Assembly (NCBI GenBank): GCA_965285935.1
Contig: OZ260662.1
Span: 35,340,001-35,404,000 of the forward strand
From: Ophelia neglecta
Taxonomy: Eukaryota
DNA: 64,000 nucleotides
Direction: 5' to 3'
Shown: piece after piece, positions 1 to 64,000 of the stretch
Position numbering within the stretch: position 1 is the stretch's first letter
Layout: every line of letters begins with the position of its first letter
The notes under the pieces: generated by a model
What the model was told of the DNA's origin: nothing
Databases searched by the model: none
The model's input: the letters and a program-made list of their open reading frames with translations, nothing else
Program-made: the position numbers and the translations under genes

Positions 1-613
1 AAATTGAATGAAAAATGATTGCTTCGTAGCATGAGTGGCACAATCCCAAAACCTTTTACATACTTGTAAGTCTTCAATAAGTATATAACTTAATATAAGC
101 AGGGAGAGCATTAAATATTAAGCTCCCCTTGTAAAAAGATGTTTGTCTACATGAGCCTACTCTGGGTACAAGATTACAGCAAAGGTGTTTATATATATAT
201 ATATATGTATATATATATAATGTCTGATTACAGGCACTACCTGGTCAACCTGCAGCTGAACATGTAGGTCACCATATAACTTGTTATATAGGTATGCTGG
301 GGCAGTTCCCCTGAGACAACTAGACATGAAACCTACCAATTTACATTGAAGCCTGCTTCGTACATTAAGACTTTTCATGTCACAGGAGTAATTTCACTAA
401 TATTTAGTCAAGAGCAGATCTAAAGTATTAGGATGTTTACATGGGAAATGTTGGCCATGGAGCAAGCCATCTGTGTAAAGGAAATTAATCTTGTCCGCTT
501 GTCAAAAAAGCACCATTTTGGAATAAAATCCATATGTAAATGTAACGCCCACTAACCACTCATGTAAACCTCATCATTAGCATTTCTGCCTAGAAGACCT
601 GCAACTTGGCTTG

Positions 614-685
614 CTAATATAATGAATTGGCTAACTAATATAATGAATTGGCTAACTAATATAATGAATTGGCTAACTAATATAT
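614..685. repeat. 21-bp tandem repeat (CTAATATAATGAATTGGCTAA, ~3.3 copies)
   Basis: Unit seen three times in a row plus a partial copy. Confidence 0.9.
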
Positions 686-1169
686 AAATTTCTCCTAAAG
701 CCAAACTACACGTATACCCAAGTCTTATGTTGTGCTGTCTGAGGCATGCGACTAGTCTTCTTTGAGTCTTGAGTTACTGTACCCCGACAACTTACATTAT
801 CAAAAATAGGCTGGATAAGTGCAGAAACAATAGATAAGTCTCATGTTTGTGTTATAAAACTATCTATTAAAATATATCATTTCTATACTATATATTTAAT
901 TGCGCTTTATCTCTTTTAATTACACCCTGTAGCATTCTCTAGACATTTATTGATCAAATCATGTTATCCGGTAGTCTACAACAGCAATATATTTACATCA
1001 AACCTTCAAATCGGAACTTTGCAGAATGGTGTGTTCCAAAAATATATTGAACAATAACATTCTTTATAAATACCAGTTGTCTTCAGGGAGGGTCACAGAA
1101 GCATGGCATCCAGATCATGGCACTAGTTGTTCTGTTAGATAAACATCTTACTTCTATAAACAATAGGGA

Positions 1170-1520
1170 TATGATCATGGGGGCTTCCTTGACTATATAA
1201 GGCTCAGTGGCAGATGATATTCTTTTGGATACTTGGTATAGATATGGTGTCATAGATTTTGAATATAATTGGTTTGCAGGCTATTTATCAATAGAAATTG
1301 TATGAGTGTTAATCCAATGAATCTTTTTTACGTGTAGAGTACGACAGAGTTCTACCCTTGATACATTGTTTTTCACGATACACTGTTAAGAGAATGATCT
1401 TGTGAATATCAACAGTTGTGTTCCTATATTATTTGGTGATGACACTAATATTTTTGTCTCAGGAAGAGAGATGTAAATTAAATGAAAGAATCTATGATTG
1501 CTTAACTAGAAAAAAATATT
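1170..1520 (+). mobile_element. Degenerate LINE (CR1/L2-like) reverse transcriptase fragment
   Basis: Frameshifted translation gives FLD...DILL...YRYGV...YNWF..YLS, CRVRQSSTL (decayed GVPQGSIL) and NDLVNINSCVPILFGDDTNIFVSG (the LFADD catalytic motif). Confidence 0.7.
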
Positions 1521-4192
1521 TAAAAAGCTCGTTATATTATATTTACTTCATGATGGGTAGGTTGATTATATCAATTTGCTGACAACCGAAGGTCTCTGTT
1601 TTTGGAAGTGCCTTCTGGAAAGTATAGACTATTATACTGATTACAATAATTATTTGTTGGTTTCATTTCGTAGCCTGTTTTGAGGCACTCAGGAGAAAAT
1701 AATGGGCATGCAAAGCATACAGGTTTCACAATAAACTTTTTTTTTATATTTCACTATTGCCTGAATATTATGAAGTAATTATTATATGTGTTTGGACAAT
1801 CTTGGCTGCACCAGATGACAGATTTTCTTATACACAGGCAACAAAAAATGGTAAAACTACATAATACTGTTTTCTGCTGTGATAAATAATCAGTTTTGCA
1901 TTATTACAAAAACATACGGCAAGTATTCAATGCCCTTACACACCATAATAATGTATATTTGCCATAAATCATACAGCAAAAACACAGACTTACACTGTAG
2001 GAGCATAAACGTGATTGGAAGCAAAGCACATTGACATTGAATTGAAATGTATAGAGCCTCTACGTCCTTTTTTTGTTAAATGTCTGGAGTGTGATCAGCC
2101 CGTCTGACTGAGCTTTATTAAACAATGCAAGGGATATAACTGAGAATAAACTGCAGCGGAGGACAATAGAAACATGGTTGACATAAATTTACTAGGTACT
2201 CTGGGATTTAAGATTACCCCTTACCCCTGAATTGGTTTTCTATGGCAGTACCGGGGTAATTAACAGATTAACCAGATACACCAAGAGTCAAGCCATCTGC
2301 ATATGTAACATAAGTCTACACTTAACAGCATATGGCATGTCATTGACATAAATAAAACAAAAACTATAGGTGTTGTATACTTTGATCCTTTGGAACCCTA
2401 CACACAATGCAGTATACTCATTCTGCCAGACAAAGAACCATTAAGAGTCTAAATTAGCATTACATATTGGCCCCTGTACATAAGATTTAAACAATACAAC
2501 ACTTTTATCATATATTCCAAATGACATTAGTTTTTTTTAAATAAAATAATATGGTCAATGGGTCAAACTTTACAATTCAACGACCAACATTATATATAAC
2601 AGTCAAATCACCATTGGCCCAAAAACCTCTGAAAATATATAGCTAATATTAATCAAACAGTCTCTGTCGAGTACCTGAGTCTGAAATTTATGTGTGGTGT
2701 TATGCATGCACAGTGACCATAGAGAGAATTGTTTTGCCCACCAAGATGGCGGCCGGATTGAGACCGGAAGTGAAGCGCCTATGCAAATCGGGTTATACTT
2801 AAGAATCAACCTAATCTAGACAATATAATTGCCTGGCAAATTCAATGTGTTAATGAAATAATTCCTATCTACATCAGTGAAGGAGGAGCCAAGGTATTTG
2901 TCCTCGGGGTAATAACAAGGTCTGCCTTGATACTTAAGAGGTTTATTTGCCTATACTGATAAGTCCACATAGTTAAATATATAAAGTGTACCCATGCATA
3001 ATCAAGTTTAAGACTAGAGAGGGATCCTCCAATGACCAGCATTGTCATAATGTGCCAAATGTTGTTTGTCAATCCTTAGTCCACTTAACAGTAATGGTGT
3101 TTTCTCCTATTCGACCTATTCTAAGTCCGGCAAAGTGGTGGATACAGTCAACTAAATACATAGCCTGATAAAACCACTTGAAATGATAACAAAATAAAAT
3201 CAAGAGGACTGGATGCATCGTTTATTTGAACTTTCCTAGTTTTTAATCTGCAGTAATATTGTTGCTCACTTAAGTTTTGAGAATCTCTTTTGAGTAATAT
3301 GATTAAAAACAGCACAGTTAAGTTTAAGAGATATGCTCCTGAAACAAAATATAGACAGAGGGACAAACCAGGGGATGCCATATAATAGCAAAACTGTCAT
3401 GCATTATTCATTATTCATGCATACAACTCACTAAGATTTGAATAAATAAGGTGACTGCACTATATATTAAACAAAAACCTGCCTTATGTAGAGAAGTAGG
3501 TGAGTATGCAAGAGATTCTATAAATCTTCTATTCTGATTTAACTTACTATTGCATTTGAAAAGGAATACGTTGGCACTCTCCTCCATTCAGTTGAAAGTT
3601 TAATTATAGGACCTTTAAATGCGACAAAATGGCAGTAGATTTAAATTATCAGCGGTCCACTGTGGCTTAGATTGACATGGATAATTGTATTAAGTGCTAG
3701 TAAGAAGTCAAAAAGGAATCGACTGATGATCTTAGACTAAGACCTCAGCCTCTTCATGTGAAACAAGATACGAGAGATTATCCGAAACTGAGCCTGTCAC
3801 AACCTATTATTTAATCTTTATTATGCAAGTTAATTAAGTAAATTAATCTGTAGACACTTTCTTTCTATATATAGTTTAGGCAAACAACTTAAATTGTTTA
3901 ATTGATACTTGCAGAACTTAATACAACAAAGACATATTTTCCAGTTATGGGAGCTACTGCCCAGTTTATTAAAACTTAATTCATACTCCTGTACAATACA
4001 CACACACATGGCTGACAATATCACAACTTGTTTTCCATTCAAGTCCAACGTTTCATAATTACATAGAGTGTGCTACTTGATTTCAATGTCCTCTCTGCAT
4101 TATAAGAACAATGCACACATTTAAACAAGCAAAGAACTAAATACTAATGAGTATTCATGTGACTGTACAATAATTCCTCTCTTTGGTCATTT

Positions 4193-7100
4193 TTATCTTC
4201 CAAGCAAACTTGTTCCTTTGAAACCCTCTTCAGGTTGGCAAGCTGCAACAAAAATACATACTTATAGCCATTATACATTTATAACACTAATATAATGAAC
4301 AGTTTTATCTCTTTTATGTTTCTTTATATTGATTCATGACATGGACTATTTTCTTTATTAACTACAGTATCACAATGAATACACCAGTGAGGACAAATAA
4401 TTAATCTAATAATAAAATTTAAATGCTCTGGGCTGGGTACAATCTGTGTTTTTATCAATTCTTACATTATTACTGATGAACACAAATGATTTGGATGAAA
4501 TGTTAATTTTTGTTTTGAGGGGAACATCAGCCACAACGTCACAGGCTCTGACCAGACAAGACGTGCCCACAGAACAAGCCCACAATCGAGGTCAACTGTT
4601 GCAATGAATCAGCTGCTCTCGAGGCCTAGGTGATCAAAACCAAAAATAAAGTCTTAGAATGGAGAAAATTAACTGGCGTCAAGACTTTCTTTATTAGAAA
4701 GTATTTTTGGTATAGTTTAAAAATGAGCTAAAATATCTGCATTGGCGCCGCTCATACGGCATAAGAACATTTTGGCTAGCCTTTATATTTCTCATAACTT
4801 TGTGCTCATTCTAAGGTCAAGCTATTCACTAAACACATGCTAAAAGAAGATTCTGTTGCCTGTTTGTATGTATATGCGGCTAGCATGCCTTGTTTGATTG
4901 TCAGTTGTAGTGTTGTCAGAAAATAAAAGTTAATCCAGACAATTTATGGCACTTGGAAGGCCAGAATGCCTTTTATTGCCAGAAGACAGTGCTTGCCTGC
5001 TGATTGGCTGAATATTGTAACATTGCAGTTGGGCAAAGTTGCTGGAGCCACAAGTTAAAACTATCTTTAATACATATCTGGCTACAAATGTCCATTCAGG
5101 CTGCGGAAGTCACCCCAAATTCAAGCAAAAGTGACCGAGATTTAGTACTAGACACTTCATGACAGTTTGATTAAGACACAAGATCACCATTAAATTGCTA
5201 GCACATTACTTCTTATTAGTTGTCAATACAGCTGAATTGTATAGCTTGCACCTTTACCCATTAATGGCCTTTTGAAACTTCCGCCATTTTGAGAGTATTA
5301 CAGGGAAAAATATGCAACAGGTGACTTAAATTGAGACCCAAGGTAATATTCAAGGTCACCACTGGATTCCTTGTATATGATTTCCTATAAGTGGTCAATA
5401 CATCTGAAATGTCAATCTAACACCATAAGCGTCTAACACCTACGGCCCTGAGGCTATTGCTAGCGTCCGTGTAAGCTTATTTGCAAAAAAAACATTCCAT
5501 CAATCAGCTATTAAGACTCCCAATAAAATATGCCGAGTCTCAATATAATCGTGAAAAAAACACCCAAGGTCAAATTCAAGGTCACCACTTGACTTCTTGT
5601 ATATGATTTCCTATAAGTGTTCAATACATCTGATATGTCTATCTTGCACCGACTGGCCTGGACATACGACGGACGGACGACCCTACTACTTTGTCCCTTA
5701 GGGGCAGAGACATGAAAATAAACTTGCTGTACATACCTCTGACATCATCAAGATAAGCAGTATCAATATCCCCATTAGGTTCATCAGCCTGAAGAAAAAT
5801 TGGAAACTGAATTCATTTAAATTCTCAATTTGATATTAATAGTATCAATCACAATTATTCCACACACAAATATATCCGTCACCACATCTAGCTGGCCAAG
5901 AAAATGAAAGGTTTTTCTTTTTATTGCTATGAGTGAGGGTGTTGTGGAATACTATTCAGACTAAATTTTCACAATTTTCAAGAGGGTAATAAAACTGTCG
6001 AGTCTTAATTTGATATCTAATAAAAGTCAAATAAAAAGAAATACTAGATACATTGTTCTAATTCAGCCTCAGACAAGAGAAAGAATCAGCAATGTGAGTT
6101 TCAATAATATGACATTAATAAATGTGTGGAATACTACTGTACATCAGGAAAACATGCAATCTGATAGGATAATATTTAGGTACGATAGTATTCCGCAAAA
6201 ATAATGTGTCATTATTTCATTCCATAATATTCTAACTTTGATCCAGTTAGAATAGTAACTCACAAGGAAGAGTTTTTTTTCCCCATTACTTCTGGATTAA
6301 CCTGCTGTTGTGGTTGGCAGTTGGGGAGGACATGTTCCCTTTGCATTTCTTCCATGTAAAATGAAACAGTAATTTTTGCCAAAAACTGAGTCAGACTTTT
6401 TGCTTAACCCTGATTAATGGATACCTTACATTGTTCTTTGCCCTGGCTGGCATATTGTTTGAAGGCTCTTCAAAAACAATGCCAGGGAAGTTTTGGATAT
6501 ATTCTAGGTGACTAAAAAATTGATTATAAAACTGCATGGCAAAGTTATATTGGCAGCCGCTGCACAAAGAACAATGTTAAAAAATAAGACTCCATACTAC
6601 AGAGTAATAGTGGAGTCATAGAAAAACTGACCTGCAAACATAAGACTGTGTCTGGCAGGACATGGAGACTAGCAAGGCTTTCTCCTTCACCCCGGAGCTC
6701 TCGGCCGTCCATTATCAAATGCTGGTCACTCACCATTATTTTGAAGGCCAAGAAAACCTGTTAAAAACAAGACATTCATCACACGATCATTTCAACTGAA
6801 GTCAAACATTAATGGAAGTTAATTTAGCAGTGAAAAGAACTATTTGTGGAAAAATTTAATAGAAAAAAAGAAGAAGTAATTTAACCTTTTTCTTTAAATC
6901 TCTGAGAGACATTGTTGAGTTAATTTCAATTTCCTTGATGCCTCGCGAGAGACGTCTTCGTGAGCTCCTTCTGAGATCCAGCTTTGCCACTTTTGGGGGA
7001 GGCTCTTCCTCAAACTGACTGCTTGAATGCTGGCAACATTAAAAATGTACAATACTTAATAAGATATATCTAACTGCATGCAGCAACTGTAAGGAATGTA

Positions 7101-10100
7101 GTAGAACAGGTTGGAGAAAGGTTAAAAGTAGAAGTAAATTTATGGACCCCAAAAGATTATCAAAAATATTATTGGACATTTCCAAGATATTTTTCTGGTA
7201 ATTATTTTCATTTTTTCCCCACACCAGGAACACTTAAAACATGCCATTTGAAATGTATTGGAGTACTTGAGGCATTTAATTCAGATATTAATAACTTGGG
7301 GAAATGACATTGATAGAATTTATGCCCCCTTAAGTCAAGAGTGATGATTCAAGGGTGGAGATAGAAAATTGTCATTTTGTTCCTATGTGAGAAGGCAATA
7401 CATCAACTCAGGTAGAACAAGGCTGACAGCTAATTATAGCCAATTTTTCATCCTACATGCTCATGTGGCTTCATTTGACAATGAAACATTTTAGTCTTCA
7501 ATGACAAAATGAATAGTCTACCTCATATGGCAGGGAGTTCATTAATATGGAGGAGTCCCTTCCCCCCCCCCCCCCTTTCAATATAGGAATAACCCTAACA
7601 ATAAAGACCCAACTATTAATAGCCTGAAATATCAACTGAAACTAAATTCCCAAATTTTCCCCTTTAAAGACTTTACTTTTGTTCTGTTTCCCGACAACAT
7701 CCACCCCACTACATCTCTTTTTTGATCAGCCCCAATAAGCAGCTGAAACAGGACTCCAGTTAACCAAAGCCTTTGAATTTTTTTAAAATGAACTTTTATG
7801 AAATGGACAAGCAATATATGGTCAATTCATTAATTCCCTCAACTAGATCTGTGTCGGCTTACCTGGGCGAAATCGGGGTCACCCTTGCTCGAGTCCACAT
7901 GGCCGTTGTCCTGAAGCTCGGACTTGGCTGCTTCTTGAGTGCCCGCTATCTTCTGTACAAACACTGTAGCCTTGGTGTAGTTCAACTGTGCCTCCATTTT
8001 CTCTGTTTCTCTTTGCTTACAACATCCTTCACACATAGCTGAAAAATAAAGTGCCACACTTTTGGGTTATCAAAAGAAATATACCGTAAATGTTCCAATG
8101 TAAACCGCGTGAAACAGCGTTTTCATATCAGAAAACAAGGGTTAATACAGCCCGAAAGAAGGGGGTGCGGTTTACAATGGGTTTTAAGGTTCCAGAAAGT
8201 CGGGAGGAGTCACCAAATACGAGTTATAAGCTGGCGATGCGTTTTAAGTAGTGAGCGAAAATAGGTGCATTTGGACACCGACTCATTTGTTTCTCAAACA
8301 TTGGTATATTTCCCGTAAAAACCATAATAAAAGAAATCATGAACGACTTTTTAACATTTATTAAAACATTTACCTCAGCGGGCATGCTGCGAAGACCTTT
8401 ATTTACACCAAACAAATATAAAACATATCCCCGGTCGTCCGGAATTGTTTCACAGTGGTAGTTTTGACTGGTAGCGCCAATTTTTAGTGGCGGGAAAGAG
8501 GTAAGTAGTAGTGTTGCTTATACAGGCCTCAAGTCTAGGACTATACTGCAGTGGGCTATTTTTAGATCTAGTCGGCAAGTGGCCGGAAATCCAGAGTGTT
8601 CTTTCGCTCCAAAATAATATAGATAAAGGCAGGGGGGGGGGGGGACTACATGTCAGACAAGTCGAACTCCCGGGCTGTCGATCTGGCGTTCTTTGTTGCT
8701 CGGAACCTGGCAATCACCTTTAGCTTGAAGCTGGCTGTGTAGGATCGTCGTGTAGCGGGCATCTTGTTTCGGCGTGATATTCAGAGTTGTGTTGTCGATA
8801 TGGTAGTCAGAAGAGAACTGATTTTGTTGGTAGAAGGGCCTGCTTTTTATTGCCGATCAGTGGTTGAATTGCGATTTTCAACGATCTCTTTGAAAAATGT
8901 CGACGGCAATTTAATTTTGCATCATCTAATCAAGAGGCGCTAAAACTTAATTGTGTTCAAGCTGTGTGCTCCACTTGTGGGCTCAACCGCCGATCAAAGC
9001 CACGTGGCTCTAGGTTCCTATACCAGTTGTGTGAAGTGCTATTGTGAAGCCACAATACGAGTTATTAGAACGTAACTGTGAACAAGCAGTGTGCTCAGCC
9101 CCGGGTCTCAACCGCCCATCAAAGCCGCGTTTTCACAGTTTACTATATCAGTTGTGAGGAGTGGGAATGCATAGCCACGTTTGGAGCATAAAGTGACACC
9201 TTTGATGTGCATGGCGATACCTTTGTTTATTGCTGTTTGATACACACGATAGTACACCATAATACTCGGAAAATCTACCACTTTGCAAAAAAATTGTTGC
9301 GGTTTACTAAGGGATTTATTCCAAGTAAGTTTCGAGCTTGGAAAAAAAGACTCTGGCAGGATCAATAGTCGCGGTGCGGCGTACATAGGGACGCGGTTAT
9401 CGATGGAACGGAAACGGTAATGCAAATGACACAACTTGCCACAGGCAAAAGCACTTAAAACCCACTATTCCCCATCTTGATAGCAAACTGTTTCAATTTT
9501 TACAAAGCATCAATATTTACAAATTACCAAGAACACAACTTTACGTATCATACTTTTAATAATGTAATCTGTCGATCTTGAGAGCTCAGCTTTTATCTGA
9601 GAATGTTTGTTAGGACAAAAAAGCTATTAAATAAACTCTGGAAGGCAAGTCTGAAACTTTCTTTTGTAGTTTTGTTAACAGCTCCTTGTGAAATTCAGTT
9701 ATCTATGCCATGAATCTCTGTCCAATTAAGTGTTTCCAGACACAATTAACATATGTGTGACATGCAGTTTCTTTGGTGCAAATGGCAATAATTAAAAAAA
9801 ATGGTTCCTTAAAATGTAAGGCTCAACACCAGGAAACTCCACATCAAATATTAAGAGGAATGTATATATATAACAGGAAGAGTTGTGATTCAAGAAAGCT
9901 GAAGGAAAGACACCTAATCAATAATAACATCAGGTTCCACAGGTTCACATTAACTTATTGATTTTATTTATATTGTCAGTCAGTAACTAGTAATACTACT
10001 GACTACATTCTTTCATTAACACTCACCTGGAGAACACACGTACACGTCAGGCGAGCCTTCGGTTGAAATCCGCATGACCATTATTTCAACATCACACTTC

Positions 10101-13100
10101 ACTAACTTTTCTAACTGTGCCCATTCAGAATGCCAAATGTACACAAACCTGAGAAAAATTGGAAAATAAATGTCATATATGTGAAAGAGACGTGAAAGGT
10201 TTATTCGCTGCCTAAGAGAACTAGTATTGTTACATAGGAGTGTGTACCTTTTATTGAGAGTCAGTGGACTGACAGATTGTGGATGGAATGGAAATCCACC
10301 ATGCGGACAAAGTAGGGAATTGTTTGCTGTTTCTGTTATTGGTTCACTGGTGCCTTTATCTCTGGAAATATAAAAAAAAACTGGCATTTATGTATGCATT
10401 ATGATACAAATTTGATTTTACATCATATGAGAAATAGTGCTTCCCTCCACAACCTATTACATATAATGTAATTACCCATAATTTACAGACATATACCGTA
10501 AGGCCGCTAATAAATGGTACCCAGTATTAATTTATTCACTTCTGTGTCATAGTATTTTAATTATTTTTTACCTGCAATAATAAGCCCTCCAACATGGTAA
10601 CATATTCAAGAGAAAATCTGGTAAGCCACATGAAAAAATTTCTATTTTGCCTGTAATAATTCATACAGGGATAAAACTAATAATGGATTGTTAATATACA
10701 TAATAAGCCCCTGTATAAAAAAAATCTTTGAACGCTGGCTGGTAAGTACCTGATAAACTGTTTCCAGGCTTCTACAAACTCGGCTGATAACACATTCAGC
10801 TGTTGTATATTATCCTTCCACGTCGGTCTGTTCCTGTCTAGATAAAGGTCCCGCAAGGCGGCTTTCTGCTCAGCTGCCATACATTTTTGTTGATCAAGAG
10901 CAATGTTAGCCTGGCCAATGATATCCTATGGGGTATTACAGTAATATCAAGCTGGGGTATTACAGTAATATCAAGCTGGGGTATTACAGTAATATCAATT
11001 TGGGGTATTACAGTAACCTCAAGCAGGTCGGTAGCATGTAGTACTCATAATTCAAAAGTACCAACCTGGCATTCTTGACATGGCGTGGCATTGAAAGAAA
11101 ACTCAGGTGCATTTGGAAAATGTGCCTTCAATCTCAGCCAAATATCCTTTGGTACTAATCTCCGACAGCTGGTATCTACGACTAGTTTACCTACCATAAA
11201 AGGGTACAATTAAATGGGAATATCTGTAGCATATCAATTTACTCACTACATGTAATGTTAAGGCAGTTTCCCAATGGATGCTGGGCCATAAGGTCCACAA
11301 CTTCATAACCCAGATTTGTAAAGTTCTGTGGAGTTTCTGTGGACATAGCACTCATAACCGCAAACTAGATACACATATACTTGTTGGTCCACTGGCAATG
11401 AAGGATTAATAATAAAGCATTTGTTTTTCTCATTAGTTTACAATGTGAATATCACATTTGTCACTGTAATTCCAGCAGTATGCTGCAAATGCCTAATCTG
11501 TTTAGTACTTTAATGACCTTACCATGCATATCACAGAGAACATCTTCATTAAACTGTAAGTGATCCTGCTCCTCACAGTCCACCGAGTCACAGGCGGTGG
11601 CCCCACCACCTTCACCCACGCCATTGCTACCCGTCACTGACACCGGGCCACTGTTAGGGCCAGTCTCGTTTGTACCGCCTTCAGATATTTGTCTACTGGA
11701 TGGGGGTTCATCATCTTTTGCTTGATTAGTACATTCTTCAGCCGCCAGGCGTCTCCAGCTGCGCAGAGATGACTTGCTGACCCAGTAGCAGTCCTCTGTG
11801 CTGTAAGTTCAGAGCTTATCATTTAACGAGATTCAATGTGCTTTCCTTTCATATCTGAAGGGATGAACTTGACATGACAATCCCCTTTACTTGAAGAAAA
11901 CTTCATTTTCATTGCAATTTCCATACTTTGAAATCATTCCCCACGAATGCAAGACTAGACCAGAGAATCAGTTCCTGGGGAGGGTTCTGCCCAGATCCAC
12001 TCTATGATACAGTGTGGTCCTCCTCCACATCCACAACTAACTGGGAAAAAGGGACTTCTGCAACTTTTATTTTTGCTTTAATTAAACAGGCCATGCAAAG
12101 GTCAAGCTCACTGTCAGCTTGTAGTTTTAAGTTGGCCATTCTATCTGTATTGCTATTGAGAAGCAGAACGAAACCCTCTAGACACCCAATTTATGAGAAC
12201 CATAGAGGTAAACAGATGGCCTATAGAAACACAGTCCCATGCTTGACCTTGAAGTAAAGGTCCATGTATAAATCAAGGTCATTGTTAAATGGAAAGCTTG
12301 TTTGTTCTGAGCTCAAGACATTATCTGATTTCTTCCCGATTGAACTTTAATCCAGACATATTACGTTAAAAAGCATCACAGCAGATTGGTTCAAATCTGT
12401 CAAACACTTTAAAATTCTGGTTGTCTTTAGATTCAACCTTCTAAACCTACTAGTGGGCACTTTTCTATCTACTGCTGCACATTTCTCCTGTCACAACAAC
12501 ACACATCTTTGTGCTCACCCGCAGACTTCTTCATCCATTCCCATCCTCTTTCCCACATTTCTCTTCCCTGCCACCCATTGACAAAATTAAATTCCAATCT
12601 GGCTGAATAGAATGCAGGGTGATCTAACTTCTAGTGGCCGCTGTATGTGACATCTATCTAGAGTAAAACCTGGTAACTTACTTTGTAGGAGAATCTTTTG
12701 ACTTCAGCAATGACATGATCATTTTGCTGTCCTCTGCGATCCTAGCACTTGTGTGTATCACCCTACATTGACTCACAACACATTTCTCACAGAACACATC
12801 TTCACTGAAAACAAAACATACTAGGTAAACATTATAAATCCCCTTATAACTACTCAAATAATCCGAAATCAATTCTTTAAAGCAAACTTTCAAGCAACAC
12901 AAAAATGTTTCCAGAATTAATCAGCTATCATAGGACAAATTAAAAAAAGCTTCTGGAACTGACTCATTACACTATAACTACAATGAGGATTTGTCGGCAA
13001 ACCAGTGAGCCAAGCAGACGCCACAGAGTAGAGATGATTTGTTTTGACTCACCCCCTCAATCTTGGCCCTCCTCCGTAATTTGCATAGATCATGTCGGCT

Positions 13101-16100
13101 GCACCCTGCGATATGCACCTTGCTTTCCAAGCCCGATCTGGGTCTAAGCTACATTAAATTGACATCATTTAACATCTAATATAAGAAAAACAAATCACAA
13201 GAGTCACTTCTACATGGTGACTTCTTCTTGATTCTTACAATCAGGGTACCCATTGAATAGTGTAAATTGTGAATGAGCTAGCCCTTAACTAATCAATTAT
13301 TTAATATTTGTAAAAAAAAAATCACATCTTTTGACTACACCAATTGATAGAGGCCTATTGTCTGATATTCTTACTTGTTGTGCTCACACAGAATCTTAGT
13401 GTTGTCCACTGGTGGCGGAGGCTTACTGGCCTCGCCTGTTAGCCAGCTTGTAAACCACTCAAGAGATATCCAGTCATACGGCTCCCCTGAAAAGAAATAC
13501 ATTAAAAGTTAGTTACAACTGATGTACCACACATGTACAGCTGTGGCAGACTGGAGACAGTGTGACCACAAGGAGACTGTTAACACTCAGCAATATGGAT
13601 CAATGTTATCATTAGGTCATTATATATAGGAATCACTTTTGTTTCACATTACTGTAAACTTATTTAATGATGCTTAAAGAAACATTAAACTCAGATAAAT
13701 GACCCTACAGAACATAAGCGACCTTAATCTGTTCTTGGTCTGGTGAATCATATGATGCACAATAACCCAAGTTACTATAACAAGTCAGACACTCACCTTT
13801 TTCATAAGACATTTGTGAGTAAAGTCCTTGTATTTCTTCTTGTCTTTCTTTCCCTTTCTTAATGCTTTCCTCCTATAAAACAAGACAAGACAAGTCCCAG
13901 GTTAAGTCAAGGCAGTCAGTAAAAGGCAGGTGCTGTAACATATTCATGATGCATGTGTTACATGTTCCCTTCCGAGTTATCACAGAATTAAATGCTGGGA
14001 AAATTGAACATGAAGTGCATAAGATTCTTAAAGAAACAAATTTTATTTTCTCACTATCATGCTGGACATATCTTTCACCCAATCTTCAAACTGTTGGTTA
14101 TCTTTTTCTACAGCTTCCTGTAGTTCTGGAGGTAAATCTGTGAATTTTATATCACTGGTCTTCTGGGCAGACTCTGAAATAACAACAGGCCACTCCTTAT
14201 GGGTATGTTCTAACAGAAATGTCAGAATGTGTTGTATATAGTCAGTGATGACCAGACGGATACCTTGTTGTGATTCTGATTGCTGTCGAGTGTAAACTAA
14301 CATGTAGGCATTTCGAGATGCGTGAGAACCTTTCATGGACTTTGGCTTCTTGCTTCCTTTTGTACCCTCTGTGAAAAAAAAATAAAAGATACAATTTAAG
14401 CTGTTTTTACTTTCAAATGATACACACTGGTAACTTTTATTGGAATCATTGTGTAATCATAATGGACGAATAATAATCCTGTGTAGTTTGGTATTTCACA
14501 GAGATTGTAATTGTGAATGTGCTAGCCCACAACAGAGATTGTAACTGTATGCACAGAGCAAGAGATAGTATACATTTTGTTTTGGCAAACCTATATGCAG
14601 TAGTATTAGGGCATGTGAGCAGGCTAGGCAAACCTACATGAGTGAGTGGGATGAATGGCAGAACATCATTTTGCCTGGGGGTGGGGCAAGGGGGGGGAAG
14701 GGGGGGGGGGAGGGGTTAGATGATGCAGATGGTCAATTAGTTTCCATTCCCCCTTACACCTTCCCTTCGTAGCAGAGTACACGGCTCCGCTCTCTTCGCC
14801 TGTAGCACTCTGCCGAAATCCGTCAATATGGAATTCCCTTATCTAATTTGCATACGAGGCTACCTCAAGTGACCTCGTACTGACCCGGCATATATATTTC
14901 TGCCGCTGTCCCGCAAGCGCGCTGACCTTCATATCAACGAATCAGATGCAGCCTTCCGCACAACTACGTCACAGCATGTCATTTCATTTAATAGAAAAGG
15001 GCTTTCCCCATGCCTTAGCTTAAACGGCCTCGTTTTCGAATTCCGGGTTCTCGGAAATTTCCCTCGGTTTTCAGCAGAGGGTGATGCGGAGAAGCTATGC
15101 GATAAGCATTAGCCTCTGCTGCGAAGGGTACCTTACACCACAAACCCCAGTTTTATAATCCTTGTAATTGCTCGTGTAGAGTAATGAAAATGCTGAACTA
15201 TGGATGACTGATTTTAAATTTAATGAAAATTTGGAGCCTTGGCTTAACTGTTAAATTGTCAAGAAAATGGCCGGATATGAAGCTGAAATGCTTGAAAAAT
15301 CTGCTAATAGAATTTTAAATGAAAACTAGGCAAAACAGAATGTGACCCCAACTGCCATCAACACACCCCACATTGGTAATAACAGACATTGCAAGCATTT
15401 CCTTTCATTAGTTTTATTCCATGAACCAAGTTGTAGTTATGGTAAACTTCTTTTCTGTTCAAGTTTAAATGCAATACCATGCAGCCTAAAATAGTACCAA
15501 GCAATCCTCCTGTTTAATATGATGGGAATATCTTAAAATAGTTATCCCTAAAATCTCGCAAAACTGACTTTGGAAACCAGGTTGTATCAGCCTGTTTCTA
15601 TGTTTGTCTTTATTGCATAATCAGTCCATCCCAGTATCATGTCAAACATCTGTGTCTGGCATGTTGTTTTTCTGAAACAGGTACAAAGGCAGTACCTTGC
15701 AACCTACGATAGTTACTTTCAACATCCCTGCTTAAGTATGACGACATCTTAAAGTTTTCATTAAATTATCAAAATTTTGTGGCATAAAACAGGCACTGAC
15801 TCTAATGTTGCTTCATCCAATCTTGTTCAAAACAAACATGATTATCCCATTATCATATGTCATCCTTTTGTGCCGTTGTTGGTTTAACAGCTGATCTGGA
15901 TGAAGAATTCTCTCCAGCAGATTACCTACAACAGCTGTCAGAATACATGAAAACATAACGCTTACTGCACCTTGTGGCAAGACATAAACTGTACTGCAGT
16001 AGGCTAGTTTTTGTATTACCAAGTTTTTGTCACTTCAGGTTAATTACCTATATCTTCCTCATTGCCTAGCTGTAGGTTTTTGCCACTCATCTTTTCCGTA

Positions 16101-19100
16101 TCTTCATCGTTGAACTTGTGCCATGTTTGAGTTGGTCTATCTTTAATATGTGCAACATAGTGTCCACTGTATGCACTGGGCCCTCTATGTATCAGTACTG
16201 CACTTAATTCATAGACCAGATTACCACCTGAAACATATATTAACATTATATTATGAAGGTGTTGTCTATAAACCCCTTTCATTACATGTAATTTAATGTA
16301 ACCCAATGCCACCAATACTGAAGGGTTAAACTGGGTCCTAAACTCTTTTTTACTTTTCTCTGACAAGAATTCAGGAACAGAAAAACTGTTAGGTCTGTCC
16401 ATATATTGAAGGCTTTGAAGCTCTATAAACGTTCCTGATGGGAAATTTCTATGTTAGGAAAGAATTTATTGTATGACCACTAATGATTAACCCACTGAAC
16501 ATGAATTACATTCTACAAAATGGTCATGCAATAGAGGGATCAGCCAGTGCAGCAAATTAAAGGGGTTTAAAAAAGAATGTGCCTTACACTAGGGCTACTT
16601 GTGTGCTCTAATCTTACGAAACTCTCACCTTGTCTCAAGAAGTACTGTCCCATATCTAAAACTTCTGGAAACTGAATATATGTGTTCAATTTCTTCTTCT
16701 GTCCAGTGTTTCTACAGAGAGAACATCAACCCAAATGGTTCTTAATCTGAGACTTCTTTGTAGAAATCGGTTTTTAAATAGTTTCAATATGGAGAATAAG
16801 TGCGATAAACTTTGTAGATATAACATGTTAAACAAATGTCAGATTGATCTATTTTTGATAAGAACATAAGTTGCCTTTTACCTGTCAAATACAAATCTAA
16901 GCAACTGTAAGTTGAGGACAGGTGGAAGTGACCTCAACTCTATTTTTCTGGCTGCATTTTGTTTCAGCTGACACTGGGCACACATGTATTTATTGTCACC
17001 TTCAAGTTTTTCTTCCTGTATGATTACACATACAATATCATACAACAAAACAAGAAACAAAGTCAAAATACAAAGTGACTTTAACCCAATTCTCAATTAA
17101 TAACCCAGCTTCCACTGCTCTATATTACATTTTAGTTATTACAATTGCGGTGAAATAAACATAATAATTCAGCATTTAAACAAACTGAATAACAGAAAAG
17201 TTGGCCTGAACAAAAGCAATAATAACCTCTAAGAATTCTTCGATACATTCTCCTAGATCTCGGTGGCCTTTGATGTTTAGATCAAGCTCGTAGAAGTTAG
17301 AAGGTGTGTCTGACCCAGTTCCACATACTGCACAACTGTAAAAAAAAATACAGCTAACACCAGTATACTACTTAATGCTGGCCATATGGCAAAAGAATCT
17401 ATTATGGCAGGCAAATAGGTTTTGGAACTCTGTGAACAATCCCTCCCCACCCCCCACCCCCCACCCCCATGGGACTTAGCAACAAAGGACATCAAGATGT
17501 TTTGGAGACAAAATGTAATTGAGCAAAAAAGTATATGGGATTTCCAATGGGAGTGTGGTTTAAAAAAATGACGGCCAGACTTGGAGTTAAAGCAAATAGC
17601 AATTGCCATAATCAGCATTTTAACCTTTGTCATTGTGCTTAAAAATTGACAAAGACTTCAATATTATAGTGGAGTAATGCCCCTCCATTGTTTCTGCAAC
17701 AGCCCTTCTAAGAAACCATGTTTATCAACATCATCTGAAGTTATGAATTTATCTGATAATAAATAGATTGTGGTTACCTATTATATTAAAGGTTATGTAC
17801 GTACCTTGTGACATATGCATATTTGCCAACAAATTGTTCCCTGATGAAATTTTGCAGTTTTGGATTGGGATGTTGAGAAAGTGTGTCTTCAAGAAGTGAT
17901 GTGAATAGTTTGGAAAACTCCTGAGCGTCTTGCTGCTGTGCAGTGTCTAAACTCAGAAATTCAATAAATCCTGAAGGGTCTATGAACCTATAATTGAAAC
18001 AATAAAGTTACCGTGTGATGGGGAGCATGAAGTAGGGGCAGGGATAAGTTTGCTCGGTGGATTAAGGTAGCGATAGTTGAGTATGACGTCACGGTATATC
18101 GTCACAGGGGAAGGGTCACTAAGGCATTGTGTATAGTCAATATAAACCTTTCATTTTAAATAAAGTCCAGAAGAAGGCAGGCTTGCCTGCCGAAAATTCG
18201 ACATTAATACCTTGGTGTTTTGTTTTATTTTAAAGTTACAAGGATAATTTTTCTTCATATAACAGCTGGTTTTGAGTAATTTAAGTTGTACACTGAATGA
18301 CAATAGTTGATACTTGCCTTCGCTTACTGAATAACAGTAATCCAAATATGAGTTGTAGGTGACCACATATAGATTTGGGTTGAAGCGACGTGGGCCCACC
18401 TTCTCCATGGCTGGCTTCTACAAATATTGGATATTGTCCTTTATATCTATCCAGAGCAAGCTTTTAATGCTTAATGTTCTCTACATGCCATCTTCAGATT
18501 AATAAAAGCTTGATAATAAAATAGATATGACCTAGCTCAGCTGATGTACAAGGGTTTCTTTGCAAGATTTTAGATTTTCAGAATGAAATTAATCATACTT
18601 CATCAGTTTGGTCAAACTGGACACACTTTAGGGGTGGTATTTTGCTTATGGCACCTTTGGTTTGATAGTGATACTTGTTAATTTTTATTATTTCTACATT
18701 TCCTCATTTCCGTGTTTGAAGATTTGTAATTTAGTATATTCTGATTCATTGTTTGTGTTGTAGTATGATGTTGTGTGTGACATCATCAATATGTGTGTTC
18801 ACTTACAAGCCTTGACTTCTCTTCAATAAAGATGTGTGACATGTAAAGACGTGTTCTTTCCTTGTCTTATCTCTGGACTTTAGTAGTATCATTTTTACCT
18901 CAGTATGCCAACAATACTATGTTCATTACAATAAACACCTTTATACCATGTATAGTGAAATGACAAACACAACCTTCCGCCTCTTTTAAGTATGTGGCAA
19001 ACTGCCATAAGTGAGTTAATTTTTAGGAAACAAGTTTACCTTTGAGTGGTTTGTCAACGTCTTGCCACTGTAATAATGCTGATCTGAATTCCAAGTTATG

Positions 19101-21274
19101 AAACCACAGCTAGAAAGAAGGAAGAAAAGCAAATGCAAAATGAAACCCTCTGCCTTTAACATAAAACTGCAATCCATTGAACCGATGTCTTTCGAAATGA
19201 AATATGTGACAACTAAAATCAAAAGCTCTGCCTTCATTGACAGTAGTATGTGAATTACCTGGAGAAATGTGTTGACATAGCAAGTTGCACCTAGGTTCTT
19301 CAGTCCAATGAACGAGTTCTACATTGATAAAACAAACTCAGGGATTGGTGTTATTGTATGTGATCATTTTATGAAGGAGACCAAGGAAACAAATACTTGG
19401 GTGCATGTGCTTTGGCCACTGGAATTTGGGATGTCAGTGCAAAAATTTCTCTCATGTACTTGAAGCGTAATCAAGCCTTGCAAGGCCTCCTAATATGGAA
19501 CATGGTGGTCATGCTCAAAAGGCTGGATCTCAGCACCAACCAATGGTCAGTTAGGTTTGTTTCTGTCTCTGTCCTGTTCCTTGTCAAATAACCAGACAAT
19601 AACATTTCAAGTGCTGACATCTGAATTCCATAAGATCAAAGCCCAGTACACTTCACAACATACAGTATTTTTGCAAACCATTAATCGTATCAGAAAATTA
19701 TCAATTGGAACATTATTGAACATTTACAATTATAGAATTATTCAACAACCATATTCATTCTACCTCGAATTACCGCCAACATTAGGAATATTATTAAAAA
19801 TGGTTGTTGGATGAGGGTGATATATAATCAGGGGTTGGTAAAGGCCTTTCTTTAATCACATGAATCATGAAGATTTTTGTCATATTTGAGCTACGCATGC
19901 ACTTTAAAATGTAAGCTGCAGCAAAACTTGCATAACATTATAATTGAAATCACAGTCAAAGTAATGTTACATACTGTTTAAATTAAGTTTCATTTTGCAA
20001 TGTAACTAGGGCCTATGTCCTACAGATTGAGGAGTCCTTCCAGTGCCGGTAAAATTGTCCTTTGGCCTTAGGAACAAATTCAATGCATCCTTAACACCAC
20101 ACATGTAAAGAAAGATGGTCTAGCTGCAGCTGCCCTGTTTCCCCGGCCTGTAATCAGTTAATGCCAAAGGTCGTCACAGCCATGTGACCAGCTCAAGCCT
20201 AATTTGCATACAGAGAAACCACATGGGTAAATTGATGGGGGGATGGTCCACAAATGTCCACATCCACAGCAGATTTATAATATCTTTATTTGTTCTGGGG
20301 TCCCCAAAATTTATACCTGTTGTTGCTTATTAATTAAGCTGATGGCTATTACACAAACCTTTTCTTCATTAGAGCTGTGATAAACACAGAGAATGCAGCT
20401 TAAATCATGTGAATTAACATGAGGGAGAAACCTTCTGGCAATAGGCGGGTGTGGCAGGAATTCAGGGATAAACGAGGGAAGACTGAATTGCCATGTTAAA
20501 AGCACTGGTAAAAGTAACCAAGATCCTGCAATTGTGAATTTGTATGAATACAGTAATCTTGAACGTTGAAGTCATCCATATCACTGGTCAAAGTGACTTT
20601 TCACTGATCAAATGATTTGTGCATTTATTTTGCCACATCAATGTGGTGCCATTCTCTTTTCGAACCATGACTGTCCATTAATCACCGGTCTTGCAACAAT
20701 TTTAGTAGGCAAAAACTGGTGGTCCGAGATTTTTCTGAAAAACTGTGAAGACATTATTGTTTTGGACTGATTCATGACTAAGTATTACAACTTTACTTCT
20801 TTTCTCCTTTCCGATTCAGGGTCTTCTATGTCATGCCACTGGTTATCTGTTATATCAGCAAACCACTCCCTTTCACCAAGGCCATTCAAACATAGAGGAT
20901 TCCCCTTACAATTTCGCCTACAGAAAGAAAAAAATCTATCTTAGATTGTTTGTACCCTTGCATCATGTACTCCATATGAAAAATATCAAAGCTCTTTTTG
21001 ACAGAAGCTCGATACTCAACTAAATCAGAGAATTAATCTTATGTCAATTTGTTTTTTCCTAAAATTTTCTTTTGAGGACAACACATATAGTGATAAGCAT
21101 AAATTGAGAAACAACTGGTTTTTTACTACACCGTACATACCTACAGGCCCCCAACTTGCATGGAGCAAGGTTTGTTCTGTAGGCAAACCGTATGTTATCC
21201 AAAGTAACCTGATCCGGGCTCGTTGTCTCTGCCCATTGCCATGCATTCTTTTCTAACTGCTGCTTTGGAGCCAT
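4193..21274 (-). CDS. USP48: Ubiquitin carboxyl-terminal hydrolase 48, 26 coding exons, ~1055 aa
   Basis: Hand-spliced with all phases consistent: 21274-21141, 20917-20797, 19318-19259, 19109-19040, 18417-18318 (GC donor), 17987-17805, 17335-17227, 17015-16882, 16711-16629, 16227-16048, 14368-14264, 14173-14055, 13872-13797, 13486-13375, 13148-13053, 12804-12682, 11800-11523, 11190-11066, 10925-10750, 10361-10248, 10148-10027, 8038-7863, 7029-6886, 6757-6632, 5788-5737, 4242-4193. Motifs: [27 protein letters not shown], Cys box [24 protein letters not shown], His box [22 protein letters not shown]...WHKFND, DUSP-like segments, C-terminal ubiquitin-like domain, and the USP48-typical end [13 protein letters not shown]. 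Confidence 0.96.
4556..5716. mobile_element. Probable non-autonomous Helentron/DINE-like repeat in the last USP48 intron
   Basis: Internal ~90-bp direct repeat (CAAGGTCACCACT..TGTATATGATTTCCTATAAGTG near 5351 and 5577), a (GGAC)n tract near 5668 and a short terminal hairpin. Boundaries are approximate. Confidence 0.45.
8084..9417 (-). mobile_element. Pogo/Tc1-mariner DNA transposon remnant with truncated Brinker-type DNA-binding domain
   Basis: TA dinucleotides at 8082-8083 and 9418-9419 flank imperfect TIRs (CCGTAAATGTTCCAATGTAAACCGCG versus reverse complement CCGTTTCCGTTCCATCGATAACCGCG). Minus ORF 8762-8646 [38 protein letters not shown] resembles the Brinker-like N-terminus of pogo transposases. 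Confidence 0.8.
10930..11025. repeat. 24-bp tandem repeat (~4 copies) abutting a USP48 splice acceptor
   Basis: GGGGTATTACAGTAATATCAAGCT repeated about four times directly beside the acceptor at 10926-10927. Confidence 0.9.
14761..15130. mobile_element. MITE with ~17-bp TIRs and 9-bp target-site duplication
   Basis: TIRs TTCCCTTCGTAGCAGAG and CTCTGCTGCGAAGGGTA. CCTTACACC is duplicated at 14752-14760 and 15131-15139. Confidence 0.85.
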
Positions 21275-21592
21275 GAGTTCAGGTTACCTTCAAATAATTA
21301 GACAACATCAATCACAGACTAATTACATGAGATTTTTCCACAAGTATGTCTTCAAGAACTGATTGGAAGGTTTGGGACATTTCTTTAGCATACTTTAATG
21401 TTTAAAAATGTTTGGATGGGTTTAATTTTGCAAGTTGTCATATTGCGATCAAGCGTTTTTTCACAAAGTTCTATAAACCTGCGTGAATTGAGGAGATTGG
21501 AGGTGGGATGGCAAGCCCGTGACAGATGGGAAGCGATTGTCACTCACCGTACAGATAGATTTATGACGATTGATTGAGAAGCGGAAAAATAA

Positions 21593-21842
21593 CAGGGGTC
21601 TACACTAACTATTGCCTGACGTCCCGGGGCACCTCAAATCTGCTTGCGGGCACAAAGATTTTAGTTACTAACTTCCCGCTGGGCAACCTGCTAATATTCC
21701 CCAAATCGCCGATTGTTGAATATCTTGTATATTTTATATGTACAAATAATTTTGGGACAGTAAGCCTATGGTGCAGGCAAGTAGTTTCATGGTGCTACTA
21801 GCCCTCAGGGCAAGTGCTGAGAATAGTTAGTGTAGACCCCTG
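21593..21842. mobile_element. 250-bp hAT-like MITE with perfect 21-bp TIRs
   Basis: CAGGGGTCTACACTAACTATT at 21593 and AATAGTTAGTGTAGACCCCTG ending at 21842. No clean 8-bp TSD is visible. Confidence 0.8.
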
Positions 21843-22449
21843 AATAGACAAGGCTTTTGTCGGTTCAAACTGTCATAGCTGTCATGTCATTTACCCATGT
21901 CTCTTATCTGGAACCTTGTGCCTTCCTGAACAGTATGGCATTTCCCAATAGTAAGTTCAAAAATTCAATAGAAAAATGTTACCGGGAATAAAAAGGAATC
22001 CAGAATACAGCGTGAAGTGCAAATAATATTCTCACTTTCCTTCAAAAAATTTGTATAATACATTAATTTCATGTGTGATTTGATTTAAATTACCCCCTGA
22101 AGAAGGGTGTCAAAACTTTGTGATCCCACCCCCACCTGATCAGGGATTGGGTTTGGGTGCATTTTTGCGCTTTTAGCTCACCTTTTCCGCAAAAAACGCG
22201 GGTTTTCTCTTTACGTGCGCTGTAATGCTTTGCCCCCTCCCACCATGGGTACTGAATGAGCGGTGCCTGGCCAGCGTGGCCACGTGGAGCGGGAACCCAG
22301 TGTAGATGGTTTCTTGAAACACGCGCTTCCATTGGCTGGGAGGTCCGCTGAGCGCCTATGACTGCTTTGCCGGAAACCAATCAGGCTTTGTGTACTTTCC
22401 ACGCTTCACTACAAATGGCTGTCAACAAAGTTGTGCCTTCCATTCAACC

Positions 22450-22827
22450 ATGGCAGAAAAAAGAAAACCAACCACGAACTCGGCCACAAACGAGCCGAAA
22501 ATCACGAAATATCTTATACAGACACCTGGAGGCCCTAGCCAGAGTCATGATAAAAACAATAATGAATGTGATAGCCGGCCGGCAGATCAAATTTCAGCCG
22601 ACGAGACTCAGCCTCGGGCGCCAGGTGACTGCTCAACTTCAGCGACAGTGTGTGAAAGTAAAGGAGGTAAACACCTCGTGTTCTTGCCTAGCTGGCAAAA
22701 TAAATATCCGTGGCTGACATACGATGCAGGTAACAATAAAATGTTTTGTTCACTGTGCAAAACGTTTGGGTACACAAATACTATGGCACAGGGGACTGCC
22801 AATTTCAATTTTACTACTTTAATGTGA
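22450..22827 (+). pseudogene. Truncated hAT-transposase / ZNF862-like N-terminus (TTF-type zinc finger)
   Basis: MAEKRK...FLPSWQNKYPWLTYDAGNNKMFCSLCK...MAQGTANF matches the ZnF_TTF pattern. The ORF stops before the zinc-binding His residues. It is preceded by a GC-rich stretch with CCAAT and CACGTG motifs (22260-22385). Confidence 0.65.
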
Positions 22828-24120
22828 AATATATTCCTCTTGAAGTCTTCATAAATATAATGTCTTTATTAAAAAGCCATTGAGTCCTAATACTTGAATT
22901 TGAAGTATATTCCCCCTTCTTAAATATAAAACTGTCTTGTTAAAGCAATTAATACTTTTTGTACTTGTTTCCTATAAATTTATTGACCTTCTTTTCTGAC
23001 CTTCGAAAAAGGTTGTTAATTCTGAAAGCCCATAAAATCTGAGAAAAGCCCATAGATCTGCAAGGTAATGAGCTTTTTGCTCACTACACCAAATTCCTAG
23101 CCTGATCCCTGCTGATGGTAACAACATTCTTTGAGCCTCCCCCCCCCCCCCCCTCCTAATCAATAATATGCACCTCTCTTGCCCCCCCACAACCACAGTA
23201 AATGGCCAACCCTCTTAGGGGAAGGCAGTTCTGCGGTTAGGGCAGACCCATTTATTGGCTTTGTGGTTTCCCATGCTGTCTCTCCTGCACAGCCCGAACA
23301 TCGTCAGCATACAAGATTATTGGATGCATTTTGCAAATTTTGGACCCCATTACCACATTTATTTTGTCATAATAAATGGTTGGTTAGTTTTATAGGAATG
23401 CATGGATAAGTTATTTTCTTTAATCAATACCACATTATGGGGACACAAATTGTGACAATTTTCTTCTAAGTATAGTCCTTTAAGTACTGAGAGTCCACCG
23501 TCCTATAGTTCTTAAAAAAACTGAGTGGTTTTGAATGTTGCTGAAGGGTTGTTATTTACTAGGATGTTGATAATATAGTTCTTTATGTGAAGGAATCTTC
23601 ACAGGGTTTACAATTATTATGATACTAGATGCAACATCATAAAAAAATCTATTTTTCTTTGGGCAAATTTTTGTTCAAGTATAGTCACGCCTAGACCAAA
23701 GTTAAATATTGACATTAATGTTTTCAGGGGCGACTTCAAATAATGATTCACGGTCAATGTAGGCCTAGTAATGCACCAGTCATATGTTGTCCCCTCCTAC
23801 GCACCTCCAGATATACCAGGATTATACTGAATAAGTATGTCTAATTCATAGAGAAATTGTGCCTCATTGATTGGGAAATACAGCAAATTTACCACTCATT
23901 TGATGGGCTGGGATATAATGATGGAGAATCCTCATATTTATTGTGGGCGCATATTTCTTCCTGTCAATTTCCAAGTCCACAAAACAGACGGGTTGTGCTA
24001 AACAATCGTATAATTTAGCAAAAAAACAATGATAAAATGACAGATATTTAATTTGAAGTATATCTGTAGCTTTAAAACAACCAAATAATCCCTCCTCGGC
24101 ACCCACTTCTATATATTTAT

Positions 24121-24161
24121 GCTCGGTTTCGCTCGGTTTCGCTGGGTTTCGCCCGGTTTCG
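24121..24161. repeat. 10-bp tandem repeat (GCTCGGTTTC x4), probably a transposon subterminal repeat
   Basis: Four near-identical consecutive copies. Confidence 0.7.
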
Positions 24162-25520
24162 TTGTTTAGTACTAGCGAAACAGACTGAATATTATATCGT
24201 TTTTAATCAATAAAGGCTGATTCCATGACATATTTTAAATCCAATACGAACTCTCCCAGCCGGGTACATCAAAATGGCCCCTTTATCACCATCAATCGCT
24301 AGGTGGCGTATAATTAAGTCGAATATATGTGATGGAAAAGCCCTTTATTGATTTAAAAAACAGTCTAAACATAATTATAAGTGCCAAACAAGATAATGGG
24401 GTTATTTCAAAAAAATTGATAGTTTTTAGAGGTTATACAGGGTTATCACGGTATTTCAAAGGTTATTCCGGTGTTTCGCTAGACCGGGGGGGGGGGGGGG
24501 GGGCTGTCGGGACAAGAAATGATTAGTGCATATATATATATCACAATTTGCGAATGTGCCACTGAACGTGACCAGGGTTCTACTCCCAGATGTAACATTG
24601 TGACGATTCTTTCAATTTTTTAGCAAAATTTTTAACAAATAAAATTAAAATAAGCGATTGTCTAAACAGATCCACAGATAGTTATTTGGTTTCGTTTTCC
24701 CGCCATTAAAACAAATGACATGACCAAACATTTGAAAACATGTACTCGCTTTTGCCAGTTCATGTCAAGACGAAAGTGCTAATCATGTTTATGAATTGTT
24801 TATTACACCTTATGCTTCAAACTGTAATGATTAACGGGAATTCAACCTTATTGCGTGTTACTCACCGTTTGTCCATAAAAATCACCACAAATCGTTTACT
24901 GATCTCATCACATCATTTGCTGAAAATTGCATTTACGGTCAACAATCCACGTAATCCAATGTCAAGCAACATTCGATCCCAAGAGTAGCACACAAACCAT
25001 GGGTAGCAGCATTGCCCACTTAGAGGTCTACTACTTAAACATCTGGGAAGGGGGGGGGGGTTGGGGATGTAAATCGATGATGGCACACTACTTACTTATG
25101 GTATACGCTATTTTAAAGTTTGTAGTCATTTTGTATTGAATAGATTCTACATTTGCTCAAGACACCTTCTTATTCTCATAAATTGTATATTACTATTAGA
25201 TCCAGACTTCCAACATGTAATCAGAGCACTGATTATTGAGTAGATCTATTTCTTCTTCTTTTATTATTTTTCATAACACTGTGGATAGTGTTATTCTTTT
25301 CCACTTGTGAATTATATTCTAAACAAAACTATTTCTATGTTGCAGTTGTGTACCATTCTTTGATTTAGGCCTAACTCCAGAGGCACATAAGCAAAATTTG
25401 GTTCTTATAACCCTTGTGTTAAAATAACGACTTTTGTGACTTTTATTTAGATCTAGTTGTATTTTGCAAAGTGAAATTTTCTATATATATGTACCTGTGA
25501 CAATAAAGAAATAATAGGCC

Positions 25521-27122
25521 TATATATACTCTACTAACATAATTGCATAATTGATTCCGAGATCTGTACTGAGGTACTTGAGATGTTGGCTCTTTTTCTT
25601 TCTGTTGCCGTGCAATGCAACAGGAAGTGTTCTAACATTAGTGATTCGCCTAGGCCTACCATATGTACCTCTCCGCATGACGGACATTCATTGCGCTCGA
25701 CGCTTTCCACGTGTCTTTGCAGTTACCTGGTTACAGTGTGCTGATGGTCATGGTCACGAGCTTAAGCATCACTTGTGCTCCTTTACGTGGCAGTGCTGAT
25801 TTGACCTTGACCACATGTCACATATCAGACGTCCTGTATTCTGTGCAGATCTCTCTGTACAAGTCCAGGTTGTTGTAAGTGGAGGAGGCAGTCTTGTCTC
25901 CAAAGTTTGTCCTGTCACTGGTGTACGATGTTCATTTTCATGTTTTGTGGGTTTTCCATGACATCTTACTGGGTATAACTCCGGGGTGTAGCCAGCTGCG
26001 GAGTGTCTCCTGTAGGCCGTAGGCCTATTGGTAGGCATCTAGCATCACAGACGAGGGGCTGTGCCGTGATATTTGTCCAGATACGTCCCACATGGTGAGG
26101 GTGGCTATGAGGAGCCACTTGCTTACCTCGGCTACAGACAAAGCAAGCGTGTCTCTTACGAGCCTAAGTCGTCGGCGATCCAGGTAGATAGTACTCTTCG
26201 ATTCAGTACCGAGCCCAGTTGGGCCAGAGTTGCGGCGTTGCGGGTGTGTGCTGGGAGATTCTGAACGGACTTGGCGTGTAGCCTGTGGGCCGCTTCTAGC
26301 AGGGTAAGCTGGAATCTACTCAGTCGAAGAATTTTTCCAAAACCTTACAGGACGAATTTAGAGAAAACGATGATGTCATACATCCCCCCCCCCCCCCCGA
26401 GCATCCCACTCCCAGCAAGGCGTTCATTTTCTTCTTTGTAATAGGCCTAACATAACAGTATTTTTTCTTCATATACGAGGCCCGCAACAAGTCTGCACCG
26501 ATTTTAACAAGGGGTAGAACATTTGTCCAATTTTAATTTCATGGACAACTACTGTTCGCCTCCCCCCCCCCCCCCCCCCAGCCTGAGAAAAGAAAACAAA
26601 CCGTTCACCCTTGGAAGTCCTTTTTTGACATTAAGGTCTAACTATCTTAAATCTGCATGTATATGCAGCTATAAAAAGTAGGTGGGGGGAGGGGGTGTCA
26701 GTACTTATTGAGGTCAATGTTATATTTTCAGTGGGTTGGTAAAAATGTAAGATTCGTAAATTTCTCCCTGTGTTCCAAGCGGTAAATAATGACCGCCCCT
26801 TAGGCCTATAGGCCTAGGAGCTCCTTTACTCTAGAATAACAAACATGATATTGCAACACTGCATTTCAAGTGCAATGTTTAACCAGGTCTCACATGATAC
26901 CTATTAGCCTATAGTGTTCGTGTTATAGGTCAAGAAGACTATCAAGGTATATTTAAAAGCTAACTAAAAGCTTATATATATATAGGTAGGCCTATAGGCA
27001 TAGTATTTTTCAATATAGGTCCATGCTACATCTCCGTGATCGTCTTCTAAGTTCAGCTAATTGGCCTTTATTTCAAATGCAGATCTATCCACTGAAGTTC
27101 AGAAAGAGAGTTTGCACCCGAT
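25521..27122 (+). promoter_or_regulatory. Putative promoter and spliced, uORF-containing 5' leader of dapF
   Basis: TATATATA at 25521. Candidate donors GAG|GTACTT (25574), GTT|GTAAGT (25875) and AGG|GTAAGC (26304). Candidate acceptors TTTGCAG (25722), TTTGTCCAG (26080) and TTTATTTCAAATGCAG (27082). An in-frame TGA lies between the last acceptor and the dapF ATG, so the upstream exons are untranslated leader. AUG uORF at 26092-26187. Confidence 0.5.
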
Positions 27123-28055
27123 ATGGCATCTTTAAAAACTAGGGAACAAGAAGACGAGTATGGCAATATGCATGATATCCGTTTCCGGAAATATCATGGT
27201 TGCGGAAATGATTTCATCATGATAGACAATATGTCAGGATTTTTTGATGACCTTAGCGCGGACGTAAAATGGATCCGAAGCTTGTGTGACAGAAAGTTTG
27301 GGATCGGAGCGGACGGTCTCATAGAAGTACGGCGGCATCCTAAATATACCTTCGAAATTAAGAGCTACAATGCAGATGGACAACTGAGCACCTTCTGTGG
27401 GAATGGAGCTCGTTGTGCAATGGCGTTTGCTCGAGAGCTCCAACTCCTTGTATATAACGAAGCTACCTTTTTAGCCTCGGACGGAGGCCATCGCGGCATA
27501 TTCGACGAAATCAATGGAGTTGTTCATATCAAGATGCAGGATGTGGGTTCTGTCACAAAGCAGGACGACCGAAACCATTTCGTAGATTCCGGGTCGCCAC
27601 ACCACATCCGGATAGTCGATAATCTGGTGGGATATGACGTTATTGCTGAGGGTAAGAAAATGCGCAACGACAAGCAATATCAACAAATCGGGGGTACCAA
27701 CGTAAACTTTATGCAGACTAAAGGCCCACTGGAGATCCAACTGCGTACATTCGAGCGAGGAGTGGAGGATGAAACTTTCGCCTGTGGAACTGCCTGCGTG
27801 GCAGCGTCCCTGGTGGACGCAAGCCTACGTAGGCCTAAAAGAATCGAAGAAGGTGATGCAGGAGTCTCCTGTTGCACTCGTCCAAATTGTTTTGTATTCG
27901 ACTCGAAGCACAGGCATGTACTAACCTTAGGGGGAGAAATAATTGTAACCTTTGAAACAACGGATTACAACAATTTCAATGATATAAATTTGATTGGTCC
28001 TGCTGTGGAAGTTTATACCGGCACCTTGCTGCATCCGAAGCCCAACGGGATGTGA
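27123..28055 (+). CDS. dapF: Diaminopimelate epimerase, bacterial (Bacteroidetes-like) type, intronless
   Basis: 310 aa with the DapF motifs KYHGCGNDF, LCDRKFGIGADGL, YNADG...CGNGARC (catalytic Cys 1), DSGSPHH, GTNVNF, RTFERGVEDETFACGTAC (catalytic Cys 2) and LIGPA..V..G. Good Kozak context (GATATGG). Confidence 0.95.
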   Translation: MASLKTREQEDEYGNMHDIRFRKYHGCGNDFIMIDNMSGFFDDLSADVKWIRSLCDRKFGIGADGLIEVRRHPKYTFEIKSYNADGQLSTFCGNGARCAMAFARELQLLVYNEATFLASDGGHRGIFDEINGVVHIKMQDVGSVTKQDDRNHFVDSGSPHHIRIVDNLVGYDVIAEGKKMRNDKQYQQIGGTNVNFMQTKGPLEIQLRTFERGVEDETFACGTACVAASLVDASLRRPKRIEEGDAGVSCCTRPNCFVFDSKHRHVLTLGGEIIVTFETTDYNNFNDINLIGPAVEVYTGTLLHPKPNGM

Positions 28056-28485
28056 CAAATAGTTTTTTAAAAAGGGCCTTTAAGTGAATGGTAAGCCTAT
28101 CGGCCTACGGAATTATAGAGTCATGCGTTTACCATTGAGGTAATATATAAATATATGTATGAAAATATAGGCTAAAATAGCACAAAGCAGGTTGTGACCA
28201 ATACTAAAGTTTATACAGCGGATACCCCGAAAGAGCTTAATACCTATATCGTCTATGCCGCGGGAAAGTTTCAGTGATAGGCCTATACATATGTAGCTTT
28301 ATCATAAATATTCTTTACACTGTTTTATCTCTTGTTTAATCCTTTGTGTGATAAAATATATTTCACTTAGTTGTTTGTGATTCAATATGCTAAGCGAAGC
28401 GTCCGTAATCTTGCATGTGCGTGTATTTAAGCATTAATCAAGTTGGCTTGTCTGTTCGGTAGTTTACGTACAGCCAATTTTCTAT

Positions 28486-29670
28486 AATTATTTTTCGCCA
28501 ACTTTTCCGAAGAAAAAATGGGGGATATTTATTGGGCCTCGAGGTTGTCAGGTAGCTTCGCCCCCGCCCCGCCGGAAGAATTTGTTTGGCAGTAACTATG
28601 AAACGCTTCGACGCACAGAAACCATTTGGTCGTTATTGGTGTGCTTGGGGCCAGGGACTTTTTCGGGAATACTTTCACGAACTTTCGACTATTAACGTTA
28701 CTACCGAAGTTGCGAAATGTTTTTATCTCCCCTTGTTACGTGTTTTTGCAAAAAGTATTACAGGTACAGTGCCAAAATTGACACGTATGTAGCGCCTATG
28801 CAATGGCCATTCAATGATTAACTTCTGCAAATATATACTTGCCATGGCAATGGATATGAAAAATGACATAATTTTTGATGCTGTCTTTAATTTGAAATTG
28901 ATACCTTGAATTACTATAGGAAGGGTATATAAAAATGCATGCTGCGATTCCATTAGTGTTTCCCGATTTGACCTTGATCTACGTTTTCATGGTCAAATTG
29001 ATAAAACCATGATTTCAGCCTTAACTTTAGTAGTTAGAAACCTTAAAGTACTGTGGGCCCCTGTAGGAAACAACATTTTTCGCATTTTTATAGAGTTTAA
29101 ATTGGCCTTGGAGTTTAATTTCAAGGTCAAATTACAAAATGAAGATTTCAGCCTTTATTTTCACAGTTAGAGCCTGGAAGCATACGGGGAACCTATAGGT
29201 AAAGACCTTTTTCACATTTAATGGAGTTTTCCGATTTAACCAAAATGATTAATCGAGCCTTATTTAGGTTGTTACTGCCTAGAAGAACATTGAAATCGCA
29301 TCGTTAAAGGTTGTCAGATTTGACTTTGGTGTCCATTTTCAAAGTCAAATAATAAACGTGAAGAATTCAGGTTTTTTTCAGCAGTGAGGGCCTAGAAGTA
29401 CTTTTGGATCCTGTAAGAAATAACATATTTCGCATCATATCATGTTTCCGATTTGTCTTTGGTATTCATAGGGAATAATGATTACAGCTTTATTTAAGCA
29501 GTTAGAGCCTAGAAATATGTTGTGAACCTAAAGAGAGTCACATTTTTCTTACCTTATCCCGGAGTTCAAATTACCAGAATGATGATTTCCGCCTTAATCG
29601 CAGCAGCAACCGCCTTGCTGTGCAGTGGGAACGTATATAAACCAGGCTTTTTGCATCTTCTAGAATTTCA
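28486..29670. mobile_element. Probable non-autonomous Helentron-like repeat
   Basis: T-rich start with a short hairpin and CCCG tract, several degenerate internal repeats with TGACCTTG/TCAAGGTCAA motifs, and a TTCTAG-type end. Boundaries are approximate. Confidence 0.4.
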
Positions 29671-31415
29671 GAACTTGTCTTGTTATATTTTCTTTCACAG
29701 GAATGGTCATTCCGCCAAACACGTATACTGTCCCTTTTAAGTTGTGCATCAGTGTGTTTTTGTGTGTGGGTGTGTGTGTGTGTGGGGGGGGGGGCATGCG
29801 TTTCTATACGCCTTGCTTATTATGTCATCCATATATAATGAATATTTATCTACATGGAGTGGGTCTACCTGAAACATGCTTTCCATTATAATTTTACACT
29901 TTGCCCTCATATGTCGCAAGTTAGTGTACGTAGTCCGCCAAATTGCACATCATAGTGCTGAAGATCAACTTAATTGTTGTGCGTTCCAAATAAATTCTTG
30001 AATATGCAGCGGCATGATGTATTTGAATAGGTCAATATGTTACTCTCTGTTTCGCTTCATGGATAACATAGACTAATAAAAGTGACAGTAACTGAGTATG
30101 CGGATCATACATTACGTTTTCCACAACACAATGACCATTGCCCATCGTCAATAAAAAGCTGAAGAGTCTCAACGTTAAGAATGGTGTTCACATGGTGTTA
30201 AAAGATCACAGAATAATTCATATTTTAATGTGTGCATTTATGTGCCCCTGACAATCACGGTGCTAAGTTCTGCAAACAAATTCATTTGTATTTTGCAGCT
30301 GAGAAATGAGCGGTATGGTATAATACGTTCAGGCGAATTTACAACACGACTGTCAGATGATTTCAAGAACAAATATAACAGTTACTACAGTTAAGTTGAC
30401 TTCGGAACTAACGGTATACATTGTATGGACTATAGCTTGACATTGCCTATCATATATTCCTTTTAATGATACATTGGTCTATTTGCATGGGTTCCATTTA
30501 GAAGGGGTTACATTTTTAACCAAGGCATAAAAAACAATATGATCTAAACTTACATTTGCTCTTGTTTTGTCAGTATAGTACTACTACTGAAGAGAGCATA
30601 TTTTTAGCAAAAAGGCTAAACCTCTATATGACCTGGCCAAAACACATAACGTCATTAAGCCACAGTCCAACTGTTTTCAAAGCTCGCCGTGGGTTGCATT
30701 TGCCGTTAGCTTTGAACCCTTTTTTACATTGCCTTATTGCCCTTGCGGACGCTGGGGCAGAATCATTACTCAATTGGCAGTTGCCTTTTCAATAGGAAAT
30801 ATGCATATTATGCACCGTAACATAAATTACAAAAAACAACAACAATACAATCATGACAAACAACATGCTACATTTTAAATGTTCTTATTTGTGTTGTATC
30901 CTCAATCGAAATTAAATGTATAAATGAAGATATATTTTTACCAATTTAACTTTCCTAACACTTAATTATCATTGCATGCACTCTTGTACATAATTTTAAA
31001 ATATGCCAAAGTCACAAGATTATCCACGGCAATATAAACGGTTGGAATATTCGGGAATTTCTGATTCATGATAAAGACAACATTTTTTTAATATTAACTT
31101 TTCAAAATATTTCTGCGGCAAAGTAATCGCAAAAATCTGTAATTCTATAAACAGTTAAGGGACTGTTACTATAACACATATATAGGTATTGATTGTGAAC
31201 GGTGGCCTAGCACTATAAGACTGTACTTACAAAGTTACGTTATAGACCTTCTATTACAATATAAATTATGAATTATGGAAACCCGACTTGAGATTCTTTG
31301 CCGGGACACAGGCTATGTATCTACAAGAGCCAGCACAAGGCCCAAAATAAAATGTGGAAATGAAGAATCTATATATGATCTATCAAATGTTTTTTTCTAT
31401 ATTTTTTCACACTTA

Positions 31416-34400
31416 TCAGTAGTACTCTTCTTCATCATCATACTGTTTATCCCCTATCTCGATGAGTAACTCGTCGTATTCTTCATCCTCGGGAAAGTCC
31501 ATGGCTGTTTCCACGTCATCGACAGGAGTGATTGACCAAGTCACCCATGACACATAATTCAACAAGTTCCAGGGCGGTTCAAAAATCAAATCGACTACTC
31601 CATCCGTTGATGCCCTACACATGTCCTTTTTGTACATATAGCCTGTGGGAAGACAAGAACCATTAATAAGACGTTCAGAAAGGAATTGCCTTCAAAGAGC
31701 CTAGATTATTTTGGCATCAAATGCAGCCCACGAATGCCAAAATTATGTTCGTCCAGTGACTTTACTTTGGAAGTACGGTTTCAAGGATGGGCCATACATG
31801 GCTTTGAAAGGGGTGATAATTCATTTACCCTATTTATAGTGGCTTATTAGCGTTAATGTTGAACTCGTAGAGGTTTAATACCCACGAAAAGACAGTCGGA
31901 AGTGTCTTAAGTGTGCACAAGTATAAAAAAATAATTCTTCAAAAAGTTAAAGGCCCTAGTCAAGGTCAAATCAAGATCAATTTCGGATGTATGGATTAAT
32001 ATTACACCAGTATGAATGTGCGCTAGTAAAAACTTTAATTTTACATTAAAGTTAGCTCAGGGACATATGCAATGATGAAGCCTGCTGCAGAAAAATTATT
32101 TGACTAGGTGTAACAATGCTCACAATGCCCTTATCTGGAAGTAGATAAGGCTCTTTGAGCAGGTTACAGTAGCTGATAATCGACTTGACTTGAATTCTGG
32201 TTAAATGTTGGACCTATCCGCCAAATATTTATACATAGGGAATTAGTGGCACCATGTATGTGAAGGTGGCCACTTGGGCCGTAGTCTGTCGTATGCTACG
32301 GCCCCCGTGAACTGCCCGTAAGGAGGTGCTTATGGATGGTGCACGGGGGTTGTGGCGGTAGGCGGCGGCCTGTGCAGTGGGCAATGCTCGCTGTGAGCAG
32401 ACTCTGTTCATACAGTATAAATCATTAAATAGTGTTGTAGATTTATAAACGTACCATTAAACTTAACTGAAATTGTAATGTAAAAGTGTCAGCCGGAAGC
32501 AACATGTAATTTGTATATAATAACATTTTTGTACAGGGACCAGAGGCCAAAGTCCAATAAAACTATATCTATCTAATGACACCAGGAAAATTAAGCAGGG
32601 TATACTGTTATTGTCTCACCTGTCGTAAGTCCTTATTTAAAAAATATATATAGACTATATTTTTATACAAGATTGAACTGTTTATCCAGGCTTTATTATT
32701 ATGAAATAAAAAACCTGCTGGCCAACTCACCCTCCCAGGTTGGGAAGCCGATGGGTCTCCAATAGTCATCATGAGAGTCCCACCACACATAAACTGATTC
32801 GTAAAGACCGCTTTCCAAGCACAAGAGAAACGGTGCTTCCATCTTGTCATCTAAAGAGAACTTGAGATGTATTCTTTGTTTGTTTGCAAACCAAATGAAA
32901 CCTCCCTTCAAACATTTGGGATCCGGGTGAAAGTGGTTCATAAATGTACCGTTCAAACTGAAGATGAAAAGATAAACATTATTTTTTGTAAGAAATTAAA
33001 GTTTCAGTCAAGGTAAAAAAAAAAGAGAAGAAAGAGCAAATTTGTCGCAAAAAGAATGTATATATAGGCACTATTTCTTAACATAAAAACCGAAAATTAT
33101 TAATATTTTCTATCCGAACAGGATTAATGAGGATTGGAATAAATTGCTTTGGAAAAAACCCTTTTAACCACATAAAACATTGATGTCAAAGAAAAACGCA
33201 GTATAAACATAGTGTCAAGAAAAACGCAGTTACTCAACGGTTCACTGCTTCTTAAATAGTTAGGATGCTAATCAAGGAAGAATGCAAGATATGGATATGG
33301 ACGTCAAGGAAGAACGCAGTATAAGCACAGTGTCAAGTAAGAACGCGTTAAGTTTAGCGCTTTCTTTGTTTTCAATTCAATTCAATTTTATTAGTAATAC
33401 ATGCAATACAATTCAAAATTTAAAAAATCAGTTTTGATAAAATAAGTATGCAATTAAAGTAAATTTCAAGTTAATATAAAAGTATTATCAAGAATTTTCT
33501 AAAACAATTATATTTCTAGACTTCCAAAACACATGATATATGAAGCTTTATTTAGAGCTTATCTGGTAGAAACCTTTCACCACGGCAACCCCTCTAAACT
33601 TAGGAATAACATCAATTGTTCAAAGTACTAATTTTTAAGGTCACATTTATTTAATAAAAGTTTGTGTGTGTGTGTGTATTTAACCAGTAGCGTACAGCTT
33701 GGAAAAAAAATGGGACGACAGAAGGTCATTAGTTGTATCAAAGGTTATTTAGAATTTTTAACCAAAAAAATACTTTCCTCGATTGTTATCTTTTCAATAC
33801 CAATAGTGCGCACCAACCTTTTTCATAAAGTTTTTTTCTGAAAAGAAGGACTACTTCCATGGCCACCTCCTTAAACTAGGAGTAAGAAAATAACAATCAC
33901 AAAACTCTAGACACGACATCAGGCTTGAAAAACCCTACCCTTACCATACACTAGTTGCAGCCAGGTTTTTGAAATTCTTGCCGTCCACAAATGTTCCGAC
34001 AATGTCCACCGCCTCCAGCTTGCTTAAATACCATCGCATTTTATCAATACAATCGCATTTTATCAATTTCTTTTTTCATTTTAATCTTCTCAGCTTTTGG
34101 TCCGTTTTGATAAACAAAGGTGCTTAAAGCGTGTCCAGTTTGAGCAATTGATTTTGCATGACCGTGTCTCTTATCTGTTAATAACAGTTGGCAGCATTAA
34201 ACGACAAGCAGTTTAAACCAAGCATATAGCTAAAATGTGGCTTGGCGTGGTAGATTTTTAGAACTTCATATGTCGCTTTTTTTCAGGCGGCTGCCTTGGA
34301 GACTGTAGTTTTTAACAAAGAAACTCCATGATTTATTATTCTTTTGCACCTTTTATTGAGTAGAGATTTAAGAAAAATGACACTCTATGAGTATGCGTTG

Positions 34401-35751
34401 CTAATTTAGTGTAAAATAAACGAAAGATTAACAAACATTCATCACTTTGGGGTAAATTTCTGAATGACCTTAGCCGCACTTAATGACCTTGACCTTATAT
34501 TGGTAAAATTATTTGATGACATATATGTCTGTGTGCATAGTTTGATATTGTTATTGAATTTAAATCTTCTTCCAATATGTGTTTTTTTTTTATATTTCCA
34601 GTTTTAGGAGAGTTACCATGGAAAAATTCTATTTTATAAGGATACAGTTTTGAATGATCTCTCTATTACGCTGTTAACTAGAGTAAAAATGACACTCAAG
34701 TGATTATGAGCTGCATGTCCATAGTCCAAAATACAAAAGATCGACAAACATTTATCTGGAGACAAACTGACCTCGGCCGCGGCTAATGACCTTGACTCGT
34801 CCCAATTATTTCACCCTTGGAAAGCCAGTGGTCAAAGACATACATTGGGACCAGTGGAACCAGTGAATTTATTAACCAAGGGACTGTAATGTACTGGTCA
34901 GTTAATGGAGGTGATCTGTTTACACAATTTATTATACACTGAACTTTCAAACTATGATCTTTATTTTATATAAGTGGCCTATATTGACAGGTTTTATGAA
35001 TAAAGAGATGGTCTTCAAGTGTTTCACTGAACGGTACAAACTGGTAATTAAGACGCTCCAAGGATTTGGGATACACTTGTCTGATTCTGAGTCTGTTCCG
35101 GTCTGAGGCCATGGTCTGCGAGCACTGGCTGTCCTTCCTCCGTAACCATTAGGGCCTAACCGAGGTCGAGTCGCGCCCGATTTTGTGTTTCTTCAAACAT
35201 TTTTGCTTTTTTTAGAGCCACGTTCAATGTCAAAAAGAAAAACCCCCAGAAAGCAAATATTACAGATGCTAGCTAGCCCCTAGCACACGATGGTGCGTAT
35301 TTGGAAGAGGTTGCGCGTGATGTATAGCTGCTATTGGCCTACCACTAAATGCAGCTTGCGATAAATATATTGTTATAGACGAATAATTGTTTTGTTAATA
35401 ATGATTCATTATTTGTTAATGATAAAATGAACTTCTACGTCTTGACATACACTTTAGTTAATACCGTCAGCAGCAATTTGCGGGCGTCTTATGTTTAACT
35501 CTGCGTACGTGTGAAGAAGCGATAAGAGTTACGTTACGTATTTTCGATTGGCAGAAAATGAAAAGTTACTTTCATAGTTAGTCAGTACTTTTAATTTACA
35601 ACTAGAGATATATTTACCCATATAACCGTAGAGTGCAGGGATCGTCATACGGCGGCACGTCTTCAAACCATAGCAAGTTAGCGACGGCCTCTGACGAGAA
35701 ACCGAGCACCAAAAAGAGCACTAAAACACAAACTTGACAGTATTTATCCAT
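31416..35751 (-). CDS. Secreted 195-aa protein: signal peptide, meteorin-N-terminal (CUB-like) domain, acidic tail
   Basis: Three GT-AG exons with matching phases: 35751-35618, 32957-32731, 31642-31416. Product: MDKYCQVCVLVLFLVLGFSSEAVANLLWFEDVPPYDDPCTLRLYGLNGTFMNHFHPDPKCLKGGFIWFANKQRIHLKFSLDDKMEAPFLLCLESGLYESVYVWWDSHDDYWRPIGFPTWEGYMYKKDMCRASTDGVVDLIFEPPWNLLNYVSWVTWSITPVDDVETAMDFPEDEEYDELLIEIGDKQYDDEEEYY*. The gene model is well supported. The family call rests on Cys spacing and the CxxGxxxW and CxxSxxGxVxLxxE patterns and is tentative. Confidence 0.75.
32245..32409 (+). ncRNA. Candidate structured RNA: four back-to-back hairpins, three of them rich in G-U pairs
   Basis: Hand-folded stems at 32245-32274, 32275-32372, 32374-32394 and 32395-32409. 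The non-Watson-Crick positions are almost all G-U on the plus strand. No known family recognised. Confidence 0.4.
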
Positions 35752-36427
35752 TTTTCTTAAATACTGCTTGGTGATCAAATTTGTTCGACTGGAGTTGAAT
35801 TTCCGCTTATCAAATTAAATGGTAAATGAAACCACTAATAATCGTGTATTCGACCAAATTGTTCAACTGGGTTTTGAGGCGTCCATTTATAACGCCGGGT
35901 TGTCCAAAACTTCAACGAAGAACACGCATGCAATAAAAGAAACTGTTGAATGATGGGAAAACCGTAAGCCAGACTTGGACCAAATTTTACATAGGGCTCA
36001 GTGACTACTCCTAGTAGACAAACACGTGGCATACAATTATCATTACACGATCTGTACCCTTATCTAAACTCTGAAAACTACCAGGTGCACTTTTCTCATC
36101 CATTCTGGGTCTTCAAAGTTGTTTTAAACATGAGGAGCACTGGTAAAGGTCGGGAACATGGATTATTTATTTCCGTGTTTTAATAACACATAAGCTGATG
36201 AGAACTTGATTATACAACGTGGATAACTCGCTTTTTAAAATAATAAGCTTGCTATAAACTGATAATAGGAATAGCTAGGCTATATTCTATACCCTGGTGT
36301 ACAAAATAGGAAATAATATGCCCTACACCGTCGAGAAAAATGCGTATAAGAATTGGTTTACCAACTCTACCCCAAGTCCGATAATAGCTAGCCTAAATTA
36401 TAGCTAGCCTAAGGTGAGTGTGTAGGC

Positions 36428-36579
36428 NNNNNNNNNNNNNNNNNNNNNNNNNNNNNNNNNNNNNNNNNNNNNNNNNNNNNNNNNNNNNNNNNNNNNNNNN
36501 NNNNNNNNNNNNNNNNNNNNNNNNNNNNNNNNNNNNNNNNNNNNNNNNNNNNNNNNNNNNNNNNNNNNNNNNNNNNNNN
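36428..36579. other. Assembly gap (N run)
   Basis: Run of n characters. Confidence 1.
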
Positions 36580-38384
36580 ATGGGTATTATCGCCAAGATA
36601 AATATTTCAATCCTTCCATGTTTAATAATATTGGACATTAATTATGAAGGGAAATTTTCCTAATATTTATACAGTGAAAATGCCAATGAAATATTGAATA
36701 TGCAATATAAAATTGACTGTCGAAGCTTAAACACAGAATGAGTTATATAAAATATACAATACCAGTACATAATTTAAATTGACAGTTTAAAACATTGAAG
36801 GACAACGGTTGAAATAAAGGGCTTAGTTGAGTAAATAAAGATTATTACGTGCATTTGTCTTGCGCATTTGTTAAAATGACTGCATGTGTATTTCTATATG
36901 GAATGATTGAGGTTCCGCACAAGCGAAAACCTCGAAACATTATATGTAGGCCTATTTGCCGTGCGGGTTCTTCTAAATCACCAGGTTTCGTTAATGTATT
37001 TTCCCGCGAAAATCCGTAGATATCACGCTTTGGCTGTTCTTTAGCAGTAGTATATTTAATTTCAATGAGTACTAGTATTGTTTTTTCTGGCATCTAGAGT
37101 ATGTGAAAAGTTTGTAAAATAAATTGTGATTAACCAGGAACAATTGATTATTGAATATTGTGTATGCAACATTTAGGGTTGACCCGCCCTTTGAGTGTGA
37201 GTGCCAACGGCTTAACATTTGAAAGATAAATCAGCACAGATTTGTTTAAAAATGAACTTTATAATGTCACTTAAACCAAAAACGATATTTTTTTCACACC
37301 GCATGTTAACCATCAAACTTTAAACGGAATCTAGTTGTATGCATCCATTTATCATGGAGTATTAATCTAAGTAATGAATCATTAATATATAATTAATCTA
37401 TCAACGATATTAATAATGCATTAATAATCCATTATTAATGTATTATTGTACCATTGCCGAAAATAAGATTTAGCGGTAGAAAAACACTACGAAGAATTTA
37501 CTCACTGTTTTGAAATCAATAACAGAGATTTTATCTTATTTTGTCACATTCATTCACCATTGACATTGTAATGTAAAGAGGTAGGAACATTATCAATACA
37601 TTAGCAATAAATCATTCATCTCTTCACTCTTCCCCAATTTAAACAAAATAAATGCCCGACAATTTTCTTCTACTAGAAAGGCTTGTTGAATACCAAAAGA
37701 AAAGTCTCCTACCAAAACGAATTGAGTTGTGTCGTTTTCCGAAAAGAAATTATTGTGACACATACCGGAATACCAGATAATAGGTCTTACCTATTACCTG
37801 TCAGGGGGCTTAGTAGCATTGTCTTCTTAAGAGATTAATACAGACCAAATAAATCCTAACATCACATACTTTACAACTTTGCTGAGGTCTAACGATGGTA
37901 GGGTATGCAATCAACGAAAAAATAATCAACTTTGCTATGATAATATAGCAAACTACTAGCATATCTAATAAACTATTTTTATCAAATTAACACAATCAGA
38001 AAATTTAATGATCTTACGCGATGAGAACAATAAACTGACTGTGCAAGCAGTCTGTCAATAACTTCTCTTTGAGAGGGTGTAGATATTGCACACTCATTCC
38101 TCAATAACTAGCTATTTCCCTTATTTCAAGTTGTTGACCCAAGCCTGTTCAAAATGTCAACGAGAGAAAGAGAGCAACTGCAAGTCCCTATTACTGTGTG
38201 CGTGGCGTTAGTGGTGTTGTGTTTACAAGTGACAAGAAGTGAACTTATACCTAACTCTCAATTTAAACGTGTAAGGATATCTGAACCGAAAAGGAATGTC
38301 ACCGATTTATTAATACAGTACAATATATCTTTCATCTCATTCCATACATGAATCTTTCTAACAAGTATAAATACAAAGGCAGTT

Positions 38385-40013
38385 TTAACCAACTGTAAAA
38401 TCACGCATGTTGATAAAATTCCTCAATAATGCTGGAAGTGGCAAAAACTTAGAGTAATAAAATGGTGATACACCACCTGCAACTTTAAAAATATGTTTAC
38501 GAATTGTACTAGCTGATATTGCTTTCAAAGTGGGAAATGCATGTTCCTCGATAACTTTATAAATATCGTTAGCACAAGTTGATGGTTTGCTTGGTACTCG
38601 ATCTTTTACCAAATTAGCCAGCCAAATGGGATTTAAATTCCATAAAAAGAGCAAGAAATATTTTCGGTTCTCTGTTTTCGAGATCTTGGATACCAACGAA
38701 GCTAGAGTTATGTAGTCTTCTAATATTTCTTCACCCAGAGACTTTCCAATCAGATCAAACAAATCAAAGTCCATTCCGGCTCGTATCGAAAACAATGGAC
38801 GAACAGTAAACGGAAACTGAAGAAGTCGGAGAATCTGAGGCATTTCTGACATGAACGTCCCTACGGCTGGTCCTTGGAAAGATAAAGGATGTAAATCTCT
38901 GGTTTCTTTAACCAGATCAACGAGATGTCTACCACGGGAGTCTAGGACATTGATATCACCGCCAGCATCCTGCCAATAAGATATTATTTGCAGAGCTTTA
39001 ACAAAATCCTCCTCAGTCAAGTCATCCATGCCCTCTAGTTTTTCCACAGTGCAATGAAGCGCTGGCTTCTGCATTTCATTGCTATTGCTCAGAGTCCAGC
39101 CATTATGGTGTAGAAATTTCACCCCGTCCATACACAAATCGCCAACTGCAATATGCAGAAGGGAGCGCCCAGAAAGGCTGCTCGTCCCAGGACCCCAACC
39201 CCGACTGACAAGATACTCATACTTCCTACTAGATAATCTGCCTGTATTATTTTCTGATGTTTGTTTAGTTTGTTTGTAAGATACATGTTGCTGTAAGATA
39301 TATCTAGCTCCTCGATCAATAAGAAAATTTGCAACCTCGAGGCTGTGTTCTGCAAAATCCAAAGGAGTTTTATTTTTCAAGTTTCTAATGTTCACATTAG
39401 CCCCGGCAGATACCAATATTTTCACAATTGCGAAGCGACCTGTTGCACATGCCAAGTGTAAAGGAGTGTCCCCATCGGGAGCCAGCGTGCCGTTAATATG
39501 AGCATCATTCGCGATCAGATAGGACACTATGTCTAAAGCACCATTTTCACAGGCTAACGACAGGGCTGTGAATTCCTCAACGTTGTAGCCGAAGTCCTTT
39601 TCGACATCTATGTACAGTCCTTGCGAGTTGACATCGGCTCCCTGCAACACAAGCCTTTGGACCAGACTGAGGTCTTTCTGTCGGCAAGCAAATTCCAGGG
39701 GAAACGACCGAGAAATGAGGTTGCCAAAGGAGTCACAGTCGTCATACTGTTCACTGGACTCTAAACCGTTGTTCAGCAAATAGGAGAGTAGACTGTACCT
39801 ATGCTTTTTGCAGATCAAATATACACATAAACATCGTTCTTTTGAGCTAATGTGCTCCTGAATAAGGAAACCCTTCTTGAATGTCTCAATTAATTTAATG
39901 ATGTTGTTTTCTTCACAGGAAGACCGAAAATCAGCTAGCAGTTGTTGCTGTTTTTTCACCTTCATACTTCTGGTCGCCTTTTGGACGTTACTTTTGCCCT
40001 TGAACCAATCCAT
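38385..40013 (-). CDS. Ankyrin repeat and SOCS box (ASB-like) protein, intronless, 542 aa
   Basis: Ankyrin repeats (FPLEFAC...LVLQGADVN, TALSLACENGALDIVSYLI, GDTPLHLACATGRFAIVKILVSAGANVN, KTPLDFA, GRSLLHIAV) and a C-terminal SOCS box PTLKAISASTIRKHI...LPLPALLRNFI. A TATA-like element lies ~60 nt upstream. Confidence 0.9.
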   Translation of the reverse strand: MDWFKGKSNVQKATRSMKVKKQQQLLADFRSSCEENNIIKLIETFKKGFLIQEHISSKERCLCVYLICKKHRYSLLSYLLNNGLESSEQYDDCDSFGNLISRSFPLEFACRQKDLSLVQRLVLQGADVNSQGLYIDVEKDFGYNVEEFTALSLACENGALDIVSYLIANDAHINGTLAPDGDTPLHLACATGRFAIVKILVSAGANVNIRNLKNKTPLDFAEHSLEVANFLIDRGARYILQQHVSYKQTKQTSENNTGRLSSRKYEYLVSRGWGPGTSSLSGRSLLHIAVGDLCMDGVKFLHHNGWTLSNSNEMQKPALHCTVEKLEGMDDLTEEDFVKALQIISYWQDAGGDINVLDSRGRHLVDLVKETRDLHPLSFQGPAVGTFMSEMPQILRLLQFPFTVRPLFSIRAGMDFDLFDLIGKSLGEEILEDYITLASLVSKISKTENRKYFLLFLWNLNPIWLANLVKDRVPSKPSTCANDIYKVIEEHAFPTLKAISASTIRKHIFKVAGGVSPFYYSKFLPLPALLRNFINMRDFTVG

Positions 40014-41432
40014 TTTGCTTTAAAAATACAATTTCTTGTGCACAGGTCTCTGGATACTTTGTTTATGCCGAATATATAAGCTGGTCCGGAGTGATTTACC
40101 AAAGGCCAGGTACACAATTTGATTTCATCGCGCATTGATCTGCGCTATAGTAGGCCTTACACGAATGAAAAACGTCGTTGTAGTACAAAGTTCGTAATTC
40201 CTCTCCTACATATTTTGGATCTATATTTAGGCCTATTTCTACTGCACGACTCCGTGCATACGAATGATTGATTGATATGTAGATTCCAACTATAATCACG
40301 TGATGGTAAATGTCCCTGTGGATATATGTAGATAGATATATAATACCTCTTTATAGTTATATAGATAAAGTGAAACGTGTTCTATTTTTATTTATTGGGC
40401 ATAGGCCAAGAATCTCTGGTGTACGTAAATCGGGCAATATACACGGTAATCGAACATATTTTGAAATTTGGTTGTTTTTCATGATTGATAATAGTTTTGA
40501 CCTGAAGCAGGCGTCTAATGTACGTCATGGGTGTTTGGCACCAAATAAAAGTCTGTCTTATAACCGATTGTTTTGACATATATCATAGAGCGCAGGGGTA
40601 CAGCCTCGAATGTAGAGCTCAGACCCCTGCATAGGAGACAAGAGGGAGAAAACATAAACTTGTAAAAATTACTTTTAACTGTTTAAAAATCATTTATTAA
40701 ATACTCAAAAGCTGACCTATTTGATTTTTTATTACAAGAAATCTGTACTGAGCACACTATACAGGTCGGGAATCTTGAAGAAAGTGTTCTTTGAATGAAG
40801 CGTGTTCTACAGCTTCTATAGTGTGCCCTGAATAAAAACATGTGTTCAGAAGGAATTAAGGTAGCCCGCTCTGAGGGAAGAAACGTGTGTTGAGGTTAAA
40901 GCGCTCTAAATAAAGTTTATAGTGTGCACTGAAGGAAGCCTTAATTAACTTGGCACCTCTTTATGAGTACCTCATGGTGCAGTTGGGTAATAGACTATAA
41001 CAAGAATGTTTGTGCAGTGGCCCTATCATTGTTAAAAAATGAATTGTTGATGGATTTCGTAATTGCCAGCCATATCAAAACCAGAAGTAACACTTCTTCT
41101 GATATTATCCAAAATATACTACAAATTTCCTATCAGATTTTTAATAGTATTCAGTGAGTTAGTCGACTAGCATCTTTGTTTTTAAAGTTGAGTAAAATCC
41201 AGGGATATTGCCTGATCATTTTCATGGGTGTTTCTTGTTGATTAAACATGTTTAACAATTCAAGTACAATAATCACTGTGCTGTTGTAACTACATTTAAT
41301 GAATTTTATTCATTAAAGACATAATTCATTGAACAATCATCAACTTTTTGCTATCAAAATGTAATTTGACTTCCTTCCTTCGATCCTAAAGGTGGTTTGA
41401 AACTTAAATTTGTAAAATAAATTCAAAGAAAG

Positions 41433-42770
41433 TTAGACATAAAATTTAAGTTCACATTCAGACATATCATCTGGCCCCAATTCTGGACAGTCAAGGTCGT
41501 GTTTAATTTCTTTGTCTCTAATTTCAGTATTGGGAGTGTCTGTCTTTTTCCTTTTCAGAGAAGAAATGGGAGGCTGGCTGACAAAATTGTGCAATTCACC
41601 AAGTTCTTTTGCAGACCTTTTATGGGTAACTATTTCCTGGGACTCTCTATCTGGCTTATTATCAGTCTCATTTTTGACGATGGCAATCGTAGAATGCCCA
41701 GATCCTTTTAACACTGTAGTTTCCTGAGATGGCAGAATTGATTCATCAGAAGAATTTAAACTTTTGACACACGAAACTGTGTCATCTGGTAAAACTTCAG
41801 AAGTGTGTCCTTGACTTTCACTTATTTCCTTTTCTTTGATTGTACTTAAAGCTGAAGTAAGGAGTGAGTTTTTAAACTTGACAATGTCCTGAATGTAGAT
41901 GATAACTGATTTCTTGTTTACTGAAGCAGGAGAAACCCATGGTAATTCTCTGGCCAATGATATCATGACGTTAGTCATTTCAAATACCCTAGTAGATATA
42001 ACTTTTGTATCCACAACCCTGTGTCTTTTACAAAATTCAGACAGAGTTACTTTCATTCTTGTAGCCCAATCTTCTGACTTCCAGGCAAGATATGCAGCAG
42101 CTGAGATGAGATGTTGTGGCTTTCTTCCCTCCACCAGCCAGACACTTCTACAGACTTGTACAATCTGCTCTGTTAAACTGATCACAGTGTCATTAAAACC
42201 ATATCCTTTACACTGGGAGCTAACAAGGTCTTCCAAACAAATTGATGGAATCTCAATTGAAAATGTAGAAACAATTTCCCTCTTCCACCTTACAAACTCT
42301 GCTACTTTGCATCCTATAAATTGGCACATCTGACTGACAGTTATAGGCACATTGTTTTGTCTACATATGATATAAATGCATACACCTGCCATGACGATTT
42401 TGCTGCTGACTAAATGTGTTTTGAACTTAGGCTGATAAAAAACAGTCTTGAATGTCTCCTGGGCAGATTTCTTTCTTTCTGGAGGGAGCAGCAAGCAGGT
42501 GGCCAAATCATCCAGTATCTTCATACACTCCAGGAACCCCTTACATGGAGGCAGCTCAGAGTCGTTAGCTGCCCCATATACAGATGGTAAATTCTGACTA
42601 TATTGTTTAAATTCCTTTGAAATCACATTAGGAGCAAATTCACTGTTGTGAGGTTGGTCTGCAGTGAAACATCCCTCCTGGACAACTATACCACAGGCTG
42701 TGCAAACCTTCTGGCACTCGGCATCTTCCCACCTAAGAGCAGGCTGTCCACATGACGTGCACATCTCCAT
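41433..42770 (-). CDS. BRF2: Transcription factor IIIB 50 kDa subunit (TFIIB-related factor 2), single coding exon
   Basis: N-terminal zinc ribbon CTSCG...CTACG, two cyclin folds (GVCIYIICR; WLVEGRKPQHLISAAAYLAW), LARELPWV and a C-terminal DDMSECELKFYV TBP-anchor-like motif. The 445-aa length fits BRF2 rather than BRF1. A 5' UTR acceptor (CTAATTTCAG) lies at 42826. Confidence 0.88.
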   Translation of the reverse strand: MEMCTSCGQPALRWEDAECQKVCTACGIVVQEGCFTADQPHNSEFAPNVISKEFKQYSQNLPSVYGAANDSELPPCKGFLECMKILDDLATCLLLPPERKKSAQETFKTVFYQPKFKTHLVSSKIVMAGVCIYIICRQNNVPITVSQMCQFIGCKVAEFVRWKREIVSTFSIEIPSICLEDLVSSQCKGYGFNDTVISLTEQIVQVCRSVWLVEGRKPQHLISAAAYLAWKSEDWATRMKVTLSEFCKRHRVVDTKVISTRVFEMTNVMISLARELPWVSPASVNKKSVIIYIQDIVKFKNSLLTSALSTIKEKEISESQGHTSEVLPDDTVSCVKSLNSSDESILPSQETTVLKGSGHSTIAIVKNETDNKPDRESQEIVTHKRSAKELGELHNFVSQPPISSLKRKKTDTPNTEIRDKEIKHDLDCPELGPDDMSECELKFYV

Positions 42771-44189
42771 GACAATTTATTTTCCTCCGTCCCTAGGGTA
42801 TATTATAATATTTTGTGAGATGAATCTGAAATTAGAAAGATAAAAATATAAAGTTGTGTTTCCATGCCAGCACTGTTTGAAACTGTTTTAAAACATCATA
42901 ATTTCTTCAAGAAAATGTTGCTGGCAGCATAACAAGAAAATTGTCTGTCTCTACCATGCACTGAGCTACAGTGCCATCACAAAAGTTTTATTGACTGATG
43001 CTGTGTGGTTACTTGGAAAAAAAATGCATGTTGGGGATAGTTCATTTTAAGGGTGCTTACATATTATTTTAAAAACAGGAGCTTTGAAAAATACTAAAAA
43101 TAGATAAAAGCATTCAGAGTTTAATAGCCATGTAACCAATAACCATGTCAATTCATACAGTCTTTCATTACTTTAAATTATTTAAAACAAGCCATAACAA
43201 GGAAATCAGATAAAAAACATGCCCTTAAGGAGAAATAGGGCTATTATTCCAAGATTTAGGTGCAAAAGTTTAGAAAAGTTTATATTTAGTTGGTCTCCTA
43301 TACATTGTACGTAGACAAAGTTCATTAATACCTTTTTTGAATAACTGTTTGTGATCAGTTTGTTTTGATCGATATCTTAATCCTTAGGGCATTCCTCAGA
43401 GTCTTGATCCCAAATAGTGCACTTAATTCCTTTATTTAGTAAAAAAAAAATATATACATATGTACTGAACAAGGCATTCAGAAAAGCATACCCCCACCTT
43501 TTTGATGGGATAGTCAATATCTCCATCCCACCCATGGGAAAAATTTTCCTCTATTACTATATCGCCCAACCCCCTCCCAAAAAAATCTTGAAAAGCCATA
43601 ACAATACATGTTAATTACTACTAATTTGGAAAATTTGGTCAAAATCAGGTATTTGTCTTACCAGGCACACTGCATTTGACAGTGTTAACTACCTGGGCTG
43701 AACAAACCTGCCTTCCTATTGGACAACTGTATTGGATTCCTTGCTGGGATACACCCTCCCAGGCAAGAGCTCCCAATGTAACTGACCAATAGGAATATAT
43801 TAGCTTCATATTTCAGCCAGGAGACAGTCAGGACAGTAGCAATGTTAGAGGGTGTTAAACTTCTGATTGTTCAAACAATCCCAAGTGACCTGTAAACAAC
43901 TCAAATGCAATTAGTTAGGCACCATATATTAAATGTGTTATATTTCCTCCATACACTCCTCACACAAAACAAAAGGGGTTTAATAATTATCATTTAATTT
44001 GAGGTGACTCTAGTGTCACTTGTTGCATTTTAGGCAAATAGCGCCTGGGAAACAACATGTATAAAGTGAAGAATTATCTCAGGACCATCACATGATAGCC
44101 TTCACTGATCAGATGTGGTGTTGATAACAATGGCTAATAAGAAACCAAGAATGAAATTTCAAAGCAAAATGTAAACACTAATTAATTCA

Positions 44190-44330
44190 TGAAAGTATTT
44201 GTATTTAAATACATTTCAAAGTATTTTATTTAAATACTTCTAAAAAGAAAGTATTTGTATTTGTATTGTTTTTGAAAAATCAGAAGTATTTGTATTAAAA
44301 ACTTTGTAAAGTATTTGACCCCAACTCTGA
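44190..44330. mobile_element. One end of a hAT-like MITE with GTATTT subterminal repeats
   Basis: Clustered GTATTT/AAATAC repeats ending in GTATTTGACCCCAACTCTG. The partner end was not found. Confidence 0.45.
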
Positions 44331-44575
44331 TTCACACATAATTATCTTGCATTCTCTTTTAATCATTACAGGTGACTTATACTGAGCTCACTGAAAGCGG
44401 GCCAAATTACCAAACCATCATCGGCAGAATTACCAGTTATGGCTAGGTGTCATACACAACTACCTGCAGCAAATGTAACAAACACACCCTCCCCTCTCCG
44501 TCATCACAAGAATTGCTACAGTGCAATTCCTGCCAACTTGTGATGGCGGCATCCATACCTAAACTGAAGTTTAGT

Positions 44576-46110
44576 CTGGGACACAAGAAACAGGGATTGG
44601 AAGGCGGTAGTGTCCTTTGATGGCATCTATCACTCGCTATTGTTCTCGTGTTAATTATCTGTTATCTATCATCACTGGCGGCTCCTTTCATGTGATTACT
44701 TTCGTCAGGTGGCGTATCAGTTGCCTGCGGTGTCGATGCAGCATGTACACCAATATTACATCTGTCAAGTTACAAATCCCGGCCAGATCGACAAAAGTTA
44801 CTAGGCTCTAAAAACTATATCATGTTTCTTAGAGACCTGCCTCTAGTTTTAGGGGATGCAGCATAATAATAGCTTTAAAATGGTACATTTATTTTTGCTG
44901 TGGAATAGATATTTTGTTGAAAACTAAGATTATCAAATTCAAACACGGACATCTATATTACATCTGTCAGAAAATTAATCACGGCCAGATCGACAAAAGT
45001 TACTAGGCTCTAAAAACTTTATTATGTCTCTTAGAGACTTGCTTCTTGTATTAAGGAATGAAGCATAACATTAGCTTTAAAACGGCTCAAGGTTTTTTTG
45101 CTGTGGAATAGATATTTTGGTGAAAACTAAGATTATCAAATTCGAACACGTACACCAATATTACATCTGTCAAGTTATAAATCCCGGCCAGATCCACAAA
45201 AGTTACTAGGCTCTAAAAACTTTATTATGTCTCTTAGAGACTTGCTTCTTGTTTTAAGGAATGAAGCATAACATTAGCTTTAAAACGGCTCATGTTTTTT
45301 TGCTGTGGAATAGATATTTTGGTGAAAACTAAGATTATCAAATTCGAACACGTACATCAATATTGCATCTGTCAGAAAATTAATCGTGGCCAGATCGACA
45401 AAAGTTACTAGGCTCTAAAAACTTTATTATGTCTCTTAGAGACTTGCTTCTTGTTTTAAGGAATGGAGCATAACATTAGCTTTAAAACGGCTCATGTTTT
45501 TTTGCTGTGGAATAGATATTTTGGTGAAAACTAAGATTATCAAATTCGAACACGTACATCAATATTGCATCTGTCAGAAAATTAATCGCGGCCAGATCGA
45601 CAAAAGTTACTAGGCTCTAAAACCTTTATTATGTCTCTTAGAGACTTGCTTTAAGTTTTAAGGGCTGCAGCATAATGATAGCTTCAAAATGGTACTTGTG
45701 TTTTTGTTGTGGGGTAGATAGTTTTTGTAAACTAAGAATATTCAATATAATACCCAGCCAGGAGTGTAACCCAATCAATCCATGGCGGGATCAAGCCGTC
45801 TGGCCGTATCAATTTACTTGACCAGATACAGCCTTAACCAGGCTTCCCCTTTCTACAATACTTTATAGAAACAAATAATTCATAGGTACTGAAGCTTATA
45901 TTACATTGAAATCGACAATTTCTGTCAATAATTTAGGTAATTAAGTGATACACTCAAAAGAATTTTCATGATCATGGCGCTTCTCATGACGCTCACGCGA
46001 AATCGCGCAGAGTCTCGACGAGTGCGAGATCTTGTTACATAAACAATGGCCGTCTTTGAAGTTGCTTTGAAGGTCTTCACTGTTTCCAATCCCTGTTTCT
46101 TGTGTCCCAG
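44576..46110. mobile_element. TIR element carrying an internal ~202-bp tandem array (5 copies, ~44744-45745)
   Basis: Perfect 27-bp TIRs (CTGGGACACAAGAAACAGGGATTGGAA at 44576; reverse complement ends at 46110), flanked by GTTTAGT on both sides. The array landmark GATC.ACAAAAGTTACTAGG recurs at about 44786, 44988, 45191, 45393 and 45595. Confidence 0.85.
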
Positions 46111-46732
46111 GTTTAGTGTACCAATCCATGTTTCATCCACCCGACTCATGCTGTACAGAGACAGCCCATGTCACTACATGGCTCATGACCCAAATTGACA
46201 TACAAATTTTCCTTTATTCAAAATAGAAAAAAAAATGTAAAGCATATATTCAAGTATCCTAGATAATCTCTGCTCTAGAGAAACTGGTTCTGTAAATCGT
46301 GATACATGATGATATTAAATGTGATACTTTAGTTTGCATAGATAATGATAGGTACTGTGTTATAATATTATAGTATTTTGGATATATGATTTATGATTTG
46401 TACTTCCCATGATACAATTCTTTGGTTTATTTTTGGAAAAATATGTACTTTAGTAATTTTGAAATGACTGGTGACTGAAATGATGTACTTAGTTTAATAA
46501 AATTTATATTAGTCCTGATGTGTTTATTAATTTGTTCACTATACAACCTTCTTCTTGCAATTTTGCAGCGTAATGACACACTATGAGCCTTCGATAATGG
46601 TTTTTTAAAGTCACTTGTTTATACACACTTTAAGTATGACAAATTGTTAAAAAAACGATCTCCTTTCTGTAAATCTTGTTGTCAGAACAGTGCAGAATGT
46701 ATCTTGGAAATTCTAGGGCATTTCGGTCTCAC

Positions 46733-47103
46733 CTGCACAGAACCAGATAACGTCTAAAAAATAGCTTGCCAGCATAAATTTTGGAGTGCGCTGTCATTTA
46801 TCCTCCGATTTGAAAATCCAAATACAGTCATATGTTTGTTGTCCCGTGAAATGATGCTGGCAATAGTTAAACATAATTACTTTTGGGTTGGTCAGGAAAG
46901 AAATAAAGTTTCCAAGCTCTATTCTACATATGCCACAGGGTTCAGTCCGTATAATACGGCTCTACGGAGTTTGCACTCAGTGTTGCAGGAACACGCAAAC
47001 AGATGTCAAGAGCCAAAGTCACGGGAAATGACTGAGCAGGCAAGTATCTTTCGGGTGTACTAAATCTTGTTGTCATTTTGACAGGAGAAACCGATCAGAG
47101 CTT
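46733..47103. promoter_or_regulatory. Probable bidirectional promoter and first non-coding exons of BRF2 (minus) and AARS2 (plus)
   Basis: Minus-strand donor CAG|GTGAGA at 46732 and plus-strand donor CTT|GTAAGT at 47104, ~370 bp apart in a locally CpG-richer segment. Both CDSs begin just downstream of acceptors (42826 and 48144). Confidence 0.55.
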
Positions 47104-48161
47104 GTAAGTGTAAAATTAATATACAGATTCAGTTTGAAATAATTTCTACTCATCTTGTTATTTTTCCTGATTTCGAGGTAATTTATTCTTACCAGCCATT
47201 TAAATTGCTCATGTCAAGTTATCGAAAGAATATTTCATATTGTCTGTTGGCTTGTTGTGTCGAGCGATAATGAATGATTTTGAACGCTATGTATGTATGT
47301 TGGTGCACTGTCACAATGTCATGTTAAGTGAAGTCATGCTCGCTTATTCTGTGCTCAAATGACGTATGTATTGGTCCACTGGATGGTTACCCATTTCACC
47401 TAACCTGGACATGCTGGACCAGCAGGTCATGGAAGAATCCAATGTGCTTTCAGCTGCAAGCCATCATAGGCTGAGGAATCAAGTGCACCTAATGTATAAA
47501 AACAAACACTATACATTTATAAAAACAAACACTATACATTTATGAAGGGTGGGGGGTGGGGGGGGGGGGGGTATGGTCACAAAAGTCACTGCATGGCCAT
47601 ATGTAACTGGTATAGGGTGACAACTTTTTGCTCTTATCATTAGGGATGATGTGTGTCAATGATTAACATAGGTTGGTCAAATCTCTTTACCGATCATGTG
47701 GTTAGCAATTTGCATACACCATTTCCCTCTGAGCTAAAATGTGCATTGTGAACATAGTAAACAAGGGATGCTTCTAATTATGTCCAATCTCCCTATACAT
47801 GTTTTTTTTTACATTTCCTCCTGGATGGCTGCCTTGATTACAGGTGCGGCTAGGAAATTAAGCTAACATTGCCTGGTGCACTTTCTCCTGGTCGTATATG
47901 ACGTCATAAACATATTTTACCATAACATGCTTTTGACATGATTCATTTTTAAAGTTTAACAAAATGTAACACATTGAAGTGTTATGCTACCTTGATTCCA
48001 TGAGTTAAGTTTTTTTTTCTAAAATTTTGGGAAAATGCTTCTCATTGGTACAGGTGGCTGGAGTGATATATTGTAAGTCACCTAAGTTACATGAATTAAT
48101 TTCTACTTATGGAAATATGATCAATATTGCATGATATTCTTCAGAGAGTTGGAGTTAGACA

Positions 48162-51100
48162 ATGGCATGGCTTGGTAAAAAAGTTCCCATTGGAGTCACA
48201 AAGAAAATCCTCCAGGCCCCATCTGGATTGTTTTCAAAGTATCAGGTAAATATCCCAAACCAAACATAAAATATTATGATATTAAGTATAGTTTGGTATA
48301 CTAGATCCTCAGTGCCAGACTTTCCAATGTTGTTTTCAAACTTAATTAAATATTTGCAGGGCATTATTTTTTATTGCTTGGATTTGGTTGACATAAGCTT
48401 GTTTTTTTGGAAAAGATGTTCGACATTTTATAAATATTTACATTTCAGTGGATTTTTATTATAGAGTATAGTTGGTTTAACAGTGTGATTCACCTAGAGC
48501 AAAAGCACAGCAGGATTGATTCTGTTGAGAATTTTTTTTCAGAATTTGAATAGCTAAATTAACAACTTCTCCACTTCAATAATACAAGTGTTTAAAGTTT
48601 TTTCTGTTTTAATTTTTGTATTTTGTTTTATTTGCCCCCAGATATATCCATGGTCTGTAATACATAACGCGTGTGCCAGTAAGTGGTCATCAGAAGAAGT
48701 GAGGACAACCTTCATAGATTTTTATAAGGAGAGAAATCATAAACATGTTCCATCATCAACCGTTATACCAAAGAAAGGGGAAGGTTCCTACTTCATAAAT
48801 GCAGGGATGAATCAGGTATACCTCATGTTCACTGAGTTATGATTATTATTCATATATGTGTTAATGAGCATTCTTGGTCAGCTGGCCTGGACAGTGACCA
48901 TTTCAAGATCATATATTGATCTAATGTCAATGCCATAAAATTCAATATACATTTGGGGCTGTCTAAGACTGAGAGCTAAAAATAGTATTACTAATAAGGA
49001 TTGCAAGTATAGTATTTTTATTATAAATTTTTTATCATTACAGTTTAAGCCAATATTTCTTGGCACAGTTGATCCCTCAAGTGAACTAGCCTCTTATGAG
49101 CGAGTTGCTAACAGTCAGAAGTGTATCCGCATCAGTGGCAAGCATAATGACCTCAATGAAGTTGGGAAAGACACTTTCCATCATACATTCTTTGAAATGC
49201 TGGGCAGTTGGTCATTTGGCAACTATTATAAGGTATTGATATCATTAACTTTTCTTTTATTAGGACAATTAGATTATTCTATGTTAAGCCAACTAGAGCA
49301 AGTGAATGACATGCCATCACAGAACTCTACATTGTCATTGAACAATCCCAAGGCACAAAATATGGGTGGGGCTGCCCTGTCCATAGGGATCAGATCAAAG
49401 ATCATCAGATTTGGAAAGTGCTATGCATACAATTGTACACCCTGAATATGGGTGTACAACATCCCTGTCTTCCAAGTGGGTATCTGAAATTGGCCAGGAT
49501 GGGTCATAATACAGCACATTCCCTGACATTTTGATCCCTCCTGACCCTTATTTTGACCAAAGAGCAAAGAAACTGCACATTATACACTGTACTCATCATT
49601 ACCTCTGAAATGGTAATCTACATAAACATGTATTTAAAATAATTTAAAATGTCCCCCCCCCCTGTCCTACCCTCTACCACCGCCATGACTCTAGGGGTCA
49701 GACCCCAATTTTATGTGCATGTATTCTTCAATTTTGCAGAAAGAAGCATGTGAAATGGCTTGGGAACTGTTGACAAAAATGTATAAGCTGCCTCCTGAGA
49801 AATTGTATGTCACATACTTTGCTGGGAACAAATCTCTTGGATTGGAAGCAGATGAGGAGTGTAAAGAAATTTGGAAAGAGATAGGGTAGGAAAATGTGTA
49901 ACCAACGTAGAAAATAATTATTAGTTTAAGGCTAAAGTTTTCTAGTCAGCATTTTAATATGTGTCAAGCAGTAACATTTGATTGCTATTTATAGAGTATA
50001 CGTGGCACCATTAGCCAATGACTAAAAACTAATGCAGGCTATTGTGTTGGCATCTCTATGAACCCAAGGAGCATGAAACAGATGCCTAACCTATACAAAT
50101 TCAAATAGCTAGTTTTGTCTTTTTATGTTGTGAGCACTTTTGTGTATGAACTGTTTTTGTAACGGGAAGGGAAACTTGTTTTCTCATGTACTGAACATTT
50201 GGTCCAGTATGACCCAGCTCATACTGGGCTGAGGAATATTTGACTGGTCCAATAAAATAGTAGTCATAAATTTGCAATCAATTAAAAGGAAACTCTGAAT
50301 TTGTTAGTGCCACTTAAGACTAAGAAAAACCATGTTGAATTGTTTAAACTAAGACAAACCATGTTGAGTCGATGCACAGGCTGGGGCAGCTTGGAGCCGG
50401 TTCATTTCAGTATCAATAGAGTGTGCCCTCAGACTTGTAGTGGGCAGGCTTAGTCAGTTATTATAACTTGTGAGTTTAGTTTATGAGAATATAAACTATC
50501 AGACTATATCAAATATTTAAAATCAAATCTGGCACCATCCTAAGTGGGAAGAAAGCATAGCTGTGATTGGCCATTATTGGGGGATGTTGATATTTATGGC
50601 CAATCATACAGTGCTTTACATAGCATCCCATTTGTTCCTTTAGGGGAAACACAATGACCTGTAGGATGATGCAACTGGAAAAACCATGTAAACAAAGTGC
50701 TTTAACAAAGAAAGATTATTTTATGCATAGTTTGGACTCGAGAAATCCGGTTATCGACAGTTGTTCACTATCTATGTTAGTGTGTAAGATTTATTTTTGC
50801 ATGGAAAGATAATAGGAGGCAATTAAAAATGGGTTGTAATGGCATCTAAGTGGTTAATAAATCATGGTACAAACATCAGTAACTTTGAAATAAAGTATAC
50901 TTACTACCGGTATACTATCTATTAGAGCATTTTTAAGACTTTTGTTGTTTGTTCAATATCAGTTCATGATATTTATGCTTGTCTAGCTCTATCTACACTG
51001 TAGGTGGAAATATCTTTTCAATTCTTGTGGTGAACTTGGGGGTCACAGTTTGTCTACTTGTTGGTGACCTTGGTTAACTTGATTGTCAAGCCAAGATTTG

Positions 51101-54100
51101 AACATGATACAACATACAGTAGCATTTGTCTGAGACTTGATGGGTTACATGTATATAAACTTGATGAGGTATATGTTTATGTTTCCAAACATCTTGTTTT
51201 ATATTTCAGCGTTACCCCTGACAAGATACTACCATTTGGAAGCAAAGATAATTTCTGGGACATGGGAGATAGTGGTCCATGTGGTCCATGTACCGAAATA
51301 CATTTTAACCACACAGACGCGCCGAATGTGGCCCAACTAGTAAACAGTGGTGATCCCAGAGTTATAGAATTGTGGAATTTAGTCTTCATACAATTTGACA
51401 GGTGAGTGGTGAATAAGTGACGCCAGGTACTGTGAGCAGGGTATGATACTGCAGTATGTTGCAATAAGGTTTCCAAAATGTTAACCCCTGTTACCATCCT
51501 GCTTGGTCAGCTCCCTAATGTGTTTAATATATCAAGGTATCACTGTAACATACTTCAAATTTGGAATCTGAATTACTGGGAAAGATTGGAGAAGAAAAAA
51601 AGCTAATCAACCAATTATTTTCAGTTATGAACAATTTTATAATATTCTGTCTTCAATTGCTTATTTTACAGACAGATAAAAAATGTGTTGTTGCCTTTGA
51701 GGGCAAAGCATGTGGACACAGGAATGGGCCTAGAGAGATTAGTGGCGGTGCTGCAAGGGAAACAAAGCAACTATGACACAGATCTGTTCCAGCCTTTATT
51801 CAATCACATTCAAAATGTGGGTGGCAAATACATTTTTATATTTGATCCAATTTAGAATATGTCTTTCTCCAGTTGGTAAGGTAAATTGTTTTTCAATTTT
51901 CAGAAATCCAAATGCAGACCATATGGGGAAAATGCTATGGTAGATATTGCATATCGCATAGTGGCTGACCATGCTAGAATGGCCTCCGTAGCCATAGGGG
52001 ATGGCCTTCTTCCAGGCAGAGGAGATAGAGAGTAAGTACAAAGTTTATTTTATATCATAAACCAAGCGTTTGATTCACATAAATACAGTGATATTATTTG
52101 TCTTGATTTGCACCGTTACCTCATGCTATTTCTGTCATAATTTGTTTACAGCAGTCGACTGAGAATGGTGATAAACAGGGCTGTTAGACAGTGTAACTCT
52201 GTGCTGAAGGCCAAACCAGGCTTCTTCGGATCATTAGTTCCCATTGTAGCTGATTCATTGGTTAGCAAATATCAAATATTGTTTCATGCTTAAAATACCT
52301 GTGGAAGTATTGTAGAGTGAATCCTGATAAAAAAATTAATGTTATTATTCAAAATGATACATTGCAAATGGATTCAGTCACAAGATAATTAATGTGAACA
52401 TGAAATAAAAGTGACAGATCTTGGGTTGAGATATATATATATATATATATATACATGTAAACCCATGAAACAAAACCTACAAGTGGGTATATGGTTTACA
52501 CGTACAAAGAGAGCATAATAGGTATTATTGTCACTTATGAGGGCATTACCAGTAGGATAGCTCTATTTTACATGGGCCGTAAAACAGCGTAACCGTTGAC
52601 TGGTGACGTCAGAGCCAGTCCGCTTATGAGAGGCAGTCCACTTTCATTAGCGGATTTCATTAGCGGACTCCATAAATTATTAGCAGCCCGCCATAGTCAT
52701 AGCACCCTCGGCTACGCCTCGGGCGCTATGACTATGGCGGGCTGCTAATAATTTATGTCGGGCCACTGATATAGCATAACGCCCTGCAAAATCATGTTAT
52801 TGGTATATTAATGTCAGCATATGTGCTATATGTAATGGTTTTTCATTAATTTGTTTACACATTGTCAATATTTTTCAGGGTGGGGCATATCCCGAGCTAA
52901 AAGGAAAGTCCAACGAGGTAGGTGTATGTATTGACTGAACATTACCATACAAACAAAAGTATCGAAAAACAAGCTTGCTTTTTTTTGCCAAATAATTGGG
53001 ATAGATTTTCCATGTTTGTATTATAAATTGCTCATCAACAGAAATAACTTAAAACGATATTCTTAGTAGTGATGAAATTAATCAGTCAATAAAAGATCAT
53101 CCTCCAACGGTATTTGTTTTTGAAAACAGGACATCAACCATATAATTTCAGATTGAAAACATCATACAGCAGACTGAAGAGAGATATCTTTACAGCTTAG
53201 AAATGGGGCACAAAACAATGAAGAAAGCATGGTCCAAATATCGTCATGTAAAACAACTCAACGCTGAACAAATGCAAGAAATTTATTCAGGGAGATTTGG
53301 CAGGACTCTGTCAATTGATTTGATTGAAGAGATTGCTGGGGAAATGAACATTGGTTTAGATCTGGATAGCTTTCACCAGTTAATAAAGGCAGAAAAGGTA
53401 ATTTGATAAACCTGATAGCATTAAAGGAGTATATTCCGATATTAAGATGTGCATTAACATGTAAATGTTGAGCGTTTGGGAAAGTTCTGCATCTTTTCTC
53501 TTTTCATCAGTAAACATAAACCAACACTTTTTATCTGAATGCCCCTTTTAACTTTAAATTTCTAGGTTGAGGACGACGTTGAGGCTCCAGACTTCAAGAA
53601 ACTTCTTGACCAGAACCTACTCCAACAGCTGACTGAAATGAATGTGAAACCAACGGATGACTCCTTCAAGTATAAATATACCAGCATTCTAGGCCATTAC
53701 TGTAAGTTGCTTATTTACAATAATGGAAATAGGAGTTGCTTTAAACATTCTTCTGAATTATATATTAGTTTACAACAAGATCTGCTAACCACTCTTGTCT
53801 CATTCTAGTTTTGGAAGCACCTCCAGGAGTGGTGAAAGCCATCCTTCACAATGGGAAGTTAGTAGACAGTGTAGGTCCCAATGAGGAGTGTGGTATAATA
53901 TTAAGTAAGACCATGTTTTATGCTGAGTCAGGGGGTCAGGCCGGAGACAAAGGCTGGCTAGCATCATTTGAGGTGGGTACACCCTGTATGTAGGCTTTTA
54001 CATTGTGGCAGAATTTTCACAAGTTTAAAAATAATGGTATGATGGTTCTTATCTTTATTTTCATCTAGGGCTGTGATATAATAATAACAGATGTACAAAG

Positions 54101-57100
54101 AGTTCAAGACTATGTGATACATATTGGGACCATAGAGGGAGGAATACTACAGATGGATGATACAGTCCAAATGGCCATAGACCAAGTAGGCACCAATACA
54201 CCCGTACAAACTGAAAAATGATATTAAAAGGCTGTCAACATGACTTTATTTTCCATAATTCAGGGCAATTTTACAATCATTCAAAAATAATGGGAGATTC
54301 CCAACTTAACTGAGGTTATAACATAATTGCTAACGCTAACATGCTTATACATACAATGAAGGCATGATTTGACAATTGACACATGCAATGGATTAGGAGA
54401 AAGAAGGGGATTCTCCTTTAATATCAGGAAGGTTATAACGGATCTTATAAAACCACCCCAATAATGTAGTATGTGACACTAGTAACTATGAACTTATGCT
54501 ATTGCGATATTTTTTGTTTGGTACCTTTGCAGAATCACAGGGAGAAATGTATGAAGAACCACACAGGGACCCACATCCTAAACTATGGCCTTGGCCAGGT
54601 GCTTGGAAAGATACGCCAGGCGGGCTCCTCTGTCACCGCTGAAAAACTCTCCTTTGAATTCACGTCAGCTAAGGTTAGTTTGAGCTCTGTAAGTCTATTA
54701 AATGGCTAAATGTACATGGCATATGTAAAGGGAACAGATTCCCCCAAGCTGATGTATACATGCCAGGTTTTTTTTGTGATTCCATGGTCCATACATATAT
54801 ATATGTGATGTCCTCTCTTAGACGCACAGGTACGTGAGACACCTGTCCATTGCTACCTATGTGTACCTTTTTATACATAGTTATACATGGGTAGCACTGA
54901 GCAGGTGTCTTGCATACCTGTTCATGAATGTGGTTAAATCGATTTCACCTTTCTAACTGCATTTATGATGCTGATTTCGAAGAAATCTACTATTTAAGAA
55001 GTAACAGTACTCAATCCAAAGGGACAGCCCTTAAAGCATAATAATATACAAGGTTCCTTGTTTTGGTTCATATGTATATCTTGTGTAACTGTTTTTACAT
55101 TTCATTCTAGCCAAAGGTAACGTCTGACGATCTGAAAAAGGTAGCTGCTTTATGTAAGAAGCTGGTGATGGAGAAAGTACCTGTGATCAAAGGAGAAGTC
55201 CCTCTGAGTGACGCCAGACAAGTGAAAGGCCTTGTGATGCTGCCAGATGCCGTAAACAAAATTTGAATTTACTTTATCAACAGATTTTGTCATGAAATAA
55301 AAGCTTGTAGATGTTTCAATGGCCTACAGAATTCCAACAAAAAACTAACTTTGGTAAATTTCATATTATCAATGTATTGTGATGTCAAACTGAATGTTTT
55401 TGGAGAAAGCATCTGATTTCAGGTATATCCTAAGAAGGTGCGGGTAATTTCAATTGGGGCTGATCTAGAAGAGATAATAACCTATCCAAACAGTGGCCTT
55501 GCAGAGGAATTTCCTGTTGAATTGTGTGGTGGAACGTAAGTGTTTGACATTCTGATTCACATACATGTCCAGTGCAGATGTTTTCCATCGTTGATAATTT
55601 CATTGTGAGATCATAGCCCTCTGTTTGTAAAGTTTATTTTTTATCACTTGCAATTAATTGGTAAAGAAGAGGGATAACATATCCATGTCCTATGATATAT
55701 GAAATTGAGAAATGTTATTTAATGTTTTGTATGATACTAGCAATTCATTGTGTATATAATTTTGTTCAAAGATGAAGTCACCATATGACCATAAACTGAT
55801 GTTTCTTTAGAAAATGTTTTATCTCAGGCATGTAGACAATACAGGAGACCTGGTATCATTGGTGATCACCAATTTCCATGGGACAACTCAGGGTACAAGA
55901 TCTGTGACAGCCGTGACTGGTAACGCAGCCATACAGGCAAGTCTGACAAACTGGCTTGGTTACCGGCAATTCAGGCATGTCTGACAAACTGACTTGGTTA
56001 CCGGCAATACAGGCATGTCTGACAAACTGACTTGGTTACCGGCAATACAGCCATGTCTGACAAACTGACTTGGTTACCATCAATATAGGCATGTCTGACA
56101 AACTGACTTGGTTACCGGCAATACAGGCATGTCTGACAAACCGACTTGGTTACCGGCAATACAGGCATGTCTGACAAACTGACTTGGTTACCGGAAATAC
56201 AGGCATGTCTGACAAACTGACTTGGTTACCGGCAATACAGGCATGTCTGACAAACTGACTTGGTTACCGGCAATACAGGCATGTCTGACAAACTGACTTG
56301 GTTACCGGCAATACAGGCATGTCTGACAAACTGACTTGGTTAACGGCAATACAGGCATGTCCGACAAACTGACTTGGTTACCTGCAATACAGGCATGTCT
56401 GACTAACTGACTTGGTTACCGGCAGTACAGGCATGTCTGACAAACTGACTTGGTTACCTGCAATACAGGCATGTCTGACAAACTGACTTGGTTACCGGCA
56501 GTACAGGCATGTCTGACAAACTGACTTGGTTACCTGCAATACAGGCATGTCTGACAAACTGACTTGGTTACCGGCAATACAGGCATGTCTGACAAACTGA
56601 CTTGGTTTCAAGCAATACAGGCATGTCTGACAAACTGACTTGGTTACCGGCAATACAGGCATGTCTGACAAACTGACTTGGTTACCGGCAATACAGGCAT
56701 GTCCGACAAACTGACTTGGTTACCGGCAATACAGGCAAGTCTGACCAACTGGCTTGGTTACCGGCAATACAGACATGTCTGACAAACTGACTTGGTTACC
56801 TGCAATACAGACATGTCTGACAAACTGACTTGGTTACCTGCAATACAGGCATGTCTGACAAACTGACTTGGTTACCTGCAATACAGACATGTCTGACAAA
56901 CTGACTTGGTTACCTGCAATACAGGCATGTCTGACAAACTGACTTGGTTACCGGCAATACAGGCATGTCTGACAAACTGACTTGGTTTCAAGCAATACAG
57001 GCATGTCTGACAAACTGACTTGGTTACCGGCAATACAGGCATGTCTGACAAACTGACTTGGTTACCGGCAATACAGGCATGTCTGACTAACTGACTTGGT

Positions 57101-60100
57101 TACCGGCAATACAGGCATGTCTGACAAACTGACTTGGTTACCGGCAGTACAGGCATGTCTGACAAACTGACTTGGTTACCGGAAATACAGGCATGTCTGA
57201 CAAACTGACTTGGTAACCGGCAACACAGGCATGTCTGACAAACTGACTTGGTTAGCGGCAATACAGACATGTCTGACAAACTGACTTGATTACCGGCAAT
57301 ACAGGCATGTCTGACAAACTGACTTGGTTACCGGCAATACAGGCATGTCTGACAAACTGACTTGGTTACCTGCAATACAGGCAAGTTTGACCAACTGGCT
57401 TGGTTAGCGGCAAAACAGACATGTCTGACAAACTGACTTGGTTACCGGCAATACAGGCATGTCTGACAAACTGACTTGGTTAGCGGCAATACAGACATGT
57501 CTGACAAACTGACTTGATTACCGGCAATACAGGCATGTCTGACAAACTGGCTTGGTTACCGGCAATACAGGCATGTCTGACAAACTGACTTGGTTACCTG
57601 CAATACAGGCATGTCTGACAAACTGACTTGGTTAGCGGCAAAACAGACATGTCTGACAAACTGACTTGGTTACCTGCAATACAGGCATGTCTGACAAACT
57701 GGCTTGGTTACCGGCAATACAGGCATGTCTGACAAACTGACTTGGTTACCGGCAATACAGGCATGTCTGACAAACTGACTTGGTTACCTGCAATACAGGC
57801 ATGTCCGACAAACTGACTTGGTTACCGGCAATACAGGCATGTCTGACAAACTGACTTGGTTTCAAGCAATACAGGCCTGTCTGACAAACTGACTTGGTTA
57901 CCGGCAATACAGGCATGTCTGACAAACTGACTTGGTTACCGGCAATACAGGCATGTCTGACTAACTGACTTGGTTACCGGCAATACAGGCATGTCTGACA
58001 AACTGACTTGGTTACCGGCAGTACCGGCATGTCTGACAAACTAACTTGGTTACCGGAAATACAGGCATGTCTGACAAACTGACTTGGTAACCGGCAACAC
58101 AGGCATGTCTGACAAACTGACTTGGTTAGCGGCAATACAGACATGTCTGACAAACTGACTTGATTACCGGCAATACAGGCATGTCTGACAAACTGACTTG
58201 GTTACGGCAATACAGGCATGTCTGACAAACTGACTTGGTTACCGGCAATACAGGCATGTCTGATAAACTGACTTGGTTACCGGCAATACAGGAAAGTCTG
58301 ACCAACTGGCTTGGTTACCGGCAATACAGACATGTCTGACAAACTGACTTGGTTACCTGCAATACAGGCATGTCTGACAAACTGACTTGGTTAGCGGCAA
58401 AACAGACATGTCTGACAAACTGACTTGGTTACCGGCCATACAGGCATGTCTGACAAACTGACTTGGTTACCGGCAATACAGGCATGTCTGACAAACTGAC
58501 TTGGTTAGCGGCAAAACAGACATGTCTGACAAACTGACTTGGTTACCTGCAATACAGGCATGTCTGACAAACTGGCTTGGTTACCGGCAATACAGGCATG
58601 TCTGACAAACTGACTTGGTTACCGGCAATACAGGCATGTCTGACAAACTGACTTGGTTACCTGCAATACAGGCATGTCCGACAAACTGACTTGGTTACCT
58701 GCAATACAGGCATGTCTGACTAACTGACTTGGTTACCTGCAATACAGGCAAGTTTGACCAACTGGCTTGGTTACCGGCAATGCAGGCATGTCTGACAAAC
58801 TGACTTGGTTACCTGCAATACAGCCATATCTGACAAACTGACTTGGTAACCTGCAATAATAGATGTCATACATTTAGGTTGATTATTGTACCAAAAGTGT
58901 AGTTGGGAATTTTAACCAAATTGAAGGAATCACCTTTTATATTGTTGTCATTTAAAATGGGAATAATCGGGAGAATGGGTTTTGAATTTTCATTGAAAGT
59001 CAATCAGATCTGGGACTCATTGTTCGCATGACAATTTGGCTGAACATTATTATTTGGAGGATTAATTTTCAGGCTGAAATAATGGCTCAAAATTTGAAAG
59101 AACAAGTAGAAGAGTTGGAAAACTGGGTAAAAGTTGGATACAACAAAGAACAATGGACAATTAGATGTGAAGGAATTCAAAAGGTATGGAAGTTCTGAAT
59201 TACCTGGGAACTAAATCCCAGTATTAAACAGGCTGCTTAAACTTTATGTTGGAATTTTTATGTTAAAAATAATTATACAAATTCAAATCAGATTATATCC
59301 TTGTTCTCCGCCTTTTGTGTCTAAAGTAAGTACTTCCACATTTATTGCTCCTTATTTAGATTAGCAATATAAAGGCATGACCTTTCCAAGTCAATTGTTG
59401 TAATCATAAAACTTACCAAGAAGTATTTTAGTATGGTTGGATTGGACTTTGATCTCATGTTTGTATGTTTATTATTTCCCCAGAGCTTGTCTGGTGACAA
59501 TCACATTTTACCAAAAATAGATAGAGATAGCATCAAGACCAGACTTGACAAGCTCATGTATGAGACTATCAACAAGGAGAAAAACAAGTCCAAGAAAGAA
59601 TCCATGGAAGAGGTAGGTTGACATGATCAGGCTTTAGGTAGTTTTGTAATTGACCTTCAGTTAGGAAATATGTTCATGTATGAATTGTGGTGGAAAAGAC
59701 ATGGTCATTGAGAGAATATGAAATATTTAATTTATTGCAAACGAATTAAGTTTCAGGTCATAATCCATTTATTGAAATGCTTTAACTACAGTGTGGTCTT
59801 TTTTCAGGATTTGAGACGCATTATTGATTTAGAATCTCAGGAATATGTGATCACACAGTTCCAATTTGAGAAGATTAGAGATGTGAGTAGAGGAGTATAA
59901 CTTGTATGTCTGAATACTCTGTGACCTGGGTTCCAATTGAATTCCATGGATGGAGGGGGGGGGGGTGGAAATATGCCAGAAACACCCGTCCACTTCCGAA
60001 ACATGCAGTAACACAACAACCTATAACTTACTCATGCCCTGCTCATAAGGCTCAGACATCAGTTTTCCTCCATCTTGTTTTCAGATAGTCAGTGTGGTGA

Positions 60101-61174
60101 GCAGACTGCAGCCCATGAAGCCCGTCATGCTTCTCTCACATTCCAAGCAAACTAGAGACTTACTTCTAGGCCTGTGTTATTTCCCTAAGGTAAAGTACAA
60201 GTTTTTGTTTCTAATGTTTTAAATTGGGTAAAGCTGGGTAGGTCAGGGCCTGTTTGTCAATTCAAAATTCTTAATATTAAAAGATTGGACTATGAAATTG
60301 TGCATACATTTTTGCCTTTATTTAATAAGATTCATTCATCATATGGAGAGTCTCCTTGTTATTGGATGAAAAACACCAAATCGTTTAATATTGTTGTTGC
60401 TATGCAGTTCTTGGTGATTTGCAAGAAATGTTCTTCCGTTTGTACATTGCGCAAATATGTTCAGAAATTTCATTTAACGACTGTTATATAGAATAAAAAA
60501 GTAGAATATGAACCACAAATTTGACCTTTTCTTTAGGGTCAAAGCGCTTTATGGGACACAATGGTTGTCTCTGTAGCTAGTATATTTTGAAGAAAAAAGT
60601 TGCTGAAATCCTCTTACTTGAACATTATATTGATATTTGCTGAGGGTCAGATCTGCTTAAATTGATGTAAGGAAGTGGATGGTCTCTTCTAAATGTGTTT
60701 TATTCGATGGCTTTAAATCAAGTTTTGGCAGAAATTACCAAAGAAACCTTTAGTGGCAGGACATGTTAGCAATACATGCAGCGTTGAGCAGAACCTAGGT
60801 TATCTAAGTTAGTTTTGTCACAGAAAATGTGGGTGACCAATGTGCATTCAATTTTGTCAATTTCCAAAATTTCATTCATACATTGGATAACATTATGTTT
60901 TAGATAAATGTTGTTGACTAAAGCTGGGTCATACCATGCTTGTATCCTAGAAAATCAAATTACTTTGCATACTGGTGATATTAATTTTATCTTACAGAAA
61001 TTCAGAAATGGTCTTTCGGCCAACAGTTGGGCACACCATGTTACCTCATCCTCAGAGGGAAAAACAGGCTTGCCTGGAAAAACCAACGAGTTGGATTTAG
61101 CAACCTTCACAATAAAATTACAGGACAAACAACAAATAGACCATGTTACTGAGTTGGCAAGAACTTATATGTAA
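48162..61174 (+). CDS. AARS2: Alanyl-tRNA synthetase, mitochondrial type, 22 coding exons, ~989 aa
   Basis: Exons with consistent phases: 48162-48245, 48642-48815, 49044-49232, 49740-49885, 51210-51401, 51672-51816, 51904-52031, 52152-52260, 52879-52917, 53152-53397, 53566-53701, 53809-53972, 54069-54185, 54533-54673, 55111-55251, 55423-55535, 55828-55936 (GC donor), 59073-59183, 59484-59612, 59808-59882, 60085-60189, 60998-61174. Motifs: [87 protein letters not shown], and editing motifs NHTGTH and ELCGGTH. A basic N-terminal extension without acidic residues fits a mitochondrial presequence. Confidence 0.94.
52671..52757. repeat. 37-bp-arm palindrome, core of an interspersed repeat (~52510-52810)
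   Basis: CATAAATTATTAGCAGCCCGCCATAGTCATAGCACCC, loop TCGGCTACGCCTC, then GGGCGCTATGACTATGGCGGGCTGCTAATAATTTATG, with one mismatch. Confidence 0.9.
55937..58857 (+). repeat. 38-bp minisatellite, ~77 copies, starting at the GC splice donor of AARS2 intron 17
   Basis: Consensus GCATGTCTGACAAACTGACTTGGTTACCGGCAATACAG. Variant units recur at offsets of 380 and 874 bp (10 and 23 units). Confidence 0.97.
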
Positions 61175-61941
61175 TGGGACCAGATTATGGTGCCATTTTA
61201 AAGTGGAGCATTAAGGGCTATTGCATTTAAAAATGTCCCTGATGCATGGGCCTGAAAAGATGCAAAAATGTGGGGGGAGGTGGCATACTTGAAAATATAC
61301 CAGTGTAGGGGGTTCAAGAAGTTAAATATGGGAGGAGGGGTAAACTTTTTAAAACACCCCCTGCATTTATAAATGGAATAGCCCTAAGTAAATTACTAAT
61401 TTATTAACAGTGTATCAATATTTTGATATTTTTTCATTTTGACATCTGAACGTGCCATTTTACATGTTATGTATAAATTATGTTCTTACAAACTATAAAT
61501 AAGGGTACACTGTGTAGTTAATAATGTGGTCAAAACAAATAAATGACTTATTTAACAAATAATTACCAGGGTAGTTAATGTGAATATATTATGTACATAA
61601 TCATTCTGTAGATATATTTTAGAATCTCAGCAATACTGTAACTGTAGAAATGTTCAGGGGGTTTAAATTCACATTTTCGCAAAGAATGACAATTCAGATG
61701 TTTTTATTGCAAGATTTCAAAAAAGATATATAGGACCTAAATATTCATACAAATACAATATTAATGAGTTTTTTGGTTTTCCCAGGTGCTTTTTTATGAA
61801 ATTCATGAATTAAAACCTACGCCAACATTTTTGCCGCTACTGTATATGCCATATGTATAGGTATTAATCTGGTTAATATTGAGCATGAAAACTTATACAG
61901 AGCCAAAGAATTGGCCATTGTTCAATGTTAGTTGATACCAT

Positions 61942-63043
61942 CATAGATATAGGGAATACATAGATTCGAAGCAAGTAGTATTTCTGGCTGGCCTTTGCCC
62001 TGCGAGATTTGAACGGGGTTTCGTGAGATACGGCTGCGAGATTTAGGGACCATTGATTGAATCATAACTTAGCTTCTGTTCCAGCCAATAATTCATCACT
62101 TTCATCAACATTTCCGATGGATATGACGGATGATCGTAGTTAAAAATTATGTCATTCACATCAGCATATAAAACAGCTTACAGACAAGATAAAATCCAAG
62201 ATTTTACTCCAATTTAACAGCAGTCAAAGGGCAATTTCGCTACGATGCGATGTCAATGGCTTCAACTGCACATACATGTACATGTAGATATAAACACACG
62301 AATCCAGAATATATGTTACAGAAAAGAATATATAAGAGCCAGCCTCGTGTAGTTTTTTGAATCATTTGTCTCAATTATTAGAGAATCATAATAATAAGAA
62401 TAGAATATGCTATTAAGATGTTAACTTTTGTCTATAGTCATTCTAGTTTGGCCATTTTTCTCCCACCTTTAGTTCAGCCAGGCCTATCTGGCCGAGCAAA
62501 TCCTCGAATGTATTGTTGTTCAACATTATATTTTACAGAAAAGAATATATAATTGCTAGCCTCATGTAGTCTTTTGTATCATTTGCCTCCATTATTAGAG
62601 AATCATAATAATTAGAATAGAATATGCTATTAAGATATTAACTTTTGTCTATAGTGATTCTAGTTTGGCCATTTTTCTCCCACATTTAGTTCAGACAAGC
62701 CTATCTGGCTGAGCAAATCCTCAAATGTATGTTCCACAATATATGTTACAGAAAAGAAGATAAAATAGCTAGCCTCATGCAGTCTTTTGAATCATTTTCC
62801 TCAATTATTAGAGAATCATAATAATGAGAATTGAATAGGCTATTAAGATGTTAACCTTTGTCTATAGTCATTCTAGGTTGGCCATTTTTCTCCCACCTTT
62901 AGTTCAGCCATGACTATCTGGTTTGTGTGTTTTGGATACAAGAGGCGACACCTAGCGGAAATTTTCCAAACTGCTAGAGTGAGGCTAAGGCCTTATAATG
63001 GCGCTAATGGCAGTTGCTAATCTATGGATTATATATATCTATG
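61942..63043. mobile_element. P-element-like non-autonomous transposon with an internal ~215-bp tandem array (~3 copies, ~62310-62920)
   Basis: Imperfect TIRs CATAGATATAGGGAATACATAGATT and AATCTATGGATTATATATATCTATG. The 7-bp TSD ATACCAT occurs at 61935-61941 and 63044-63050. Confidence 0.82.
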
Positions 63044-64000
63044 ATACCATGGAAAAGCCGGGAACAATAAACTGCCCTTTAAAAGTTGGAAATGCAAACA
63101 AATATTTAAGTAAAATAGCTGCAAAAGGATTGACTATAAAGTCAGCCATGTATTTGTATGGTAAATATTGATAATATGTACATTTTTTATAGAGCATTAC
63201 TTTCCTACACTGTTATTGTGTTATTGTATATAGATCTCTAAAGTGTTTCTGTTTTTCTAAAGATTATTTTTCAATGTTAAAGTAGCATTCATTTCATATT
63301 TTCAAAATGGTCATACTAGGAAAAATTCAGGATGTTCTTTATGATAGGAAGCTGGTTATTCCACTCTGGGCACAATTATAGTCTTGCCAGATTATGCTGA
63401 TAGAAATAAAATTATTTATAAACCTATTTTAGTATGTATGTTTTTCTTCCATGGTTGACCTCATGATAGAATTAAAAATTCCATATGTTTATTTATAAAC
63501 CAATTTATCTTGGTTCAGCACTTAACTGAGGCGTGGTGCTTGTTATCACACATTAAGAATATTTGTAGGTTAACTCTGTTAAGTTAACATAATGATTAAT
63601 ATATTGTGTATAAATATATATGAGAATTTTATGCACATATCATATTTTATTTGATATAATGATATAATAGAAGACTCATATTTTTCATTTTTAATGGTTT
63701 ATACAAATTAACATTTGTGTCAAACCTTGGGATGCACCTATATTGGGTTGTCAAAGTTCCCTTATAAAACATTTTATGAAAACCCCAAACTAATCTATAA
63801 CCCAGCCTTACTCTAAAACTAAAGGTGTGTCATTTATTAAATATCCAACTTTAATATATTCGACCATTTATGGTACTGGTACTAAACTAATTACTCCATG
63901 ATGAAAGCTATTAAAGCTTTTCATTTTGAACAGTAAAGAAAGGCCTTTGTCCCAAAGTTTTGGATGATGCAGTAGATGAAATGTTTACGGACTATGGCGT

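What the first reader, a model, noticed from the sequence alone, without database searches (positions are those of the whole stretch)
27123..28055. Bacterial lysine/peptidoglycan-pathway enzyme (DapF) embedded and apparently domesticated in an animal genome
Seen: an intact, intronless DapF with both catalytic cysteines. It lies on the same gap-free stretch as the spliced host genes on either side, and has a splice acceptor 40 nt upstream of a Kozak-context ATG plus candidate upstream donors. Known: animals generally lack the diaminopimelate pathway; horizontally acquired dap genes are described mainly in sap-feeding insects such as mealybugs and whiteflies. The motif style (CDRKFGIGADGL, DSGSPHH, RTFERGVEDET) looks Bacteroidetes-like. 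Inference: a genuine HGT that acquired a eukaryotic spliced leader. It might salvage bacterial DAP into lysine (with a lysA elsewhere), support symbionts, or act as a repurposed amino-acid racemase.
Basis: partly seen in the sequence, partly recalled or inferred. Interest (0 to 1): 0.85.

Follow-up and report, generated by a model that had tools for sequence, protein, structure and literature searches.

The report
Animal-encoded diaminopimelate epimerase with partner LysA
This animal chromosome really carries an intact bacterial-type diaminopimelate epimerase gene, and the same genome holds a seven-exon diaminopimelate decarboxylase, so the animal may turn bacterial cell-wall diaminopimelate into lysine; the gene is old and inherited, not a recent transfer.

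Summary
Window 27123-28055 (+) is one intact 310-aa ORF that passes the curated DapF models. It has both catalytic cysteines and folds confidently as DapF.

It is a true chromosomal gene, not a contaminant:
- It is the only DapF locus in a 762-Mb genome.
- It lies 35 Mb inside a 122-Mb scaffold, 5.8 kb from USP48 exon 1.
- Sequencing-run contigs cover it together with its flanks at the flank depth.
- The variants inside the CDS do not disrupt it.

It is not a recent transfer. No bacterial protein exceeds 46% identity. Its nearest relative (53%) sits beside the same eIF4G-like host gene in another eukaryotic assembly. In trees it joins a moderately supported group that holds every eukaryote-context homologue I checked, including RefSeq "diaminopimelate epimerase-like" proteins of the gastropods Gigantopelta aegis and Haliotis asinina. 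That group stands beside Bacteroidota DapFs.

The genome also has a seven-exon lysA on another chromosome. dapB, asd and ddh are absent, and there is no convincing dapA or dapL. The best reading is therefore a two-step salvage of bacterial diaminopimelate into lysine.

Transcription and the proposed 5'UTR intron could not be tested, because no RNA run was available.

The parts
27123..28055 (+). DapF-type diaminopimelate epimerase CDS, 310 aa, single exon, stop TGA at 28053-28055
   Evidence: ORF. PF01678 and TIGR00652 both above their cut-offs. AlphaFold2 pLDDT 93, pTM 0.90. Best PDB folds are all DapF, TM 0.7-0.8.
27396..27398 (+). Codon of catalytic Cys92 (first thiol, FCGNGARC)
   Evidence: Nearly invariant column in A4. 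Aligned to the CGNG motif of solved DapFs.
27783..27785 (+). Codon of catalytic Cys221 (second thiol, ACGT, start of helix 222-235)
   Evidence: Nearly invariant in A4. Aligned to ACGTG of 5ha4 and 9mro. Helix seen in the model.
27828..27905 (+). Lineage-variable insert (about residues 236-261) between the Cys221 helix and the next strand. Bacterial DapFs lack it.
   Evidence: Alignments A1 and A2. It is a low-confidence loop in the model: the 10-residue blocks score pLDDT 83 (231-240), 57 (241-250) and 87 (251-260).
27093..27095 (+). In-frame TGA ten codons upstream of the ATG. Any upstream exon would therefore be non-coding.
   Evidence: Sequence. Open frame of 319 aa.
27066..27082 (+). Putative 3' splice site (pyrimidine-rich tract plus CAG). 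An exon would begin at 27083.
   Evidence: Sequence only. Similar acceptor-like tracts lie within 50 nt of the ATG in two other eukaryote-context homologues, L014 and L015. No RNA evidence.
26300..26309 (+). Putative 5' splice site CAGG|GTAAGC (exon end 26303). The implied 5'UTR intron is 26304-27082.
   Evidence: Sequence only. Inferred.
25750..26303 (+). G+C-rich stretch (0.51-0.52 against about 0.37 around it). Candidate promoter and non-coding first exon.
   Evidence: Composition. Inferred, not shown.

Best explanation
The ORF is a resident, single-copy nuclear gene of a bilaterian invertebrate. It encodes a canonical two-cysteine, PLP-independent diaminopimelate epimerase that interconverts LL-DAP and meso-DAP.

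Origin. Its ancestry is Bacteroidota-type, but the acquisition is old. The gene was already next to the same eIF4G-like host gene in the common ancestor of this species and the source of contig L001. It belongs to a group of eukaryote-borne DapF genes that includes gastropod molluscs.

Function (inferred). It works with the unlinked seven-exon diaminopimelate decarboxylase (LysA) of the same genome as a two-step salvage route. Free DAP released from ingested or associated bacteria is epimerised to meso-DAP where needed, then decarboxylated to L-lysine. The animal cannot make DAP itself.

Shown here: gene integrity, fold, catalytic residues, chromosomal residence, shared synteny, presence of lysA, and absence of the upstream genes tested.

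Inferred: transcription through a 5'UTR intron, enzyme activity, and the source and flux of DAP.
For: Identity as DapF:
- Curated models passed.
- The protein keeps 57 of the 62 columns that are at least 90% conserved among 82 mostly bacterial comparison rows. Those rows themselves keep 56-62.
- Confident DapF fold.

Residence in the host chromosome:
- It is the only DapF locus in G000, at C2:35367123 on a 122-Mb scaffold.
- Run contigs span 26212-28606, 26627-28637 and 26627-28642, at the same depth as the flanks.
- Of the variants inside the CDS, two are synonymous (27803, 27830). The third (28053) turns the stop into Arg and adds 5 codons.
- USP48 exon 1 is 5.8 kb away with no gap.

Age:
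- Best bacterial identity is 46%.
- The nearest relative, P0001 (53%), lies 2.8 kb downstream of an eIF4G-like gene. That gene is colinear with G000:C2:35329687-35338172 over 1113 aligned residues at 74.9% identity.
- Synonymous sites are saturated while dN is 0.44. The neighbour gene has dN 0.19 and dS about 1-2.

Grouping:
- All eukaryote-context rows fall in one group: support 89/81 in the careful tree, and SH-aLRT 89 in a tree with 76 named bacterial rows, all outside the group.
- The group includes Gigantopelta aegis XP_041365037.1 and Haliotis asinina XP_067656490.1.

Pathway:
- Seven lysA exons tile TIGR01048 positions 9-414. lysA is the top family for every exon, and the bits sum to about 303 against a cut-off of 297.9.
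- dapB, asd and ddh give no match. dapA and dapL give only weak exon hits.

Precedents:
- Trypanosomatids carry lysA. One of them, Herpetomonas muscarum, also carries a Bacteroidetes-like dapF (PMC3846528).
- Whitefly dapF and lysA acquired by transfer are reported to be involved in lysine provisioning (PMC8659303 abstract).
Against: - No RNA evidence of any kind. The only AATAAA after the stop is 1.3 kb downstream.
- meso-DAP, the form in most Gram-negative walls, needs only LysA. The added value of DapF rests on LL-DAP being available.
- No bacterial-type enzymes for freeing DAP from muropeptides were found: Peptidase_S66/LdcA and NlpC/P60 are both absent.
- DapF evolves more than twice as fast as its neighbour gene (dN 0.44 against 0.19).
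- Some members of the group have lost key residues (P0132 C92G; P0153 many changes). Function is therefore not uniformly kept across the group.
- Support for the group is moderate. In the first careful tree three bacterial-length rows sat inside the polytomy, one of them from a Flavobacteriaceae cluster.
- The trees are unrooted, and most members carry no taxon name.
Confidence: 0.6

Rival explanations
1. Recent, lineage-specific transfer from a living Cytophagales/Cyclobacteriaceae-like bacterium into this animal.
For: The best named hits are Cyclobacteriaceae (Algoriphagus, Pleomorphovibrio) at 44-46%. The ORF is intronless, has 46% G+C against about 37% around it, and has CpG o/e 1.05 against 0.49 for the window.
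Against: - Identity to any bacterium is at most 46%.
- The closest relative is in a eukaryotic contig and shares the neighbour gene.
- Forcing window+P0001 together with the named Cytophagales costs 88 log-likelihood units, p-AU 0.046.
- Eukaryote-context rows group together.
- The host-like 5'UTR intron motifs recur in other lineages.
Confidence: 0.08
2. The protein is a repurposed epimerase or racemase acting on a substrate other than free DAP, for example another amino acid or a DAP-containing peptide. It would be unrelated to lysine supply.
For: The DapF fold supports other chemistries: O-ureidoserine racemase 7vdy is among the top structural and sequence matches. The protein evolves fast relative to its neighbour. 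It carries a lineage-specific 26-residue insert next to the catalytic helix. Some group members have lost a catalytic Cys.
Against: - The window protein keeps 57 of 62 bacterially conserved columns, which is inside the comparison rows' own range.
- By my recollection of the ligand residues in the H. influenzae structure, 11 of 13 are identical. The two differences (Gly65, Ser158) are shared with Bacteroidota DapFs.
- The only other DAP-pathway gene kept in the genome is the next step, lysA.
Confidence: 0.17
3. The gene serves a bacterial symbiont, either completing or controlling its lysine or peptidoglycan synthesis, as in mealybugs and whiteflies. It would not serve nutrition from ingested bacteria.
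For: Insect precedents (PMC8659303, PMC6838666, PMC4607527). One group member, Gigantopelta aegis, is, from my own knowledge, a vent snail with endosymbionts.
Against: The group also includes Haliotis asinina, which, from my own knowledge, is not known for obligate intracellular symbionts. Homologues occur in at least five further eukaryotic assemblies. No peptidoglycan-building genes were looked for, and none were seen. The host's biology is unknown to me.
Confidence: 0.1
4. Assembly artefact or bacterial contamination joined to host DNA, or a silent relic that is no longer expressed.
For: There is no RNA evidence. Composition differs from the flanks.
Against: - Contigs of three runs bridge both junctions at flank depth.
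- These contigs differ from one another at single-base variants, both in the flanks and in the gene. All three come from one sample and are probably the data behind the assembly, so they are not independent of it.
- There are no bacterial neighbour genes. The nearest ORFs are USP48 exons and a zf-C17orf113-like ORF.
- The ORF stays intact in both this genome and L001 although synonymous sites are saturated.
Confidence: 0.05

Closest known systems
Bacteroidota DapF (e.g. Algoriphagus, Pleomorphovibrio, Pontibacter; EC 5.1.1.7, TIGR00652)
   Same: Same family, same length of core, both catalytic cysteines, and the same lineage-typical residues (GIGADG, GSPHH, ERGVEDET). 38-46% identity.
   Different: It is encoded in an animal chromosome. 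It has an 18-residue N-terminal extension and a 26-residue insert after the Cys221 helix. In the tree with named bacteria it groups with eukaryote-context sequences, outside every named bacterial family.
RefSeq 'diaminopimelate epimerase-like' of gastropods: Gigantopelta aegis XP_041365037.1 and Haliotis asinina XP_067656490.1
   Same: Animal-encoded DapF homologues on chromosome-sized records. They fall in the same moderately supported group.
   Different: Only 37-38% identical to the window protein. They form their own well-supported subgroup (100/96).
dapF and lysA transferred into whitefly (Bemisia tabaci) and mealybug (Planococcus citri)
   Same: Animal nuclear genes for the last two steps of the DAP pathway, reported to be involved in lysine provisioning (PMC8659303, PMC4607527, PMC4943190).
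   Different: The insect genes are reported to come from Enterobacteriales, Alphaproteobacteria and Planctomycetes (table in PMC4943190), and they serve obligate endosymbionts. Here DapF is Bacteroidota-type, and the first LysA exon is closest to plant-type LysA (6n2a, 127 bits, against 71 bits for the best other hit). No symbiosis is known to me.
Trypanosomatid DapF and LysA
   Same: Eukaryotes that keep only the end of the pathway. The Herpetomonas DapF clusters with Bacteroidetes at bootstrap 99 (PMC3846528).
   Different: They are protists, not animals. Whether their DapF belongs to the same group could not be tested with the sequences at hand.
Choanoflagellate dapF (Salpingoeca rosetta) and coral LysA listed as transfer candidates
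   Same: [quoted passage not shown] PMC4878875 lists an anthozoan diaminopimelate decarboxylase of algal type.
   Different: The host here is a bilaterian (about 21 mitochondrial tRNAs, TGA read through in cox1). Those papers do not describe the two genes together as a salvage module.

Membership tests
Diaminopimelate epimerase DapF (TIGR00652 / PF01678, EC 5.1.1.7) | Score above the curated family cut-offs | tested here: met
   TIGR00652: 156.8 bits against 114.65. PF01678: 109.4 bits against 34.7.
Diaminopimelate epimerase DapF (TIGR00652 / PF01678, EC 5.1.1.7) | Two structurally similar alpha/beta domains, with the active site between them | tested here: met
   AlphaFold2 model with pLDDT 93 and pTM 0.90. 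The top matches are mostly solved DapFs (plus the DapF-fold O-ureidoserine racemase 7vdy at rank 9), TM 0.65-0.81; rank 1 is 8qzy at E = 4e-25.
Diaminopimelate epimerase DapF (TIGR00652 / PF01678, EC 5.1.1.7) | Pair of catalytic cysteines, one at the N-terminus of a helix in each domain | tested here: met
   Cys92 and Cys221 are present. Both columns are at least 90% conserved. Helices start at residues 93 and 222 in the model.
Diaminopimelate epimerase DapF (TIGR00652 / PF01678, EC 5.1.1.7) | DAP-binding residues (Asn11, Gln44, Asn64, Gly74, Asn75, Asn157, Asn190, Glu208, Arg209, Gly218, Ser/Thr219 in H. influenzae numbering; this list is from my memory) | tested here: inconclusive
   By alignment to 5ha4, N29, N83, G93, N94, N193, E211, R212, G222 and T223 are kept. 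The Gln44 equivalent is Gly65 and the Asn157 equivalent is Ser158. Both are also the rule in Bacteroidota DapFs.
Diaminopimelate epimerase DapF (TIGR00652 / PF01678, EC 5.1.1.7) | LL-DAP to meso-DAP epimerase activity | not testable with these tools
   Needs an enzyme assay or complementation test.
Bacterial gene transferred into an animal nuclear genome | Physically joined to host DNA at host copy number | tested here: met
   Run contigs span both junctions at flank depth. Single locus on a 122-Mb scaffold. USP48 is 5.8 kb away without a gap.
Bacterial gene transferred into an animal nuclear genome | Phylogeny nests the gene among bacterial sequences rather than with widely shared eukaryotic orthologues | tested here: inconclusive
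   All non-eukaryote-context relatives are Bacteroidota-like. The trees are unrooted, and the eukaryote-context rows form their own group (89/81 and SH-aLRT 89). A single old acquisition is therefore likely but not shown.
Bacterial gene transferred into an animal nuclear genome | Transcribed and processed as a host mRNA | not testable with these tools
   No RNA run was offered. Only splice-site motifs are available.
Terminal DAP-to-lysine module (DapF + LysA without the upstream pathway) | LysA present in the same genome | tested here: met
   Seven colinear exons at G000:C1:79511756-79515737 (-) cover TIGR01048 positions 9-414. They were searched exon by exon.
Terminal DAP-to-lysine module (DapF + LysA without the upstream pathway) | Upstream enzymes (Asd, DapA, DapB, DapL or Ddh) absent | tested here: met
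   No match for dapB, asd or ddh. There is only a 42.7-bit dapA-like exon and 26-bit aminotransferase hits. The search is six-frame and exon-wise, so it is not an absolute proof of absence.

The most novel reading that the evidence does not exclude
Free-living marine bilaterians (gastropods, this species and others) have kept, by vertical descent from a very old acquisition, a two-enzyme module: a Bacteroidota-type DapF plus a plant/algal-type LysA. The module turns diaminopimelate from bacterial cell walls into lysine. Lysine would then be only conditionally essential for these animals, and bacterial peptidoglycan would be a direct source of an essential amino acid without any symbiont.
Probability: 0.35. 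Interest if true: 0.7.

Novelty: new member of a known kind. Interest (0 to 1): 0.55.

Why it matters
Animals are taught to be unable to make lysine. The known exceptions are sap-feeding insects, where transferred dapF and lysA genes serve obligate endosymbionts.

Here the same last two steps are encoded in the chromosomes of a bilaterian invertebrate. Relatives occur in gastropods and in several other eukaryotic assemblies, and the synteny shows inheritance rather than a one-off insertion.

If the enzymes are active, bacterial cell wall becomes a direct lysine source for grazers and filter feeders. This can be tested with labelled DAP.

The locus is also a clean case for studying how an intronless bacterial gene is fitted with a host promoter and a 5'UTR intron.

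The finding is tempered in two ways. RefSeq already names such proteins in two gastropods. Published transfer surveys already list dapF or lysA in choanoflagellates, cnidarians and trypanosomatids.

Tried and rejected
Expression. Transcription, the 26303^27083 junction and polyadenylation stay untested.

Host naming.
- The BRF2-like ORF found no homologue at E <= 1e-10.
- The two Atlas look-ups gave only generic clusters.
- I could establish only that the host is a bilaterian. Its mitochondrial contig is 17.8 kb with 21 tRNAs found by aragorn -mt, and cox1 contains 8 TGA codons. The USP48 N-terminal exons looked, from my memory of the human protein, very like human USP48.

Profile search. Searching with the eukaryote-context alignment brought back mostly Bacteroidota and only one new long homologue, P0275.

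DNA not available. The Gigantopelta record was withheld and P0128's contigs were too large to fetch.

An error of mine. In one search I took minus-strand ORFs of L001 for a second, degraded DapF copy. They were printed in reverse-complement coordinates and are the antisense frames of the one gene. A direct tblastn shows a single copy.

dN/dS. The NG86 dS is not computable for any pair that includes the window gene, because synonymous sites are saturated. An omega of about 0.2 follows only if the neighbour gene's dS is borrowed.

Muropeptide-cleaving enzymes of bacterial type. Peptidase_S66/LdcA and NlpC/P60 were not found.

Contamination, recent transfer from Cyclobacteriaceae, and a repeat-flanked mobile insertion were considered. 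The only local repeat is a short TAGGCCTA-based palindrome that occurs 190 times genome-wide.

Full report
**1. What is there**

Window 27123-28055 (+) is a single 310-aa ORF.
- It matches Pfam DAP_epimerase (E = 1.5e-31) and passes NCBI's equivalog model for DapF: 156.8 bits against a cut-off of 114.65.
- Both catalytic cysteines are present, Cys92 in FCGNGARC and Cys221 in ACGT.
- The protein keeps 57 of the 62 alignment columns that are at least 90% conserved in 82 mostly bacterial comparison rows. Those rows themselves keep 56-62.
- An AlphaFold2 model built on 102 sequences is confident (pLDDT 93, pTM 0.90). Its best solved-structure matches are almost all diaminopimelate epimerases, with TM-scores of 0.65-0.81.
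- The one unusual feature is an insert of about 26 residues (236-261) after the Cys221 helix. It models as a low-confidence loop and is absent from bacterial DapFs.

**2. It belongs to the host chromosome**

- The window is G000:C2:35340001-35404000, inside a 122-Mb scaffold of a 762-Mb, 223-contig assembly. This is the only DapF locus in the genome.
- Upstream, with no gap, lie the first exons of USP48 on the minus strand. Exon 1 is at 21062-21283 with its start codon near 21274, and a UCH-domain exon lies at 16043-16402.
- A transposon-type zf-C17orf113 ORF lies at 22318-22824.
- Downstream there is one 152-N gap (36428-36579). After it come an ankyrin ORF, a BRF2-like ORF and an alanyl-tRNA synthetase exon.
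- Contigs of three public runs from one sample cover 26212-28606, 26627-28637 and 26627-28642. Their depth matches the flanking non-coding DNA.
- These contigs differ at single-base variants in the flanks and in the gene. In the CDS, 27803 A>G and 27830 T>A are synonymous. 28053 T>C converts the stop to Arg and adds five codons.
- These runs are probably the data behind the assembly, so they are not independent of it. They do exclude a grossly different copy number.
- The host is a bilaterian. Its 17.8-kb mitochondrial contig has 21 tRNA genes by aragorn -mt, including trnK(ttt) and trnS(tct), and cox1 contains eight TGA codons. I could not name the phylum.

**3. It is old, not recent**

- No bacterial protein exceeds 46% identity. 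The best named hits are Cyclobacteriaceae and other Bacteroidota.
- The closest relative is P0001: 53% identical, 322 aa, with several shared small indels and an insert at the same place. It comes from a 10.6-kb ENA contig (L001) of low coding density.
- L001 positions 429-6499 are colinear with G000:C2:35329687-35338172, which lies just upstream of the window. The shared gene has many exons and carries MIF4G, MA3 and W2 domains, so it is eIF4G-like. The match covers 1113 aligned residues at 74.9% identity, with nucleotide blocks at 67-85%.
- In L001 dapF follows this gene after 2.8 kb. In G000 it follows after 29 kb, with USP48 in between. In a 762-Mb genome such shared linkage is very unlikely by chance. 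It shows that dapF was already there in the common ancestor of the two hosts.
- Between the two dapF genes synonymous sites are saturated and dN is 0.44. The neighbour gene has dN 0.19 and dS about 1-2. DapF therefore evolves about twice as fast as its neighbour, yet both ORFs have stayed intact. That is long-term purifying selection, with omega roughly 0.2 if the neighbour's dS is borrowed (an inference).

**4. Wider kin**

- An exhaustive search of 1.84 billion representatives and context look-ups show further full-length, single-ORF homologues on long, gene-poor contigs of other assemblies. One of these has a B-box/NHL neighbour.
- Two group members are RefSeq proteins named 'diaminopimelate epimerase-like': Gigantopelta aegis XP_041365037.1 and Haliotis asinina XP_067656490.1.
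- In a careful LG+G4 tree all eukaryote-context rows fall in one group with support 89/81. Its interior is a polytomy that also held three bacterial-length rows, one of them from a Flavobacteriaceae cluster.
- With 76 named bacterial sequences added, an 18-row group holding all of those rows and no named bacterium has SH-aLRT 89.
- Holding 22 such rows as one clade is not rejected (p-AU 0.456).
- Joining window+P0001 to the named Cytophagales costs 88 log-likelihood units (p-AU 0.046).
- The trees are unrooted and most rows are unnamed. A single old acquisition from a Bacteroidota-like donor is therefore the simplest reading, not a demonstrated one.
- Published surveys fit this picture:
  - dapF is listed as a transfer candidate in Salpingoeca rosetta. 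That paper says its amino-acid-metabolism candidates have orthologues in choanoflagellates, sponges and cnidarians (PMC7971027).
  - A Bacteroidetes-like dapF is reported in Herpetomonas (PMC3846528).
  - An anthozoan diaminopimelate decarboxylase of algal type is listed in a coral genomics study (PMC4878875).

**5. The partner enzyme and the pathway**

- A whole-genome search with the lysA model found a multi-exon gene on another chromosome.
- Seven open segments on the minus strand of G000:C1:79511756-79515737 tile the lysA model colinearly at positions 9-154, 156-211, 206-246, 250-303, 300-355, 355-389 and 388-414. lysA is the best family for each segment, and the bits sum to about 303 against a cut-off of 297.9.
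- I searched the exons one by one by reference. I did not search or fold a joined model.
- The first exon is far closer to Arabidopsis LysA (127 bits) than to the best other solved LysA (71 bits). The two enzymes therefore have different ancestries.
- dapB, asd and ddh give no match. dapA gives one 42.7-bit exon, most likely a native DHDPS-family gene (my inference). dapL gives only weak aminotransferase hits.
- The genome thus encodes exactly the last two steps: LL-DAP to meso-DAP to L-lysine.

**6. How it most likely works**

The animal cannot make DAP, so the substrate must come from bacteria: food, gut flora or associates. LysA alone can use meso-DAP. DapF adds LL-DAP, which is a biosynthetic intermediate in bacteria and the cross-linking residue of some Gram-positive walls (established knowledge).

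I therefore read the pair as a salvage route to lysine, with confidence about 0.6.

Points against:
- There is no expression evidence.
- I found no bacterial-type enzyme for freeing DAP from muropeptides.
- DapF evolves faster than its neighbour gene.
- Some group members have lost key residues.

The rivals are a repurposed racemase (0.17), service to a symbiont (0.10), recent transfer (0.08), and artefact or silent relic (0.05).

**7. Gene structure**

- The ATG has a good start context (g at -3, G at +4), and an in-frame TGA lies ten codons upstream.
- A pyrimidine tract plus CAG ends at 27082.
- A consensus donor lies at 26303|26304, at the edge of a G+C-rich stretch of about 550 bp.
- Acceptor-like tracts also lie within 50 nt of the start codon in two other eukaryote-context homologues, L014 and L015.
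- This fits a non-coding first exon and a 779-nt 5'UTR intron, but it is inference only.
- The only AATAAA after the stop is at 29351.

**8. Verdict**

It is a real bacterial-type gene in an animal genome, and the predicted lysA does exist. However, it is an old, inherited member of a wider animal and eukaryote gene group, not a private recent transfer.

I rate it a new member of a known kind, of moderate interest. The salvage hypothesis is directly testable.

Noticed in passing
G000:C1:79511756-79515737 (-), read as L013:2256-6237: Seven-exon diaminopimelate decarboxylase (lysA) on another chromosome. Its first exon is much closer to Arabidopsis chloroplast LysA (127 bits) than to the best other solved LysA (71 bits).
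   Followed up: partly
window 26801-26816, 26987-27002, 28092-28108 (also 25514-25528, 28277-28291): The palindromic motif TAGGCCTATAGGCCTA and near copies occur only around dapF within the 64-kb window: 5 matches against 0.02 expected. The exact 16-mer occurs 190 times genome-wide, and its reversed control occurs 0 times. Some copies lie 8 nt apart, which suggests a short TAGGCCTA-based repeat. Its meaning is unknown.
   Followed up: partly
G000:C2:35329687-35338172 (+), just upstream of the window; L001:429-6499: An eIF4G-like gene with many exons (MIF4G, MA3 and W2 domains) is conserved in order and sequence (74.9% of 1113 residues) with the ENA contig that carries the closest DapF relative. 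In that contig USP48 is not between the two genes.
   Followed up: yes
window 41436-42770 (-): An intronless 445-aa BRF2-like ORF (TFIIB repeats). It found no homologue at E <= 1e-10 in the word-indexed search of 5.8 billion proteins, and its CpG o/e is only 0.17.
   Followed up: partly
window 38388-40013 (-): An intronless 542-aa ankyrin-repeat ORF, next to the BRF2-like ORF and just beyond the N gap.
   Followed up: no
window 22318-22824 (+): An open frame with a C17orf113-type zinc finger, typical of domesticated or decaying transposase genes. It lies between USP48 exon 1 and dapF.
   Followed up: no
window 28053: One run's contig reads C instead of T in the stop codon of dapF (TGA to CGA). 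This would add five residues before the next stop. It is a possible stop-loss allele.
   Followed up: no
window 26384-26398 and 26564-26579: Two long poly-C tracts inside the putative 5'UTR intron. Run contigs break or thin out around 26364-26590.
   Followed up: no
proteins P0132 and P0153 (homologues from other assemblies): Some members of the group that holds the eukaryote-context rows have lost key residues, although their own genomic context was not checked. In P0132 catalytic Cys92 is Gly. P0153 has 16 changes at conserved columns. DapF function is therefore probably not kept in every lineage.
   Followed up: no

Follow-up and report, generated by a model that had tools for sequence, protein, structure and literature searches.

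An AARS2-like gene with a predicted GC-AG intron

The window, a stretch of 64,000 nucleotides of Ophelia neglecta (GCA_965285935.1, OZ260662.1:35,340,001-35,404,000, forward) to which all coordinates refer, carries an AARS2-like gene at 48642..61174 (+; all features named below lie on this strand). We modelled 21 coding exons, the start-codon exon or exons upstream not being located. The joined model is open over 961 aa, is 35-44% identical to AlaRS and contains 19 GT-AG introns and one GC-AG intron (55936 to 59073). Because the short exons alone matched no Pfam or PDB entry, the assignment rests on the joined model. In a quick tree of 24 of the 59 long homologues the protein, on a long branch, split with vertebrate mitochondrial AlaRS (SH-aLRT 99), and a separate AARS1-like (cytosolic) paralogue gene is present in the genome, on C5. 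The tree placement and the distinct cytosolic paralogue point to AARS2, the mitochondrial alanyl-tRNA synthetase.

The GC-AG intron separates an exon of 109 nt (55828..55936), the homologue of human exon 17, from an exon of 111 nt in phase 0 (59073..59183) placed by the protein model and the homologue alignment. The number 17 follows from human exon 16 being c.2146-c.2255 in the accessible text of PMC13095664; the literature yielded no direct confirmation that human exon 17 stops at the homologous base, as c.2364 is absent there and c.2255 and c.2487 fit either split. A metagenome scan with exon 9 for orthologous intron DNA gave 147 pattern hits, none of them confirmed and none from a relative, and a protein search with the same exon found no relative among 25 candidates (0/25). 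The sequence-only reading had held that a GC-AG intron is needed to keep the frame, and this agrees with both the open model and the homologues, 58/59 of which (full-length AlaRS) align without gaps over the 55936/59073 junction while the remaining one ends earlier.

The predicted true donor (55934..55945; intron start at 55937, CAG/GCAAGT) pairs at 9 of 11 positions with the genome's own U1. Given that the GC and AG ends keep the frame and that the remaining donor positions match U1, the model places the intron in the U2-type GC-AG class. In five model species this class accounts for 0.37-0.87% of U2 introns (accessible parts of PMC1557818 and PMC2490688), and according to the same sources GC donors depend on the rest of the consensus; here too GC at +1/+2 is combined with an otherwise perfect U1 match, and the donor itself shows no difference from the class. 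A U1 variant adapted to GC was rejected, since of 42 U1 loci found, 10/10 of those read have the standard 5' end. An assembly error was also rejected, since the donor and the first unit of the adjoining array occur unchanged in contigs with differing flanks from 3/3 DNA runs, all from one sample of one study and possibly the source of the assembly.

That the GC site is a decoy, the real donor lying elsewhere, is scarcely credible. The alternative would be a weak GT site within the exon (55920..55925), which coincides with the intron position of the AARS1 paralogue, 17 nt upstream of the GC donor and within the Gly codon of the same motif. However, with a genome-trained matrix (18 + 19 = 37 GT donors, among which a few AARS1 junctions may be some bases off; two further AARS1 junctions, one miscalled as GC and one unsolved, were left out) this site scores -2.2 vs 8.0 for the GC site. 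Joined to 59073, it shifts the frame; joined to a phase-compatible upstream acceptor at 59008, it replaces a near-invariant Gly and adds 16 residues. Indirectly, two sea-bass AARS2 models also speak against it, as they diverge at most 1 base from the homologous boundary. In-frame GT sites within the exon were rejected as donors because the conserved motif would be deleted.

A single-locus minisatellite spanning the donor junction

The intron opens with a 38-bp minisatellite (55931..58858) of 77 units belonging to 32 unit types, which TRF called with period 38, 77.1 copies and 93% matches, bearing out the earlier description of about 77 copies over some 2.9 kb. Blocks of units are duplicated inside the array (units 25-38 resemble 48-61, and 44-50 resemble 67-73), and variant counts are thereby inflated. 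Beyond the array the rest of the intron, which includes the acceptor, is unique sequence (58859..59072), although its first ~14 nt may be a degenerate partial unit. In exact or near-exact searches 30/30 exact 16-mer matches and 33/33 DNA-search matches fell inside the array, so that a dispersed satellite family was rejected. The array is a locus-specific minisatellite, not the satellite it had been called, and the check for the 38-mer elsewhere in the genome, which could have made its likeness to the exon coincidental, returned nothing beyond the array. Contigs of run X2 hold one unit variant missing from the assembly. Unrelated intronic minisatellites are common in the genome, as seen in the AARS1 gene, which has 4 larger, unrelated arrays in 17 kb.

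The end of the exon resembles the unit. Exon positions -34..-7 match unit positions 5..32 better than 2999/3000 unit shuffles, and the end of exon 55828-55936 scores 16 against the unit while the other 19 exon ends score at most 8. This upholds both the proposed resemblance of the unit to exon end plus donor and the proposal that the junction was amplified, the array starting at the GC donor. The homologous exon end, which we call unit 0 (55905..55936), corresponds to unit positions 8-38 and begins with TGACA at 55905 (exon -32), a 5-mer that recurs 39 nt on at 55944 (intron +8). With the boundary taken from the protein model, the first unit thus appears to span the exon-intron boundary.

Among the 76 downstream junctions 56 read CAG/GCATGT, 11 CAG/ACATGT and 3 CAG/GCAAGT, and 6 are singletons; the sequence-only reading was right that the first two predominate and that GCAAGT is kept in three copies only, in units 22 (56735..56740), 39 (57381..57386) and 75 (58748..58753). 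Two of its details needed amendment. The lineage carrying A at +4 has, besides these three intact decoys, a fourth member in unit 63 (58292..58297), where C>A at +2 has produced a dead GAAAGT. The variant linked to GCAAGT is indeed linked, but not exclusively, as CTGGC also occurs in three GCATGT units (57533, 57685, 58558).

Strength, variation and predicted accessibility of the donor copies

T at +4 occurs in 72/77 units and A at +1 in 11, and each lowers U1 pairing. The duplex with U1 is -5.8 kcal/mol for GCATGT vs -7.4 for GCAAGT, and 12 of the 37 real GT donors pair with U1 no better than GCATGT. The claim that the donor is weakened in most copies holds insofar as these copies pair more poorly with the genome's U1, but GCATGT is weakened and not dead.

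Variation within the array is not concentrated in the donor. Variant alleles at -3..+6 number 7/31 vs 7.3 expected (binomial p=0.63; a weak test, with 31 alleles from one haplotype, and blind to a past sweep), and variant cells at these positions number 20/101 vs 23.9 expected. The commonest polymorphic variant, T at position 29 in 17 copies, lies outside the donor. The strong-donor (+4A) lineage has multiplied within the array to 4 internal copies, and 7 units have gained TTG/GTTAGC, the 9-mer of the real intron-7 donor of the same gene. With 5-12 fixed differences per 38 nt, the 9-nt donor core would be hit 76-98% of the time in any case. Together, these observations lend no support to the earlier proposal that decoys were selected against.

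The predicted true donor is also a quasi-palindrome with 4/6 symmetric pairs, and +4T and +1A perfect a 12-bp palindrome at the junction, a property noticed post hoc. Both common donor variants are among the 4/27 substitutions that do so (post hoc, about 0.01), a pattern compatible with mutation bias and equally with selection for self-masking; a mutational cause of both variants may underlie this pattern. A general bias towards perfecting palindromes across the unit was rejected, alleles that extend palindromes not being enriched over the whole unit (4/30 vs 16/114). Neighbouring decoys are predicted to pair together. The predicted opening energy is 2.8-3.1 kcal/mol for the true donor (median 2.85 for the gene's 20 donors), and for +4T copies and intact decoys the medians are 6.4-7.3 and 4.1-6.3, respectively. 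With +4A placed in every copy in silico, the true donor is still the more open, at 2.7-2.9 vs 4.7-5.6.

Predicted consequences of decoy use

Reading through from the exon into the array meets an in-frame TGA in unit 2 (55982..55984), as had been stated. The further claim that downstream donors truncate the protein stands in that 6/6 decoys tested give a premature stop, at least 4 junctions lying downstream, but the unit-2 donor does so through a frameshift in the next exon and not through that TGA. Use of the intact decoys, which lie 798-2811 nt downstream, would need exons of 907-2920 nt. The decoys are probably silent owing to their downstream position (first-site preference, which has been tested for F7), the oversize exons that they would need and their predicted burial in RNA pairing, and rare leaks would decay as noise.

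Discussion

The array belongs to the known class of junction-spanning (F7-type or mirage) minisatellites, being a single-locus, head-to-tail repeat with a unit within 10-160 bp that reiterates a donor-like site (3 identical and 56 one-base-different of 76). The comparisons that follow keep to the accessible text of each source. The 37-bp VNTR of human F7 intron 7 has a nearly equal period, its first unit also spans the junction and its donor is reiterated in the intron; it differs in its GT donor, in including 4 nt of exon and in having 5-9 units that are identical (PMC1557585), against 77 units, a GC donor and about 32 exon-derived nt here, and at +4 most AARS2 copies depart from the true donor. 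In mammalian cells the F7 pseudo-sites, identical to the true GT donor, stay unused (Borensztajn et al. 2006, PMC1557585). Intronic arrays that repeat the donor over 10-25 units are likewise described in CBS intron 13, interferon-inducible 6-16 intron 2, LMNB2 and PDGF intron 4; LMNB2 and PDGF use the first donor only, and the two nearest pseudo-sites are active in CBS and 6-16 (PMC1557585), so the silence of decoys here is no certainty. Among invertebrates, the mirage minisatellites of amphioxus (Adh3, BflGb6, BflGb9) are similar tandem duplications at boundaries, concerted inside and divergent at the edges; that text reports no disturbance of splicing, gives 3-6 units for the globin mirages and mentions neither a GC donor nor a self-complementary junction (PMC3087553). 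Repeat-driven intron formation also involves tandem repeats at boundaries that are able to create or move splice sites (PMC2812944; PMC2891723). In contrast to that process, the AARS2 acceptor is part of unique sequence and stands 214 nt beyond the array; the two ends of the intron thus do not both come from the array, and gain of the intron through the array was rejected.

The reading that we prefer, with a probability of about 0.64, is that the array is a junction minisatellite in which the spliceosome likely keeps to the first donor and weaker copies likely spread without selection, and that it arose by a short duplication of the junction and grew by unequal exchange. Slippage between the TGACA 5-mers 39 nt apart would have copied 32 nt of exon plus the 7-nt donor, and unequal exchange likely enlarged the array thereafter, the exonic copy being held by coding constraint while the array was homogenised separately. 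Purifying selection would act on unit 1, keeping the +4A that a GC donor needs, and not on the copies. The degenerate 3' tail that slippage predicts gave a match that is not significant (139/1000 shuffles).

Selection may instead have shaped the copies, +4T having swept because it disrupts pairing with U1 and enables adjacent decoys to form a 12-bp helix, which would shield an essential gene with a weak GC donor. The prevalence of +4T and +1A favours this, as do the T type of the unit nearest the true donor, the predicted rise in unit-2 opening energy with +4T (from 3.2-5.8 to 4.1-7.9) and the stability of junction-junction duplexes, -17.6 (T/T) and -18.8 (palindrome) vs -11.1 kcal/mol (A/A). 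We consider it rather unlikely, however: donor alleles are not enriched, 3 intact decoys remain and their lineage was amplified, new GT sites reached 7 copies, the consensus exonic positions -6..-1 are unaltered, the true donor is predicted to be more open than the decoys even when these carry +4A, and the argument assumes A to T polarity at +4. Decidedly improbable, in our view, is the related proposal of a self-silencing array, in which 12-bp palindromes zip the decoys away from U1, +4A spares the true donor and selection for self-masking let 77 copies accumulate. A rheostat, in which residual decoys are used according to array length and tune the AARS2 level by nonsense-mediated decay, would draw on the premature stops of all decoys tested with their downstream junctions, on the unit variant in DNA-run contigs, which makes the array polymorphic in make-up, and on the near pseudo-sites used in CBS and 6-16 (PMC1557585, accessible text); but the intact decoys are distant, require very long exons and are predicted to be less accessible, which leaves this a very slim prospect.

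A different origin is also conceivable, in which the whole 109-nt exon was duplicated head to tail via the CAG/G at both its ends and trimmed to 38 nt; GCATGT would then be ancestral, the GC donor would have been born from the first bases of the exon, and +4A would have improved unit 1 only afterwards and leaked from there into the array. The exon's acceptor junction, CAG/GCATGT, is identical over its 9 nt to the commonest junction of the array. Unit positions 1-15 score 16 against the start of the same exon, a level reached at 1/2866 coding positions, at least 8/122000 window positions and 315/20000 simulated GC intron starts, and this likeness the slippage model leaves to chance. Provided that no recombination took place and that A18 is the ancestral state, an implication of the exon's Thr codon, the haplotypes T4/A18 (69), T4/G18 (3) and A4/G18 (5) form a nested series rooted in T4. 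Intron gain via duplicated AG/GY sites has been described (PMC2891723, accessible text). However, the junction identity was spotted post hoc, and +4T could also have come about through the palindrome; past the hexamer the match to the exon start falls short of significance (about 0.18), a single crossover would account for the haplotypes in a different way, and a frameshifting intermediate plus an extra deletion are required. Exon remnants beyond the array were rejected, 197/2000 shuffles matching as well. We regard this origin, too, as distinctly unlikely; the boldest version of the self-silencing proposal would combine it with a GC donor born from such a head-to-tail copy of the exon start.

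As it stands, the junction minisatellite of AARS2 adds one large example with a GC donor to a known class, and its strong, weak and dead donors, which share one register, make it a handy substrate for minigenes. If its copies were shaped by selection or mask one another by pairing, splicing fidelity would steer tandem-repeat sequence, and the array would be a natural test of what keeps downstream pseudo-donors silent.

A GC-AG intron keeps the AARS2-like gene in frame

The 21 exons of the AARS2-like gene (48642 to 61174) join into a single frame of 961 aa. Of the introns between them, 19 are GT-AG and one, from 55936 to 59073, is GC-AG. The modelled protein shares 35-44% identity with 59 long AlaRS homologues and aligns without gaps over the GC-AG junction in 58 of the 59, bearing out the sequence-only reading that this intron is needed for the frame. 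A quick tree, in which the model sits on a long branch, groups it with vertebrate mitochondrial AlaRS (SH-aLRT 99), and a separate AARS1-like gene is present on C5. Since the exon at 55423-55535 has the phases of human AARS2 exon 16, reported as c.2146-c.2255 (PMC13095664), exon 17 is a fair name for 55828-55936.

In the AARS1 paralogue the corresponding intron lies 17 nt earlier, in phase 1, and neighbouring intron positions are common to both paralogues. The AARS2 exon carries a GT (55920) at exactly the AARS1 intron position, forming a near-intron pair; as a donor this GT is weak (matrix -2.2 vs 8.0) and yields the homologous protein from no acceptor. Introns of the AARS1-like gene hold four older minisatellites, in its stretches L021 (3663-3961, period 56; 4709-4908, period 32) and L022 (1271-1680, period 75; 4146-4921, period 37).

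Elsewhere in the window we found a ubiquitin C-terminal hydrolase gene (9000-17700, minus strand), an ankyrin-repeat frame (38385-40019, minus), a BRF2-like frame (41433-42776, minus) and a zinc-finger fragment of C17orf113 type that probably derives from a transposon (22318-22827, plus). Amid these intron-rich animal genes lies an intronless 319-aa frame (27096-28055, plus) that contains a pair of diaminopimelate epimerase domains (PF01678, E 1.6e-31) and whose best PDB matches are DapF. Animals are generally held to lack the lysine pathway of this enzyme, so the frame was possibly acquired by horizontal transfer.

A single array of 38-bp units begins at the donor

Tandem Repeats Finder returned one array at 55931-58858 (period 38, 77.1 copies, 93% matches). 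With units cut in donor register, unit 1 begins at 55937 and reads CAG|GCAAGT, and the 76 later junctions read CAG|GCATGT (+4T; 56), CAG|ACATGT (+1A; 11) or CAG|GCAAGT (3, at 56735, 57381 and 58748), the remaining 6 being singletons, among them GAAAGT at 58292. The copy number, the two prevailing variants and the retention of GCAAGT at three sites only are as first noticed. The 38-mer was sought across the 762-Mb assembly and found at the AARS2 locus only, all 33 DNA-search matches and all 30 exact 16-mer hits falling inside the array. Contigs of three DNA runs, made from a single sample that may also have supplied the assembly, all keep the donor and unit 1 unchanged; the flank differs from the window and between the runs, and one run holds a unit variant not present in the assembly. 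The array has visibly grown by block exchange, units 25-38 matching 48-61 and units 44-50 matching 67-73.

Two other tandem arrays lie beside the gene (44745-45741, 202 bp x 4.9; 62303-62921, 217 bp x 2.9). A 35-nt intron stretch at 54826-54860, matched by contigs of all three runs that then enter other sequence, is either a short dispersed repeat or an insertion polymorphism.

Origin of the unit

Exon positions -34 to -7 align with unit positions 5 to 32 at a score of 16, the six identical donor-adjacent bases left out. Shuffled sequences attained this score once in 3000 trials for the unit and never in 300 for the exon, and none of the 19 other exon ends attained it. This supports an origin of the array from the exon-intron junction, as had been proposed, and because the exon encodes a conserved motif it is probably the source, with the repeat as its derivative. 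Short direct repeats can seed minisatellites, and TGACA at 55905 is found again at 55944, 39 nt on; slippage between these copies would have duplicated 32 nt of exon plus a 7-nt donor, near the period. Fading of the tail past unit 77 at the same 5-mer position was not significant (139/1000). A minority reading is that the whole exon was duplicated head to tail and trimmed to 38 nt, so that the unit joins exon end to exon start: the most frequent array junction is identical to exon 17's own acceptor junction (a post hoc observation), and the unit start matches the exon start and no other of 2866 coding positions, but 1.6% of simulated GC intron starts match equally well and the match is not significant past six bases. 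The first 18 nt of the exon (55828-55845), which bear on this reading, hold the unit's first six and last eight letters.

The array belongs to an already known kind of junction-spanning minisatellite; the ABCA7 VNTR may be a further relative. As in the AARS2 array, the first unit of the 37-bp minisatellite in human F7 intron 7 lies across the junction, and its identical pseudo-donors are described as functional yet unused; among other donor-repeating cases the same source lists 6-16 and CBS, where two near pseudo-sites are used, and LMNB2 and PDGF, where only the first donor is (PMC1557585). Lancelet 'mirages' are an invertebrate counterpart (PMC3087553), and repeats at boundaries are reported to alter gene structure (PMC2812944; PMC2891723).

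Array copies are modestly weaker donors

U1 has the standard 5' end at all 10 loci read, of 42 found; about 33 of the 42 form a cluster on C5 (about 105.66-106.54 Mb, spacing ~1.36 kb). Out of 11 pairs with U1, the true donor forms 9 (-7.4 kcal/mol) and GCATGT 8 (-5.8 kcal/mol), so that the copies are indeed weakened, though modestly, and 12 of 37 real GT donors are equally weak or weaker. GC donors are reported to rely on the remaining positions (PMC2490688; PMC1557818), and +4T therefore likely counts for more here. All six decoys tested are predicted to reach a premature stop, in keeping with the expected truncation; the TGA at 55982 accounts for five, whereas unit 2 truncates by frameshift. 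In each unit (55937-58858), CTGAC motifs that resemble branch points also lie 21 and 29 nt ahead of a CAG, making the junctions acceptor-like as well despite a poor pyrimidine tract, and 38-nt poison microexons are conceivable.

Selection against the decoys is possible but unsupported. In units 2-76, variation inside -3 to +6 is at chance level (7 of 31 alleles, 7.3 expected; 20 of 101 variant cells, 23.9 expected), giving no excess of the kind the sequence-only reading implied, although this test has low power and is blind to an old sweep, and +4T is carried by 72 of 77 units. Against such selection, the +4A lineage has grown to 4 internal copies, 3 of them intact, and 7 units have acquired TTG|GTTAGC, which is identical to the 9-mer at the real donor of intron 7, though this is the weakest donor of the gene; moreover, given 5-12 fixed differences, chance would place one within the donor core in 76-98% of cases. 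As to the direction of the +4 change, the haplotypes (T4/A18, 69; T4/G18, 3; A4/G18, 5) root on T4 assuming no recombination, an argument that one crossover undoes. Control of AARS2 by NMD through the decoys is speculative.

A self-complementary junction may keep the copies silent

Positions -3 to +9 form a quasi-palindrome with 4 of 6 symmetric pairs at the true donor, 5 with +4T and 6 with +4T and +1A. Only 4 of 27 core substitutions add a pair, and both common variants are among them (about 0.01, post hoc); palindrome-perfecting mutations are a known class for quasi-palindromes (PMC3820800). Across the whole unit no bias toward such changes was detected (4/30 vs 16/114). Pairing between T-type junctions is predicted for the RNA (-17.6 vs -11.1 kcal/mol) and also appears in the predicted fold. 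Predicted opening energies are 2.8-3.1 at the true donor and 4.1-6.3 at the intact decoys; among the +4T copies the median is 6.4-7.3 (lowest 3.0-4.6). With +4A placed in every copy in silico, the copies (4.7-5.6) are predicted to be still less open.

Most likely, the first GC donor would be the one used, with the copies silent owing to their downstream position, the exons of 147-2920 nt that they would require and the predicted pairing. Ordinary purifying selection would keep +4A in unit 1, and leaked transcripts would be decayed. It is the combination of a GC donor with a self-complementary junction that would make this array worth testing.
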